A DNA stretch of 64,000 nucleotides from Macrostomum lignano (Eukaryota), in contig NIVC01000629.1 in the NCBI GenBank assembly GCA_002269645.1, forward strand, positions 438,390-502,389, read 5' to 3'. How positions within the stretch are numbered: position 1 is the stretch's first letter; each line of letters starts with the position of its first letter. The notes under the pieces were generated by a model. That model was not told where the DNA came from and searched no databases. It was given only the letters and a program-made list of their open reading frames with translations. Made by a program: the position numbers and the translations under genes. Below are positions 1-64,000 of this stretch, piece by piece.

Positions 1-120
1 ACTGGTGCCGATCAGTGGTCTCAGGGTGCTGACGGGATTAAAGAGAGAGGGAGGGCAGGAACGGGGTGGGAGTCTACAAAGTCGGAGGTTGAGAGGTGGA
101 GAGGGAAAGGAATAGAAGGA

Positions 121-630
121 GAGTGACAGAGTGAGAGTGACAGACGATTCTGAGAAATAGAGTATAGCAGGCAGACTGTGACAGAAGAGTGACTGCGACA
201 GAGTGACTGTGACAGAGTGACTGTGACATAAGAGTGACTGTGTCATAGTGACTGTGACATAAGAGTGACTGTGTCATAGTGACTGTGACATAAGAGTGAC
301 TGTGTCATAGTGACTGTGACATAAGAGTGACTGTGTCATAGTGACTGTGACATAAGAGTGACTGTTACAGAGTGACTGTGACAGGGTGACTGTGACAAAG
401 TGACTGTGACAGAGTTACTGTGACAGAGTGACTGTGACATAAGAGTGACTGTGACAGAGTGACTGTGACAGAGTGACTGTGACAGAGTGACTGTGACAGA
501 GCGACTGTGACAGAGTGATTGTGACAGAAACGTTACTGTGACAAAGTGACTGTGACAGAGTGACTGTGACAGAGTGACTGTGTCATAGTGACTGTGACAT
601 AAGAGTGACTGTGACAGATTGACTGTGAGT
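121..630. repeat. Degenerate ~14-bp minisatellite (GTGACTGTGACAGA and variants)
   Basis: Direct tandem copies are visible. The ORFs 74-277 and 336-806 are translations of this repeat. Confidence 0.9.
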
Positions 631-967
631 TTAGAGTTTAGACCTTTGAAAAACACAATTAATTGACCTATTTCAGTGAATTCAAAAAAATTGCATAGCG
701 GCCACAATCTGGGGATGCAGAGCAAAAACTGATTCCAGCAGGTTGGAGCAGAGGCTTCGGCTGCGGGGAGAAATGCCAAATCGAATAAATTTTGCCGGGC
801 GACCACTCATGCGGAGCCCAATTTTAAGGCTGCAAAAAATCGCCGACGAAAAAAATTGCATCGTAAAAATGGGAAGAAAATAATGGCTTATGAAATCCTT
901 TCACCACCACTACCCCCACTATCCCAGAATTTCTCCGCTATTTCCGATTCACTTTCAGCAGTTCAAT

Positions 968-1426
<459 letters not shown>

Positions 1427-1427
<1 letters not shown>

Positions 1428-4400
1428 TAGATAGCGAGAAAGAGCGAGCGAAGCGAGCTCTTTCGAGCTTGCTTGCCGCAGCCAATCAAGCTGAATGCAC
1501 GCACACAAGATCACCGGAAACGATTAAGGCAGCTGGAAAGCCAATGGGCGCGGTAAGCGCTTTTATCCAGAGGAACTACCTGCTGGAACCAGCCTGCCGT
1601 TCGAAAATCAGACTACTCAAGTAGTGCAAAAGAGTGCGAGCAACTACCGAGAAATCTAATTTTCGTAACCGCTCCGGTGCAGGTCCTGGCAATAGATGGT
1701 AGATAGCGAGAAAGAGCGAGCGAAGCGAGCTCTTTCGAGCTTGCTTGCCGCAGCCAATCAAGCTGAATGCACGCACACAAGATCACCGGAAACGATTAAG
1801 GCAGCTGGAAAGCCAATGGGCGCGGTAAGCGCTTTTATCCAGAGGAACTACCTGCTGGAACCAGCCTGCCGTTCGAAAATCAGACTACTCAAGTAGTGCA
1901 AAAGAGTGCGAGCAACTACCGAGAAATCTAATTTTCGTAACCGCTCCGGTGCAGGTCCTGGCAATAGATGGTAGATAGCGAGAAAGAGCGAGCGAAGCGA
2001 GCTCTTTCGAGCTTGCTTGCCGCAGCCAATCAAGCTGAATGCACGCACACAAGATCACCGGAAACGATTAAGGCAGCTGGAAAGCCAATGGGCGCGGTAA
2101 GCGCTTTTATCCAGAGGAACTACCTGCTGGAACCAGCCTGCCGTTCGAAAATCAGACTACTCAAGTAGTGCAAAAGAGTGCGAGCAACTACCGAGAAATC
2201 TAATTTTCGTAACCGCTCCGGTGCAGGTCCTGGCAATAGATGGTAGATAGCGAGAAAGAGCGAGCGAAGCGAGCTCTTTCGAGCTTGCTTGCCGCAGCCA
2301 ATCAAGCTGAATGCACGCACACAAGATCACCGGAAACGATTAAGGCAGCTGGAAAGCCAATGGGCGCGGTAAGCGCTTTTATCCAGAGGAACTACCTGCT
2401 GGAACCAGCCTGCCGTTCGAAAATCAGACTACTCAAGTAGTGCAAAAGAGTGCGAGCAACTACCGAGAAATCTAATTTTCGTAACCGCTCCGGTGCAGGT
2501 CCTGGCAATAGATGGTAGATAGCGAGAAAGAGCGAGCGAAGCGAGCTCTTTCGAGCTTGCTTGCCGCAGCCAATCAAGCTGAATGCACGCACACAAGATC
2601 ACCGGAAACGATTAAGGCAGCTGGAAAGCCAATGGGCGCGGTAAGCGCTTTTATCCAGAGGAACTACCTGCTGGAACCAGCCTGCCGTTCGAAAATCAGA
2701 CTACTCAAGTAGTGCAAAAGAGTGCGAGCAACTACCGAGAAATCTAATTTTCGTAACCGCTCCGGTGCAGGTCCTGGCAATAGATGGTAGATAGCGAGAA
2801 AGAGCGAGCGAAGCGAGCTCTTTCGAGCTTGCTTGCCGCAGCCAATCAAGCTGAATGCACGCACACAAGATCACCGGAAACGATTAAGGCAGCTGGAAAG
2901 CCAATGGGCGCGGTAAGCGCTTTTATCCAGAGGAACTACCTGCTGGAACCAGCCTGCCGTTCGAAAATCAGACTACTCAAGTAGTGCAAAAGAGTGCGAG
3001 CAACTACCGAGAAATCTAATTTTCGTAACCGCTCCGGTGCAGGTCCTGGCAATAGATGGTAGATAGCGAGAAAGAGCGAGCGAAGCGAGCTCTTTCGAGC
3101 TTGCTTGCCGCAGCCAATCAAGCTGAATGCACGCACACAAGATCACCGGAAACGATTAAGGCAGCTGGAAAGCCAATGGGCGCGGTAAGCGCTTTTATCC
3201 AGAGGAACTACCTGCTGGAACCAGCCTGCCGTTCGAAAATCAGACTACTCAAGTAGTGCAAAAGAGTGCGAGCAACTACCGAGAAATCTAATTTTCGTAA
3301 CCGCTCCGGTGCAGGTCCTGGCAATAGATGGTAGATAGCGAGAAAGAGCGAGCGAAGCGAGCTCTTTCGAGCTTGCTTGCCGCAGCCAATCAAGCTGAAT
3401 GCACGCACACAAGATCACCGGAAACGATTAAGGCAGCTGGAAAGCCAATGGGCGCGGTAAGCGCTTTTATCCAGAGGAACTACCTGCTGGAACCAGCCTG
3501 CCGTTCGAAAATCAGACTACTCAAGTAGTGCAAAAGAGTGCGAGCAACTACCGAGAAATCTAATTTTCGTAACCGCTCCGGTGCAGGTCCTGGCAATAGA
3601 TGGTAGATAGCGAGAAAGAGCGAGCGAAGCGAGCTCTTTCGAGCTTGCTTGCCGCAGCCAATCAAGCTGAATGCACGCACACAAGATCACCGGAAACGAT
3701 TAAGGCAGCTGGAAAGCCAATGGGCGCGGTAAGCGCTTTTATCCAGAGGAACTACCTGCTGGAACCAGCCTGCCGTTCGAAAATCAGACTACTCAAGTAG
3801 TGCAAAAGAGTGCGAGCAACTACCGAGAAATCTAATTTTCGTAACCGCTCCGGTGCAGGTCCTGGCAATAGATGGTAGATAGCGAGAAAGAGCGAGCGAA
3901 GCGAGCTCTTTCGAGCTTGCTTGCCGCAGCCAATCAAGCTGAATGCACGCACACAAGATCACCGGAAACGATTAAGGCAGCTGGAAAGCCAATGGGCGCG
4001 GTAAGCGCTTTTATCCAGAGGAACTACCTGCTGGAACCAGCCTGCCGTTCGAAAATCAGACTACTCAAGTAGTGCAAAAGAGTGCGAGCAACTACCGAGA
4101 AATCTAATTTTCGTAACCGCTCCGGTGCAGGTCCTGGCAATAGATGGTAGATAGCGAGAAAGAGCGAGCGAAGCGAGCTCTTTCGAGCTTGCTTGCCGCA
4201 GCCAATCAAGCTGAATGCACGCACACAAGATCACCGGAAACGATTAAGGCAGCTGGAAAGCCAATGGGCGCGGTAAGCGCTTTTATCCAGAGGAACTACC
4301 TGCTGGAACCAGCCTGCCGTTCGAAAATCAGACTACTCAAGTAGTGCAAAAGAGTGCGAGCAACTACCGAGAAATCTAATTTTCGTAACCGCTCCGGTGC

Positions 4401-5648
4401 AGGTCCTGGCAATAGATGGTAGATAGCGAGAAAGAGCGAGCGAAGCGAGCTCTTTCGAGCTTGCTTGCCGCAGCCAATCAAGCTGAATGCACGCACACAA
4501 GATCACCGGAAACGATTAAGGCAGCTGGAAAGCCAATGGGCGCGGTAAGCGCTTTTATCCAGAGGAACTACCTGCTGGAACCAGCCTGCCGTTCGAAAAT
4601 CAGACTACTCAAGTAGTGCAAAAGAGTGCGAGCAACTACCGAGAAATCTAATTTTCGTAACCGCTCCGGTGCAGGTCCTGGCAATAGATGGTAGATAGCG
4701 AGAAAGAGCGAGCGAAGCGAGCTCTTTCGAGCTTGCTTGCCGCAGCCAATCAAGCTGAATGCACGCACACAAGATCACCGGAAACGATTAAGGCAGCTGG
4801 AAAGCCAATGGGCGCGGTAAGCGCTTTTATCCAGAGGAACTACCTGCTGGAACCAGCCTGCCGTTCGAAAATCAGACTACTCAAGTAGTGCAAAAGAGTG
4901 CGAGCAACTACCGAGAAATCTAATTTTCGTAACCGCTCCGGTGCAGGTCCTGGCAATAGATGGTAGATAGCGAGAAAGAGCGAGCGAAGCGAGCTCTTTC
5001 GAGCTTGCTTGCCGCAGCCAATCAAGCTGAATGCACGCACACAAGATCACCGGAAACGATTAAGGCAGCTGGAAAGCCAATGGGCGCGGTAAGCGCTTTT
5101 ATCCAGAGGAACTACCTGCTGGAACCAGCCTGCCGTTCGAAAATCAGACTACTCAAGTAGTGCAAAAGAGTGCGAGCAACTACCGAGAAATCTAATTTTC
5201 GTAACCGCTCCGGTGCAGGTCCTGGCAATAGATGGTAGATAGCGAGAAAGAGCGAGCGAAGCGAGCTCTTTCGAGCTTGCTTGCCGCAGCCAATCAAGCT
5301 GAATGCACGCACACAAGATCACCGGAAACGATTAAGGCAGCTGGAAAGCCAATGGGCGCGGTAAGCGCTTTTATCCAGAGGAACTACCTGCTGGAACCAG
5401 CCTGCCGTTCGAAAATCAGACTACTCAAGTAGTGCAAAAGAGTGCGAGCAACTACCGAGAAATCTAATTTTCGTAACCGCTCCGGTGCAGGTCCTGGCAA
5501 TAGATGGTAGATAGCGAGAAAGAGCGAGCGAAGCGAGCTCTTTCGAGCTTGCTTGCCGCAGCCAATCAAGCTGAATGCACGCACACAAGATCACCGGAAA
5601 CGATTAAGGCAGCTGGAAAGCCAATGGGCGCGGTAAGCGCTTTTATCC
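1427..5648. repeat. 272-bp tandem array, ~15.5 apparently identical copies
   Basis: Identical 66-aa ORFs recur every 272 bp (1696, 1968, 2240...). No unit variation was seen by eye. The last copy is truncated after GCGCTTTTATCC. Confidence 0.98.
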
Positions 5649-7535
<1,887 letters not shown>

Positions 7536-8006
7536 CAGTGCGGAACGTGCACAGCATGCAAGAGGCGAGAGGAGAGTGAGGAAGAGAGAGGCGAGGAAGG
7601 CCGAATTTCGGGTGCCTGCCGGATTCGCAATTAAGCACTCGGCCTTTCGTTCCGGGGTAGAGCTACTCGTATTCGCTTAGCAGTGCTAAGAGATAGCGCT
7701 AACGTCTGAAGCAGAAAAGAGAAAACTTAGGAGATCGGAATTGAATCAATCGGACGCTCAAGGCCTGGGCGGGGTCCGCCTTCGCTGCCCTGGCATCGAG
7801 TGGGCGGTGCGACGGCAGTGGCAGGGGGACGAAACGGAGACGATGGCAAACAGAGCCGAAATCAAAAGAGAGGCTAAATGACAAAACAAAAAATTGAAGC
7901 TCTGCTATCCGGCAAGCCCTAGGAGTAATATTCTAGCTCGTACGAGTATGCCTGCATTGGATTTGGAAACTGGGAGGGGTAAACGTCCTTCCAAATTGGT
8001 CTAGAG

Positions 8007-8635
8007 ATGACAGGTAGAGGGAGGGAATGGCTTATCAAAGCAGGTAGAGAGGGGGGGACTGGCTTATCAAAGCAGGTAGAGAGGGAGGGACTGGCTTATC
8101 AAAGCAGGTAGAGAGGGGGGACTGGCTTGTCAAGCAGGTAGAGAGAGAGACTGGCTTATCAAAGACAGGTAGAGAGGGACTGGCTTATCAAAGACAGGTA
8201 GAGAGGGGGACTGGCTTATCAAAGCAGGTAGAGAGGGGGGAATGGCTTATCAAAGCAAGTAGAGAGGGGGGACTGGCTTATCAAAGCAGGTAGAGAGGGA
8301 CTGGCTTATCAAAGCAGGTAGAGAGGGGGGCACTGGCTTATCAAAGCAGGTAGAGAGGGACTGGCTTATCAAAGCAGGTAGAGAGGGGGGACTGGCTTAT
8401 CAAAGCAGGTAGAGAGAGAGAGAGAGAGAGACTGGCTTATCAAAGACAGGTAGAGAGGGGGACTGGCTTATCAAAGACAGGTAGAGAGGGGGACTGGCTT
8501 ATCAAAGCAGGTAGAGAGGGGGACTGGCTTATCAAAGCAGGTAGAGAGGGGGGCAATGGCTTATCAAAGCAGGTAGAGAGGGGGACTGGCTTATCAAAGC
8601 AGGTAGGGAGGGGGGGGACTGGCTTATCAAATACA
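8007..8635. repeat. ~30-bp minisatellite (GGACTGGCTTATCAAAGCAGGTAGAGAGGG)
   Basis: About 20 tandem copies with a variable G/GA linker. Confidence 0.93.
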
Positions 8636-9557
8636 GGGGCTCTATCTCCAGGGTCCAAAGCAGTACACTTTGGCTAAAAAAATTATTTCAACCTGCAGCC
8701 ATTCCCTTTTCTGCCCAATGACCCAGTGAGTGCGGTACTCACCTGCCATTTCTCATTAGTCTTGTACGTCTGTATGACCGCCTTACATGGGTTGCTACTA
8801 TGGAAGCCCTAATACCTCTCGCCAGTCCTCATCTGCTCATATATCATTGATTCTCAAACTCGGACACTCAAAGAAACTGAGCTGCCCGTGTGTCCGAATC
8901 GATATTCGAGACCCAAATGAGGCCAGTATGGGTGGGCGGTAGCATTTGGCTAAGGCTGGGCGTGACCACGGGGTTTCCTTCCCTATTACTCATCCCCATC
9001 CGCCCAGTGGTATTATGCACACCGCAGGGCCGCCTCGCTGTGAGATTTCGTCTCTTTGTACATCGCGTGTTTCTACTTCTCTACACGGATGGGAACAAAG
9101 AAATTTTGCAGCATAGATCAAAGAAAGAGAGAGTGGAGAAGCAAATCAAAAAGGCTAAAGTAGTTAATAAAATGTGAGAAAATTAAAAGACTTTTCGTAA
9201 AATTCTATTCAATACTCGCGCCTGCTTTCATTAACCTTTAACTTCAAAGCTTGCGAACTAACCGCCGCCAAGTCTGCTTAACTTGCGGTTGCTTTCTGTA
9301 ATTGGTTTAATTAGTTAAGACCTCCACCGCCATCTTCTTGACGCCGGTAATAATGCCGATGTCGCCAGTCCAGGTTTTATTGCAGATGAAACAAAAAGGC
9401 ATAGCATAGTACAAATTGAGATTATACGCGTGTACGAGCTAGTTCAAAAGGCCTTGACAATCGTACTGGCAGTAGTGTATAACGCATTTTTTGTGCATTT
9501 TTTTGCTTGTAATAGACCAAGCAACTCAAGTCAGAGGCCAATCACTCTTCAGAGACC

Positions 9558-10470
9558 AAAGACTGTCGCCCTCACGGTCCCAGAAGACGGTGGCGTCCAG
9601 GAAGTTGACCTCTGTGCTGCTGTACTCGTAGCTCAATTGAAGCCGGATGTTCGGGTCGAGGGTTCCAGATGTTGGTGGTACTGGACCAGCTCCGCATCTG
9701 TTCCCGCCACACTCCAAAGACGTCGTCGATGTAGCTGAGCCACAGGCTGGGCTTCTGCGGGCTGGTCTCCAGGCCTCTCTGCTCCCAGTAGCCCATGTAG
9801 ATGTTACTGTAGCTGGACGCGAACGACTTCCCCATGGCAGTGCCTTTCACCTGCAGGAAGTATCCGCCGTCGAACTCGAAGTTTTTGCGCTCCGCTCCCT
9901 AAACGCCCTCCTAACGCACTCGAGACTGGCCTCCGTCGGGATGTTGGTGTTCAGGCTAGTGACGTCCATGGTGAACAGAAAGGTCTCCTCTTATGCTGGA
10001 CAGGCGATCCAGCGGATGCAGGATGCTGTCGATTAATCGGCCACTGGCGTAGGACTCGCTGTCGACATCAGACACGATGGGCCAACCCGGGGGAATATCA
10101 CCGAGCGGCCACGACTCGACGGGCTTGTGGATCTTCGGAAGGATGTAGAAGTGCATCGTGCGGAACTCGCTCTTCGGGCTGAATGCGATGACTAGCAATG
10201 GTCGATGATTCTGCGGTCCAGCAGCGACTTGAAGACAGCGCGAATCATCTGGACTGTGAAGCGGTTGGTCGGCGCGTTCAGGGGCAGGTAGAATAGCGGG
10301 TCCTCTAGCTGACGCAGGCACTCGTGAACATAGTCCTGCCGGTCCAGAATGACCAGCTGGCTGCCCTTGTCGGCCGGTTTGATGACGATTTACTTGTCCG
10401 CCCGGAGGTCTCGCAGGGCCTTCGCCTCCGCCCCGCTGATGTTCGGAGCGTTCCTGCAGTCTTCAGAGAT
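9558..10470 (-). mobile_element. Degenerate Penelope-like retroelement, reverse-transcriptase fragment
   Basis: Minus-strand frames give, in order: NISGAEAKALRDL, IVIKPADKGSQLVILDRQDY, FYILPKIHK, PIVS, FTMDVTSLNTNIP, NFEFDGGYFLQVKGTAMG, YSNIYM, WLSYIDDVF, VNFLD. This is the typical Penelope RT motif order. There are in-frame stops, frameshifts and internal deletions, and no GIY-YIG endonuclease is visible. Confidence 0.9.
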
Positions 10471-10482
10471 AAGTACGAGCTA

Positions 10483-10925
10483 GTTAAGTCAGAGGCCAAT
10501 CACTCTTCAGAAACCAAGCAGTTTAAGTCAGAGTCAATCACTCTTCAGAAACCAAGCAGTTTAAGTCAGAGGCCAATCACTCTTCAGAAACCAAGCAGTT
10601 TAAGTCAGAGGCCAATCACTCTTCAGAAACCAAGCAGTTAAAGTCAGAGGTCAATACCTCTTCAGAGACCAGTTTAAGTCAGAAGTCAGTCACTCTTCAG
10701 AGACCAGTTTAAGTCAGAGGTCAATCACTATTCAGAGACCAGTTTAAGTCAGAAGTCAGTCACTCTTCAGAGACCAGTTTAAGTCAGAGGTCAATCACTA
10801 TTCAGAGACCAGTTTAAGTCAGAAGTCAGTCACTCTTCAGAGACCAGTTTAAGTCAGAGGTCAATCACTCTTCAGAGACCAGTTTAAGTCAGAAGTCAGT
10901 CACTCTTCAGAGAACAAGCAGTTTA
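10483..10925. repeat. 39/35-bp minisatellite (AGTTTAAGTCAGAGGCCAATCACTCTTCAGAAACCAAGC); one more unit at ~9516-9557
   Basis: Tandem copies. From 10671 two 35-bp variants alternate. Confidence 0.92.
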
Positions 10926-11441
10926 CGAGTGTAAACCTGAAACCAGAGTGTTTACAGCACTTGAATGTAATTCACTCTGTCTGTCCGTCAAATGGCTGTG
11001 GGCTCTCTACATGTACACCCACATAGGCAGCAAACTTTCAGCTAAAGTTATGCGCTTAGACGTCAGAAGCGTACAAAAATCTAGTCGAGAAAATTTATTC
11101 GCTACACATCGTGTCAACACTGAGGCACTGCTCTGAGAAGAGAGAGAGAGAGAATCTTAAACTGCTGCAGTAGATCAAGCCCAAAGCAGTCTCTAATCTC
11201 TCTGAACAGTTTGCTCGCAGTGCAAATGATACAGACCAGCTTATGGCCCAATCAGCCGAAACGAGCCTCCAACTCTAAACCCGACACCCGATAAAATGGA
11301 CTGCGAGCTCCAGGGGTTCCAGTTTTTGCGCCAGCCCGTCTGTTGACCCCCGCTTACTTATTTTGACTTATCAAACAGGGGCGATCAACTAGAAGAAGCA
11401 GCTTATAGCAGAGAATAGATTTAGGCAAAGCAAAGTGCAAA

Positions 11442-11792
11442 ATGACTCTCAGGCTGCTGGCTTTGTTGCTGGCTCTGCTTCCGTTCAGCTCTGAGGCTGC
11501 CGGGCGGCCATGGGTCATTGCCCATCGAGGTTCCAGCGGCGACTATCCAGGACTCACCATGTTGGCCTTCACCAAAGCTGCGGAGGAGGGTGCCGACATG
11601 CTGGAGTTGGACACCGCTGTCACCAAGGACCACCAAGTGATTGTGCTGCACGAACCGGACCTATCGCCGACTACTAACGTCAAGGATGTGCCAGAGTTTG
11701 CTGGCCGATTGAAAACCGATACGATTTTCTCCGACGACAACTATACTAAAAATGTGACAGACTATTTCACCTGGGACTTCAGCTTGGATGAG
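11442..11792 (+). CDS. Glycerophosphodiester phosphodiesterase (GlpQ-type GDPD), exon 1
   Basis: Signal peptide MTLRLLALLLALLPFSSEA, then VIAHRG, ELD, VLH and TTNV..PEFA.R. Phase-0 donor GAG|GTACAG at 11792/11793. Confidence 0.9.
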
Positions 11793-11825
11793 GTACAGAT
11801 TGTGCGGTTGGACGTCTGTGCTCTC

Positions 11826-12852
11826 TAAGTGTCTGGAGTGGTAGCTCAACCAAGTTTCAGGAGGAAGTGGTAGCTCAACCAAGTGTCAGGAGGGAGTGGT
11901 AGCTCAACCAAGTGTCAGGAGGGAGTGGTAGCTCAGCCAAGTGTCTGGGGGGAGTGGTAGCTCAACCAAGTGTCTGGAGTGGTAGCTCAACCAAGTGTCT
12001 GGAGGGAGTGGTAGCTCAACCAAGTGTCTGGAGGGAGTGGTAGCTCAACCAAGTGTCTGGAGGGAGCGGTAGCTCAACCAAGTGTCTGGAGTGGTAGCTC
12101 AACCAAGTGTCTGGAGGGAGTGGTAGCTCAACCAAGTGTCTGGAGGGAGTGGTAGCTCAACCAAGTGTCTGGAGGGAGTGGTAGCTCAACCAAGTGTCTG
12201 GAGGAAGTGGTAGCTCAGCCAAGTGTCTGGAGTGGTAGCTCAACCAAGTGTCAGGAGGGAGTGGTAGCTCAGCCAAGTGTCTGGAGTGGTAGCTCAACCA
12301 AGTGTCAGGAGGGAGTGGTAGCTCAGCCAAGTGTCTGGAGTGGTAGCTCAACCAAGTGTCTGGAGGGAGTGGTAGCTCAACCAAGTGTCTGGAGGGAGTG
12401 GTAGCTCAACCAAGTGTCTGGAGGGAGTGGTAGCTCAACCAAGTGTCTGGAGGAAGTGGTGGCTCAACCAAGTGTCTGGAGGGAGTGGTAGCTCAACCAA
12501 GTGTCAGGAGGGAGTGGTAGCTCAACCAAGTGTCTGGAGGAAGTGGTAGCTCAACCAAGTGTTTGGAGGGAGTGGTAGCTCAACCAAGTGTCTGGAGGGA
12601 GTGGTAGCTCAACCAAGTGTCTGGAGGGAGTGGTAGCTCAACCAAGTGTCTGGAGGAAGTGGTAGCTCAACCAAGTGTCTGGAGGGAGTGGTAGCTCAAC
12701 CAAGTGTCTGGAGGGAGTGGTAGCTCAACAAAGTGTCAGGGGGGAGTGGTAGCTCAACCAAGTGTCAGGAGGGAGCGGTAGCTCAACAAAGTGTCAGGGG
12801 GGAGTGGTAGCTCAACCAAGTTTCAGGAGGGAGCGGTAGCTCAACCAAGTGT
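11826..12852. repeat. 29-bp (25-bp variant) intronic minisatellite GAGGGAGTGGTAGCTCAACCAAGTGTCTG
   Basis: About 36 tandem copies fill nearly all of GDPD intron 1. Confidence 0.95.
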
Positions 12853-12883
12853 TTAAAAAATCTGAAAATCCACCGCTCCCTAG

Positions 12884-13417
12884 ATTAAGAAGCTTCGCAA
12901 GCACCAGCGAATAAGCTTTCGGGACTCCAGCTTCGACGGCAAAGAGCAGGTGCCGAGCCTTCGCGAAGCGATCCAGCTGGTGAAGCGCCTGGACTCGGAG
13001 AGACAGCCCGATCAGAGACGGGTAGCGTTGCTCATCGAGGTGAAACTATGTCGCTACTTCACAGCTCGAACAAATCGCAGCAAGGAGGAGCTGATCGCGG
13101 CGGATCTGACTGCCGAGGGAGTGGATAACAGGCCGGACATCATCCACCTGCAGACATTCGAGCTGCAGTGCGCTGCCGAGCTCAAGCGTCTCCTACCAAA
13201 CCTGCCGGTCTACAAGCTCGAGGAGTCTGCTGGCATCAGCGACGAGAAGCTCACTCAGTGGAGACGCGACCTCAAGCTGGACGGCATCGGTGTGCACAAG
13301 GCGATGGTTGCTGGCGGTTCCGCGAACCCAGCTAGCCCGGAATTCACCTACAAGTACCGCGTGACCGGACCGACCGACCTGGTGCAGCGGGCTAAGCGGC
13401 AGGGCGAGAATTTCAAG
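12884..13417 (+). CDS. GDPD exon 2
   Basis: Acceptor CCCTAG|ATT. The exon gives IKKLR...VPSLREAI...LLIEVK...LQTFE...LDGIG. Phase-0 donor AAG|GTAATC. Length 534 nt keeps the frame. Confidence 0.88.
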
Positions 13418-14268
13418 GTAATCACCGCACTGGCTGCTCGTTAAGTCTTTCGAATTCCTCAACCGGTGATGTCAAACTCAATAGCCCATACTCGCCTCTG
13501 ATGACTACACAAAGCGTACATGACAGAGTGTGCCTGATTGTGCAGTGTCGCTTTATTATCTATCTTTATTTCGAGGCGACAGTCGACCCGCAGACATTGA
13601 GTAGGCAATTCAGTTGACCCTGAGCATTTACAGAAACGCAGGCTCATGCTCCCATCAGGGTATACAGAGGCCGCCCTGACTTCTCTATCATCAGGCGTGT
13701 ACACTAATGTACACTCTCATCCGGCATGCCTTTCGCCATTGGCACCACGACTAGGTTTGACACCCAAATCAATTGATTTCTCCACTCGTGCTTGCGGCGC
13801 CAAATGTAGTGAGCGAGAGACCAGCGGCCAGGCTCAGTCCAAGAAAAACAGTCAAACCCTCACACGAAGGGTGGAGATACTTTTATATCTAAACAAGAAC
13901 ACATGTACGACATGGGAGCACGAACCCGCAGACGAATTGCCCGCCGAGGTTTGCCCTCAATGCTTTTCTTCATACAGGGCATTTAGCCACAGATATGAAA
14001 CATCTGTGAGCACACAGATGAATAGCTCACAGATGTACCCCTGTATGCTTATAGATATCAAAGCCTACAATAAGAATATGCATTTGATATGCAGTTACTA
14101 ACAAAACGTTTTGATCGGGTAAATCTTTTATTAATCTCATGGACCCTATGTGCATATAGAATCAGAGCATTATTTTACCCCCAATCACTCACTTGTAGTA
14201 CGAGTGAGTACTGTCACTTTAAAACGACTAGCTCAACTACCCCCTCCCGTGTAATTCCCCACTCCCAG

Positions 14269-14532
14269 GTCCTGGTGTGGACCCTCCGCAACGAGGACCG
14301 GTACATCGCGTGGACCTTCAGCCAGGACGGCTGGGCCGAGGCTGATTTCTTCGCCACCGAAGCTAAAATCGACGGCCTGATCACCGACTTTCCCAAGACG
14401 GTTCGTCGACTTGTGGATGACCGGTTCGCGTCGAGCGGCTCCAAAATTGGCTCACCATCTGGCGGCCTTCCGGCTCTGCTGGCTCTGGCTGCTGCTGCTG
14501 CGGCTTCTTGGAGCAGCTATTTGGCTGTATAA
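14269..14532 (+). CDS. GDPD exon 3 with putative GPI-anchor signal
   Basis: Acceptor CTCCCAG|GTC. Encodes VWTLRNE, DGLITDFP, a small-residue spacer (SSGS) and the hydrophobic tail LPALLALAAAAAASWSSYLAV*. The joined product is 382 aa. AATAAA lies near 14706. Confidence 0.88.
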   Translation, partial: VLVWTLRNEDRYIAWTFSQDGWAEADFFATEAKIDGLITDFPKTVRRLVDDRFASSGSKIGSPSGGLPALLALAAAAAASWSSYLAV

Positions 14533-15790
14533 AAGCAGCAAGACCAACAATGCGAATAATGTCAAATGAAAATATTCTAAGCGCACTACTATCATCGTTA
14601 GAAGCGAGTTTTTCTGCCTAAATGTTTGCGTTCCAGAAACACCTGTTTTACAAGAAAATATCTGCTAAGCATTCTAGAAAACTATCTAAAAATGCTCGAT
14701 AAACGAATAAATAAATTGATCGGCATAAAAAACTTTAAGTTTGTTTTAATTTTTTCGATTTAAAAAACTCTGCTACACAGTCTAGTGTTTTAAACAAATC
14801 CAATAGTTCTATTGTAATTACAATACACAATAGTTGACATAGACAGACTTACAGTTTTTCTGAGACCTTGAGTTCAGAAACAAACAGAGATGGTTTTAGA
14901 AGAATGCACTGAGTCATCCTTGCGTGGCGGACTCTGTCACTTACTAAAGCAAATTAAGCATAGTTTTTTTATACCAAACTTTGTAGGCTTAGTAAAACAA
15001 AAATTTTTGGGGCGGATTCAAAGAAACGCAATCGAATTCTGGACTGGCATTTTCCATTTTGATTGACAGCTGCAAATTGAAAAGCTAAGATTTCGTACCT
15101 TATCAAGTGCATGTACATAAATTTCGCTAACTTACAGAATGTACTTTTGTCTACTGGTGAGTCACCCAATTCACGCAGCTAAGTGTAGTGTACATTCGCG
15201 AACATAAGCCAAGTACATTGTTAGTGTACAGACACTGACACAACAAGTTTATAAGTACGATAAAGAGAATTAATCTGGTTCGCTGTAGTTGCAAAGAAAG
15301 CAAAGAGTGAGACTGACCAGTTTAGCTGTGCCGTCATGCTGCACGCCGAGAAAAAAATAGTTTAATCAACAAAATATTCTATACAATTCGTTGACTGGCG
15401 TGAGCTGTGAAAATCAATTAGAAATAGAAATGGCCTGAAATAGTTGTCTATTAGGATTGATTATTATAGTGCTACTAACAGTAGGATTTCTAGTCTAACA
15501 ATTCACCCATTCCTCTGGCCACTGAGTACTCGTACACACGCTAACACAGGCTGTACAAGCTCACACAGGGTGTAAACACACAAGCTTACGCAGGGTGTAC
15601 ACAAGCTCACACATGGTGTACACACACGCCCTTTGAATCGCCTTCAAGGGCGAGAATCGCCCGACGATCTTTGACTTCTGTACTCTCTCGTCTACTCCTA
15701 AGCAGTCCCTGATAGAAATTCAGTCCAACTGTTCAACAGACGTCCTTGCACATCCGTGAAACGCAATGCGGCTGTCGGGGTCGCCAAGGC

Positions 15791-15905
15791 TCAGCAGACC
15801 GGCCGGGAGACGTCGTCGTCTTCATCGTCGTCGGTCTGACGGCGTCTCGGCGATCCGCTGATAGGAGGCATTGGCGACTGACGGACTGGCAGGGTGGCAT
15901 AGGCC

Positions 15906-15951
<46 letters not shown>

Positions 15952-16326
15952 CGAACACCGGTGCTGGCGAGTGCAGCCGACCGACTGGGCGCAGCTCGAC
16001 CCCGTGCGGCGGCAGCGGCGGCGGCAGGAAGCCGACGGAATGATCGACAACGCCCTCCTCCTCCGGTATGCCCAGGTACTGGTGGTGTCGCGACGCCGAT
16101 TTTATCGACATCTGAGGCAAGGGAAGCTGGTGTTGCTGCTGCTGCTGCTGCTGCTGCGGCTGCTGATGATGCTGAAGCTGCGGCGTCATGACCCGCCGCG
16201 GCAGGGTGCCACCAGCGACTGCCGGCGAAGAGTTCAGCGCCATGGCCATGGAGCCAGGGGCGTGGTGATGCTGGAAACTTGGGTGATGATGAAGCCCCTG
16301 CCTGCCTGCGGCGCCAAACAGGTGGC
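15791..16326 (-). CDS. Protocadherin exon 3 (His/Gln/Pro-rich cytoplasmic tail)
   Basis: Acceptor TTTTTGCAG|G in phase 1 matches the end of exon 2. The frame is open with polyQ tracts to ...DDDVSRPVC*. Confidence 0.72.
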
Positions 16327-16384
16327 CTGCAAAAATTGCGATGGTTTTCGAATCACCAAATGATGGATGCTTCACACGGTATCT

Positions 16385-16720
16385 TAGTTGCTAAGGGTCA
16401 GTTGCTAAGGACCAGTTGCTAAGGGTCAGTTGCCAATGAAAAGTTGCTAATGACCAAGTTGCTAAGGACGAGTTGCTAAGGACGAGTTGCTATGGACCGG
16501 TTGCCATGGACCGGTTGCTAAAGACCAGTTGCTATGGACCAGTTGCTAAGGGTCAGTTGCCAATCAAAAGTTGCTAATGACCAAGTTGCTAAGGACGAGT
16601 TGCTAAGGACCAGTTGCTATGGACCGGTTGCTAAAGACCAGTTGCTATGGACCAGTTGCTAAGGGCCATTTGCTAAGGACCAGTTGCTTAGACCAGTTGC
16701 TAAGGCCCAGTTGCTAAGGA
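16385..16720. repeat. ~14-bp intronic minisatellite (TTGCTAAGGACCAG)
   Basis: Degenerate tandem copies fill protocadherin intron 2. Confidence 0.9.
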
Positions 16721-16732
16721 CAACAAGCTCAC

Positions 16733-16808
16733 CAGCGGGATCATCTTCACTGCCTCCGCGTCCCGAATCAGCGCTGTCGCCGTCCAAATCCTGCTGATTG
16801 ATCACCAC
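16733..16808 (-). CDS. Protocadherin exon 2 (76 nt; CM1-like DSGRGGSE motif)
   Basis: TTTGTCCTCGCAG|GTGGTG...GCTG|GTGAGC encodes VVINQQDLDGDSADSGRGGSEDDPA. Entry is phase 0 and exit is phase 1, consistent with both neighbours. The exon is too short for the ORF track. Confidence 0.8.
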
Positions 16809-17945
16809 CTGCGAGGACAAAAATAAATTGGGCGCCTGGAAGTCGGTGCGGGTCAGTCAATCGTTCCGACTAGCGGCTGTAATTGGAAGAAAACTTCCAG
16901 ACAGCCAGCGAAATTCTACGAGTGTTGCCCTTTCCCCGCAGGCGCATGCACTTGGCTCTGCAGCTTCATCATCCTCAGCATCATCAATGCGGGAAGTGGC
17001 GCTGACTCTTCAGATTTCAGCTACCGGCCTCTCTGTCTTCACGTGCCAATAAGCTTTGGCATTTTCCCGGCTTCCATCTATCCGTCCGGTAGGGGTGAAG
17101 CAGCGCTCGGCTAGGCCGGTATTTCTACAAGAGAGTTTTTCCCTCCCAGGAAGGAGGCCCAGCGATATTAATCTCCCTTTCCTGGCCAGAGGAAAGTCCA
17201 CAGCAAGTTGCGCGTAAAGCAGCAGCACCAAATAGCGGTGATGCTCTCAGCATACTACTATACACTTACCCATTCCTATAAATGGCAGAATTATTGGTCA
17301 GCAGTTGTTATCTTACCGGGATAAGTTGGCGGCCACTGGGGGAATGGTGCGGATTAAAAGCGCTGCTAGGAGGCTGAAGATTTTACGCAAATTTCGCCCT
17401 CAACCCCCCGCAGGTTCGGGGCCAGTTAGGGAGATCTGCTTTCCTCCTTAGCGGCAGGGCCAGGAAAGAGGAAAGTGCAGCGCAAGACTACAAGCGCACA
17501 ATGAAGCCAATCAAATGTCAGCTGTCAGTGGGCCCCCAAATCCTGAGTGCGAGGATCAAGGATGTTGGAATTGTTTTTTAGCCTCGAAGGATTATTTAAG
17601 ATTTGCTGGTAAATTGATTGCCACCTCGCAAGGCTCGGCAACTACTATTAATGATTTTGCTTTGCCTAGTAATCATTGCCTAGGAATGTCTGAAGCGCTG
17701 CGAAGATATGAGCCAAACCAGAATGGAACACGTAGCCTAAGTGACTCTATAATTTCATGCATAGCAACAGGTGTCCAAGGCGCCACTCCGATGCAAAAAC
17801 ATAACGGTTTTAAGCGACCCGATTGAAGTTCTTCAGGGTCAGCTAATCAATTTGACCTCTCTTCGATCAACCACTGAAAGAACGGGCTCGAAACTGATTC
17901 TTTTTTTAGAAGCGCATTAGACTGAATCGAATCCCAGCTGCTCAC

Positions 17946-20839
17946 CTCATTTCTCAGCTCCATCATTTGCGGCCTGAGCTCGCACGCGCTGCCAGCCTGG
18001 TTGAATGTTGTCAGAGCGAACTGGTGATGATGCGAGCCGTTCGCCGGACCGCCGATCCCGCCGCAGAGCCTGCCGTAGGTTGCCGCTGACTCGGCCTCGT
18101 CGCACTGGCAGCAGCCACCGCCGCCGACTCCGCTGATGTCCTTGTCGCAGCCGACTCCGCAACCGCCCGAGCTGCTGCCGCCAGCCCGACATCCCGGCCC
18201 AGTTGCCATTAAGATGTCCCCGGCTGGCGAGATGTCGTAATCGTTTCCGCGTCCACGACGCCGGACGCAGACGATGGCCAGGACCAGGACCACGCTGATC
18301 ACCGCGGTGGCTATCACCATGGCAACGATGATCGCCAGGTTGGCCTGTGCGTCGCGCAGCTGGCCGATGCCGTGGCCGGGAAGGCGCACCGCGTTGACAA
18401 CCAAGCGGGCGTAGGCCACGCGGTTGATCGGCCCGTTGTCGTCAGCGCGCAGGGACAGCTCGTACCTGCCCGGCTGCGGCGGGCGCAGCGGCCTCAGCCT
18501 GCCGGACAGCCGGTCCAGCGAGAACACTCCACCGGATCCGCCCGCCAGCGAGTAGGTCACGTTGCTGAGCGAATCCCGGTCGCGAGCTTCAACTCGAGTG
18601 ACCTCGACCAGGTCGCTAGAGAAAGTGTAGTTAACCACAAAGTCGGTGTTGCTTGGAAAAACCCATTCGGGATCGTTGTCGTTCTCGTCAACGAGTTCCA
18701 CGGTGATGTGCGCCGTGGAGTTCAGCGGCTGCGGGGCGGCCCGGTTGTAAGCCATGACGGTGAGCGCGAACGATTCATAAGTCTCTCGGTCGAGGTGGCC
18801 GCGACTGGAGATGACGCCGTTCTCGCTGAGGCTAATCGGCCACTGGTTCGGATCGCTGAAGGCCACCTCGGGATCAAGCAGGGACCTGCGCGAGTCCAAG
18901 TAGTCCTTGGCCGGGGGGCGCCTGCCGACCACGGAGAGCAGCCGGTAGAAGACGTCGGCGTTGATGCCCTGGTCCGGGTCCCGGTGAGCCAGTCGGTTCG
19001 CACCGGTTGGCCAGGACAGAGCTGGAGTCTCCATCGGGCAGTTCTCGCGTAGTCGGAACACCAGAGGCGGTTGGATTATCGGGGGATTATCGTTCACGTC
19101 AATCACACTGAGAGTGAGGGTGACGCTGGCGCTGTGCTGCGTGCCGTTGAAGCCTTGGGCGTCCCGCAGAACCACAACGAATTGCATGAGATCCCCGGTG
19201 CTCGGGTCCATCGTGTCTCTGTCTACGGTGGACCGAACTCGCAGCTGCGCCTGGCCGACGGTGGCCGCCAGACCTTCGTCAAACAGCGACGCCTCAGTGC
19301 GCACCTCGAACAGGGCCATCGCCGCTGCGTCTTGCAGCTCGAAAGTCAACGAATCGTCCCTGTCACGATCCGTGGCCATCAGACTGAAGACCGACTCGCC
19401 AATGTTGTTCCCGCTGTTTCCGTACGTCTCCTTCATCGCGTTGAAGTAGTTGGTCACGGAAAACTGCGGCTCGAACTCGTTGACGCCCCTGATGAACACC
19501 GGAACGTTTTGGCTGGAGTTCTGCATCGGCTGGCCAAAGTCGCGACAGTCGATGCGCACGGAGATTTTGCGCCGCTCCTCGTAGTCGACGGCGACAACGA
19601 GCTTGAGGGTGTAGCCACCCTTGTCGCTGCCGTCCAGCTGAAAGAAGCGCCTCTCGGCGGGACTGCCGGCCAGTTTGCATTCGACCCGAGCGTTCTCGCC
19701 CAGATCGTCGTCGGAGACAACCACCAGAGCTAGATAGGCCGGTGCGACGTTTCAGATATCACTATTCGGTCGCTGTTGTCTGTCATCGGTATGATGTTGA
19801 TCGCTGGCTCGTGGTCATTCGCATCGATGACGCGGAAGCTGAACTTGGCCAGAGTGCGCTTGCTGGGGTTGCCACCGTCCGAGACGAGCACCCCGACCTC
19901 GTAGCTGCTGCGAGTCTTCGCGTTCAACGGTCGTCGGAGTGTCACCCGGCCCGCCCGGTCCACGTCTAGCAGGTTGGCTAGTTCCGGGTCCAGGATGGCG
20001 AACTCCAGCCGACCGTTCGACCCGCTGTCCCTATCGTGCGCCTCGATGGTGGCCACCAGACCGCCGATGTTGAGCGTCTCCGGCACGTCCTGCACTCGCA
20101 CCGCCGTCACGTTGGGCGCGTTATCGTTGCGGTCCTTCACCTGCACGATGAGGCGCTGGTGGCCGCAGCGCGGCTCCCGACCGCCGTCGCAGGCAGTGAG
20201 GGTCAGGTTGTACTGTTTCTGCTCCTCGTAGTCAATCACAGGCGGGCTGGTGGGGTTCAGCACCAGGCTCAGGAAGCCCGGGATACTCGTGTCCAGAGCG
20301 AAAGCTCCACCACCGTTGTCAGTGAGGTAGTAGCTGCCCTTCCTCGCCATGCCGTTGTCCCCGATGTCAGCGTCCGTCGCCTGATCAAGCGGATGGCTGA
20401 ACCGGGTGTCGCCCTCCTCGATTGATAGCACCTTCTGTGCGTCCTTGAACACTGGCTCGTTGTCGTTGATGTCCTCGACGGTGATGCGGACCAGGACGCG
20501 GTCGGCTCCGCGAAAGGCGTTAAACTCCACGACGCAGGGTGGCGAACCCAGACAGGCGGCCGGGTCCTCGCGGTCGATGGGCCGGCTGACCCGGACATGG
20601 CCGTCCTTGTCCACCGTGAAGTAGGGCGACTGAGGCACGATTCTGAAGGTGCCACCGCCGCCGCCCAGACTCTTCAAGAGGTTGCCGATGCTGGCCTGGC
20701 TGGGCGTCTCCTCCGCCACGCTGAAGGCAACGTCTGCGGCTGTCCGCACGGGGCTGGGGCGGCCAAGGCTTAGCAGGATGAAGAGGAGAGCAACATCGGA
20801 GCCTGATTTGATGAGGCCGAGAGGCTGAGGCGGTCGCAT
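17946..20839 (-). CDS. Protocadherin (delta-like, 7 cadherin repeats + TM) exon 1; 1-nt frameshift at ~19750
   Basis: Signal peptide, linkers DINDNEP/DRNDNAP/DANDHEP/GVNEFEP/DVNDNPP/DENDNDP, then TM AIIVAMVIATAVISVVLVLAIVCV. Adding one A at GAA-A(A)C joins the ORFs 19730-20839 and 17847-19724 as ISENVAPAYLALVVVSDDD. Phase-0 donor GAG|GTGAGC at 17946. The reconstructed protein is ~1168 aa. Confidence 0.93.
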
Positions 20840-20902
20840 GACTGCCTCTGAGCTGCCGATCGGGTTATTTTTAGCGAGTCTTTGTCAGGGTTTGGCTGAG
20901 TT

Positions 20903-20920
20903 CTGAAAGGATAGGAGACA
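20903..20920 (-). promoter_or_regulatory. Splice acceptor upstream of the protocadherin ATG
   Basis: Minus strand TGTCTCCTATCCTTTCAG| lies 63 nt before the ATG at 20839. Confidence 0.5.
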
Positions 20921-23114
20921 TCGAACGAATTGCTTTTAAATTCAGGCGATCTTTCAATATCTGAATTTAGTCTGTACTTTTATTCGCTGAAACCTATGAA
21001 GAACGGAAGCTTACGAGCTACTGGGATAAAAGCCGGGAGACGGTGAGGCTTGCCACTAAAAAAATAACAAAGCTAATGAGTGCGCTAATTTGCAGTGACA
21101 GTGCTGCAGCTGGCGATGATGTGGGTGTGTTGAAGCCTCCGCAGTCCCCACTACCAGTTGCTGACAGCAGATCCTCTCGTTTATGGAATCCCATCTTAAC
21201 AACAGCAAACAGTAGCTAAACAGGATTTCCTTCAGCGGCAAAAACCCGAGGTAGGTGGGACTGAAAGACGGATTCTGCATCAGGCTTTGGGCTTTGGCTT
21301 TTAACTTTGTCAATTTCCTGTAGAAATTTGTCCTCTACTAAAATAAAAAGACAACAAACGATTTCGCTAGATAGTTTGACTTCAAGGAAAACAATACGGA
21401 CAAAGTGTGCAACTGCCTGGGGGTTGAGCGGTCGCACCGGCCGACTTAGCGACACAGTTCTTGCCTGGCCGGATGGCGGCAGCCGGAAGTGAGACCAAAT
21501 GGGAGAGGATTAGAAGGACGTCGGATTGGGAGAGAAGCATCGAGACGCAGACAGACAGACGGGGAGGGGAGGGAAGTGCTGTTCTCACACTTGAACGAGC
21601 AGTTCACAGGAATTTTTAATCAACTGTGAATGAGCGCAGGCTGGCAGACGGACAAGTAAGCGAGGCCAGCGGTCAATCCAGGCTGGACCTGGCATATTAT
21701 GATTAGCTCAGAGGCCTCTAACAGAGCTGACCTGCTCTGATGGCAGCTGATTTTCACGTGCTCTCTGACGCGGAAATCAAGTCCCAGCCTAAGCGTCTCG
21801 GCTGCTTGGATTTGCAATGTGAGCGAGAGAGAGAGAGAGAAATCTTCTCCTAGAAGAAGCAGAGAGGCAAGAAGAGAGCCACCGCCCGCCTCCCCCCCCC
21901 CTGTCACAATTCGGCGGCAGCGTGTATTTGAGCAGCTTAATTGGCTCTCAAGTGGCTGATTGCGCAACGGGTCGACAGCAGGGGAGGGGGCGCAGGTCGC
22001 ACAGGCCGAGAGATCAAGCGAGGAGATTGCAGCTTCGAGCTCCAATTTAGGCATTTGCGGCCTGGCAACTGATCATTGTCTCGGGTCTCAAGGCTTTATG
22101 GGCTGCCGCCTATGGAGGGGCGACCAAGCGGAGACGGGAGAGCACAGGAGGAAAGTGTAGCGTTGCTGAGCCTAGAGGAAGAAGAGCCCAATTAAGAGTC
22201 TTGGCTTGTTGAAAAGATTTTTTTCTTTCAATTTCTAGAGACCTCCAGAGCGCGCCATACAAGGAGGCAAATGGGGATTGCTGAAGCTGTGTTTGTTGAG
22301 ATAACACGCCCGCCAAGCCCCAGCAGCAGAAGAGACCACCGAGCCCATGTTGAAACACTTTCCCCGCTAATTTTTCCTTGTTAAAAAGAAGTGGCAAGGC
22401 TGTGAGACTGACAGGTGCAACAAACCAACACCCGCTGGGAGAAATCTGAGGAGACTGCAAACTTGTTTCGTCTTGTTTTGAAAAGGTGGAACAGGACCTG
22501 TGCGGGACCGGTTTCGGATTCCCTGCAGCCAAAGCACGGATAAAGTGTTTCACAAAATCCCACAGACTCAGATATTTATCAGCGGACAGGATTGGTTGTT
22601 GACGAATACAGGCCACTTGAAACTGAACTTGACACGAATGCTGTTGCATAACAACCGGCCTGACACTCCAGGGAAGCCAGCCGTTGGCTTCGCCGGGAAT
22701 AAAGAAACACCTCAAACCAGACAATGAAAGGTCAACGCGTCCGTTCTCGCGTCTCATTGATGGGACGTCTGTCTCAAAGCGTAACTCCCCAAGTGATTGG
22801 CAGTCTCTCTAATTGTCCCCTCTGCTGCACGGGGTCGGGAACTCTCCCACTGGCTAAGCGAGGCCGCGACCCCAACAGCAGCAGCGGCAGCAGCTAACCG
22901 ATTCTCTAGCAGGCCAACGCCATCCATCCACAGATTTGGCCACTTGACCCGATGTTGATGACAGCTGAAGGAGCTGCGGGTTGAACTGCCGTGACTTCCC
23001 CGTTCAGTCTCTACAGCTCTGCGCGCGCAAAGGGTTCAAGTCATTGGTTAGTTCTGCGCCTGGCAATCTAAACTATGGCAATCCAGTTCGCCTGGGTAAG
23101 GCATTAATTAGTTA

Positions 23115-23761
<647 letters not shown>

Positions 23762-24339
23762 TTATCTTCTCGGCTGTGTTCCCTCTCTCTCCCTCCCTCG
23801 CATCGATAGGACCTGAGCACAGTCGAGTGAGCAGACAGACAGCAGATGAAAAATATTTCACTAACTAACCAACGGTAACGAGCCCGTAGAGAAGAAATTC
23901 CATCGCCGTTTCGAGCAACTTCTGCTGCAGCAGCCACTGAGGAGGAAAAAGTCCGCGCCACTCCCAACCGATCGATGCCCGAAGCGACCCCGCGGTGAAG
24001 CGCTGCATCCGTACTGGTGCGGCTAACACAGACTCCCAGAGCAGTCTGATGCAGCGGCACTGCTCAGTCACTGCTCAGCCAGCAGCTCGATACAGAAATC
24101 AATTTGCAGTTTAGAACTTTGGCTTAACAATGGGACCGAGTTATTCGATTTCTTGAACGTTTTTTCTTCTAATTCAGAAGGTAGCGCTTGCGGCATGGGA
24201 GTTGGACTTTTGTCACGGCTTCCACAGCGCCGATGCTGGGGTGATTCAACAGAATTAGCCTAATTTTCAGTGCACTTTTGTGAATTAAGGAATTTTCATA
24301 TTTTGCTCATTTTCACTCTGATAGGCGAAGGTTTACTTT

Positions 24340-24802
24340 GAGAGTGAGATGCACACACTGGGAGAGTGAGATGCACACAGTGAAGGAGAGTGAGATGCAC
24401 ACACTGCAGGAGAGTGGGATGCACACAGTGAAGGAGAGTGAGATGCACACACTGCAGAAGAGTGAGATGCACACACCGCAGGAGAGTGAGATGCACACAC
24501 TGGGAGAGTGAGATGCACACAGTGAAGGAGAGTGAGATGCACACACTGCAGGAGAGTGGGATGCACACAGTGAAGGAGAGTGAGATGCACACACTGCAGG
24601 AGAGTGGGATGCACACAGTGAAGGAGAGTGAGATGCACACACTGCAGAAGAGTGAGATGCACACACCGCAGGAGAGTGAGATGCACACACTGGGAGAGTG
24701 AGATGCACACAGTGAAGGAGAGTGAGATGCACACACTGCAGGAGAGTGGGATGCACACAGTGAAGGAGAGTGAGATGCACACAGTGAAGGAGAGTGAGAT
24801 GC
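24340..24802. repeat. 22-25-bp minisatellite (GAGAGTGAGATGCACACAC...) with a 190-bp higher-order duplication
   Basis: The diagnostic variant ACACACCGCAGG occurs at 24471 and 24661. Confidence 0.9.
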
Positions 24803-25516
24803 AGACCGGTAGGCAGACAGTTGTCATTCCTGTAAAACAATGCCCAAAAGCCACCTGCACCCAACCCGTAAGTCCCAAAGCTTGCCATGCTGATGAATGC
24901 TCAGGCCTGAGGTAGAAACCAAATTTAATATTCAGCTGAGCACTGGGGGGACACGGAAATGATGAGCAGAGAGTAGAGGGGGGTGGCGCACCACCAGTTG
25001 CTTCCATATCACAGCGGCGTGAGTTCCATCTCGCAGAAGGTAGACTTTTTACAAGCAATCGTGTTGCTGCAGGACCAGAATTTTACCAATCGTTTGCAAG
25101 CTGACGTGTTTGGCCTCATCCTATTGAAATTATTTTATTCTAAAAACTCAGTTAGAGGGCTATGGCGCGGAGGTGGAGCTTGGGGTGGGTTTGCATGATT
25201 GATGCAGCTGGGACTACTAGTCTACTACATCGGAGTGGGCCTGCAGCTCGCTGTTTCCTACCAACATTTTTATCCATCTGTTCAATGCTGGCAAGATTGA
25301 TGAATTAAAAATTTGAATGCTTCTGAAACTGGGCGACTCTCCATTCGTTTTGACACTAATGAGAACAATTATAGGCTATCGAGAGAAGGGAGAGAGTTGA
25401 TGGCGATAATGCCGTTGCCTGCCGATATGTTGCGTTGCATGGTTATTTTTTCGGGGTGGGCAATCAGGCAGACACTCACACAGGGCCAACTGTCCGCGCT
25501 CAATCCAAAATGAATT

Positions 25517-25551
25517 TGGCCAAGCCGCCGAATCGAACCCGGGACCTTTAG
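25517..25551 (-). pseudogene. tRNA-like 3' half (variable loop, T-loop/B box)
   Basis: The minus strand reads CTAAAGGTCCCGGGTTCGATTCGGCGGCTTGGCCA. The T-stem is imperfect and the 5' half is replaced by (CAGA)n. Confidence 0.45.
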
Positions 25552-25860
<309 letters not shown>

Positions 25861-26374
25861 ACGATGTCGTATGCTCCAATTTAGCAACCTATTTCCCGAG
25901 TAAATTGAATCAAGCGACTTTTTGCTAATTTTTCTCGCTCTGTTGCGTAACTCCAGCCGGCACCAGCTCCCGAGATTTTGGGATTCAAGCGGCCAGGCTG
26001 TGGTCGCGAGGGTAAAAGTAACTTTTTTGCTAATTGCTCCGCTCCTGGCTGCACCTAACAAGGCCAATTGTCTGTCTGCTCCCCAGAAGCAGAGTCTGAG
26101 TAGCTTGAGTCCGGCTTGTTGTTGGCAAACAGTGCCGCCAACTGGTCTGGGTGGGGATATGAAATACAGAAATCCACCCGATTCCCGTGGGACACTGGGC
26201 TCGGTCTGAGTCACTCCGAGTCCGAGCTCGGAGGTAGCGAACGGGAAAATATTTGCCCGGAGACCCGGCGGCTGATGGGGGGGCGGAATTCCTGACAGAA
26301 ATTGTCCCAAAGTTAGCATAAATCGGTAGTAACGGGTGCTGGGAGTTGCCTCTGATTGCTTGAGAATTTTGTCC

Positions 26375-27105
26375 TTGTGTCTGTCTCAGTGTCTGCCTTA
26401 GTGTCTGGCTCAGTGTCTGTCTCAGTGTCTGCCTCAGTGTCTGTCCCAGTGTCTGTCTCAGTGTCTGTCCCAGTGTCTGTCTCAGTGTCTGTCTCAGTGT
26501 CTGTCTCAGTGTCTGCCTCAGTGTCTGTCTCAGTGTCTGCCTCAGTGTCTGTCCCAGTGTCTGTCTCAGTGTCTGTCCCAGTGTCTGTCTCAGTGTCTGT
26601 CTCAGTGTCTGTCTCAGTGTCTGTCTCAGTGTCTGTCTCAGTGTCTGTCTCAGTGTCTGTCTCAGTGTCTGTCTCAGTGTCTGTCCCAGTGTCTGTCTCA
26701 GTGTCTGTCTCAGTGTCTGTCTCAGTGTCTGTCTCAGTGTCTGCCTCAGTGTCTGCCTCAGTGTCTGTCCCAGTGTCTGTCTCAGTGTCTGTCCCAGTGT
26801 CTGTCTCAGTGTCTGTCTCAGTGTCTGTCTCAGTGTCTGTCTCAGTGTCTGCCTCAGTGTCTGTCTCAGTGTCTGTCTCAGTGTCTGTCTCAGTGTCTGT
26901 CTCAGTGTCTGTCTTAGTGTCTGTCTCAGTGTCTGTCTCAGTGTCTGTCTTAGTGTCTGTCTCAGTGTCTGATTCAGTGTCTGCTTTAGTGTCTGTCTCA
27001 GTGTCTGTCTCAGTGTCTGCCTTAGTGTCTGTCTCAGTGTCTGCCTTAGTGTCTGTCTCAGTGTCTGCCTTAGTGTCTGTCTCAGTGTCTGCCTTAGTGT
27101 CTGAT
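26375..27105. repeat. 12-bp minisatellite (GTGTCTGTCTCA)
   Basis: About 60 tandem copies. Confidence 0.96.
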
Positions 27106-28139
27106 TGTCTCCGACGTGATCACCCACTTTCAGCAAAAGCAGGAGGGAGCCGCAGGGGCGGGGAATAGACAGGGCCTGGACTATTTAGCAGCGAACGCCC
27201 TCCCCTGAATTGGATTGAACTGAGCGAAGACAGCGCAGGGCAGAGGATCGGTCTCAAAAGCTTATTCTGTTTATTCCATTTCAATATTTCTCCCGAGAGC
27301 GCCTCTGGCACATTGACAAGCATGCGATGTGCATGCGTTCTTCTTTCTCCGCTCCCCTAGAAGAAGAACCGCGCCAATGACTCTAGGCAAGCCAGCAAAA
27401 CTAATAAGCATAATTGGGGCTGCAGAATCCCTCCGCAGACGGCGCCAAAGCCCGTTCGAGACTTGTGGGATTTCAATTCTCTTAGACGCCCAAAACTCTG
27501 AGCTGAGCGCGTGTCGCCGGCCTCCCCGCTTATTCCTCGGGCCAGAGGCTCGACCGGCTTCGTTAGGCAGTTAAAAACGGCCGCGCTCTCCCTATGGGAT
27601 ATTTTTCCCCACGGGGGCGATTACGGCATCTCTGTGGAGGGGGGGGGGGTGGAGGGCAAAGGGGGGCTCTGACCCCATGCTACTGCATTGGCTGGCGAGA
27701 GTCAAGTGTTGACCAGCTGACTTCGGAGACTCACTGGAACTGCTCAAGCAGCCCGCTGCCCACTGTTCCCAGTAGAAATCCCAAATTTTAACCCCCCCCA
27801 TCCATCATCCCGTCGCCGGGTTTCATAGGCAATTTCTTGAATTGATTCGAGAAGGCGGGGGGACTGACCGGATTAACATAAGGCTGCCGACCCCCCGCTC
27901 CCTCAATAGCTGAGGGTGTTTATTATAAGTTAAACGGCCGCGTGTCACTTTATAATGTATTCGAATTCGAAATAGTCAGAAACTCGAATTTAAATTGACT
28001 ATTGCGTCCAGCATTTTATTGCGTCACTTTTGCCGGAGGGTTCGGTTTGGGGTTCGGGGGGGGGAATTGAGAGTTGGGAAATTTACTTGCGGTGAGAGAG
28101 GGATCGAGAACGGCTACAAACAGTCCGAGATGTCTGAAA

Positions 28140-28838
28140 GGGTCAGGGAGGGTCGGGTAGGGTTAGAGAGGGTCAGGGAGGGTTGAGTAGGGTTAGAGAG
28201 GGTCAGGGAGGGTTGAGTAGGGTTAGAGAGGGTCAGGGAGGGTTGAGTAGGGTTAGAGAGGGTCAGCGAGGGTTGAGTAGGGTTAGAGAGGGTCAGGGAG
28301 GGTTGAGTAGGGTTAGAGAGGGTCAGGGAGGGTTGAGTAGGGTTAGAGAGGGTCAGAGAGGGTTGAGTAGGGTTAGAGAGGGTCAGGGAGGGTTGAGTAG
28401 GGTTAGAGAGGATCAGGGAGGGTTGAGTAGGGTTAGAGTGGGTCAGGGAGGGTTGAGTAGGGTTAGAGGGGATCAGCGAGGGTTGAGTAGGGTTAGAGAG
28501 GGTCAGCGAGGGTTGAGTAGGGTTAGAGAGGGTCAGCGAGGGTTGAGTAGGGTTAGAGAGGGTCAGCGAGGGTTGAGTAGGGTTAGAGAGGGTCAGCGAG
28601 GGTTGAGTAGGGTTAGAGAGGGTCAGCGAGGGTTGAGTAGGGTTAGAGAGGGTCAGCGAGGGTTGAGTAGGGTTAGAGAGGGTCAGTGAGGGTTGAGTAG
28701 GGTTAGAGAGGGTCAGGGAGGGTTGAGTAGGGTTAGAGAGGGTCAGGGAGGGTTGAGTAGGGTTAGAGAGGGTCAGGGAGGGTTGAGTAGGGTTAGAGAG
28801 GGTCATGAAGGGTTGAGTAGGGTTAGAGAGGGTCAGAG
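28140..28838. repeat. 30-bp G-rich minisatellite (GGGTCAGGGAGGGTTGAGTAGGGTTAGAGA)
   Basis: About 23 tandem copies. Confidence 0.96.
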
Positions 28839-31154
28839 AGTACATGTGAGATTTCGGGTAGTCAAGACAGACATTGACATCAGTGCAACATAATTTTAAA
28901 ATTTGAAATTGACGATAATCGAGATTTTCAGATCGATCGGCCTCATTGCTGTTGCAGTGTTGCAGATGTTGCTATAATGTGAAGCAAATTAATTTAGCCA
29001 ATCACAAAGGGGCCACAGCACAGGCCATTGTCCCAGTCGAGACAGAACACTCGATGCCAAGAAACGCCAGCAACGCTACAGAGTTAATGATATAAAATTA
29101 CAGATTGCAGGCCAGGGATCCAAGCTTAGCAGTCTAGAATTCACATTTAGGAAGCCATTGAGCTGTCTCCACAAGACTGCCTGAGCTGCCTTTATGAAAG
29201 GATGATGACGGCGCCCAATTTCAAGGGAAATTCTTTTGCAACAGTCTTCACTGGGGACGGGTTTTGCTGCTCAAACAGCAACCGAAAAACCTTTTTGATG
29301 CATTTTCTCCATTAGATAAGACAGAAAAGAGAGGATGGAATCATGAGAAGAATTCCTGACCTCCCCAGGGGAGAAGCAAAGTGCAATTTTTATAGAAATC
29401 TGTCCACAAGTGTAGCTAAATGGTGTTTTTCTCCACGCTATCCGTGATTTGCACTCACAAATCTGCTCAAATATCGAATTGCAGTGATTGGGGTAAGAGT
29501 GGCAAGCCAGGCTCTTTGCTGCAGTTAAGAGTACTAACCATCTCAGGAAGTGCATTTCACAATTCCATAATTCATAGGTACCGATCTTCACATGGGCAGA
29601 TTCTACTAGCCTGACTACTCATCAACTGGGGTGGAGAGAACTATCAAGCGGGCGATAAGACCTGAGTCATGGATTCAACCAACTCGCATGACCCCCGAAC
29701 TACCTACGAGTAGATCGAGTGATTGGGATTGAATACGCGGAGGGAGGCGTTGAAGCAGGTCTACCCTGCCCTCAGACTGGGAGATACCTGAACACTGCAT
29801 GTGTACCCTTTCAATCCTCTCATGCTATGCAGCTAGTAGGAATGCCAGCCATCAAAAGTGTTGGAGAATTGCAGCGTGTCGGGAAGGTGGGAAATAAAAG
29901 AGAAAAGGCTCGACTGCTGTAGTAGGAGAGAGAGGCCGGGCCCGCCTGATGCAGGAAACTTCAGGTGAGAGAGGGAGATGAAGAGCGGGCCAGGGGATCT
30001 GCAGGTGGTTGACTTCCGCGGCCCGGGGGGAGGGGGGTCGGGCAGGGATTGTCTAAAGTGGTTGCGCCCGCGGTGTGCGCAAGAAGGTTGTTTACACCGA
30101 AAACACGAGCGGATCGCAGCCCCCCCCCTGCCCAGCTTCCTGGGGTCAGAGAACTGGCGGTGCGTGCAAAAAAATTGGAACAAAAAATTGCCTGATAATT
30201 TTTTCCCAAGGATTTTTACCCCCCCCCCCCAAAGGCGCACGGAGATTGTAGGGCTGGGGGTCTGGTACTAGGGCGTGGACCAGTTCCACTGAGAAACCCG
30301 AGTCGGTCTGGGAGATGGTGCTGGTGCTGACTGGTGCTCGCTCGCACAAAGGAAAACGGTTTTTTGCGATAAAGCGAAGCTGCAGAGCTGAGTAGATGGA
30401 GTCACAGAGGTCTCCGGTTTCTCATCCCAGCCCTGCAGTCGGAGTGCTAGGAAGAATCTGAATCTGAAGACCCTCGCCTGCTCTGAATTGAGTAGATGAG
30501 TCAGTCAGGTGATCATCAATCTATTATTGGAATTTCTACTGAAATTTACCGAGAGAAATCTGTAAGTTAAGCAGTGTTGAACACGGTTAGTGCAACAGAT
30601 GAATAGCAAATCCAAAAAATTAACAGTTTCGTGGCTCATCAACTTTCTGTTGGAATGCTAAGATCTAGTTCAAGTCAAAACTAATCCGTTTTAGTGGTTT
30701 CCAGTCCTGTGAACTTAATGGTCCATGATCTACAGACTCTGTAGGCAACAGCATAAAAAACGAAAGGGACAATTCATCAGGATTGGGAAGAACTGCGACA
30801 AGAGGCTGATAAAATCCCATCACGTTGCTGCCAGAGGTGCCAGCTGCACCCCGCAGCAGCCAGCCAGCCTCCCAAGAGAGCCGGGGAATGCAGGAGAAGA
30901 GGAAGTGGCAAATTACGGTTTCGTCTGAGGTGCGGGTGAATCAGGGACAAGTTGACAGAGAAGGATTTCTTGCAGAAAGCTGAGCACATGAGCTTAGAAG
31001 TCAGTAGAGCTGATGCCGCAACTGTGGGTGCAAAGCGCTTTTTGGGGAACCCATTTGGGATTCGCGCACAATCTTACTGTAAAGGAAAGTTTTAATGCAG
31101 TTTTTCGGTTTTATTAATCCAAAGAGCTGCATATGCTCACTTGCGGTACGCAAT

Positions 31155-31640
31155 GTGTCCACTGGATCTGCTGGATCTGGGATGGAATGTGTCCACTGGA
31201 TCTGCTGGATCTGGGATGGAATGTGTCCACTGGATCTGCTGGATCTGGGATGAAATGTGTCCACTGGATCTGCTGGATCTGGGATGAAATGTGTCCACTG
31301 GATCTGCTGGATCTGGGATGAAATGTGTCCACTGGATCTGCTGGATCTGGGATGAAATGTGTTCATTGGATCTACTGGATCTGGGATGAAATGTGTCCAC
31401 TGGATCTGGGATGAAATGTGTCCACTGGATCTGGGATGAAATGTGTCCACTGGATCTGCTGGATCTGGGATGAAATGTGTCCACTGGATCTGGGATGAAA
31501 TGTGTCCACTGGATCTGGGATGAAATGTGTCCACTGGATCTGGGATGAAATGTGTCCACTGGATCTGCTAGATCTGGGATGAAATGTGTCCACTGGATGA
31601 AGTGTGTCCACTAGAATTAATGTGTCCACGGGATCTGGGA
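31155..31640. repeat. 34/25-bp minisatellite (GGATCTGGGATGAAATGTGTCCACT[GGATCTGCT])
   Basis: Tandem copies with an optional 9-bp insert. Confidence 0.93.
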
Positions 31641-33667
31641 TGAACTGCGACTCTGTATTGCCATGCTTTCGCACCCCAAGAATCCGCTGACTAAGAGGTC
31701 CCAACTTGACGTCCAAACTGACTCACGATCACCAATGCCTTCAAAAATTTTCCCATTGAGGAAAAACTTTCTCCTCAATTGGATCTCAGGAATCCCCCGT
31801 GCCCGTAGCCGGACTCGCCCCCTGGGGACAGCTTAGCCTCAGTAGCGGCCAGAGAGCTGATTGAAAGGCAAAAAGTGGACACACCGGCCGGCCCTCCAAT
31901 TCATATCTCCAAAAGCTTGAAGTTCCGATTTCTTTATGAGCTTCTGTTCTCCATGCCGACTCGGTCCGATATCTCTCTCTGTACTGGCCTAAACCCCCAC
32001 CAGTCTCAGCAGAGGATTACGCAACATCGCAGAACCCGGAGCAGCCCCCGAGCGTCAATCAGTGTCAGAAACCGCGTCCAGCTTCCCTCCCTCCTGAGTC
32101 TCTTTATCGGCGAATGAAAGCAAAACGAAACTCGCTCCGAAATACAATTAGCGAGCCGCTGCTGGGATCGAATCGGAAAGCAGGTTTTTTCCCAATGAGA
32201 TAATAGCGGATTTTTTAAAATGCATTGAGATTCGTTAGATTTGTACCATGATTTTTTTAATTCGGAGAAGGCCGCAGGCACGTTCAATTCGTCTTACAAA
32301 CTAGCTAACAGGCAGTCATGAAGGTCCCAAAACTTTGCTAGTTGCTAGTTGATAAATAATCTCTTTAATTTGCTTTCAATAAGCAGACAATTTACTCACC
32401 TCAATTTCTTTCACTAAGAAACCGGTCGTTCCGTCCAGTCCAATACCAGTATTAATTTGGATAACTGCGCAAGAATGCTTCTGACCATTCAGGAAAATGC
32501 CTGCTTTCCAATGCTCTAATTTTGTCTGCCTACGAGTTGGGCTATCCTACAGCAAAACGGCTTTACTATATCTGTGTTGAAGGCTTGAGGCCAGCCGTCA
32601 TTGGCTGGGTTGGCCCCACAGCCAATCGCTGCATGGGCAATGCAGTTTTGCCAGCTAAATGCTGCAGACAAAAGAAAGATAGGAAAGGACAGGGAAGCTG
32701 CTAGCTAAGTGTTGGCTGATGCATTGCCCGGATGCATGCATGTTGTCTTTGCTCATTGTTGGTCAGGATTTCGTGCCTCGTTCTTTTTTTAGCCAAGTAT
32801 TAAACCGGTTATAGAAAGCAAATCAGGAATTTTCCGCCATTCAAGCCAGCTGAGGTGGGGGATGGCGGGAAGCGGGGCAGATGGCCGCCTTGTCCTTCCT
32901 GGCTCTGGCAATAAACAAATGCCCAGAATGATAATTGGTTTATTGCCAAGGTCTAGACCCGCCTATATCGTCACTCACTAACTATTTTCAAAAGCCCCCC
33001 TTCCATGTACTGGATAAATTTTCCAAAGGCGCAATAAAAGCCAAGGTAAAAAGTTGCTGTGCAAATGCGAGTTTTGACCTAATTTAAGACACAAGCACAT
33101 TTCGCGTGGCTTGTTAGTAAAACTTCGTTAGCTATATGCTATCATTATTCTAACTTCATAACGTCATCTGGATCTGGGTGACCTCAACTGCACTTTAATA
33201 GAAATGATGAAGAAGGCAGGATATGACTGAACAATTCGGAACAGTTGTAAAAAAATTGCAACAAACAATCCGATGCATCAAGGATTCCGTCTGTATTATC
33301 TACGAGACACAACATCTTCTTGAAGTATTTCAGTTCCTGCATTTTTGGAATCCTTATATTGGCGGCCGGCTGCCCAGACAGCATGAATCATTCCTCTTGT
33401 CCTGCAGTATCTAGGCATCCGCGCGGTATTAAGTTTATAGATCAAGGATCAAAAGTGCATCAAGGATTCGTAAGTGTAGGTTGGAATATTGTCTCTACGA
33501 GCTATTTCACAGTGACTAAGTGCGGAACCACAATTTAGATGAAGTACTAAATTTTATTATAGACTTGTCGGCTTGCGTTAGAATTTTCTGTGTTTCCAGT
33601 TCTGTACGACAGATTTATTCCTGGGATGGCACACTCTCACACGAATGGTCACTATCGAATCAATTAC

Positions 33668-33990
33668 CGACGTGAGGCTGGTGTTAAGAGGGGCAGAGAT
33701 TATTCAAAAGAATGTACATTGTAGCGCGAGCGACCCTCACCCCAATCAATTTCTGGCGTGAGACTGGTGTTAAGAGGGGCAGAGATTATTCAAAAGAATG
33801 TACATTGTCGCGCGAGCGACCCTCACCCCAATCAATTTCTGGCGTGAGACTGGTGTTAAGAGGGGTAGAGATTATTCAAAAGAAGTACATTTTCGCGCGA
33901 GCGACCCTCACCCCAATCAATTTCTGGCGTGAGGCTGGTGTTAAGAGGGACAGAGATTATTCAAAAGAATGTACATTGTCGAGCGAGCGA
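33668..33990. repeat. ~86-bp tandem repeat, ~3.8 copies
   Basis: CGTGAG(G/A)CTGGTGTTAAGAGGG recurs at 33671, 33757, 33843 and 33928. Confidence 0.92.
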
Positions 33991-35559
33991 CCTCCACCCA
34001 CCTTTATATGCACGTCACTAGCCAATCGGTATTTAGTCCATTTAGCCCAAGCTAATATAGCCGTCCTCATTTTCTATACAGTTCCAATGCATCGAGCACT
34101 GTTGACGGATTAACAGTGCAACTTTTTTGTTATCGAAGAAGTGCCTTCTAAACCGGAAAATCTTTTTCTAGCAGAACGCTGAAAGATCGAAGGAAAGAAA
34201 GGATAGTTGACAACTGATCCACCCAGTCCTGAATGGAGCTGCAGGAGTCCATAGGGTTGCGAAGAGTTCTGCTATAGCCAAAATAGGGGGGAATAGGTGA
34301 AGCAGCGAGAATTTCCTTGTTGCCTGCTCTCTTCAAAAACAAGGTGGCGTTTCGCGCCAATTTCTGAAATCAATATTGGCAACAGCCGCAGCAAACTAGC
34401 TGGTTAGTACGTGAATTATTAGTTCCCGAAACTCCCCTACCAGTCCTCTTTGGTCTGCTGCACGGGATCAGTGAGTCTTGAAGAGGGGAGGCAAGGAAAT
34501 GTCTCTGCCAGACGCCTGGCTTAGAAAGATTTTTTCCAACTTTTACATTCTCACTTAGTCCTGTTCCTCGCCAACAAGTCGTGTTTTGTGTTTCAAGCTC
34601 CATCAGGACTGCCAGCTTCCCCCCCCCCCTCCCTCCACCCCTGACACAATGCCTGTCAGCCCTAACCTCGCCGTCAAGCCAGATCCCAACGCAGGCCTTC
34701 AACAGCAGCGGAGTTCACTATAAAGCAGCCGATCCGCTGCGGTTTCAATCTTTAGTTAGTGATTTTTTTCTCTTAAAAATCCAGAAAACACTGTCCGGAG
34801 TCCGAACTGCCTCGTTTCCCTTTTTTAAATTGTGTGGCAACTTCTGAAACTTTTTGGTTTTGGTGAAAGAAAGAATAAGAGAGAGAGAGAGAGGCCGGTA
34901 AGAAAGGGCAGGACTAATGAGGCTTCTGGAATTTCACTGATTTCTTTTCACTTTCTGTTCTGCCCCACTGCGCAACCCTCTGAACCGCTCAGTCTCTCCC
35001 TCACGACGCGCCACACCTCTCGCGTTGCAAAGGGCATTTTTCCCTGTCTTTCTTCTTGCAGTATTTTTTACATTTTCCCGCTGCCACTTTCTTCTCCTCC
35101 GCTGATAAAATAATGAATAGCGCTTCCCTCAAGACTGGATGCACAACTGGGAAACAGGGGGCCGCTGTGATGGCGGTTTTACAAGCGTAAGTTAGCGAGG
35201 ATGGGCCCTGTCGGTTACCAATTTCATGGCGGATACCAGACCTGCAACAAAGACCAACTACGCTCGTACACTGCCCATTATTGTCTGTCTGTGTCCCCCG
35301 TGCAACTTCTGCTGCACTATCATACAGACACAGCCGCGGCCCACCCAGCAACAGAGAGTTCGAGAGATTACACACACCGCATCATAGTCGGCCAAGACGT
35401 GTCTGCTTCTGTAGAAATTACTGCTTGAGGATTCAAATTAACTTTCTGTGCTTATCAGTTTCTGTCTGGAGCAACTGCGCGGGAGATCTGAACAGGTCTG
35501 GCATAAAACTCTAACGAATACAGCCTCGGCTCCTAAATCTGCCTCTCCGCTTCCTCGGT

Positions 35560-35881
35560 GTCCTTGAATCTGCGTCTCCACTCCTGAATCTGCCTCTATT
35601 CTTGGAATCTGCCGCTCTATTCCTGGAATCTGCCGCTCTATTCCTGGAATCTGCCGCTCTATTCCTGGAATCTGCCGCTCTATTCCTGGAATCTGCCGCT
35701 CTATTCCTGGAATCTGCCGCTCTATTCCTGGAATCTGCCGCTCTATTCCTGGAATCTGCCGCTCTATTCCTGGAAACTGCCGCTCTATTCCTGGAATCTG
35801 CCGCTCTATTCCTGGAATCTGCCGCTCTATTCCTGGAATCTGCCGCTCTATTCCTGGAATCTGCCGCTCTATTCCTGGAAT
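35560..35881. repeat. 21-bp minisatellite (CCTGGAATCTGCCGCTCTATT)
   Basis: About 14 near-identical copies. Confidence 0.95.
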
Positions 35882-37137
35882 CATACCTCATTAAACACTG
35901 TGGATTCTTATTCAAATCTAGCAATGAAAGCATTCAAATCTCTTGTCACTGCATTGAGGCCACACATTCAGATTGAGCTATTCAGTATTTCAATGCAACA
36001 AAGACTACAAAAAAAGCATTTTTCTCTTGTTGGCACACAGAGCGTTGAATCGCCCACCTGCCAATAATTATTTTTTCTTGGCCACACATTGCCCAGCGGG
36101 TTGTATGCGTCTTTTTAAAGGCAGCCCAGACCGAAATTATGATTCATTTTGCGAACCCGTCAAAACTGACACCCCCTATTGTCTGGTCTCTCATGGTCGC
36201 ACAATAGAAGTCGAGGCGGTGCCGGGGCCTGTGACGCAATCTAATAACACACCTGCTTTAATTATTCAATCATCGTCATTCTGTTTGTGTCAAACTTGGC
36301 TAAAACGTCAACACTGTTCTCATATTTTAGTAACATTACAAACGAACCGCAAGAACAGAAGCACTGTTATATCCATTGTGGCTTTTTCTATTTAAAAAAC
36401 CGGCTCCCAGAAATGTCTAGATTTTAATGGTTCAAAAAAGTTCTCAATGACACTTGAAAGAGGGAACCTGCGCTTCATGCAGAAGCTGCACAATATGCAC
36501 TTTCGCTGGCCTCCTCTCCGCCGTCCTAGACACGCCCTCTTCAGTGATTTCAGAGTTCCGAAACGGTTCAATCTTCAATTTTTTAGACAGACCAACCGCG
36601 CAGGATCCCTTGTGGCTTGAGTTCAACCGTGACCCATACGTGTGCCTCAGGTACTTGGCTACTTTGGCCAACAGCAAGAGTTACTGGCGATGGAATTCCA
36701 TCCCCGAGTCGGAATGGATGGGGGAAATCCGAGTGGCCCCATCTATCGGGATAATGCGAAGGATTTCAAGTGAGTTGGAGATTTGAGTTCAGCCCTGCGG
36801 CAGCGACCACGTGAGCTCTCCGCCCTTTACTCCTAGTTGAGTGTCACGGAACTGAAGCCATGGCGTGAGCTGGAACCATTGATGGCCCACAAAAATTGGG
36901 AGAATTTTCAGAGATGGGGGGGTTTGGGCAGCTGGGCTTTTAATCTGCTGCCACAATAATCCATGCAAATGACGAAGCTGGAACATCAGTATTAACTGGT
37001 CATCACAGCCCAGAACCGATTCTTCAATATTAACAGTTTGGTCGTATGTTGAACTTAATTTTGTTATTGATACCGAAGTGTTGGGAGTTTATAGCAACAG
37101 AAGATTTTGATATTTGATAGAGGGCGATGAGGGGTCG

Positions 37138-37665
37138 GAGACCAGAGACAGGCCAGAGACAGACCAGAGACACACTAGAGACAGACCAGAGACACACCAG
37201 AGACAGACCAGATACACACCAGAGACACACCAGAGACACACCAGAGACAGACCAGAGACAGACCAGAGACACACCAGAGACACACCAGAGACACATCAGA
37301 GACACACCAGAGACACACCAGAGACAGACCAGAGACAGACAAGAGACAGACCAGAGACACACCAGAGACAGACAAGAGACAGACCAGAGACAGACCAGAG
37401 ACAGACCAGAGAAAGACCAGAGACAGACCAGAGACAGACCAGAGACAGACCAGAGACAGACCAGAGACACACCTGAGACAGACCAGAGACAGACCAGAGA
37501 CAGACCAGAGACAGACCAGAGACAGACCAGAGACAGACCAGAGACAGACCAGAGACAGACCAGAAACAGACCATAGAGACACACCAGAGACACACCAGAG
37601 ACACACCAGAGACACACCAGAGACAGGCCAGAGACAGACCAGAGACAGACTAGAGACAGACCAGA
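37138..37665. repeat. 11-bp minisatellite (AGAGACAGACC / AGAGACACACC)
   Basis: Tandem copies. Confidence 0.93.
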
Positions 37666-38344
37666 TAATGGGTGAGTCGAGAGAAAGAGCATTTTCCCTC
37701 AGTTGCAAGAATTCCCCTGACTCCCCTAGGAGCCCCATCTGCAGTTTCCCTCTCTCTATCCATCATTCCGTCCCCGTTCGGAATTGCGGTGTCACCTTAA
37801 AAAATATCGCGTCCTCCGAGCTCGATCTAATTATCCCACAGGGCCGCGACTAATCCGGGGCTGGGGGGATGGTGGCAGCCCCGGTGATAATAAAATTTGT
37901 TTTTTTTCTGCAAATTTTAATAGCTGAGACACAGAAGTCTCAGAGTGCTCAGAAATGAACCCCGAGCCTTACGAATTCCCTTCTGTATAGATGAGCAGTC
38001 AGTCAGTCAGTCCTACCGATCCCAGCGTGCACTTTTTCACCTACGGATTTCTGATAATTCGATCAATTGGCAAATAGGACTGTCTCGCAGCCTGTCAAAT
38101 GCTGTTCGAAAGTTGAAATAAATTTGCGCTATTGACAGAAGAAATACCCAGCAATATTTTCTACTGCGTGGGCGGCGTTGTTACTTAGGCTGGAAGGCCA
38201 CAAGCTAAATTGCATTTTGAACTTACGAGAATAAACTTCCACATGCATTCAGAGATCTTTTCAAATCACAAATATTTCAGACTGTGAGAAAGATTTTTAA
38301 AGATTTGGGGAGAAATTAGACCAGGGGTTGGGAGGGGAGGAATG

Positions 38345-38800
38345 GGGGAGAGAGAAATGAGAAGAAAAAACAGAGAGAACAGAAAGGAGAGAGGAGAGAG
38401 GAGAAAGGAGACAGGAGAAAGGAGAAAGGAGAGAGGAGAGAGGAGAGAGGAGAGGGGAGAGAGGAGAGAGGAGAGGGGAGAGAGGAGAGGGGAGAGAGGA
38501 GAGAGGAGAAAGGAGAAAGGAGAGATGAGAGAGGAGAGAGGAGAGAGGAGAGAGGAGAGGGGAGAGAGGAGAGAGGAGAGGGGAGAGAGGAGAGAGGAGA
38601 GGGGAGAAAGGAGAGAGGAGAGAGGAGAGGGGAGAAAGGAGAGAGGAGAGAGGAGAGGGGAGAAAGGAGAGAGGAGAAAGGAGAGAGGAGAAAGGAGAAA
38701 GGAGAGAGGAGAGAGGAGAGAGGAGAGAGGAGAGAGGAGAGAGGAGAGAGGAGAAAGGAGAGAGGAGAGAGGAGAGAGGAGAAAGGAGAGAGGAGAGAAA
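38345..38800. repeat. Polypurine (GGAGA)n-type tract
   Basis: Almost only G and A on the + strand. Confidence 0.95.
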
Positions 38801-39719
38801 AGACGAGACAGAAAAGGGAGGTGAGAATAGATAAACTCAATGGACCGCTTCAAAATTACTGTGTTTTACATGACACAGGTGAATATTCCTTATTGATAAT
38901 AATTTACTATGCGATTTGAAAAATAATTGTGAAAGTTTGGCTTCCAGTCCAGATTTCCGGATTTCTAAGCGTCCCTGTATGCTGAATCCATGAACTGTCA
39001 AACGTTTCGGCTACTTTGCAGCGAGAGTCCTTCAGGAAAAGAGGAGTTATTTTGAATTATTTGAAGCAGCAAGGCTAGAGCAGCAAAGAAGAGGGGCGGT
39101 TGAAGAAAGAATGAAAGCACTAAAGAAGACGGTGGAGTGGCATTGTTTGAGGCAACAACCGCTTCTTCGAGTGCGGATCGGCCGCCACCCAAGCGGCACG
39201 GCGGCTTCGCGTCTCCTGCCTCTCGGAGGCACCGGCTGCATCATCTCACTGTAGCTATGAGGCTATTTTCACGGGGGAGGGGAGCGGGAAGAAACTCCCG
39301 GATAGAAGGCGAGATAAAAGCGAAGTTGCCGGCAGGTTGGGGGCGCGCCGCTCGATTGCGTAACACCGGTACAGTCGGCAGCAAACTCTCAGGGCTAGGG
39401 TCCCTTTCAAGGGCTTGGCAATCTATTGTAGCTGTGTGTGTGTGTATAGTCATTGTGCTCATTATTACATTGTCTGCTTAGGGTTGGCCCCCTCACCCCC
39501 TAGTCAAGTGCTGTGTGGAATTGGTGAAACACATTTCCAGAGTTTTTAGGGGAAAGTTTTTGGATCTATCTATACGGCAAGTGCTGTCTTAGTTTGTGTT
39601 TAGGTTTATGGTTGGGTTTATACAAAAACATCAAAAAAGCTACCGACAGACTAATAAATGAAAACTTGCAGAAATTCATTACAAACTTCCAAAAAATCCA
39701 AAACTACCAGAGGACTAAT

Positions 39720-40531
39720 GACAAACTACCTCTGAACTGATAACAAACTACCTCAGAACTGACAACAAACTACCTCAGAACTGATAACAAACTACCTCAG
39801 AACTGATTATAAACTACCTCAGAACTGATAACATACTACCTCAGAACTGACAACAAACTACCTCAGAACTGACAATAAACTACCTCAGAACTGATAACAA
39901 AGTACCTCAGAACTGATAACAAACTACCTCAGAACTGACAATAAACTACCTCAGAACTGATAACAAACTACCTCAGAACTGATAACAAACTACCTCAGAA
40001 TTGATAACAAACTACCTCAGAACTGATAACAAACTACCTCAGAACTGATAATAAACTACCTCAGAACTGATAACAAACTACCTCAGAACTGACAACAAAC
40101 TACCTCAGAACTGATAATAAACTACCTCAGAACTGACAATAAACTACCTCAGAACTGATAACAAACTACCTCAGAACTGATAATAAACTACCTCAGAACT
40201 GATAACAAACTACCTCAGAACTGATAATAAACTACCTCAGAACTGATAACAAACTACCTCAGAACTGATAACAAACTACATCAGAACTGACAATAAACTA
40301 CCTCAGAACTGATAACAAACTACCTCAGAACTGATAACAAACTACCTCAGAATTGATAACAAACTACCTCAGAACTGACAATAAACTACCTCAGAATTGA
40401 TAACAAACTACATCAGAACTGACAATAAACTACCTCAGAACTGATAACAAACTACCTCAGAACTGATAATAAACTACCTCAGAACTGACAATAAACTACC
40501 TCAGAACTGACAACAAACTACCTCAGAACTG
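39720..40531. repeat. 22-bp minisatellite (AAACTACCTCAGAACTGATAAC)
   Basis: About 36 tandem copies. Confidence 0.96.
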
Positions 40532-41481
40532 TTTCGGTTATATATGCCAATGAAATAAAGGGATTCACAGGTCATTTGCGATTTTGTTGCTAAAAAAGCA
40601 GGAACCGTACCTTGGGGTGTCATAACTGAAGAAGGAAAGTCAATTAATTTTTCAGGCACCAGTGTGTCAGACTGACCAGTTCACCGTGTGCGCTGCACAC
40701 CTCTTTGACAAAAACCTTCCCTCTTTGCCAATTACAAACCCAAGGGAACCGCCCGTAAAGAAGTCCCATTACGCAATGTCCCCCCAAACCGCCACAATGC
40801 TTACCAAAGCCAAACGCTCTCGCACTCTTCAGGCCAAAGAAGAAAATCTGCCGCTCTTTCGGCTGCTCGACTTTGCTGCTTACGTAACTCGGCGACTGTG
40901 AGCGGAGCTAACTGGAAAAAGGCGGCAAAGCCAGTCTGTTGGGGCCTCGTTGCCTCATTGAGCCCCCCCCCTGAGCCTGCGTGTCCAACCGGCTTTGCAA
41001 AACTGCATTGAAGTATCAAAAAAATACAGCGGATCCATTTCTGCTCCCGGAAGAAGAGGACGAGGTTAAGAAGCTACGAGAGGCAAGAGGGCGTTTTGCA
41101 GGCCACTTGTGAGTTTCTGTCGGCCCATCATAAACACCCATTGTGCGGCCGTCCTGCCTCTGTCTGTGGGAGCTTCATACAGTCACACAGTGCCTCATCA
41201 AGCTCAACCTCAGCTTCCTGGCAGCAATCAAGCTCAAGGCTGGGAAGTCGACAAAAAAGCAAGTCCATCGATTTTTGACAAAGTTAATAGGCGGTTTGAA
41301 ATCTGGCAGCCAGCTTCGCTAAAGCTTCATCCACAATGGATTTCAATGGATTCAGGATCTTCCGTCGAAAGATCATTAGAGATATTATATAGTGACAAGG
41401 ACATTGCTGAGAGGCAAAAGTGCAGGGTGTTGCAGACGGTTTGGCTGAGCTGGGAGGTTAGATAAGAGCTATGAGGCAGCA

Positions 41482-41860
41482 GGAGTGGGAGAGGGGGAGA
41501 GGAGAGAGAAGAGGAGAGAGAAGAGGAGAGAGGAGAGAGGAGAGAGGAGAGAGGAGAGAGGAGAGAGGAGAGAGGAGAGGAGAGGAGAGAAGAGAAGAGG
41601 AGGGAGAGGAGAGAGGAGAGAGGAGAGGAGAGGAGAGGAGAGGAGAGGAGAGGAGAGGAGAGGAGAGGAGAGGAGAGGAGAGGAGAGGAAAGGAGAGGAA
41701 AGGAAAGGAGAGGAAAGGAGAGGAAAGGAAAGGAGAGGAGAGGAGAGGAGAGGAGAGGAAAGGAAAGGAAAGGAAAGGAGAGGAAAGGAGAGGAGAGGAA
41801 AGGAAAGGAAAGGAGAGGAGAGGAGAGGAGAGGAGAGGAGAGGAGAGGAGAGGAGAGATA
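41482..41860. repeat. Polypurine (GGAGA/GGAAA)n tract
   Basis: Almost only G and A on the + strand. Confidence 0.95.
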
Positions 41861-42477
41861 AGAGAAAAGGGAGATAAGGAAGCTCAGGAAGAGGAAAAGA
41901 GAGACTAGAGAGGGAAATCGGGAAGAGAGAGCAGAGGCGGAGAGGATTGAGAGAGACAGACAGAATCGAGACCTGCAAAACAGCAGAGAAGATTTACCAA
42001 AGCGAATCGCGTGAAAAGCAGTGGATTTCTAGTTGATCCACGAGTAGCATTCGAGGCAAAACCGAGCCAAGCTGGTGATGGGTGCAACTCTACACTGGCA
42101 CGTCAGCGTCTGGAATCCGTTCTTGGCCAGAAGCTAGGAAAAAATTCAACTCCCTAATCTCTGTTAGTTGCTGTGTGAAATCAAATATTTTTTCGACTAA
42201 TGCAAAAAAGCTGAAAAAAAGTTGTTCAAATGAAAGAGTAAAGTTTCAAAGCTGGAGACGGACATACTGATGGAGCGGGAGTTGAGGAGGTTGGATTGGA
42301 GACTCGACAACATGCAAGGTGTTTCTGTACTTCTAATCCCTTTAAGCTTAGGGAAGAAATCACTCGTGTTTTATCCTGCTTCGCGGTGGAGAGAACTGCA
42401 TGCATGACTGGGGGGGGGGCATTGTGCTTGAAAACAATAGATCCGGATTCTCTACGGAACTAGGAAGTGGTGATATT

Positions 42478-43266
42478 ATGAGAGCAGGAATGAGAAAAGC
42501 AATGAGAACAGGAATGAGAACAGGAATGAGAGCAGGAATGAGAGCAGGAATGAGAAAAGCAATGAGAACAGGAATGAGAACAGGAATGAGAGCAGGAATG
42601 AGAGCAGGAATGATAGCAGGAATGAGAGCAGGAATGAGAACAGGAATGAGAACAGGAATGAGAACAGGAATGAGAACAGGAATGAGAACAGGAATGAGAG
42701 CAGGAATGAGAGCAGGAATGATAGCAGGAATGAGAGCAGGAATGAGAACAGGAATGAGAGCAGGAATGAGAGCAGGAATGATAGCAGGAATGAGAGCAGG
42801 AATGAGAACAGGAATGAGAACAGGAATGAGAACAGGAATGAGAACAGGAATGAGAACAGGAATGAGAACAGGAATGAGAACAGGAATGAGAACAGGAATG
42901 AGAACAGGAATGAGAACAGGAATGAGAACTGGAATGAGAACTGGAATGAGAGCAGGAATGAGAGCAGGAATGAGAGCAGGAATGAGAACAGGAATGAGAA
43001 CAGGAATGAAAACAGGAATGAGAACTGGAATGAGAACTGGAATGAGAGCAGGAATGAGAGCAGGAATGAGAACAGGAATGAGAACAGGAATGAGAGCAGG
43101 AATGAGAGCAGGAATGAGAACAGGCATGAGAACAGGAATGAGAGCAGGAATGAGAACAGGAATGAGAACTGGAATGAGAGCAGGAATGAGAGCAGGAATG
43201 AGAACTGGAATGAGAACTGGAATGAGAGCAGGAATGAGAGCAGGAATGAGAGCAGGAATGAGAACT
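42478..43266. repeat. 12-bp minisatellite (GGAATGAGAACA / GGAATGAGAGCA)
   Basis: About 65 tandem copies. Confidence 0.96.
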
Positions 43267-44099
43267 ACGATACAGGAAAATATGAACCCATATGAAATAG
43301 TGAACAATGCACCAAGAAAAAGCAGGACAAGCAAAATTGTGGATTTGTTTCTTGCAGAAGCAGAATCTGCAACAGCATTGCATAACACGTAGCGGCTAAT
43401 CAATCAACATCTGCTTGACGCAATGCTGCAAAGCTGATTGACAGACTTTCAATTGAATCCAGCAGGAAACTTGACCGCAAAAATAAGTGCAAAGACGGCC
43501 GGACTGCCTGAGCTTCGAAGACCGTGCGCCGTTGAAGAAGATGAAAAGCCGAAATGGCCGGTGTTAAAAATTTTCCCTTGAAAAAGAAAACCCTGCAGGC
43601 CCCTCATTTTGCCCTGTCAAGAATTAAACCCTTCAAGCACTGGCGCCGGCAATCTTGTTGCTAACTGACCGATGTTGCTGGCTGGAAGATCTGCCTGGGC
43701 TGGGGGGGGGGGGGGCAGATTCTCCTTCCCGATAAAAAAGTCACGTTGTGGCGGAAATTTCAATAGTTGGGGTAGCGGAGCGAGATCTTAATCAGACAGG
43801 GAAGGCCTCCTGGAAGCAGCGGATGGCCTCTTACCTTGGCTCTTCTGCGCGACAGGCTATCACACCTACCTTTTTTGCTATCCCACTGGCATCTTGCAAC
43901 GTTGCCCGATGCCACATCGCGCATTCGCCATCCTGTGTGGTCTGTGTCCAGTGCAATTGGTGGATTAGGAAGTTATTCCCAAGCAGAAAAATACCGTTGC
44001 TGATGGACTTTGCCTGTAATCCTTGCAGTCAAACAGGTACCTGAGATTCCAGATTGGACGAGGTGTGTATTGAATTTCCCTCGTTTTAAATTGCTATAA

Positions 44100-44350
44100 C
44101 TAATGTATATTTGACTTCACTCCATGCCTCAATAAGTAATGTATATTTGACTTCACTCCATGCCTCAATAAGTAATGTACATTAAGCTTGACTCCCTGTC
44201 CAAATAAAAGTAATGTACATTTGACTTCACTCCCTGCCCCAATAAGTAATGTACATTTGACTTCACTCCCTGCCCCAATAAGTAATGTACATTTTGACTT
44301 CACTCCCTGCCCCAACAACTAGTGTACATTTGACTTCGCTCCCTGCCCCT
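44100..44350. repeat. ~39-bp degenerate minisatellite (TAATGTATATTTGACTTCACTCCATGCCTCAATAAG)
   Basis: About 6 diverging copies. Confidence 0.85.
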
Positions 44351-45194
44351 TCCCTAAGTGATGTACGTTGGTCTCCTTGACTCTTCGTCTAATTAATGAG
44401 ATTATAACGATATTTACAGCGATCAAAATCATCACAAGCATTCTCTTTTTTCTCGTTATGAAAGACACAGAGAAAGGAAATTAAAATAACAAAAATAATA
44501 TACTTCCGTATACTTCAGAACCGCATTTTCTTTGCCAAAAAAGTGTTTGCAAACTCTCAAATTTCCATGCCCTGTCTCTGAAGTCGAGGGGGGGTCCAAC
44601 GCGCTTTGACAACGATCTTCGGAGACTGACTGATGGATCAAACTGATAGGAGATACTAACACAGCAGAAGTTGGCTGGCTATCGCTTATTGCATCAAAGT
44701 TGGGCGTGCGCCAAATGCAAATGCAATTACGTAATATCAACAACACACACGGGGAGCACATTGAGGAAGTAGCAATTGACCCCTCTAACCTCCCCGGATG
44801 GCTCAGACTTTGAGGGATTTTCCAGGAGATCGGGAAACTTCCCCTTGCCTCAATCACGCCCACCCCCTCCCTGCCAGATAACCCCACGCAGCATTTCTTC
44901 ACTTCTCCTACTGCCGATATATTAATCCACTGCCGGAGCAGCAGCAATGAAAGCCCAGCTTCTCCTCGACATCCGGCTTTGGGGGGCTGTTGGGTGGGTC
45001 AGGCAAAGTTGAAGGAGGTCAGGTCACCCGCTTTTCGATATCATATTTCTCAATTTCCTTCAATTCCCTGGCGCGCGATGCCAGGGATAGACTGGGGATA
45101 TTCAAAACTGGGAAAATTGTTAGGGTGAAAGAAAGAATTTGGATTGATCAGAATCAGAAACTCAAAGTATTTTGAGTGAGAGGTATTGCCTTCA

Positions 45195-45480
45195 AATGAC
45201 AAGGACTGCTTAAGAGTGACAAGGAATGCATGAGAGTGACAAGGTATGCATGAGAGTGACAAGGACTGCTTAAGAGTAACAAGGATGCATGAGAGTGACA
45301 AGAAATGCATAGGAGAGACAAGGAATGCATGAGAGTGACAAGGAGTACATAAGAGTGACAAGGAATGAATAGGAGTGATAAGGAATGCATGAGAGTGACA
45401 AGGAATGCATTAGGGTGACAACAAATTTATGGGAGTGACAAGGAGTGCATAAAGGTGACAAGAAATGCATGGGAGTGACA
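45195..45480. repeat. ~20-bp degenerate minisatellite (GAGAGTGACAAGGAATGCAT)
   Basis: About 14 diverged copies. Confidence 0.85.
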
Positions 45481-45924
45481 TGTTTGTAAAATCAAGTACA
45501 TAAAGTTCTGAAATTAATTAAGCTTGCAGAAATCAAGTACCGTCAGTATTTACCGACGCAATTTTAATTGATTGACTGAACCAACTCAATTGAGACGTCT
45601 CTGCACTTTAGACTGATTGATGCCTTATCAGGAGTGAGGTGGGGAGAGATAACAGAGGTTGGAGGCTCAACATAATTAAGGAGAGCATCGACGTGACTCT
45701 GAAGAATGAAGAGGCCACAGACTTTAAGATTTGTTGAGCCTTGAAGTTGAAGCATTTTAATGAGCAGCATAATTCAATGATGAAAAGTTCATCTCTATCT
45801 CAAAATTATTTTTCAGCTCTTATTGTTGCCGCTAAGCTGACAGCAGCTGACAGAATTTGGCGGAAAAAGTGTCAAAGTTAATTAGCCCTTTATCGAAGCT
45901 GATATGAAGTCCTGGGCGCTGCTC

Positions 45925-46850
45925 AGATAGCTCTCTTCTCTCCCCTCCCCTTCTCCCCTCCCCTTCTCACCTCTCCTCCTCTCCCCTCTCCTTCTCCCCT
46001 CCCCTTCTCCCCTCTCCTTCTCTCCCCTCTCCTTCTTTCCCCTCTCCTCCTCTTCCCTCTCCTCTCCCCTCTCCTTCTCCCCTTCTCCCCTCTCCTTCTC
46101 TCCCCTCTCCTCCTCTCCCCTCTCCTCTCCCCTCTCCTTCTCTCCCCTCTCCTCCTCTCCCCTCTCCTCTCCCTCTCCTTCTTTCCCTCCACTTCTCTCC
46201 CCTCTCCTCCTCTCCCTCTCCTTCTCTCCCCTCTCCTTCTCTCCCCTCTCCTCCTCTCCCTCTCCTCTCCCCTCTCCTTCTCTCCCCTCTCCTCCTCTCC
46301 CTCTCCTCTCCCCTCTCCTTCTTTCCCTCCACTTCTCTCCCCTCTCCTCCTCTCCCCTCTCCTTCTCTCCCCTCTCCTTCTCTCCCCTCTCCTTCTCTCC
46401 CCTCTCCTCCTCTCCCCTCTCCTTCTCTCCCCTCTCCTTCTCTCCCCTCTCCTTCTCTCCCCTCTCCTTCTCTCCCCTCTCCTTCTCTCCCTCTCCTTCT
46501 CTCCCCTCTCCTTCTCTCCCCTCTCCTCCTCTCCCCTCTCCTTCTCTCCCCTCTCCTTCTCTCCCCTCTCCTTCTCTCCCCTCTCCTCCTCTCCCCTCTC
46601 CTTCTCTCCCTCTCCTTCTCTCCCCTCTCCTCCTCTCCCCTCTCCTTCTCTCCCTCTCCTTCTCTCCCCTCTCCTTCTCTCCCCTCTCCTTCTCTCCCCT
46701 CTCCTTCTCTCCCCTCTCCTTCTCTCCCCTCTCCTTCTCTCCCCTCTCCTTCTCTTTCCTATTTCCCTGTCTCCTTCTCTCCTCTTTTTTCTTCTCTCCC
46801 CTCCTCCCCATCTCCGTTCTCTACTCCTCTCCCCTATCCCCTTCTCTCGT
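45925..46850. repeat. Polypyrimidine (CTCCC/CCTTCT) tract
   Basis: About 900 nt of nearly pure C/T on the + strand. Confidence 0.95.
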
Positions 46851-47594
46851 ATATCAACAATCCCCTTTCCCTGCTCCTTCTCTGTTAGAAATGCTAGACT
46901 TTGACTGAATTTCGCAGTCAGTCAGCGAGCCAATGAAATCGATTCAAAACAGACGGCGACAATATCAATAACAAAGTGTTAATCCGTTAGCAACAGGCCA
47001 TAAAAAAGCACGAAACAAGCAACAACAAAGTAAAACAGAATCTTACTCAGAGAAATGAGTTCAGTAGGCCAGACCTGACAGGTAGCATGACTGCGAACAT
47101 GAATGGCTCAAATATTGACTCAAGCCGAATGCTTTTCTGCTTGCGTGAGTTTGTGTTTGTACTCGGCGAAAGGGCCGCCCGCCAGCGCATTAAAAGCAAA
47201 ATCGCCAGAGTGAGAGTGCAGACGCTGGCAAACACAAGCAAAATGGTGTGACTCAGAGTTAAGAAAACTGTAACTAATTCCTCTTATAGAATCAAATGGC
47301 ACAGGGTTTTTGTTTTGACGGTTGACGGAGTAAAATAGCCAACAGAGTTACCGTAAGCCAATGATACACTCGGGAATGCAGTGATTTGTGTGAAGTCACG
47401 TTTCCAAGTATTCTTTTTTTGCGGCTAAGGGCAGACGTGAGAGCTGTTAGTTCTGGCTATTGGGCCACGGGGAAAGGATAGAAGCTGTGATGATACTGTT
47501 ATAGCTATTGAGATTCCGCCTTTCAAAATACAACGGGGGTTATTGGGCAAAAAGAGAGAGAATAAGTGGTGTCATTGTAGATTGAGTGAGTGAG

Positions 47595-49260
47595 GATTTG
47601 GAGGGTGAGAGGGAGATGGAGGGTGAGAGGGAGATGGAAGGTGAGGGGAAATGGAGTGTGAGAGGGAGATGGAGGGTGAGAGGGAGATGGAGGGTGAGAG
47701 GGAGATGGAGGGTGAGAGGGAGATGGAGGGTGAGAGGGAGATGGAGGGTGAGAGGGAGATGGAGGGTGAGAGGGAGATGGAGGGTGAGAGGGAGATGGAG
47801 GGTGAGAGGGAGATGGAGGGTGAGAGGGAGATGGAGGGTGAGAGGGAGATGGAGGGTGAGAGAGAGATGGAGGGTGAGAGGGAGATGGAGGGTGAGAGGG
47901 AGATGGAGGGTGAGAGAGATGGAGGGTGAGAGGGAGATGGAGGGTGAGAGGGAGATGGAGGGTGAGAGGGAGATGGAGGGTGAGAGGGAGATGGAGGGTG
48001 AGAGGGAGATGGAGGGTGAGAGGGAGATGGAGGGTGAGAGGGAGAAGCAGGGTGAGAGGGAGATGGAGGGTAAGAGAGAGATGGAGGGTGAGAGGGAGAT
48101 GGAGGGTGAGAGGGAGATGGAGGGTGAGAGGGAGATGGAGGGTGAGAGGGAGATGGAGGGTGAGAGGGAGATGGAGGGTGAGAGGGAGATGGAGGGTGAG
48201 AGGGAGATGGAGGGTGAGAGGGAGATGGAGGGTGAGAGGGAGATGGAGGGTGAGAGGGAGATGGAGGGTGAGAGGGAGATGGAGGGTGAGAGAGAGATGG
48301 AGGGTGAGAGGGAGATGGAGGGTGAGAGGGAGATGGAGGGTGAGAGAGATGGAGGGTGAGAGGGAGATGGAGGGTGAGAGGGAGATGGAGGGTGAGAGGG
48401 AGATGGAGGGTGAGAGGGAGATGGAGGGTGAGAGGGAGATGGAGGGTGAGAGGGAGATGGAGGGTGAGAGGGAGAAGCAGGGTGAGAGGGAGATGGAGGG
48501 TAAGAGAGAGATGGAGGGTGAGAGGGAGATGGAGGGTGAGAGGGAGATGGAGGGTGAGAGGGAGATGGAGGGTGAGAGGGAGATGGAGGGTGAGAGGGAG
48601 ATGGAGGGTGAGAGGGAGATGGAGGGTGAGAGAGAGATGGAGGGTGAGAGGGAGATGGAGGGTAAGAGAGAGATGGAGGGAGAGGGAGATGGAGGGTGAG
48701 AGTGAGATGGAGGGTGAGAGAGATGGAGGGTGAGAGGGAGATGGAGGGTGAGAGGGAGATGGAGGGTGAGAGTGAGATGGAGGGTGAGAGAGATGGAGGG
48801 TGAGAGGGAGATGGAGGGTGAGAGGGAGATGGAGGGTGAGAGAGAGATGGAGGGTGAGAGAGAGATGGAGGGTGAGAGAGAGATGGAGGGTGAGAGGGAG
48901 ATGGAGGGTGAGAGGGAGGTGGAGGGTGAAAGGGAGGTGGAGGGTGAAAGGGAGGTGGAGGGTGAGAGGGAGGTGGAGGGTGAGAGGGAGGTGGAGGGTG
49001 AGAGGGAGGTGGAGGGTGAGAGGGAGGTGGAGGGTGAAAGGGAGGTGGAGGGTGAAAGGGAGGTGGAGGGTGAGAGGGAGGTGGAGGGTGAAAGGGAGGT
49101 GGAGGGTGAGAGGGAGGTGGAGGGTGAGAGGGAGGTGGAGGGTGAAAGGGAGGTGGAGGGTGAAAGGGAGATGGAGGGTGAAAGGGAGGTAGAGGGTGAA
49201 AGGGAGGTGGAGGGTGAAAGGGAGGTGGAGGGAGAGAGGGAGATTGAAGTTGAGAGGGAG
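47595..49260. repeat. 18-bp minisatellite (GAGGGTGAGAGGGAGATG) with an internal 430-bp duplication
   Basis: The variant GGGAGAAGCAGGGT occurs at ~48041 and ~48471. Units drift to GGAGGTG at the right end. Confidence 0.96.
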
Positions 49261-50064
49261 ATGGAAGGGAAGAGGGAGATAGCGATTGATAAGGGTGAGA
49301 GAAGATTGAGAAAGAGAGAGAGAGGAGATGGAGAAGGAGAAGAGGATTTAGAGATGCAGCAAAGGCTAAGAGAGCCAGCAGACAGCGGTTGCCGGCGGTG
49401 CCCTCACCAGAAAAGTACCCCTGTCCCCCCTGTCCCAACCGCGGAAGCCGGCGCGTCACAGAGAGAAATCGAGAAAGAATGAGAGAAGAAAGTTCAAACA
49501 CTTCAGCAGCCGGAGGCTGGCCCGTCCCGCCCACCAATTCAGCCCCCCCCCCGCGGGGCACTCCATCATCTCAAAGTCCTCAATTTTTACCCCCCCCCTA
49601 TCCGGAGAGGCTGGGCGCGGAAAGGAGATGACGATCTGCCCGAGTCGCGATTTGAGGAGGTCTCGAATACCCTCCGGTCATGGCAGCCCGGGCGTGGAAG
49701 TGGAAAATAGGGGGGGGGGTGGAGGGTATGGGATATCTTCCCAGCTAGCGGCTCAATTAGGCAGAGCTTCTGAATTGCGGCAAAAATCTAAGAAAAACTG
49801 CTCACCGACATTGGCTGAGTAAATCTGCGCGCGCCTAAGTGGGATGGAAGTTTGATTTATTTTTAATTCTTCTTTGTCTTAATTCCTTCCCGCATCAGTT
49901 CTTTGTACGAGTACTTCGCGTCTCTTATTGCGACGTCAATTTCAGTTAATCACATATTCTCTCCTCTTAGATTCTTCCTGAAGCTCATCTTTTCCCATCT
50001 GAGTCACACCTATCACCGGTTGCACCTGAATCTCATTTCTGTCTGTCTGTCTCTCTCTCTCCAT

Positions 50065-50480
50065 GAATCTGATCTTCTCCCACCCCTGAATCTCTTGTGT
50101 TTTCTTCTCTCCCCTGAATCTCATCTCCTCTCCTCTCCCCCTGAATCTCATCTCCTCTCCTCTCCCCTGAATCTCATCTCCTCTCCTCTCCCCCTGAATC
50201 TCATCTCCTCTCCTCTCCCCTGAATCTCATCTCCTCTTCTCTCTCCTCCCTAAATCTCATCTTATCTTCTCTCTCCTCCGAGTCTCATCTCATCTCCTTT
50301 TTCCTTTGAATCCCATCTTCTCTCATCTCATCTCCGATCCCCTAAATCTCATCTCATCTCCTCTCCCCCTAAATCTCATCTCATCTTCTCTCTCCCCAAA
50401 AATCTCATCTCATCTTTTCTCTCCCCTGATCCCCTGAATGTCATCTCATCTCTCTCCGCCTAATCTTACCTCCTCTCCTC
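50065..50480. repeat. ~27-bp pyrimidine-rich minisatellite (CCCTGAATCTCATCTCCTCTCCTCTC)
   Basis: Tandem, progressively degenerate copies. Confidence 0.85.
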
Positions 50481-51094
50481 TCACCCTTGATTCCCATCTC
50501 TCAATTCTCATCACTGAATCCCGTCTCTCATCTCAGCCTTACTTCCCAAGAATGCCATCACCGCAGACTCCCAGCCGGACAGAATTGCTCCCAACCCAAT
50601 GGAATCTGGAAAAATCTATCATCACGCAGATGAGGATTGCTCGGCCGGGTGACGAGCTGCCTGCCACCTCCAGCGCCGGGGCCCAAGAGGCTGGGAGTCA
50701 CTTCAGTTCAACTGCCGGTCGTCGGCAGATGTTTCCTGCCAGCGCTAATCCCCGCCTATTCCCAGACAATTTCGACAGCCTATTTTCTGGGTTGGGTGGA
50801 TGTTCGGGATTCCAGAATGTGAAGCTCCTTCGCATGTCTCCGCCCCCTGTCCCTGCTCACAGCGAGTCCTCAACTTCATCCCCAGATTGTCTGAAGCAGG
50901 ATCTCAGCTTTATCTAATAGGAATTCTCTAGAATGAATCTTCTGCAGATTCAGTTGGGATCAATAGTAGTTGAACTTGGTGACCCTGTTGAATGTGTAGC
51001 AACGGTTTAGTTACCTTACGGATGTGGACAATGGATCGCATATTTGAAGAAGGGAAGAAGGAGAGATGAGAGGGTAGAGGGGAGAGGGTGGATG

Positions 51095-51920
51095 TGTCAG
51101 AGAAAGGGTGAGTAGATGTGTCAAAGCAGGGGTGAGTAGATGTGTCAAAGCAAGGGTGAGTAGATGTGTCAGAGCAGGGGTGAGTAGATGTGTCAAAGCA
51201 AGTAGATGTGTCAGAGCAGGGGTGAGTAGATGTGTCAGAGCAGGGGTGAGTAGATGTGTCAGAGCAGGGGTGAGTAGATGTGTCAGAGCAGGGGTGAGTA
51301 GATGTGTCAGAGCAGGGGTGAGTAGATGTGTCAGAGCAGGGGTGAGTAGATGTGTCAAAGCAGGGGTGAGTAGATGTGTCAGAGCAGGGGTGAGTAGATG
51401 TGTCAAAGCAAGGGTGAGTAGATGTGTCAGAGCAGGGGTGAGTAGATGTGTCAAAGCAGGGGTGAGTAGATGTGTCAGAGCAGGGGTGAGTAGATGTGTC
51501 AAAGCAAGGGTGAGTAGATGTGTCAGAGCAGGGTGAGTAGATGTGTCAAAGCAAGTAGATGTGTCAGAGCAGGGGTGAGTAGATGTGTCAAAGCAAGGGT
51601 GAGTAGATGTGTCAGAGCAGGGGTGAGTAGATGTGTCAAAGCAAGGGTGAGTAGATGTGTCAGAGCAGGGGTGAGTAGATGTGTCAAAGCAAGGGTGAGT
51701 AGATGTGTCAGAGCAGGGGTGAGTAGATGTGTCAAAGCAGGGGTGAGAAGATAGAGAGTGGATGTGTCAGAGCAGGGGTGAGAGGGAGATAGTGGATGTG
51801 TCAGAGCAGGGGTCAGAGGGAGATAGTGGATGTGTCAGAGCAGGGGTGAGAGGGAGATAGTGGATGTGTCAGAGCAGGGGTGAGAGGGAGATAGTGGATG
51901 TGTGAGAGCAGGGGTGAGAG
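51095..51920. repeat. 24-bp minisatellite (GCAGGGGTGAGTAGATGTGTCAGA)
   Basis: About 33 tandem copies. Confidence 0.95.
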
Positions 51921-52544
51921 GAGAGAAGAGACGCTCCTATACTTGAGCAGGCAAGCTCACAGGCCGAGAGCATTGCAAATGACACGACTCTGACAACCCT
52001 GAGGCTGCAACATCTCGAAGCAAGCTGCCTACAATAGCCGAGAGCAGTTTCAATTTGATTAAAATAAAGTTTTTTTCACTCCCAGTTGGATAAAATAGTG
52101 TGGCTGATACAGGAATGCCCTTAGCCCGGGAGTTGCTCGCACTGGTTCCTTCCTGCCCACCCTCCGCCCGCTCCTTGCTCGGCAAACAATGGCTGTTGGC
52201 TCTGGGAGGGGGGGGGTTGCAGTCCAAGCAGACCGACTGCTTGGCAGCAGCGTTGAACCGCAGTTGTTGCGTGCAGTGTTTCGTTTCTGAGGCCTCTGTT
52301 GGACAAGCATGACAGCCGGGAGTGCAAACACTGGGGGGGGGGCTGGCTACCTTACTCACTTTACTCGCCTTTGAGCTCATATATCCAAGCAATGTTGCCA
52401 AACTAAGGGCGTACGTGTACTTGATGCATAGAAGGAGAAGTTAAATAATGAGTTCAGGCTGGTTCGGCAGATAACTTTGGCTATTTTATTGACCCGATTT
52501 TATAAATCAAAGTTTAAATCTTTAACGCTTCTTTAAATTTTAAA

Positions 52545-52790
52545 TGGATTTAAAAATGGCGCCGATTTAATTTAAAGAATTGCGCTAATTTGATTTAAAG
52601 AATTGCGCTAATTTGATCTAAAGAATGGCACCAATTTAATTTAAAGAATGGCGCCAATTTGATTTGAAGAATGGCGCCAATTTGATTTGAAAAATGCTCC
52701 GATTTAATTAAACTGGGCGCCGATCTACCTGGATTTGGCGCCGATCTACAAAGACTGGGTGCCGATCTATAAAGGTTGGGCGCCAACTTC
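52545..52790. repeat. ~22-bp degenerate repeat (AAGAATGGCGCCAATTTGATTT-like)
   Basis: About 11 diverged copies with a GGCGCC core. Confidence 0.75.
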
Positions 52791-53582
52791 TGCCTGATGG
52801 AACCGGATCTGTTTGCCAATTAGTCTCTGTCAGGACCGCCTGACTTTCATGGGGATGATGGGGCAATCAGTGAGTGAGGAAAAATACAATTAGAGAACAG
52901 AAGAGGAGAGTCCAGGCGGGATACAGATATCGAGATTATCTGACCGGCAATTATCAGTTGCCGCATCGGCTTCAGCCTCGTGGACGCCAATTCTTATCTA
53001 TTGTGCAGAAATTCCGCGCTACAAAAGCGATGACAAGGTCCCACCTGGTAACAAAGCATCAGCGGGGGGGCTCTGCGCAGACAATTTTGGAGGTGACTAA
53101 GACGCTACGAGATCCTCAGCAATGACTTGATGGTCAAAAAAGTATCTGTTGCTTCTCTGCTGCGTGTGTCTAGAATTCTTACATCAATTAACACTGCGCA
53201 GGAATTCAGGTATAAGGGATCTGAGAGAGGGGATTAGAGAAAGGGGGAAAGGTCGGAGGCCGGCGCCCCGCACGGCTAATGTGGGATAATCTTCCCAAAT
53301 CTGAATCCTCTCTTAAAGAATTCCACGCAACTGGGCATCAGCTGCTGCCGTTGTTCAAATTCCATAAGGCTGCTGCATGCTTTTCACCGCAGATCTGCAA
53401 GGCAGTAAGCGGCTCCACACAAGACAGATTTCAAAGCCTGGGGTACTTTAGGGTACAAGAAGTTGCGGGCTGAATTGGATTTGACAGCAGTAAGATGAGA
53501 GTTTTTATACGAGTAGTATATTATGTATGCGAACAGGCTGCTATGCTTGCAGTCCTGTGAAGTTCTAAATTTTCTATAATTG

Positions 53583-54480
53583 ATAGTTCCCCATCTGTGT
53601 TTAGTTCCCCATCCTTGATTAGTTCCCCATCTGTGTTTAGTTCCCCACCCTTGATTAGTTCCCCATCCTTGATTAGTTCCCCATCTGTGTTTAGTTCCCC
53701 ATCCTTGATTAGTTCCTCACCCTTGATTAGTTCCTCATCTGTGTTTAGTTCCCCATCCTTGATTAGTTCCCCATCTGTGTTTAGTTCCCCATCTGTGTTT
53801 AGTTCCCCACCCTTGATTAGTTCCCCATCCTTGATTAGTTCCCCATCTGTGTTTAGTTCCCCATCCTTGATTAGTTCCTCACCCTTGATTAGTTCCTCAT
53901 CTGTGTTTAGTTCCCCATCCTTGATTAGTTCCCCATCTGTGTTTAGTTCCCCATCTGTGTTTAGTTCCCCATCCTTGAGTAGTTCCTCATCTGTGTTTAG
54001 TTCCCCATCCTTGAGTAGTTCCTCATCTGTGTTTAGTTCCCCATCCTTGATTAGTTCCCCACCCTTGATTAGTTCCTCATCTGTGTTTAGTTCCCCATCC
54101 TTGATTAGTTCCCCACCCTTGATTAGCTCCCCATCCTTGATTAGTTCCCCATCCTTGATTAGTTCCCCACCCTTGATTAGTTCCTCATCTGTGTTTAGTT
54201 CCCCATCCTTGATTAGTTCCCCACCCTTGATTAGCTCCCCATCCTTGATTAGTTCCCCACCCTTGATTAGTTCCCCATCCTTGATTAGTTCCTCATCTGT
54301 GTTTAGTTCCCCATCCTTAATTAGTTCCCCACCCTTGATTAGCTCCCCATACTTGATTAGTTCCCCACCCTTGATTAGCTCCCCATCCTTGATTAGTTCC
54401 CCACCCTTGATTAGTTCCCCATCCTTGATTAGCTCCCCATCCTTGATTAGTTCCCCATCTGTGTTTAGTTCCCCATCCTT
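53583..54480. repeat. 18-bp minisatellite (TTAGTTCCCCATCCTTGA / TTAGTTCCCCATCTGTGT)
   Basis: About 50 tandem copies of a few variants. Confidence 0.96.
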
Positions 54481-55032
54481 GTTAGTAACAAAGTAAAATC
54501 CAAAGCTCAAAAAATGGCAACCCCGCCGTAAAAATTCAGTGTTTTATGGCGTCGCGGCCAGCTCGGGTCACCGACATTTTATACCGACACCCTGCATGCC
54601 CAGCCAGTGATGCTAGTGGGGAGGGATAATATTAACCCGAGTGGTATGATGCCGAATTTGGTTTTGTTGCCACTTAAGATCCCAGAGGGAGGAAGATTAA
54701 AGTATTTGGTAACTTACTCTGGTGCTAGCGCTATAGCAAGAGATTAGTACCGTACTACATAACACTGTACGCCTTACAAACTGCTTTTAAGATAAAAAGG
54801 TCAGCTGAGGTCGTCAATTTCACAGAGATCTTTACTAAAACGGCCGCACGGGGAATGCCAATAAATTTGACGACAAATCCATACACTAAAAATGGTCTGT
54901 CGGTAGGTATGTGTGTGATCGATTTAAGAAAAAATTGTCACTTAAACTGTCAATTAAATGAGGCTAACTTTGTTTTTCTTGGAATTCCTAATAGGCTGTA
55001 ACTTATTTTGTTACGAACTTCTAAGCTGACAG

Positions 55033-55750
55033 GGAATCACTCAGATGCCAATGGTCATGAGGAATCACTCAGATGCCAATGGTCATGAGGAATCACTCAG
55101 ATGCAATGGTCATGAGGAATCACTCAGATGCCAATGGTCATGAGGAATCACTCAGATGCCAATGGTCATGAGGAATCACTCAGATGCCAATGGTCATGAG
55201 GAATCACTCAGATGCCAATGGTCATGGGAATCACTCAGATGCTATGCATGGCTCATGGGAATCACTCAGATCAGTGTCAGATGCCAATGGTCATGGGGAA
55301 TCACTCAGATGCCAATGGTCATGAGGAATCACTCAGATGCCAATGGTCATGAGGAATCACTCAGATGTCAATGGTCATGAGGAATCACTCAGATGCCAAT
55401 GGTCATGGAGAATCACTCAGATGCCAATGGTCATGGGGAATCACTCAGATGCCAATGGTCATGGGGAATCACTCAGATGCCAATGGTCATGGGGAATCAC
55501 TCAGATGCCAATGGTCATGGGGAATCACTCAGATGCCAATGGTCATGGGGAATCACTCAGATGCCAATGGTCATGGGGAATCACTCAGATGCCAATGGTC
55601 ATGGGGAATCACTCAGATGCCAATGGTCATGGGGAATCACTCAGATGCCAATGGTCATGGGGAATCACTCAGATGCCAATGGTCATGTGGAATCACTCAG
55701 ATGCCAATGGTCATGGGGAATCACTCAGATGCTAATGGTCATGGGGAATT
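55033..55750. repeat. 28-bp minisatellite (GGAATCACTCAGATGCCAATGGTCATG(G/A))
   Basis: About 25 tandem copies. Confidence 0.95.
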
Positions 55751-57092
55751 ACTCAGCTGCCAAGCATGTGACAAAGGTTTAACATAGAATATCTCATATG
55801 AAATGAACTGAAAGGCAAAGACTGATAGCTAAATTTAATAGAAAAACGTGTTAGAATTGAATTGCTTGTGAAGTGATTTAGCTTTTTTCGTTGTTTTATT
55901 TTCATTTTCACATCATTTTAAACTTTAGGCTTTAGAAGATAGCAAATTACTGTAAAAAGAATGAAGTTTCGAGACTGACAGTAAACTGTTATAACTAAAT
56001 ATTTTGCTTGCTTATCAAACACACCAAAATATGATGAATAATTTAAAGAAGCTTTCATTTCTATAAATTGTAAAAATGGCAAACGTGGAGGTTAAAGAAT
56101 AGACACAGTAAAATACTCGTAGAAAACACTTTTTAGAACAAAACTATGAAAATTGAAAATATAAGGTTGAACCAAAACTGAATGAAAATTGTTTTTAAAA
56201 AATAAATGTTTAAAACGGGCCATACTACTTTCAGTAACAAAAATTGAAATTAATGACAAGACTATCGTTTTTTACTCCCGAGTTCTCGATATATACTACT
56301 AACTGCAAGCCAATGCAAACCAGTCCTTAAAGAGTAGTTACTCGTACTACAAATTGAGACAAATGTCAATGCCTCAATTTGTCTATGGCCAAACCCATTC
56401 AGTGCTTTGCGTTCTCTAAGAGTGTTTTTTCGGTGAAGCCTCCTATAGTGTCGAGTTCTTTTCGTATCGTTTCCCAATCTAGTTCAACAAAACCTCCCAA
56501 TATGAAATTTCCTCATTCCATTCCATCTTTAGAGCACAACCAAAAGTTTCTATTTTTACGCAAGCTTTATTCAGTCATTTGGGCAACATTCTTCAATCTG
56601 TACGAGTACTTCTAATGCGCAACACAAGAGACAACCTTAATGTGTGAAAATCTCAAGCAGTCACCGAATATTCAACTTGGCACTTTAGGTCAACTTCAGC
56701 CTTCGCTCTTTGATTTTATTTCAGCCTATCTCTTTTTGGCCTGTTTATTAGATAAGTTTTAAGAAATTTCTGCTCGATTGTACATATTTTGACTGCTTTC
56801 AATTAGAAGAAGTACATAAAGAAAAGTGTTATGACTATGCTGTCGAAATAGTATTATGCTTGTATAGTTTAGATTTGAGCTTTGCCCCAATTCCTTACTT
56901 CTCCTTCCTGTCTAAATGGAAATGTTAAATATGGTGTTCTAAAATGGAATGACGCAATTTCAGTTTTCTGTACTACTTAAGTTTTTCAGCTCTCTGTCTG
57001 GTCTGGTAATGTCTGGTAATGATCAAATTAAGAAAAAACTGACTTAATTGCTGTTGTTTAAAACTCGCCTTAACTCGAATACAATACAGCCG

Positions 57093-57691
57093 TCACTGCG
57101 TGAACTTTATAGTCGTGAACACTCGATAGACAGGCAAAATTTGGTCCGGATTCGAAATCACCAGCATATTGGAGTAGTCGGAACTGCTGTCCCTAACTCG
57201 GACACAGTCGTACTCGGCCGGTTTATTAGGAGGCGGAGGATAATCCACTTCTCGACCTGGCAGCACTCTGCACAGCAACAAGGCATCTCCGTAATCCTTG
57301 GAGATATGCGTGAACTCGGAGAAATAAATGCCTCTACGTAGGCCTGGCGGGTGCACTTGTCCAGACGGAAGTTCTCCTTGAAGATCTGGTCGGCGCTGTT
57401 CCTGTTAGTACCGTGAAAGGCGTACACCCAGCAATCGCTGTTGTACTTATTGCGAAATTCTTCCTGCTTTGCTTTGAACTTTTGCTCGAGCTGGGCATTT
57501 CGATTGACCCACACCTCTGTGATGCTGCCCAGCGATTTGATGGTGCCGTCGATTCGCAAGTACTCCGACTGTACGGAGGCAAAGTGAAGAGCTTTGCAGC
57601 TGTCGCTGTCCGTCTTGTACCTGTCTGGCCTGATTTTCAATACGTGATTCTCTGCGCTAGGCGGCAAAGACATCACAGCAGTTCTGCAAGG
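57093..57691 (-). CDS. Second PARP-like ADP-ribosyltransferase domain (ART2), probably the C-terminus of the ZNFX1-like protein; 1-nt frameshift at ~57337
   Basis: Motifs: ITEVWVNRNAQLEQKF, YAFHGT, then (one G restored) QAYGRGIYFSE, LLLCRVLPG, NMLVISNPDQILPVY. Stop TGA at 57093-57095. Confidence 0.82.
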
Positions 57692-60600
57692 TTTGAATAG
57701 TGAATGACGTATTGAGGCACGGCTTGACGAGGATCAAAGATCACGTATTCATCAAAGAGGACACCGCCGGTAGATTTGGTGTTGCGCGGAGCGAAGAGCG
57801 AATCGTAGCCAATCTTTTTTAAATCCGCGTGCGACTTGTACATTTGTGTTGCCGAAGTAACTTTCAAGGTTCGTCCAATAAGCACTTCACAAAGCAGTAG
57901 CATGTTCGAGCCCTTCGTGTAGATCTGCTGGCTGCTCTTAGACGAATTGGTGGCAAAGTAAATTCCAGGACCGTACATTCCAGCCTTGGAAGGCAGTTTA
58001 AAGCCGTCAGTTACAATGCTATGCAGTGCGTTAGCAGAGGTACCATGAAACTTCTTCTCGCTTCGTCGTGGATCAGCCGCGCACTTGGCTTTGAAGTCCA
58101 GAAACTGCAGAGTTAGCTTTGAATTTTCGATTTTCTCTATTTTCGTAATAGCTGGATGCCATCCGTGCTCTGACTGAATGAACTTCATAACTCGATCGTG
58201 CACATCAAGGTACTCATCGCAGTAATCACCATCGCAGCTTATAGTCTTAACACTTGAAGGTAAGTCTTTCATCGCTCTGATTTTTTTCAGCTCTTCAAAA
58301 GCGTTTCTTCGAATAGCCTGTTGCAGCTCAAGTAGCTGTTTTTTCTCGATTTCTGATTGAATACTGGCACAGACTTTACACTTCTCTGAATTGCACGGCT
58401 GATAGCACTGCAGCAGACATTTGTGACCACATCCCTCTAGCTGCTTGTTGCAAATCTTCTTGCATTTGACTTGACTCTCCGGGATAGAGCATTCGATTTC
58501 AGCGGGATGAGCGCACGGCAGTATAAGCTTGATTTTTACTTGACAAGCGATAGACGCGCAGTCAGCGGAGCAGGTGCCCGGGCAGCTGTGACCGCAAGCA
58601 AGTTTACGCTCGCACTTGGCATCGCACACGAATTGCTGGTCGCTCATGCAGCAGGGTACTTTAATGCTATGCTCACAGTTTGGATATTTAACAGTTGTTT
58701 GGACAAAGCACGGTTTAAGCTTGCAATCTTCACCGCACTTCAGTGTGCAGGGATGATTACATGGCAGCTTTCGGCTGCACGGTTGCTGACATGTCATTAC
58801 GTCTCTGTTTTCGCAACACTGAGTATTGATTGTGTGCCCACAAGGAAATCGGTGCGGAACTTTTTCCTTACACGGACGACTGGAGCAGAGCTCGAAGCAC
58901 TTCAGAAGACATTTGTGACCGCAGTTTAAAAGTCTCTCGCATTTTTCGTGACATTTATAAAAACTATCTGGCATTCCGCACTCCTTCAATATCTCGTGTG
59001 AACACTCGGTAAACTTCATAGAAACTTTCGTCTTGCAGGTTTTCACACCGATTGGCTCACTGCAAAACTTCGTATCATTATGGTTGCACAACGGATGAAC
59101 GAATGGAACAACGACCTTGCAATTGTCGTGCTCTTGATCGTGCGGTGGCTGACAAGGAAGCAAGCACGAATGAATGCCGCAAGACATTTGAATGCCGCAA
59201 ACCTCCAAGCAGAATGGCGACATAGTGGGAATTTGATCGAAGCTCTCTGATTGCACGACACTTTGCGCATGATTAGGGCAGCGCAGTGAAATCTTTGATC
59301 CGATGCAGTTCGAGCCCTTCATCGCATCAATTAGAGGTCGCCAGACTTTTCCATTCGGACTGTCGTAGATACAGTCAGCATTGCCAATGAAGACCATGAC
59401 CAACCTGGCTCTGGATTGAGCCACGCAGCGTCGATTGAGCGTTTTAAGAAAGCCGATGTTGTTGGAAGGATTCGAGCGAACTAGTGACACGATAACTATG
59501 TCATTTTCGTCACCTTGATACAGATCGATTGTGAAAATCTTCACGGACAAGTCAGCTTCAGTGACGACAGTGTTGGATTGTTCCGTTGGCGATTCAGTTA
59601 ACTCTAGATCTTCGCAGTTCCGTTTCGAACGATGTTGAATTAGAATACGCAGGAAGTCGGATTTGGCTAAGAAGTCCTTAAAAAGGTTTCGGATTAGACC
59701 AGTTTGGCGTCTGTAGGCTGATAATATTGTGATTCGATCGGGATCGCAGCCTTGGAGGATGAGAAACATAGCGAGGCGGACGCAGCGCTGCGCCTCTTCC
59801 ATGTTAGTCGCTCCATGGCCACCGGAGGTGGATTCAAGCTCTCGGTGCGTCCAGAAAAACGTGGGCACAGTGAAGCACCTAGGCTGGAGATCTCGTGAAA
59901 CAACTTCTAGATTGTCGCGCAAGTTCGGATATATATCTCTTAGTAGAATACTGAGCTCCGGCTTCATGCGGCTCTGCAGCTCCAGTTGGTCGTACTTAAT
60001 GCCATTGGCAATGAGCCGCTCCATCATCGACACGTCTAGATGGTAATCCTTTGCCAATTTGTAGCTCTCAGTCTGCGGCCTGAGCTGCTTGTGGTCCCCG
60101 ATCAAAATCAGTTGCTCCGTTCTGTGCCCAAAGCAGGCAAGTAGATGCGGCTCGGATACCTCGGCCGCCTCTTCTACAAGCAGCACTCCTGGCTGTACAA
60201 GGTCGAGCAGCTCTCTGTGAATTGAGGCGCCCGTGATGGTCATGCCGATAATGCGCCTGCGCCGAAGTATTGAAGCGTCCGCTTTTACTTCAAGCAGTCT
60301 CTTTTCACTTTCGAGTCGCTGAATAGTGTCGAACTGCTCTTTAATGTCACTTCGGATTTTGCTGATTGCCTTGTACAGGGCCTGTTGAAAGTACAGCAGC
60401 TGTTCAGTTGGCGACAGCCTTGTTGGATTCCGCCGGCTCAACTGAGCAATCACGCCAGAGTTGCAACAATTCTCAATTCCTGGATCATGAAGAATTTGGG
60501 AACCATTGGTGTTGTCAAGGTTGATTCTGTCTATTAAATTGGACTTGCCGCCACGCTCAGTTTGAGAGTCTCTGCTCGCCAATGATGCCAGAATCTGGTT

Positions 60601-61317
60601 TTCTCTCTCCTTAACTTCTTCCTCCTCGGCATCGTCTAAAGACGCCTTGGCAACTGTTTTTGCTGGCTGAGAACTAGAGTTAGAACATGATGGGGCTGCT
60701 GGAACGTTGGTATGAACAGAACTTTTCTGCGCTTTCTTTTGGTTAGCCTCCAGCTGATCCTTGATGGCAGGCATTGAATGGTCAACGCAAGCTGCGAGAG
60801 CGGCGAGCACTTTGGCGTCAGAGCGGATTAGATCATGCAGTTCATCTTTAGACGCACGCTTAAATTTTTCTTCAACCTCCAACTCTTCTGGCGTCATTTG
60901 CTTAATAGACGATTTTCGATTTCTATGCCTGACAAGTTCAGCCAAGTATGTCTCGTTGCATTCATCCATAATGGCTACTGCTGGGTGAGAGAAGAGGCAG
61001 TCCAGCTCCTTCACACTGTCTTTAAATTTGGCCCAAGCTTCTTCAATCTCAGAGCTGATGGTTCGCAGAGACTTTGCTCTTCCTCGATCCGGGCACTTCC
61101 GCCGCAATTCAATCAAGTTTAAATGCTCCAGCCTAAGATCCTTGCATCTACCGCCGATTCTGACAATGTCCTCTTGGTGTTCTGGAAGCAAGTGAGACAG
61201 AAATTCGTCCAAAGCGTGATTCTTGTAGCACAGAACCAGAATCGGCCGATCCTTGAGTACGTCGAGCTCAAGCAGCTGACGGGCTATGAGAACTCCAAGC
61301 AGAGTCTTGCCAGTGCC
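57673..61317 (-). CDS. znfx1: ZNFX1-like Upf1/SF1 helicase + NF-X1-type Zn fingers + coiled coil + PARP catalytic domain (ART1)
   Basis: Helicase motifs GTGKT, CYKNHALD, IIGMTITGA, VEEAAE, IGDHKQLRP, QSRM, SAYRRQ, TIDLYQGDENDIVIVSLVRSN, NRRCVAQSRAR (~61340-59330). Repeated C-x3-L-x-C-G-H-x-C fingers at ~59280-58370. PARP motifs FHGT / GMYGPGIYFA / LLLCEVLIG / DEYVIFDPRQAVPQYVIHY at ~58230-57700. Confidence 0.92.
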   Translation of the reverse strand, partial: GTGKTLLGVLIARQLLELDVLKDRPILVLCYKNHALDEFLSHLLPEHQEDIVRIGGRCKDLRLEHLNLIELRRKCPDRGRAKSLRTISSEIEEAWAKFKDSVKELDCLFSHPAVAIMDECNETYLAELVRHRNRKSSIKQMTPEELEVEEKFKRASKDELHDLIRSDAKVLAALAACVDHSMPAIKDQLEANQKKAQKSSVHTNVPAAPSCSNSSSQPAKTVAKASLDDAEEEEVKERENQILASLASRDSQTERGGKSNLIDRINLDNTNGSQILHDPGIENCCNSGVIAQLSRRNPTRLSPTEQLLYFQQALYKAISKIRSDIKEQFDTIQRLESEKRLLEVKADASILRRRRIIGMTITGASIHRELLDLVQPGVLLVEEAAEVSEPHLLACFGHRTEQLILIGDHKQLRPQTESYKLAKDYHLDVSMMERLIANGIKYDQLELQSRMKPELSILLRDIYPNLRDNLEVVSRDLQPRCFTVPTFFWTHRELESTSGGHGATNMEEAQRCVRLAMFLILQGCDPDRITILSAYRRQTGLIRNLFKDFLAKSDFLRILIQHRSKRNCEDLELTESPTEQSNTVVTEADLSVKIFTIDLYQGDENDIVIVSLVRSNPSNNIGFLKTLNRRCVAQSRARLVMVFIGNADCIYDSPNGKVWRPLIDAMKGSNCIGSKISLRCPNHAQSVVQSESFDQIPTMSPFCLEVCGIQMSCGIHSCLLPCQPPHDQEHDNCKVVVPFVHPLCNHNDTKFCSEPIGVKTCKTKVSMKFTECSHEILKECGMPDSFYKCHEKCERLLNCGHKCLLKCFELCSSRPCKEKVPHRFPCGHTINTQCCENRDVMTCQQPCSRKLPCNHPCTLKCGEDCKLKPCFVQTTVKYPNCEHSIKVPCCMSDQQFVCDAKCERKLACGHSCPGTCSADCASIACQVKIKLILPCAHPAEIECSIPESQVKCKKICNKQLEGCGHKCLLQCYQPCNSEKCKVCASIQSEIEKKQLLELQQAIRRNAFEELKKIRAMKDLPSSVKTISCDGDYCDEYLDVHDRVMKFIQSEHGWHPAITKIEKIENSKLTLQFLDFKAKCAADPRRSEKKFHGTSANALHSIVTDGFKLPSKAGMYGPGIYFATNSSKSSQQIYTKGSNMLLLCEVLIGRTLKVTSATQMYKSHADLKKIGYDSLFAPRNTKSTGGVLFDEYVIFDPRQAVPQYVIHYSNLAELL

Positions 61318-62034
61318 GGCGGACCCTGACACACGTAGATTCGCCTGTGCAAAGCGTTTTCAAATGCGCTGGTCTGGCACACGTCCAGTTTCAGACTGCC
61401 AGTAGAAATGAACGGCAACTTTTCAGCGCAGTAGTCAACATCGTCTGGATCGCCTTCATAGTGCCGCTTCACGTACAAAGGCTGAGCGTCGGCCGCCGTC
61501 ATGTCGCCAAACACCAGCGAATCAGCAAACGGAAACCTCTCCGCGTCAAAGCATTTCAGACTCTCCAGAACCGGTTCGAACGCGCGGAACATAGTTGGCG
61601 ATTCGAGCATAATTAAACCGTTAGAAGCGCGAGTTGAGTTTAGCATAAGACTGACTAGCACATCCCCAGCCGAGGTGTCCGGGCTGCACATGTACTGGCA
61701 CAGGTCGAGCCACACTAGCCGGCTGCTGTTCAGATCCTGGCTGTCCCTGTCAGCTACTGTGGCCCAGTACTGCTCAGAGAATCGCTCACTGGTTGCTAGG
61801 CACAGAAGATTACCAGTCATTAGTCGCATAGACTTTGCCCAATTACTAGGCGCGTGGTCGGAATCTCGCAGCTCAAATGTTACGCCAATGCTGCAAGAGC
61901 CACTCTTGCTTAGCTTAACAGATTTAACCTTCACGTTGCAGTACACTCTGATGTCCTCATTCCGGATCTCACTGCCCGACTTCACCTGCTCCATGCACTC
62001 GTAGAATTTTTCAAAGCAGTCTGCTCGCAACAGC
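61318..62034 (-). CDS. znfx1: ZNFX1-like pre-helicase region (start of the large exon)
   Basis: Acceptor CTTGTTTTCAG|G at 62035/62034. Encodes RLLRADCF, WAKSMRLMTGNLLCL, LESPTMFRAFEPVL, FPF, LDVCQTSAFENAL. Restoring one G at 61316-61317 gives the Walker A QGPPGTGKT. Confidence 0.88.
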
Positions 62035-62292
62035 CTGAAAACAAGGTGCGAAAAGTGGAAGTGGGTGTTTAGTAATTTTAACAGTAGGAATACCAAGCTA
62101 TTTTTCTTCCCGTCCAACTACCATGCTCCTTGACAATATTTTTGCTGAGCCGGAACACACGAAAGGCACTCGAAATTCAAGAAAACTGGCTAAATATATG
62201 TTGCACACCTTCTCAAACTAGAATCAAGTCGCCAGCTCTCTGCATCGTCGAGATATTCAACGATTCTGCCAAAATGTCGGATTTTTCGTGAA

Positions 62293-62539
62293 CGTCGACC
62301 TTGTGTCTGCATCAGCTGACTTAGTTGGTCAGTGGCCACAGTCATTCACCCAGACGGAGTTTCTGGACCATCAACAGTTGGCAGCAGGTGACTATGGACA
62401 CCATATTTCAAATTTCTGTGATGTCTCTGATCAAGCCTCGACTGCTAGGTATCCTCAATTAGTCTCTCAGACATTCAGTCGTCATCCAGATGCCAATAAC
62501 CAACGAAGTCAGAGCTGATGCAGACACATGCTGTCGACG
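62293..62539. mobile_element. MITE-like element A (~35-bp terminal inverted repeats)
   Basis: Left CGTCGACCTTGTGTCTGCATCAGCTGACTTAGTTGG; right CCAACGAAGTCAGAGCTGATGCAGACACATGCTGTCGACG. Confidence 0.6.
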
Positions 62540-62562
62540 CGGTGTTGAATTAGGGGGTCCAT

Positions 62563-63039
62563 GAGAATTGCCCGCCGAGGTTTGCATTTCGCCACGCGGC
62601 AGATTCTGTCTGCATCCCCCCCCCAATGTTTAGTAATTCTTAATAAAGAGATTTACCCGATGAAAACGCTTAGATAGCAACTGCATATCAAATTATGTTT
62701 TTCTTGTAAGTATTCAGTTCTATACATATACAGAACTGTACATCTGTGAGCTATTGGTTCATGCATATGCCATGTCACTTCCCCCCCCCAAATCTCTTTA
62801 TTAAGACTTACGCGGTACTAAGAATTGGGGGGGGGAGGCAATGCAAAAAAATCTGCCGCATGGCAAAATGCACTGTAGAAAAAAAGCATTGCGCAAACCT
62901 CGGTGAGCAATTCGCTCGCGGGCAAAGTGCACTTGCGGGCAAAGTGCACTTGCGGGAAAATTGCACTGCGGGCAATTCGGTCACGGGCAAAATGCACTTC
63001 GGCCAAATCTCAACGGTAGAAGCTCGGCGGGCAAATCTC
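62563..63039. mobile_element. MITE-like element B (17-bp TIR GAGA(A/T)TTGCCCGCCGAG, subterminal GCGGGCAAAGTGCACTT repeats)
   Basis: The TIRs are at 62563-62579 and 63023-63039, with short tandem repeats at ~62918-63000. Confidence 0.6.
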
Positions 63040-63524
63040 GAAGGCCGCACCGAGGCGCCGTGCTAGAATACACTAGCGCTTATCGGAAAAATTAGACTTT
63101 CGGGCAGAATCGTTGAATATCTCGACGGTGCAGAGACTTGATTGTTGTTTGAGACGGTGCGCAACAATTATTTAGCCTGTGTCCTTGAATTTCGTAGTTC
63201 TACTGTTAATCAGTCAGATCAAGGCTCCGACCTAATAGTGTGACACTACTTCGCAAATACTAATCTCAATACATTAAAAATCCAGAACTCAACGTGGAAT
63301 CCAAGCCTACAGATAGGTCCCGATTCCGAAATCGCAGAGTTTAAACAGCTGAACCAGGTGTCGCAGCGTTCACGCTGAGCTGCTCTGGTCCAATTACAGA
63401 GCTTTTTAAAGACCTACGTATCCAGCTCTCAAGTCTCAGAAATTGGTCTTAAAATAGCTCATAAAAGATTGTCAAGATCTCAAGAACCCTGATCCCACAA
63501 TGTCTGAATCCACAAAAAACCTAC

Positions 63525-63881
63525 CTGAACATAGTCTCGAAGTAGTCCTCCACGGACTGGTACGTCCTTGGATCCTCGCAGGTTGCAAGACCGGTCAGCA
63601 TGGACTTCCTGCCCGCCGACACCTCCTCGCTGTGGGCGCGATGCTGATGGACCTCCGGCCACCAGGTCGGAGCTCTGCCACCGCCGTCAACAAATCCAAC
63701 AACAGGCTGTTGCTAGGCGCAGTGGCTCCTTTTAGTAACGGCAGCAGGCGAGCCAAACAGCCGGTCCTGGGCAAGGAGGCTTCGAGCAAATTCGACTACG
63801 ATTCGGCGATGAGACATCGGAGCGTCTGGAGACTGGGCTGCATCGGCTGCACCAGCGCAACAGCAGGCGAGACAATGCCTT
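63525..63881 (-). CDS. znfx1: Upstream ZNFX1-like exon (contains at least one indel; gene probably continues beyond the window)
   Basis: Ends SISIAPTA(+G)EEV...TYQSVEDYFETMF-AG|GTAGG. The phase-2 splice to 62034 rebuilds YFETMFRLLRADCF, which matches the ZNFX1 Y-x-S-V-x-x-Y...FRLLREDF motif. Acceptor ACTTTGCAG| at 63882. The frame of the 5' half is unresolved. Confidence 0.75.
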
Positions 63882-64000
63882 CTGCAAAGTAGTACAAAGT
63901 AGTAGCTATTGTTTAGAGGGGCAGGAGAGGCCTGAGAGACCTATGATAGGGGTAGCAGTCGGTCAGAACCGGAACATGAACACATGAGGGTCCATGAAAG

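Follow-up and report, generated by a model that had tools for sequence, protein, structure and literature searches.

The stretch of Macrostomum lignano DNA analysed here (64,000 nucleotides, hereafter the window) carries on its minus strand a gene for a ZNFX1-like RNA helicase with two C-terminal ADP-ribosyltransferase (ART) domains, as read from the window sequence and from intact copies of the gene. Of this gene, a copy belonging to the M. lignano family Mlig016543, the window contains the 3′ five-sixths. When intact, the protein has about 1970 amino acids and runs from an ARM-like N-terminus through a ZNFX1 domain, a Upf1-like SF1 helicase with a large insertion, a finger stalk and a linker to ART1 and ART2. 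Taken as a whole, our explanation, namely a Mlig016543 copy whose frameshifts are errors, an ancient ZNFX1-ART clade and a proposed RNA-triggered ADP-ribosylation, is likely to be right.

In the raw sequence the last exon is split into four minus-strand ORFs: 61284-62117, with the Pfam ZNFX1 domain; 57673-61332, with AAA_11, AAA_12 and PARP (79.7 bits); 57158-57676, with a weak match to the N-terminal half of PARP; and 57093-57356. One inserted base each at about 61317, 57678 and 57337 gives a single frame (62033-57093) of 1647 codons and a stop, in agreement with the frame that the earlier note had obtained by three single-base repairs. The repaired last exon (exon 3; 57093..62034, minus strand) ends at a TGA (57095-57093) and encodes, in this order, the ZNFX1 domain, the complete SF1 helicase, the Cys-rich fingers, a linker that looks helical, ART1 and ART2. 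Exon 2 (63525..63881, minus strand) was found by tblastn with homologues and with PAA69504.1, and its splice sites were located. The outer boundary proposed earlier, 63881, is indeed the first base of this real upstream exon (63881-63525), which is followed by a canonical intron. The intron, of about 1.49 kb (62035..63524, minus strand), is of the GT..AG type (donor CAG/GTAGGT, acceptor TTTTCAG/G), and the spliced exon 2-exon 3 product corresponds to ETMFR/LLRADCFEKF of PAA69504.1. Exon 2 represents approximately residues 205-323 of the full-length copy, in the N-terminal ARM-like region, and its 3′ end encodes part of the conserved motif Y..T.FR/LLR.D. The first exon, with the ATG, falls beyond base 64000, outside the window. 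Exon 2 needs six further indel repairs in the window.

The window copy thus has nine private indels, each of 1-2 nt and located in runs of 2-4 C, G or T. Those in exon 2 (63858, 63851, 63765 (2 nt), 63633, 63588 (+1) and 63565, minus strand) were placed by a three-way alignment with two other genomic copies, L001 and L002, between which none of the six sites differs. In the last exon, the deletion at about 61317, in a G run (about 61316-61318), breaks the Walker A motif GPPGTGKT (61325-61303), the one at about 57678 creates a TGA stop at the ART1/ART2 junction, and the one at about 57337 lies inside ART2; none of the three deletions occurs in L001 or L002. The genome contains at least four copies of the gene (g1-g4), and g1, in L002, is the full-length GenBank protein PAA69504.1 (1970 aa). 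Between the repaired last exon and g1, identity was 99.27% over 4941 nt with zero gaps, and the last approximately 670 codons, covering the C-terminal part of the finger array, the linker and both ARTs, showed zero non-synonymous changes. L001 and L002 come from the Mlig_3_7 assembly (PMC5730564), which was built from PacBio reads with Canu and polished with Pilon, and in which near-identical duplicated blocks amount to 180 Mb. The gene models deposited in GenBank, g1 with its 1970 aa among them, were built from a genome-guided RNA-seq transcriptome (PMC5730564), which supports transcription of the gene as one chain. Because the indels are private, lie in homopolymer runs and come with almost no private substitutions, because the other copies are intact, and because dN/dS between the window copy and the intact copy is 0.22, the frameshifts are most likely uncorrected PacBio long-read indel errors and not marks of a pseudogene; the earlier note had likewise treated them as repairable. 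Therefore, the gene is probably functional.

Two other readings of the frameshifts were weighed. The window copy might be a real, very young pseudogene with genuine frameshifts, functional copies such as g1 being located elsewhere. Nine private indels within about 5.3 kb of coding sequence, the tolerable loss of one copy among at least four, and the existing annotation of the contig, which gives only a truncated 1098-aa product, are compatible with such a decay. However, the indels are accompanied by almost no private substitutions: over 16.9 kb, the window and L001 differ by 34 gap openings and only six mismatches, all in a single six-site cluster at 60601-60868. This indel-only pattern, which is the behaviour of a sequencing-error process, extends into the flanking intron and the non-coding sequence upstream, L001 carries a different private 1-nt deletion of its own, and the dN/dS value also speaks against decay. 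A pseudogene is thus unlikely. The TGA at 57673-57675 overlaps an ATG (ctgTGATGtct) in an operon-like junction, suggesting a helicase-ART1 protein followed by a separately translated ART2. This reading was dropped and deserves next to no weight, since both other copies hold one extra C and run through as AELPVMSLPP, since ART1 and ART2 share a single chain in more than 100 homologues spanning four phyla, and since ART2 would still be frameshifted at about 57337.

Upstream of the helicase, the ZNFX1 domain (PF25396; 61695..61964, minus strand) scored 60.7 bits (cut-off 27), with E-values of 1.5e-16 in the window ORF and 2.2e-15 in the full-length copy. The helicase consists of an N-terminal half matching AAA_11 (RecA1 with an insertion of about 215 aa; 60070..61388, minus strand) and a C-terminal half matching AAA_12 (RecA2; 59377..60039, minus strand; 9.2e-30), both above the Pfam thresholds. 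A motif scan showed intact motifs II (EEAAE) and III (GDHKQ), located at the C-terminal end of the AAA_11 stretch, V (TIDLYQGDE) and VI (RRCVAQSR), as well as the Walker A motif after the 1-nt repair. The best match among solved structures was human ZNFX1 (9q9z; E 9e-87, 295 bits, three stretches, residues 272-1342), and other SF1 structures scored lower (UPF1/NAM7 about 90 bits, UPF1 1e-24; aquarius about 68 bits). These comparisons place the helicase in the ZNFX1 family, nearer to ZNFX1 than to other SF1 helicases, in line with the initial reading. The insertion of about 215 aa falls at a break in the alignment with human ZNFX1, where the human protein has its regulatory insertion; by this alignment position, it may be the equivalent of the human autoinhibitory insertion. 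A PADLOC search also matched the helicase core to the Mokosh MkoA model (1.3e-44), a general SF1 likeness only. MkoA is a bacterial anti-phage SF1 RNA helicase, comparable in that it serves immunity as a sensor helicase. It differs in being prokaryotic and in lacking a ZNFX1 domain, a finger stalk and an ART.

The helicase is followed by a Cys-rich zinc-finger array (58369..59286, minus strand), delimited by regular expressions, composition and a partial alignment with 9q9z. Over 345 aa, the finger region contains 50 Cys and 16 His; its first approximately 100 residues align with the finger stalk of human ZNFX1, suggesting that the array is a probable counterpart of the human rigid stalk. For the long NF-X1 finger array claimed by the earlier note, this alignment and five relaxed NFX1-type repeats (CGHxCxxxCxxxC...) speak in favour; on the other side, no repeat matched the strict consensus, and Pfam zf-NF-X1 and zf-RZ gave zero matches in the full-length copy even at E<=1. 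Between the array and ART1 lies a charged linker of about 35-40 aa, SIQSEIEKKQLLELQQAIRRNAFEELKKIRAMKD (58249..58368, minus strand), which appears helical by eye and corresponds to the coiled coil of the earlier note.

ART1 (57679..58218, minus strand) is a PARP catalytic domain (PF00644; 2.7e-22, 79.7 bits in the window ORF) with an H-Y-E triad. Its nearest solved relatives in the PDB are tankyrase 1/2 (E 3e-11), and its Glu aligns with the tankyrase catalytic Glu. Among 119 homologues, His is retained in 116, Tyr in all and Glu in 116. ART2 (57096..57678, minus strand) is a second PARP-type domain with an H-Y-M triad, closest to ZAP/PARP12. In the raw window it scored only 17.4 bits as PARP because of the frameshift, and the full-length copy shows two PF00644 stretches (110 bits). 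The H, G, T, Y, S and Y residues of ART2 are invariant in 104/104 homologues, and its third triad position varies (M50/E28/I10/A8). An AlphaFold2 model of the ART region, which begins after the linker segment, showed a PARP fold with a pLDDT of 81.6 (80-96 over most of ART1; block means mostly about 75-93 in the ART2 core). The top Foldseek match of the model was tankyrase (TM 0.76), and the top matches comprised tankyrase, PARP4, PARP1 and PARP10 (E about 1e-12 to 1e-13), the aligned domain being either ART1 or ART2. By profile, triad and fold, both domains belong to the PARP/ARTD family and are predicted ADP-ribosyltransferases. An H-Y-E triad by itself is no proof of poly- or even mono-ART activity.

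The architecture is not restricted to M. lignano. ART1 was found in 119 of the 120 best homologues and the ART1-ART2 tandem in at least 104 of them. Carriers include Sycon, Hydractinia, Clytia, Rhopilema, Xenia, Dendronephthya, Paramuricea, Limulus and Tachypleus; these represent a sponge (Sycon), cnidarians and horseshoe crabs, in addition to the flatworm. The Hydractinia homologue (2119 aa) was found on 14 independent Logan contigs of 6.4-7.0 kb, the length expected of a full transcript. As first proposed, helicase and both adjoining ARTs are encoded in a single chain, which the intact paralogous copies and the more than 100 homologues show. In a neighbour-joining tree of the RecA2 core (without support values and including redundant sequences; match stretches were merged since the matches of ART-less helicases come split), one bipartition held 171/171 ART-bearing and 1/61 ART-less helicases. 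Against human ZNFX1, an ART-less representative scored 750 bits and the M. lignano protein 295 bits. On this evidence the ART-bearing helicases are a sister clade of canonical ZNFX1 and not orthologues of vertebrate ZNFX1. The ZNFX1-ART clade looks ancient in Metazoa. Because its helicases separate cleanly from canonical ZNFX1, whose C-terminus in the human protein is an E3 ubiquitin ligase module, the ART tandem looks like an ancient alternative effector. In 24 ART-less ZNFX1-like representatives, Pfam recognized helicase and ZNFX1 domains and one CSD only, and zero C-terminal effectors.

Homologues are named automatically as "NFX1-type zinc finger-containing protein 1-like" or, in UniRef, "Poly [ADP-ribose] polymerase". 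The earlier note had considered the system possibly undescribed and would have taken an architecture already common and annotated in ZNFX1 orthologues as a refutation. At the level of databases this counts against the note, the architecture being common and automatically annotated in the sponge, cnidarians and horseshoe crabs, but its carriers form the sister clade and are not orthologues. Full-text literature searches, outside whose coverage Blasi et al. 2022 (Fish Shellfish Immunol) falls, found no paper describing a ZNFX1-PARP fusion, and an Aravind-lab eLife 2021 paper and a ZAP-evolution paper do not mention one.

The closest known system is human ZNFX1, which consists of an ARM region, an autoinhibited helicase, a rigid finger stalk and a bi-catalytic E3 ligase (bioRxiv 10.1101/2025.10.14.682297). 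Compared with the human structure (9q9z), the M. lignano protein has the ARM-like N-terminus in the same position, the Y..T.FRLLRxD motif, the ZNFX1 domain, and a Upf1-like SF1 helicase with the EEAAE motif II and a large insertion, followed by Cys-rich fingers and a C-terminal enzymatic effector. The differences are a shorter finger array without a Pfam zf-NF-X1 match and the effector itself, which is a Miz-like and RZ E3 ligase in the human protein and a PARP-type ART tandem here. The M. lignano protein has no Miz-like and RZ module, its C-terminus consisting of the linker, ART1 and ART2 with no other Pfam domain. C. elegans ZNFX-1 and S. pombe Hrr1, helicases of small-RNA inheritance and silencing, belong to the same family and are compared here by description. 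Hrr1, a ZNFX1 relative, is not known to have an RZ domain, and no ART domain is known in either protein. C. elegans ZNFX-1 also lacks an RZ domain (bioRxiv 10.1101/2025.10.14.682297). Tankyrase 1/2 are nearest to ART1 in sequence and fold, with the Glu of the triad aligned to their catalytic Glu. However, Pfam found neither ankyrin repeats nor a SAM domain in the M. lignano protein, and the tankyrase zinc-binding loop is an alignment gap. ZAP (PARP13) and PARP12, to which ART2 is closest, are antiviral and likewise join an RNA-binding module to a C-terminal PARP-type domain. They differ in reading RNA with CCCH fingers and WWE domains, without a helicase, and in having a single ART, which is inactive in ZAP; zf-CCCH and WWE gave zero Pfam matches at E<=1 in the M. 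lignano protein.

In the clade, the ART tandem occupies the position of the Miz-like and RZ E3 ubiquitin ligase module of vertebrate ZNFX1. We propose that the M. lignano protein may carry out RNA-triggered ADP-ribosylation. As in human ZNFX1, RNA binding by the helicase would relieve autoinhibition and/or drive oligomerisation. The ART tandem would be kept close to the bound ribonucleoprotein by the finger stalk. ART1, and probably ART2, would then spend NAD+ to ADP-ribosylate their own chain, nearby proteins or RNA ends, and the modification might label or silence the particle that contains the RNA, whether in antiviral defence or in small-RNA/transposon silencing. ART1 could also be the sole catalyst, with ART2 serving as a non-catalytic NAD+/ADP-ribose-binding, regulatory or scaffolding domain like the PARP-like domain of ZAP. 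The variable third triad position (M/E/I/A) and the inactive ZAP domain as nearest solved relative point that way. Unlike ZAP, however, ART2 keeps the NAD+-pocket His, both Tyr and the Ser in all 104 homologues, and triads of the H-Y-(I/L/M) type are found in the active mono-ARTs PARP10, PARP12 and PARP14, so that we regard this as somewhat unlikely. NAD+ depletion in an abortive-infection-like response, instead of target modification, is improbable. It would suit two NAD+-using domains on an RNA sensor, and bacteria as well as TIR/SARM1 systems commonly use it as an immune output, but PARP-type ARTs act as transferases and hydrolyse only weakly, and the sequence bears no sign of NADase specialisation.

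With the ADP-ribosylation model retained, we tentatively raise a broader possibility: the clade might be an early-metazoan, so far undescribed branch of immunity or silencing based on RNA sensing. In it, a ZNFX1-type helicase would couple RNA recognition directly to ADP-ribosylation of proteins, and possibly RNA ends, by two ARTs as a functional counterpart of the bi-catalytic vertebrate E3, and the E3-type or effector-less version alone would have survived in vertebrates, insects and nematodes. In humans, loss of ZNFX1 function leads to severe immunodeficiency and inflammation. That ZNFX1 is an RNA helicase driving a C-terminal E3 ligase via a rigid finger stalk is a recent demonstration. If the proposal is true, a sister clade with two ARTs in the E3 position would make the helicase-stalk chassis a general sensor platform on which effectors were mounted early in animals. 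The antiviral PARPs, so far known with CCCH, macro or WWE modules, would gain a helicase-based RNA sensor. The idea is testable, since M. lignano, Hydractinia and Clytia are genetically tractable. The locus also bears on annotation in general, as PacBio indels left in the duplicated parts of the M. lignano assembly cut gene models short.

The ORF listing of the window has a run of four successive minus-strand ORFs from 62117 to 57093. The first (61284-62117) contains the Pfam ZNFX1 domain, the second (57673-61332; 1219 aa) contains AAA_11, AAA_12 and a PARP catalytic domain (Pfam, 79.7 bits), and the last two (57158-57676 and 57093-57356) each encode one half of another PARP-like domain. Each break between these ORFs comes down to a single base: at the Walker A loop, GPP/ALARL stands where GPPGTGKT is expected, ART1 stops at ...AELL-TGA and the following frame begins within that stop codon, and ART2 is broken between ...RQAY and RGIYFSEF. 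Addition of one base at each of the three sites gave a single frame of 1647 codons plus stop (62033-57093), reproducing the earlier note's claim of one frame after three repairs. Homologue matches and the protein of the g1 copy placed an upstream exon at 63881-63525 on the same strand, the first base of which is the outer coordinate already proposed. A 1.49-kb intron between 63525 and 62034 (donor CAG/GTAGGT, acceptor TTTTCAG/G) separates it from the last exon, whose start at 62034 is supported by homologue matches, the g1 protein and the splice sites. The ATG-containing first exon falls outside the window, past base 64000 (around 6342 of L001, the copy on NIVC01004868.1); therefore, the window holds about five-sixths of the gene. 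The public annotation of the window contig has a product (P0124; 57673-61002, 1098 aa, MDECNETY...AELL) that is cut at both ends because of the window indels, an example of residual assembly indels truncating gene models in the M. lignano genome.

The best protein match of the window gene was M. lignano BOX15_Mlig016543g4 (100% identity). Over window 64000-47097, its contig, L001, is 99.75% identical to the window, with six mismatches and 34 gap openings. Compared with L001, the window lacks 1 nt in a GG or CC run at each of the three frameshifts, and L001 has its own private 1-nt deletion at another site (window position 61191), which accounts for the N-terminal truncation of its gene model. 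The same 90% cluster includes g1 (PAA69504.1, 1970 aa; NIVC01001317.1, here L002), which is unbroken from its first residue to the end of ART2 and whose transcript-derived gene model runs from the helicase to ART2. The repaired window exon aligned with g1 over 4941 nt without a gap, with 36 substitutions (20 synonymous and 16 non-synonymous; dN/dS 0.22). The final ~670 codons, which begin in the C-terminal part of the finger array and take in the linker and both ARTs, contain no non-synonymous change. M. lignano also has a 43%-identical paralogue carrying the ART1-ART2 tandem.

The upstream exon contains six further private indels in the window, where L001 and L002 mutually agree. All nine window indels are private to the window copy and located in short homopolymer runs, with almost no private substitutions beside them, and the non-coding flanks of the gene show the same indel-only pattern. 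These features favour uncorrected long-read errors, left in a duplicated region in which polishing with short reads works poorly. Mlig_3_7, the assembly from which L001 and L002 were taken, was assembled from PacBio reads with Canu and polished with Pilon, contains 180 Mb of sequence in duplicated blocks that are ≥95% identical, and has GenBank gene models derived from a genome-guided RNA-seq transcriptome (PMC5730564). Given the indel pattern, it is improbable that the window copy is a young pseudogene, its broken frames being genuine. Whichever reading of this copy holds, the M. lignano genome encodes an intact protein, g1. The six substitutions that separate the window from L001 are all A/G transitions and fall within 270 bp (60601-60868), and L001 agrees with the more distant g1 at five of these sites. 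The cluster resembles a tract of gene conversion, or a consensus put together as a mosaic of near-identical copies. Mlig_3_7 was polished with RNA-seq as well as genomic reads (PMC5730564), which could be another source of variants from other copies at these sites.

In g1 numbering, the N-terminal ~340 aa showed no Pfam match and sit where ZNFX1 has its ARM domain. They are followed by the Pfam ZNFX1 domain (347-436), AAA_11 (539-978; Walker A at 560-567 and a ~215-aa insertion) and AAA_12 (989-1209), and helicase motifs II, III, V and VI were intact in a motif scan. Where the earlier note saw a long NF-X1 array, the region at ~1240-1545 is Cys-rich with five relaxed NFX1-type repeats and was not recognised by Pfam zf-NF-X1. 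A charged linker of ~35-40 aa, judged helical by eye, leads to ART1 (~1596-1775) and ART2 (~1776-1970). The best solved-structure match was human ZNFX1 (9q9z; E = 9e-87, against only 1e-24 for UPF1), with an alignment that begins at the Y..T.FRLLRxD motif, spans the helicase and reaches the first fingers. The helicase core (P0121 residues 538-1230; window ~61390-59315) also matched the PADLOC model of MkoA (E = 1.3e-44), the helicase component of Mokosh, a bacterial anti-phage system.

Among the best 120 matches in a 90%-clustered database, ART1 was present in 119, the exception being a truncated M. lignano paralogue, and the ART1-ART2 tandem in at least 104. The earlier note suggested a possibly undescribed system; these proteins are already in public databases under automatic names. 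Named members occur in horseshoe crabs (Limulus, Tachypleus), cnidarians (Dendronephthya, Xenia, Paramuricea, Rhopilema, Clytia, Hydractinia) and a sponge (Sycon ciliatum), and the Hydractinia product lies on 14 Logan contigs whose lengths (6.4-7.0 kb) match that of a complete transcript. The protein of this calcareous sponge (P0173; XP_065186319.1, 2484 aa) keeps the order helicase, ART1, ART2 and has ~350 more residues C-terminal to ART2. Unlike the M. lignano protein, many homologues, including those of Limulus (P0037) and Hydractinia (P0125), carry one or two N-terminal cold-shock domains (PF00313), an additional RNA/ssDNA-binding module.

A full HMMER search of the helicase-plus-finger region against 1.84 billion representatives yielded 1972 clusters at E ≤ 1e-30; among the matches listed, 122 were new representatives, 35 with ARTs and 87 without. 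The separate helicase tree suggested by the earlier note was built by neighbour joining from the RecA2 core (254 sequences, 291 columns). One bipartition set all 171 ART-bearing helicases and one ART-less sequence apart from the remaining 60 ART-less ones, and in comparison with human ZNFX1 an ART-less representative reached 750 bits and the flatworm protein 295. Therefore, the ART-bearing proteins form a distinct sister clade, probably of early-metazoan origin, and are not orthologues of vertebrate ZNFX1. Human ZNFX1 combines an ARM domain for dimerisation, a helicase under autoinhibition, a rigid stalk of fingers and, at its C-terminus, a bi-catalytic E3 (Miz-like and RZ), and it forms polymers; C. 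elegans ZNFX-1 is without the RZ domain, and the human structure paper makes no mention of PARP domains (bioRxiv 10.1101/2025.10.14.682297).

ART1 was closest to tankyrase 1/2 (E = 3e-11), with its His, Tyr and Glu aligned with the tankyrase catalytic triad, but lacks the tankyrase zinc loop. The triad is conserved across the 119 homologues (H 116, Y 119, E 116). ART2 was closest to ZAP (E = 4e-4) and PARP12 (0.02) and retains His, Tyr, Ser and Tyr, with Met at the third triad position. Its H-G-T, Y, S and Y are invariant in 104 of 104 homologues, and the residue at the third position differs among them (M 50, E 28, I 10, A 8). An AlphaFold2 model of ART1-ART2 from a 24-sequence alignment gave two folded domains joined by a low-confidence linker (mean pLDDT 81.6, pTM 0.68), with Foldseek matches to tankyrase, PARP4, PARP1 and PARP10. 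These comparisons show a single chain uniting an intact ZNFX1-type helicase chassis with two conserved ART domains predicted to be NAD-pocket-competent.

The ART tandem may thus be an alternative effector on a ZNFX1-type chassis, in which RNA binding would permit the protein to ADP-ribosylate itself, its neighbours or RNA ends. NAD+ depletion as the output is a lesser alternative for the same pair of domains, as is ART2 being a pseudo-enzyme. The biological role may be either antiviral defence or small-RNA/transposon silencing. The gene itself is not new, as GenBank has carried the M. lignano protein from the 2017 assembly onwards. Full-text literature searches and look-ups in relevant papers, which did not extend to the one dedicated survey of metazoan ZNFX1, gave no account of a ZNFX1-PARP architecture.

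The window from 1 to 56000 is dense in micro- and minisatellites (e.g. 1420-5648, 5665-7535, 47599-49280 and 55032-55763), including a 272-bp satellite (15.5 copies, 99% identity), 1.9 kb of (TAGA)n, an 18-mer in 94 copies and a repeat of 28/56 bp. These satellites account for the strong GC-skew blocks and most of the long "ORFs" of the mechanical list, such as that formed by MPMVMGNHSDANGHGESLRCQWSWGITQ repeats at 55337-55787. Two adjoining minus-strand ORFs at 17847-20839 (625 and 369 aa) contain multiple cadherin domains (Pfam, 1e-27 and 5e-25) and are probably one protocadherin/FAT-like gene unrelated to the ZNFX1-ART gene. Outside the window, L001 1-1430 encodes a protein kinase (Pkinase/PK_Tyr_Ser-Thr) on the same strand, ~5 kb upstream of the ZNFX1-ART gene.
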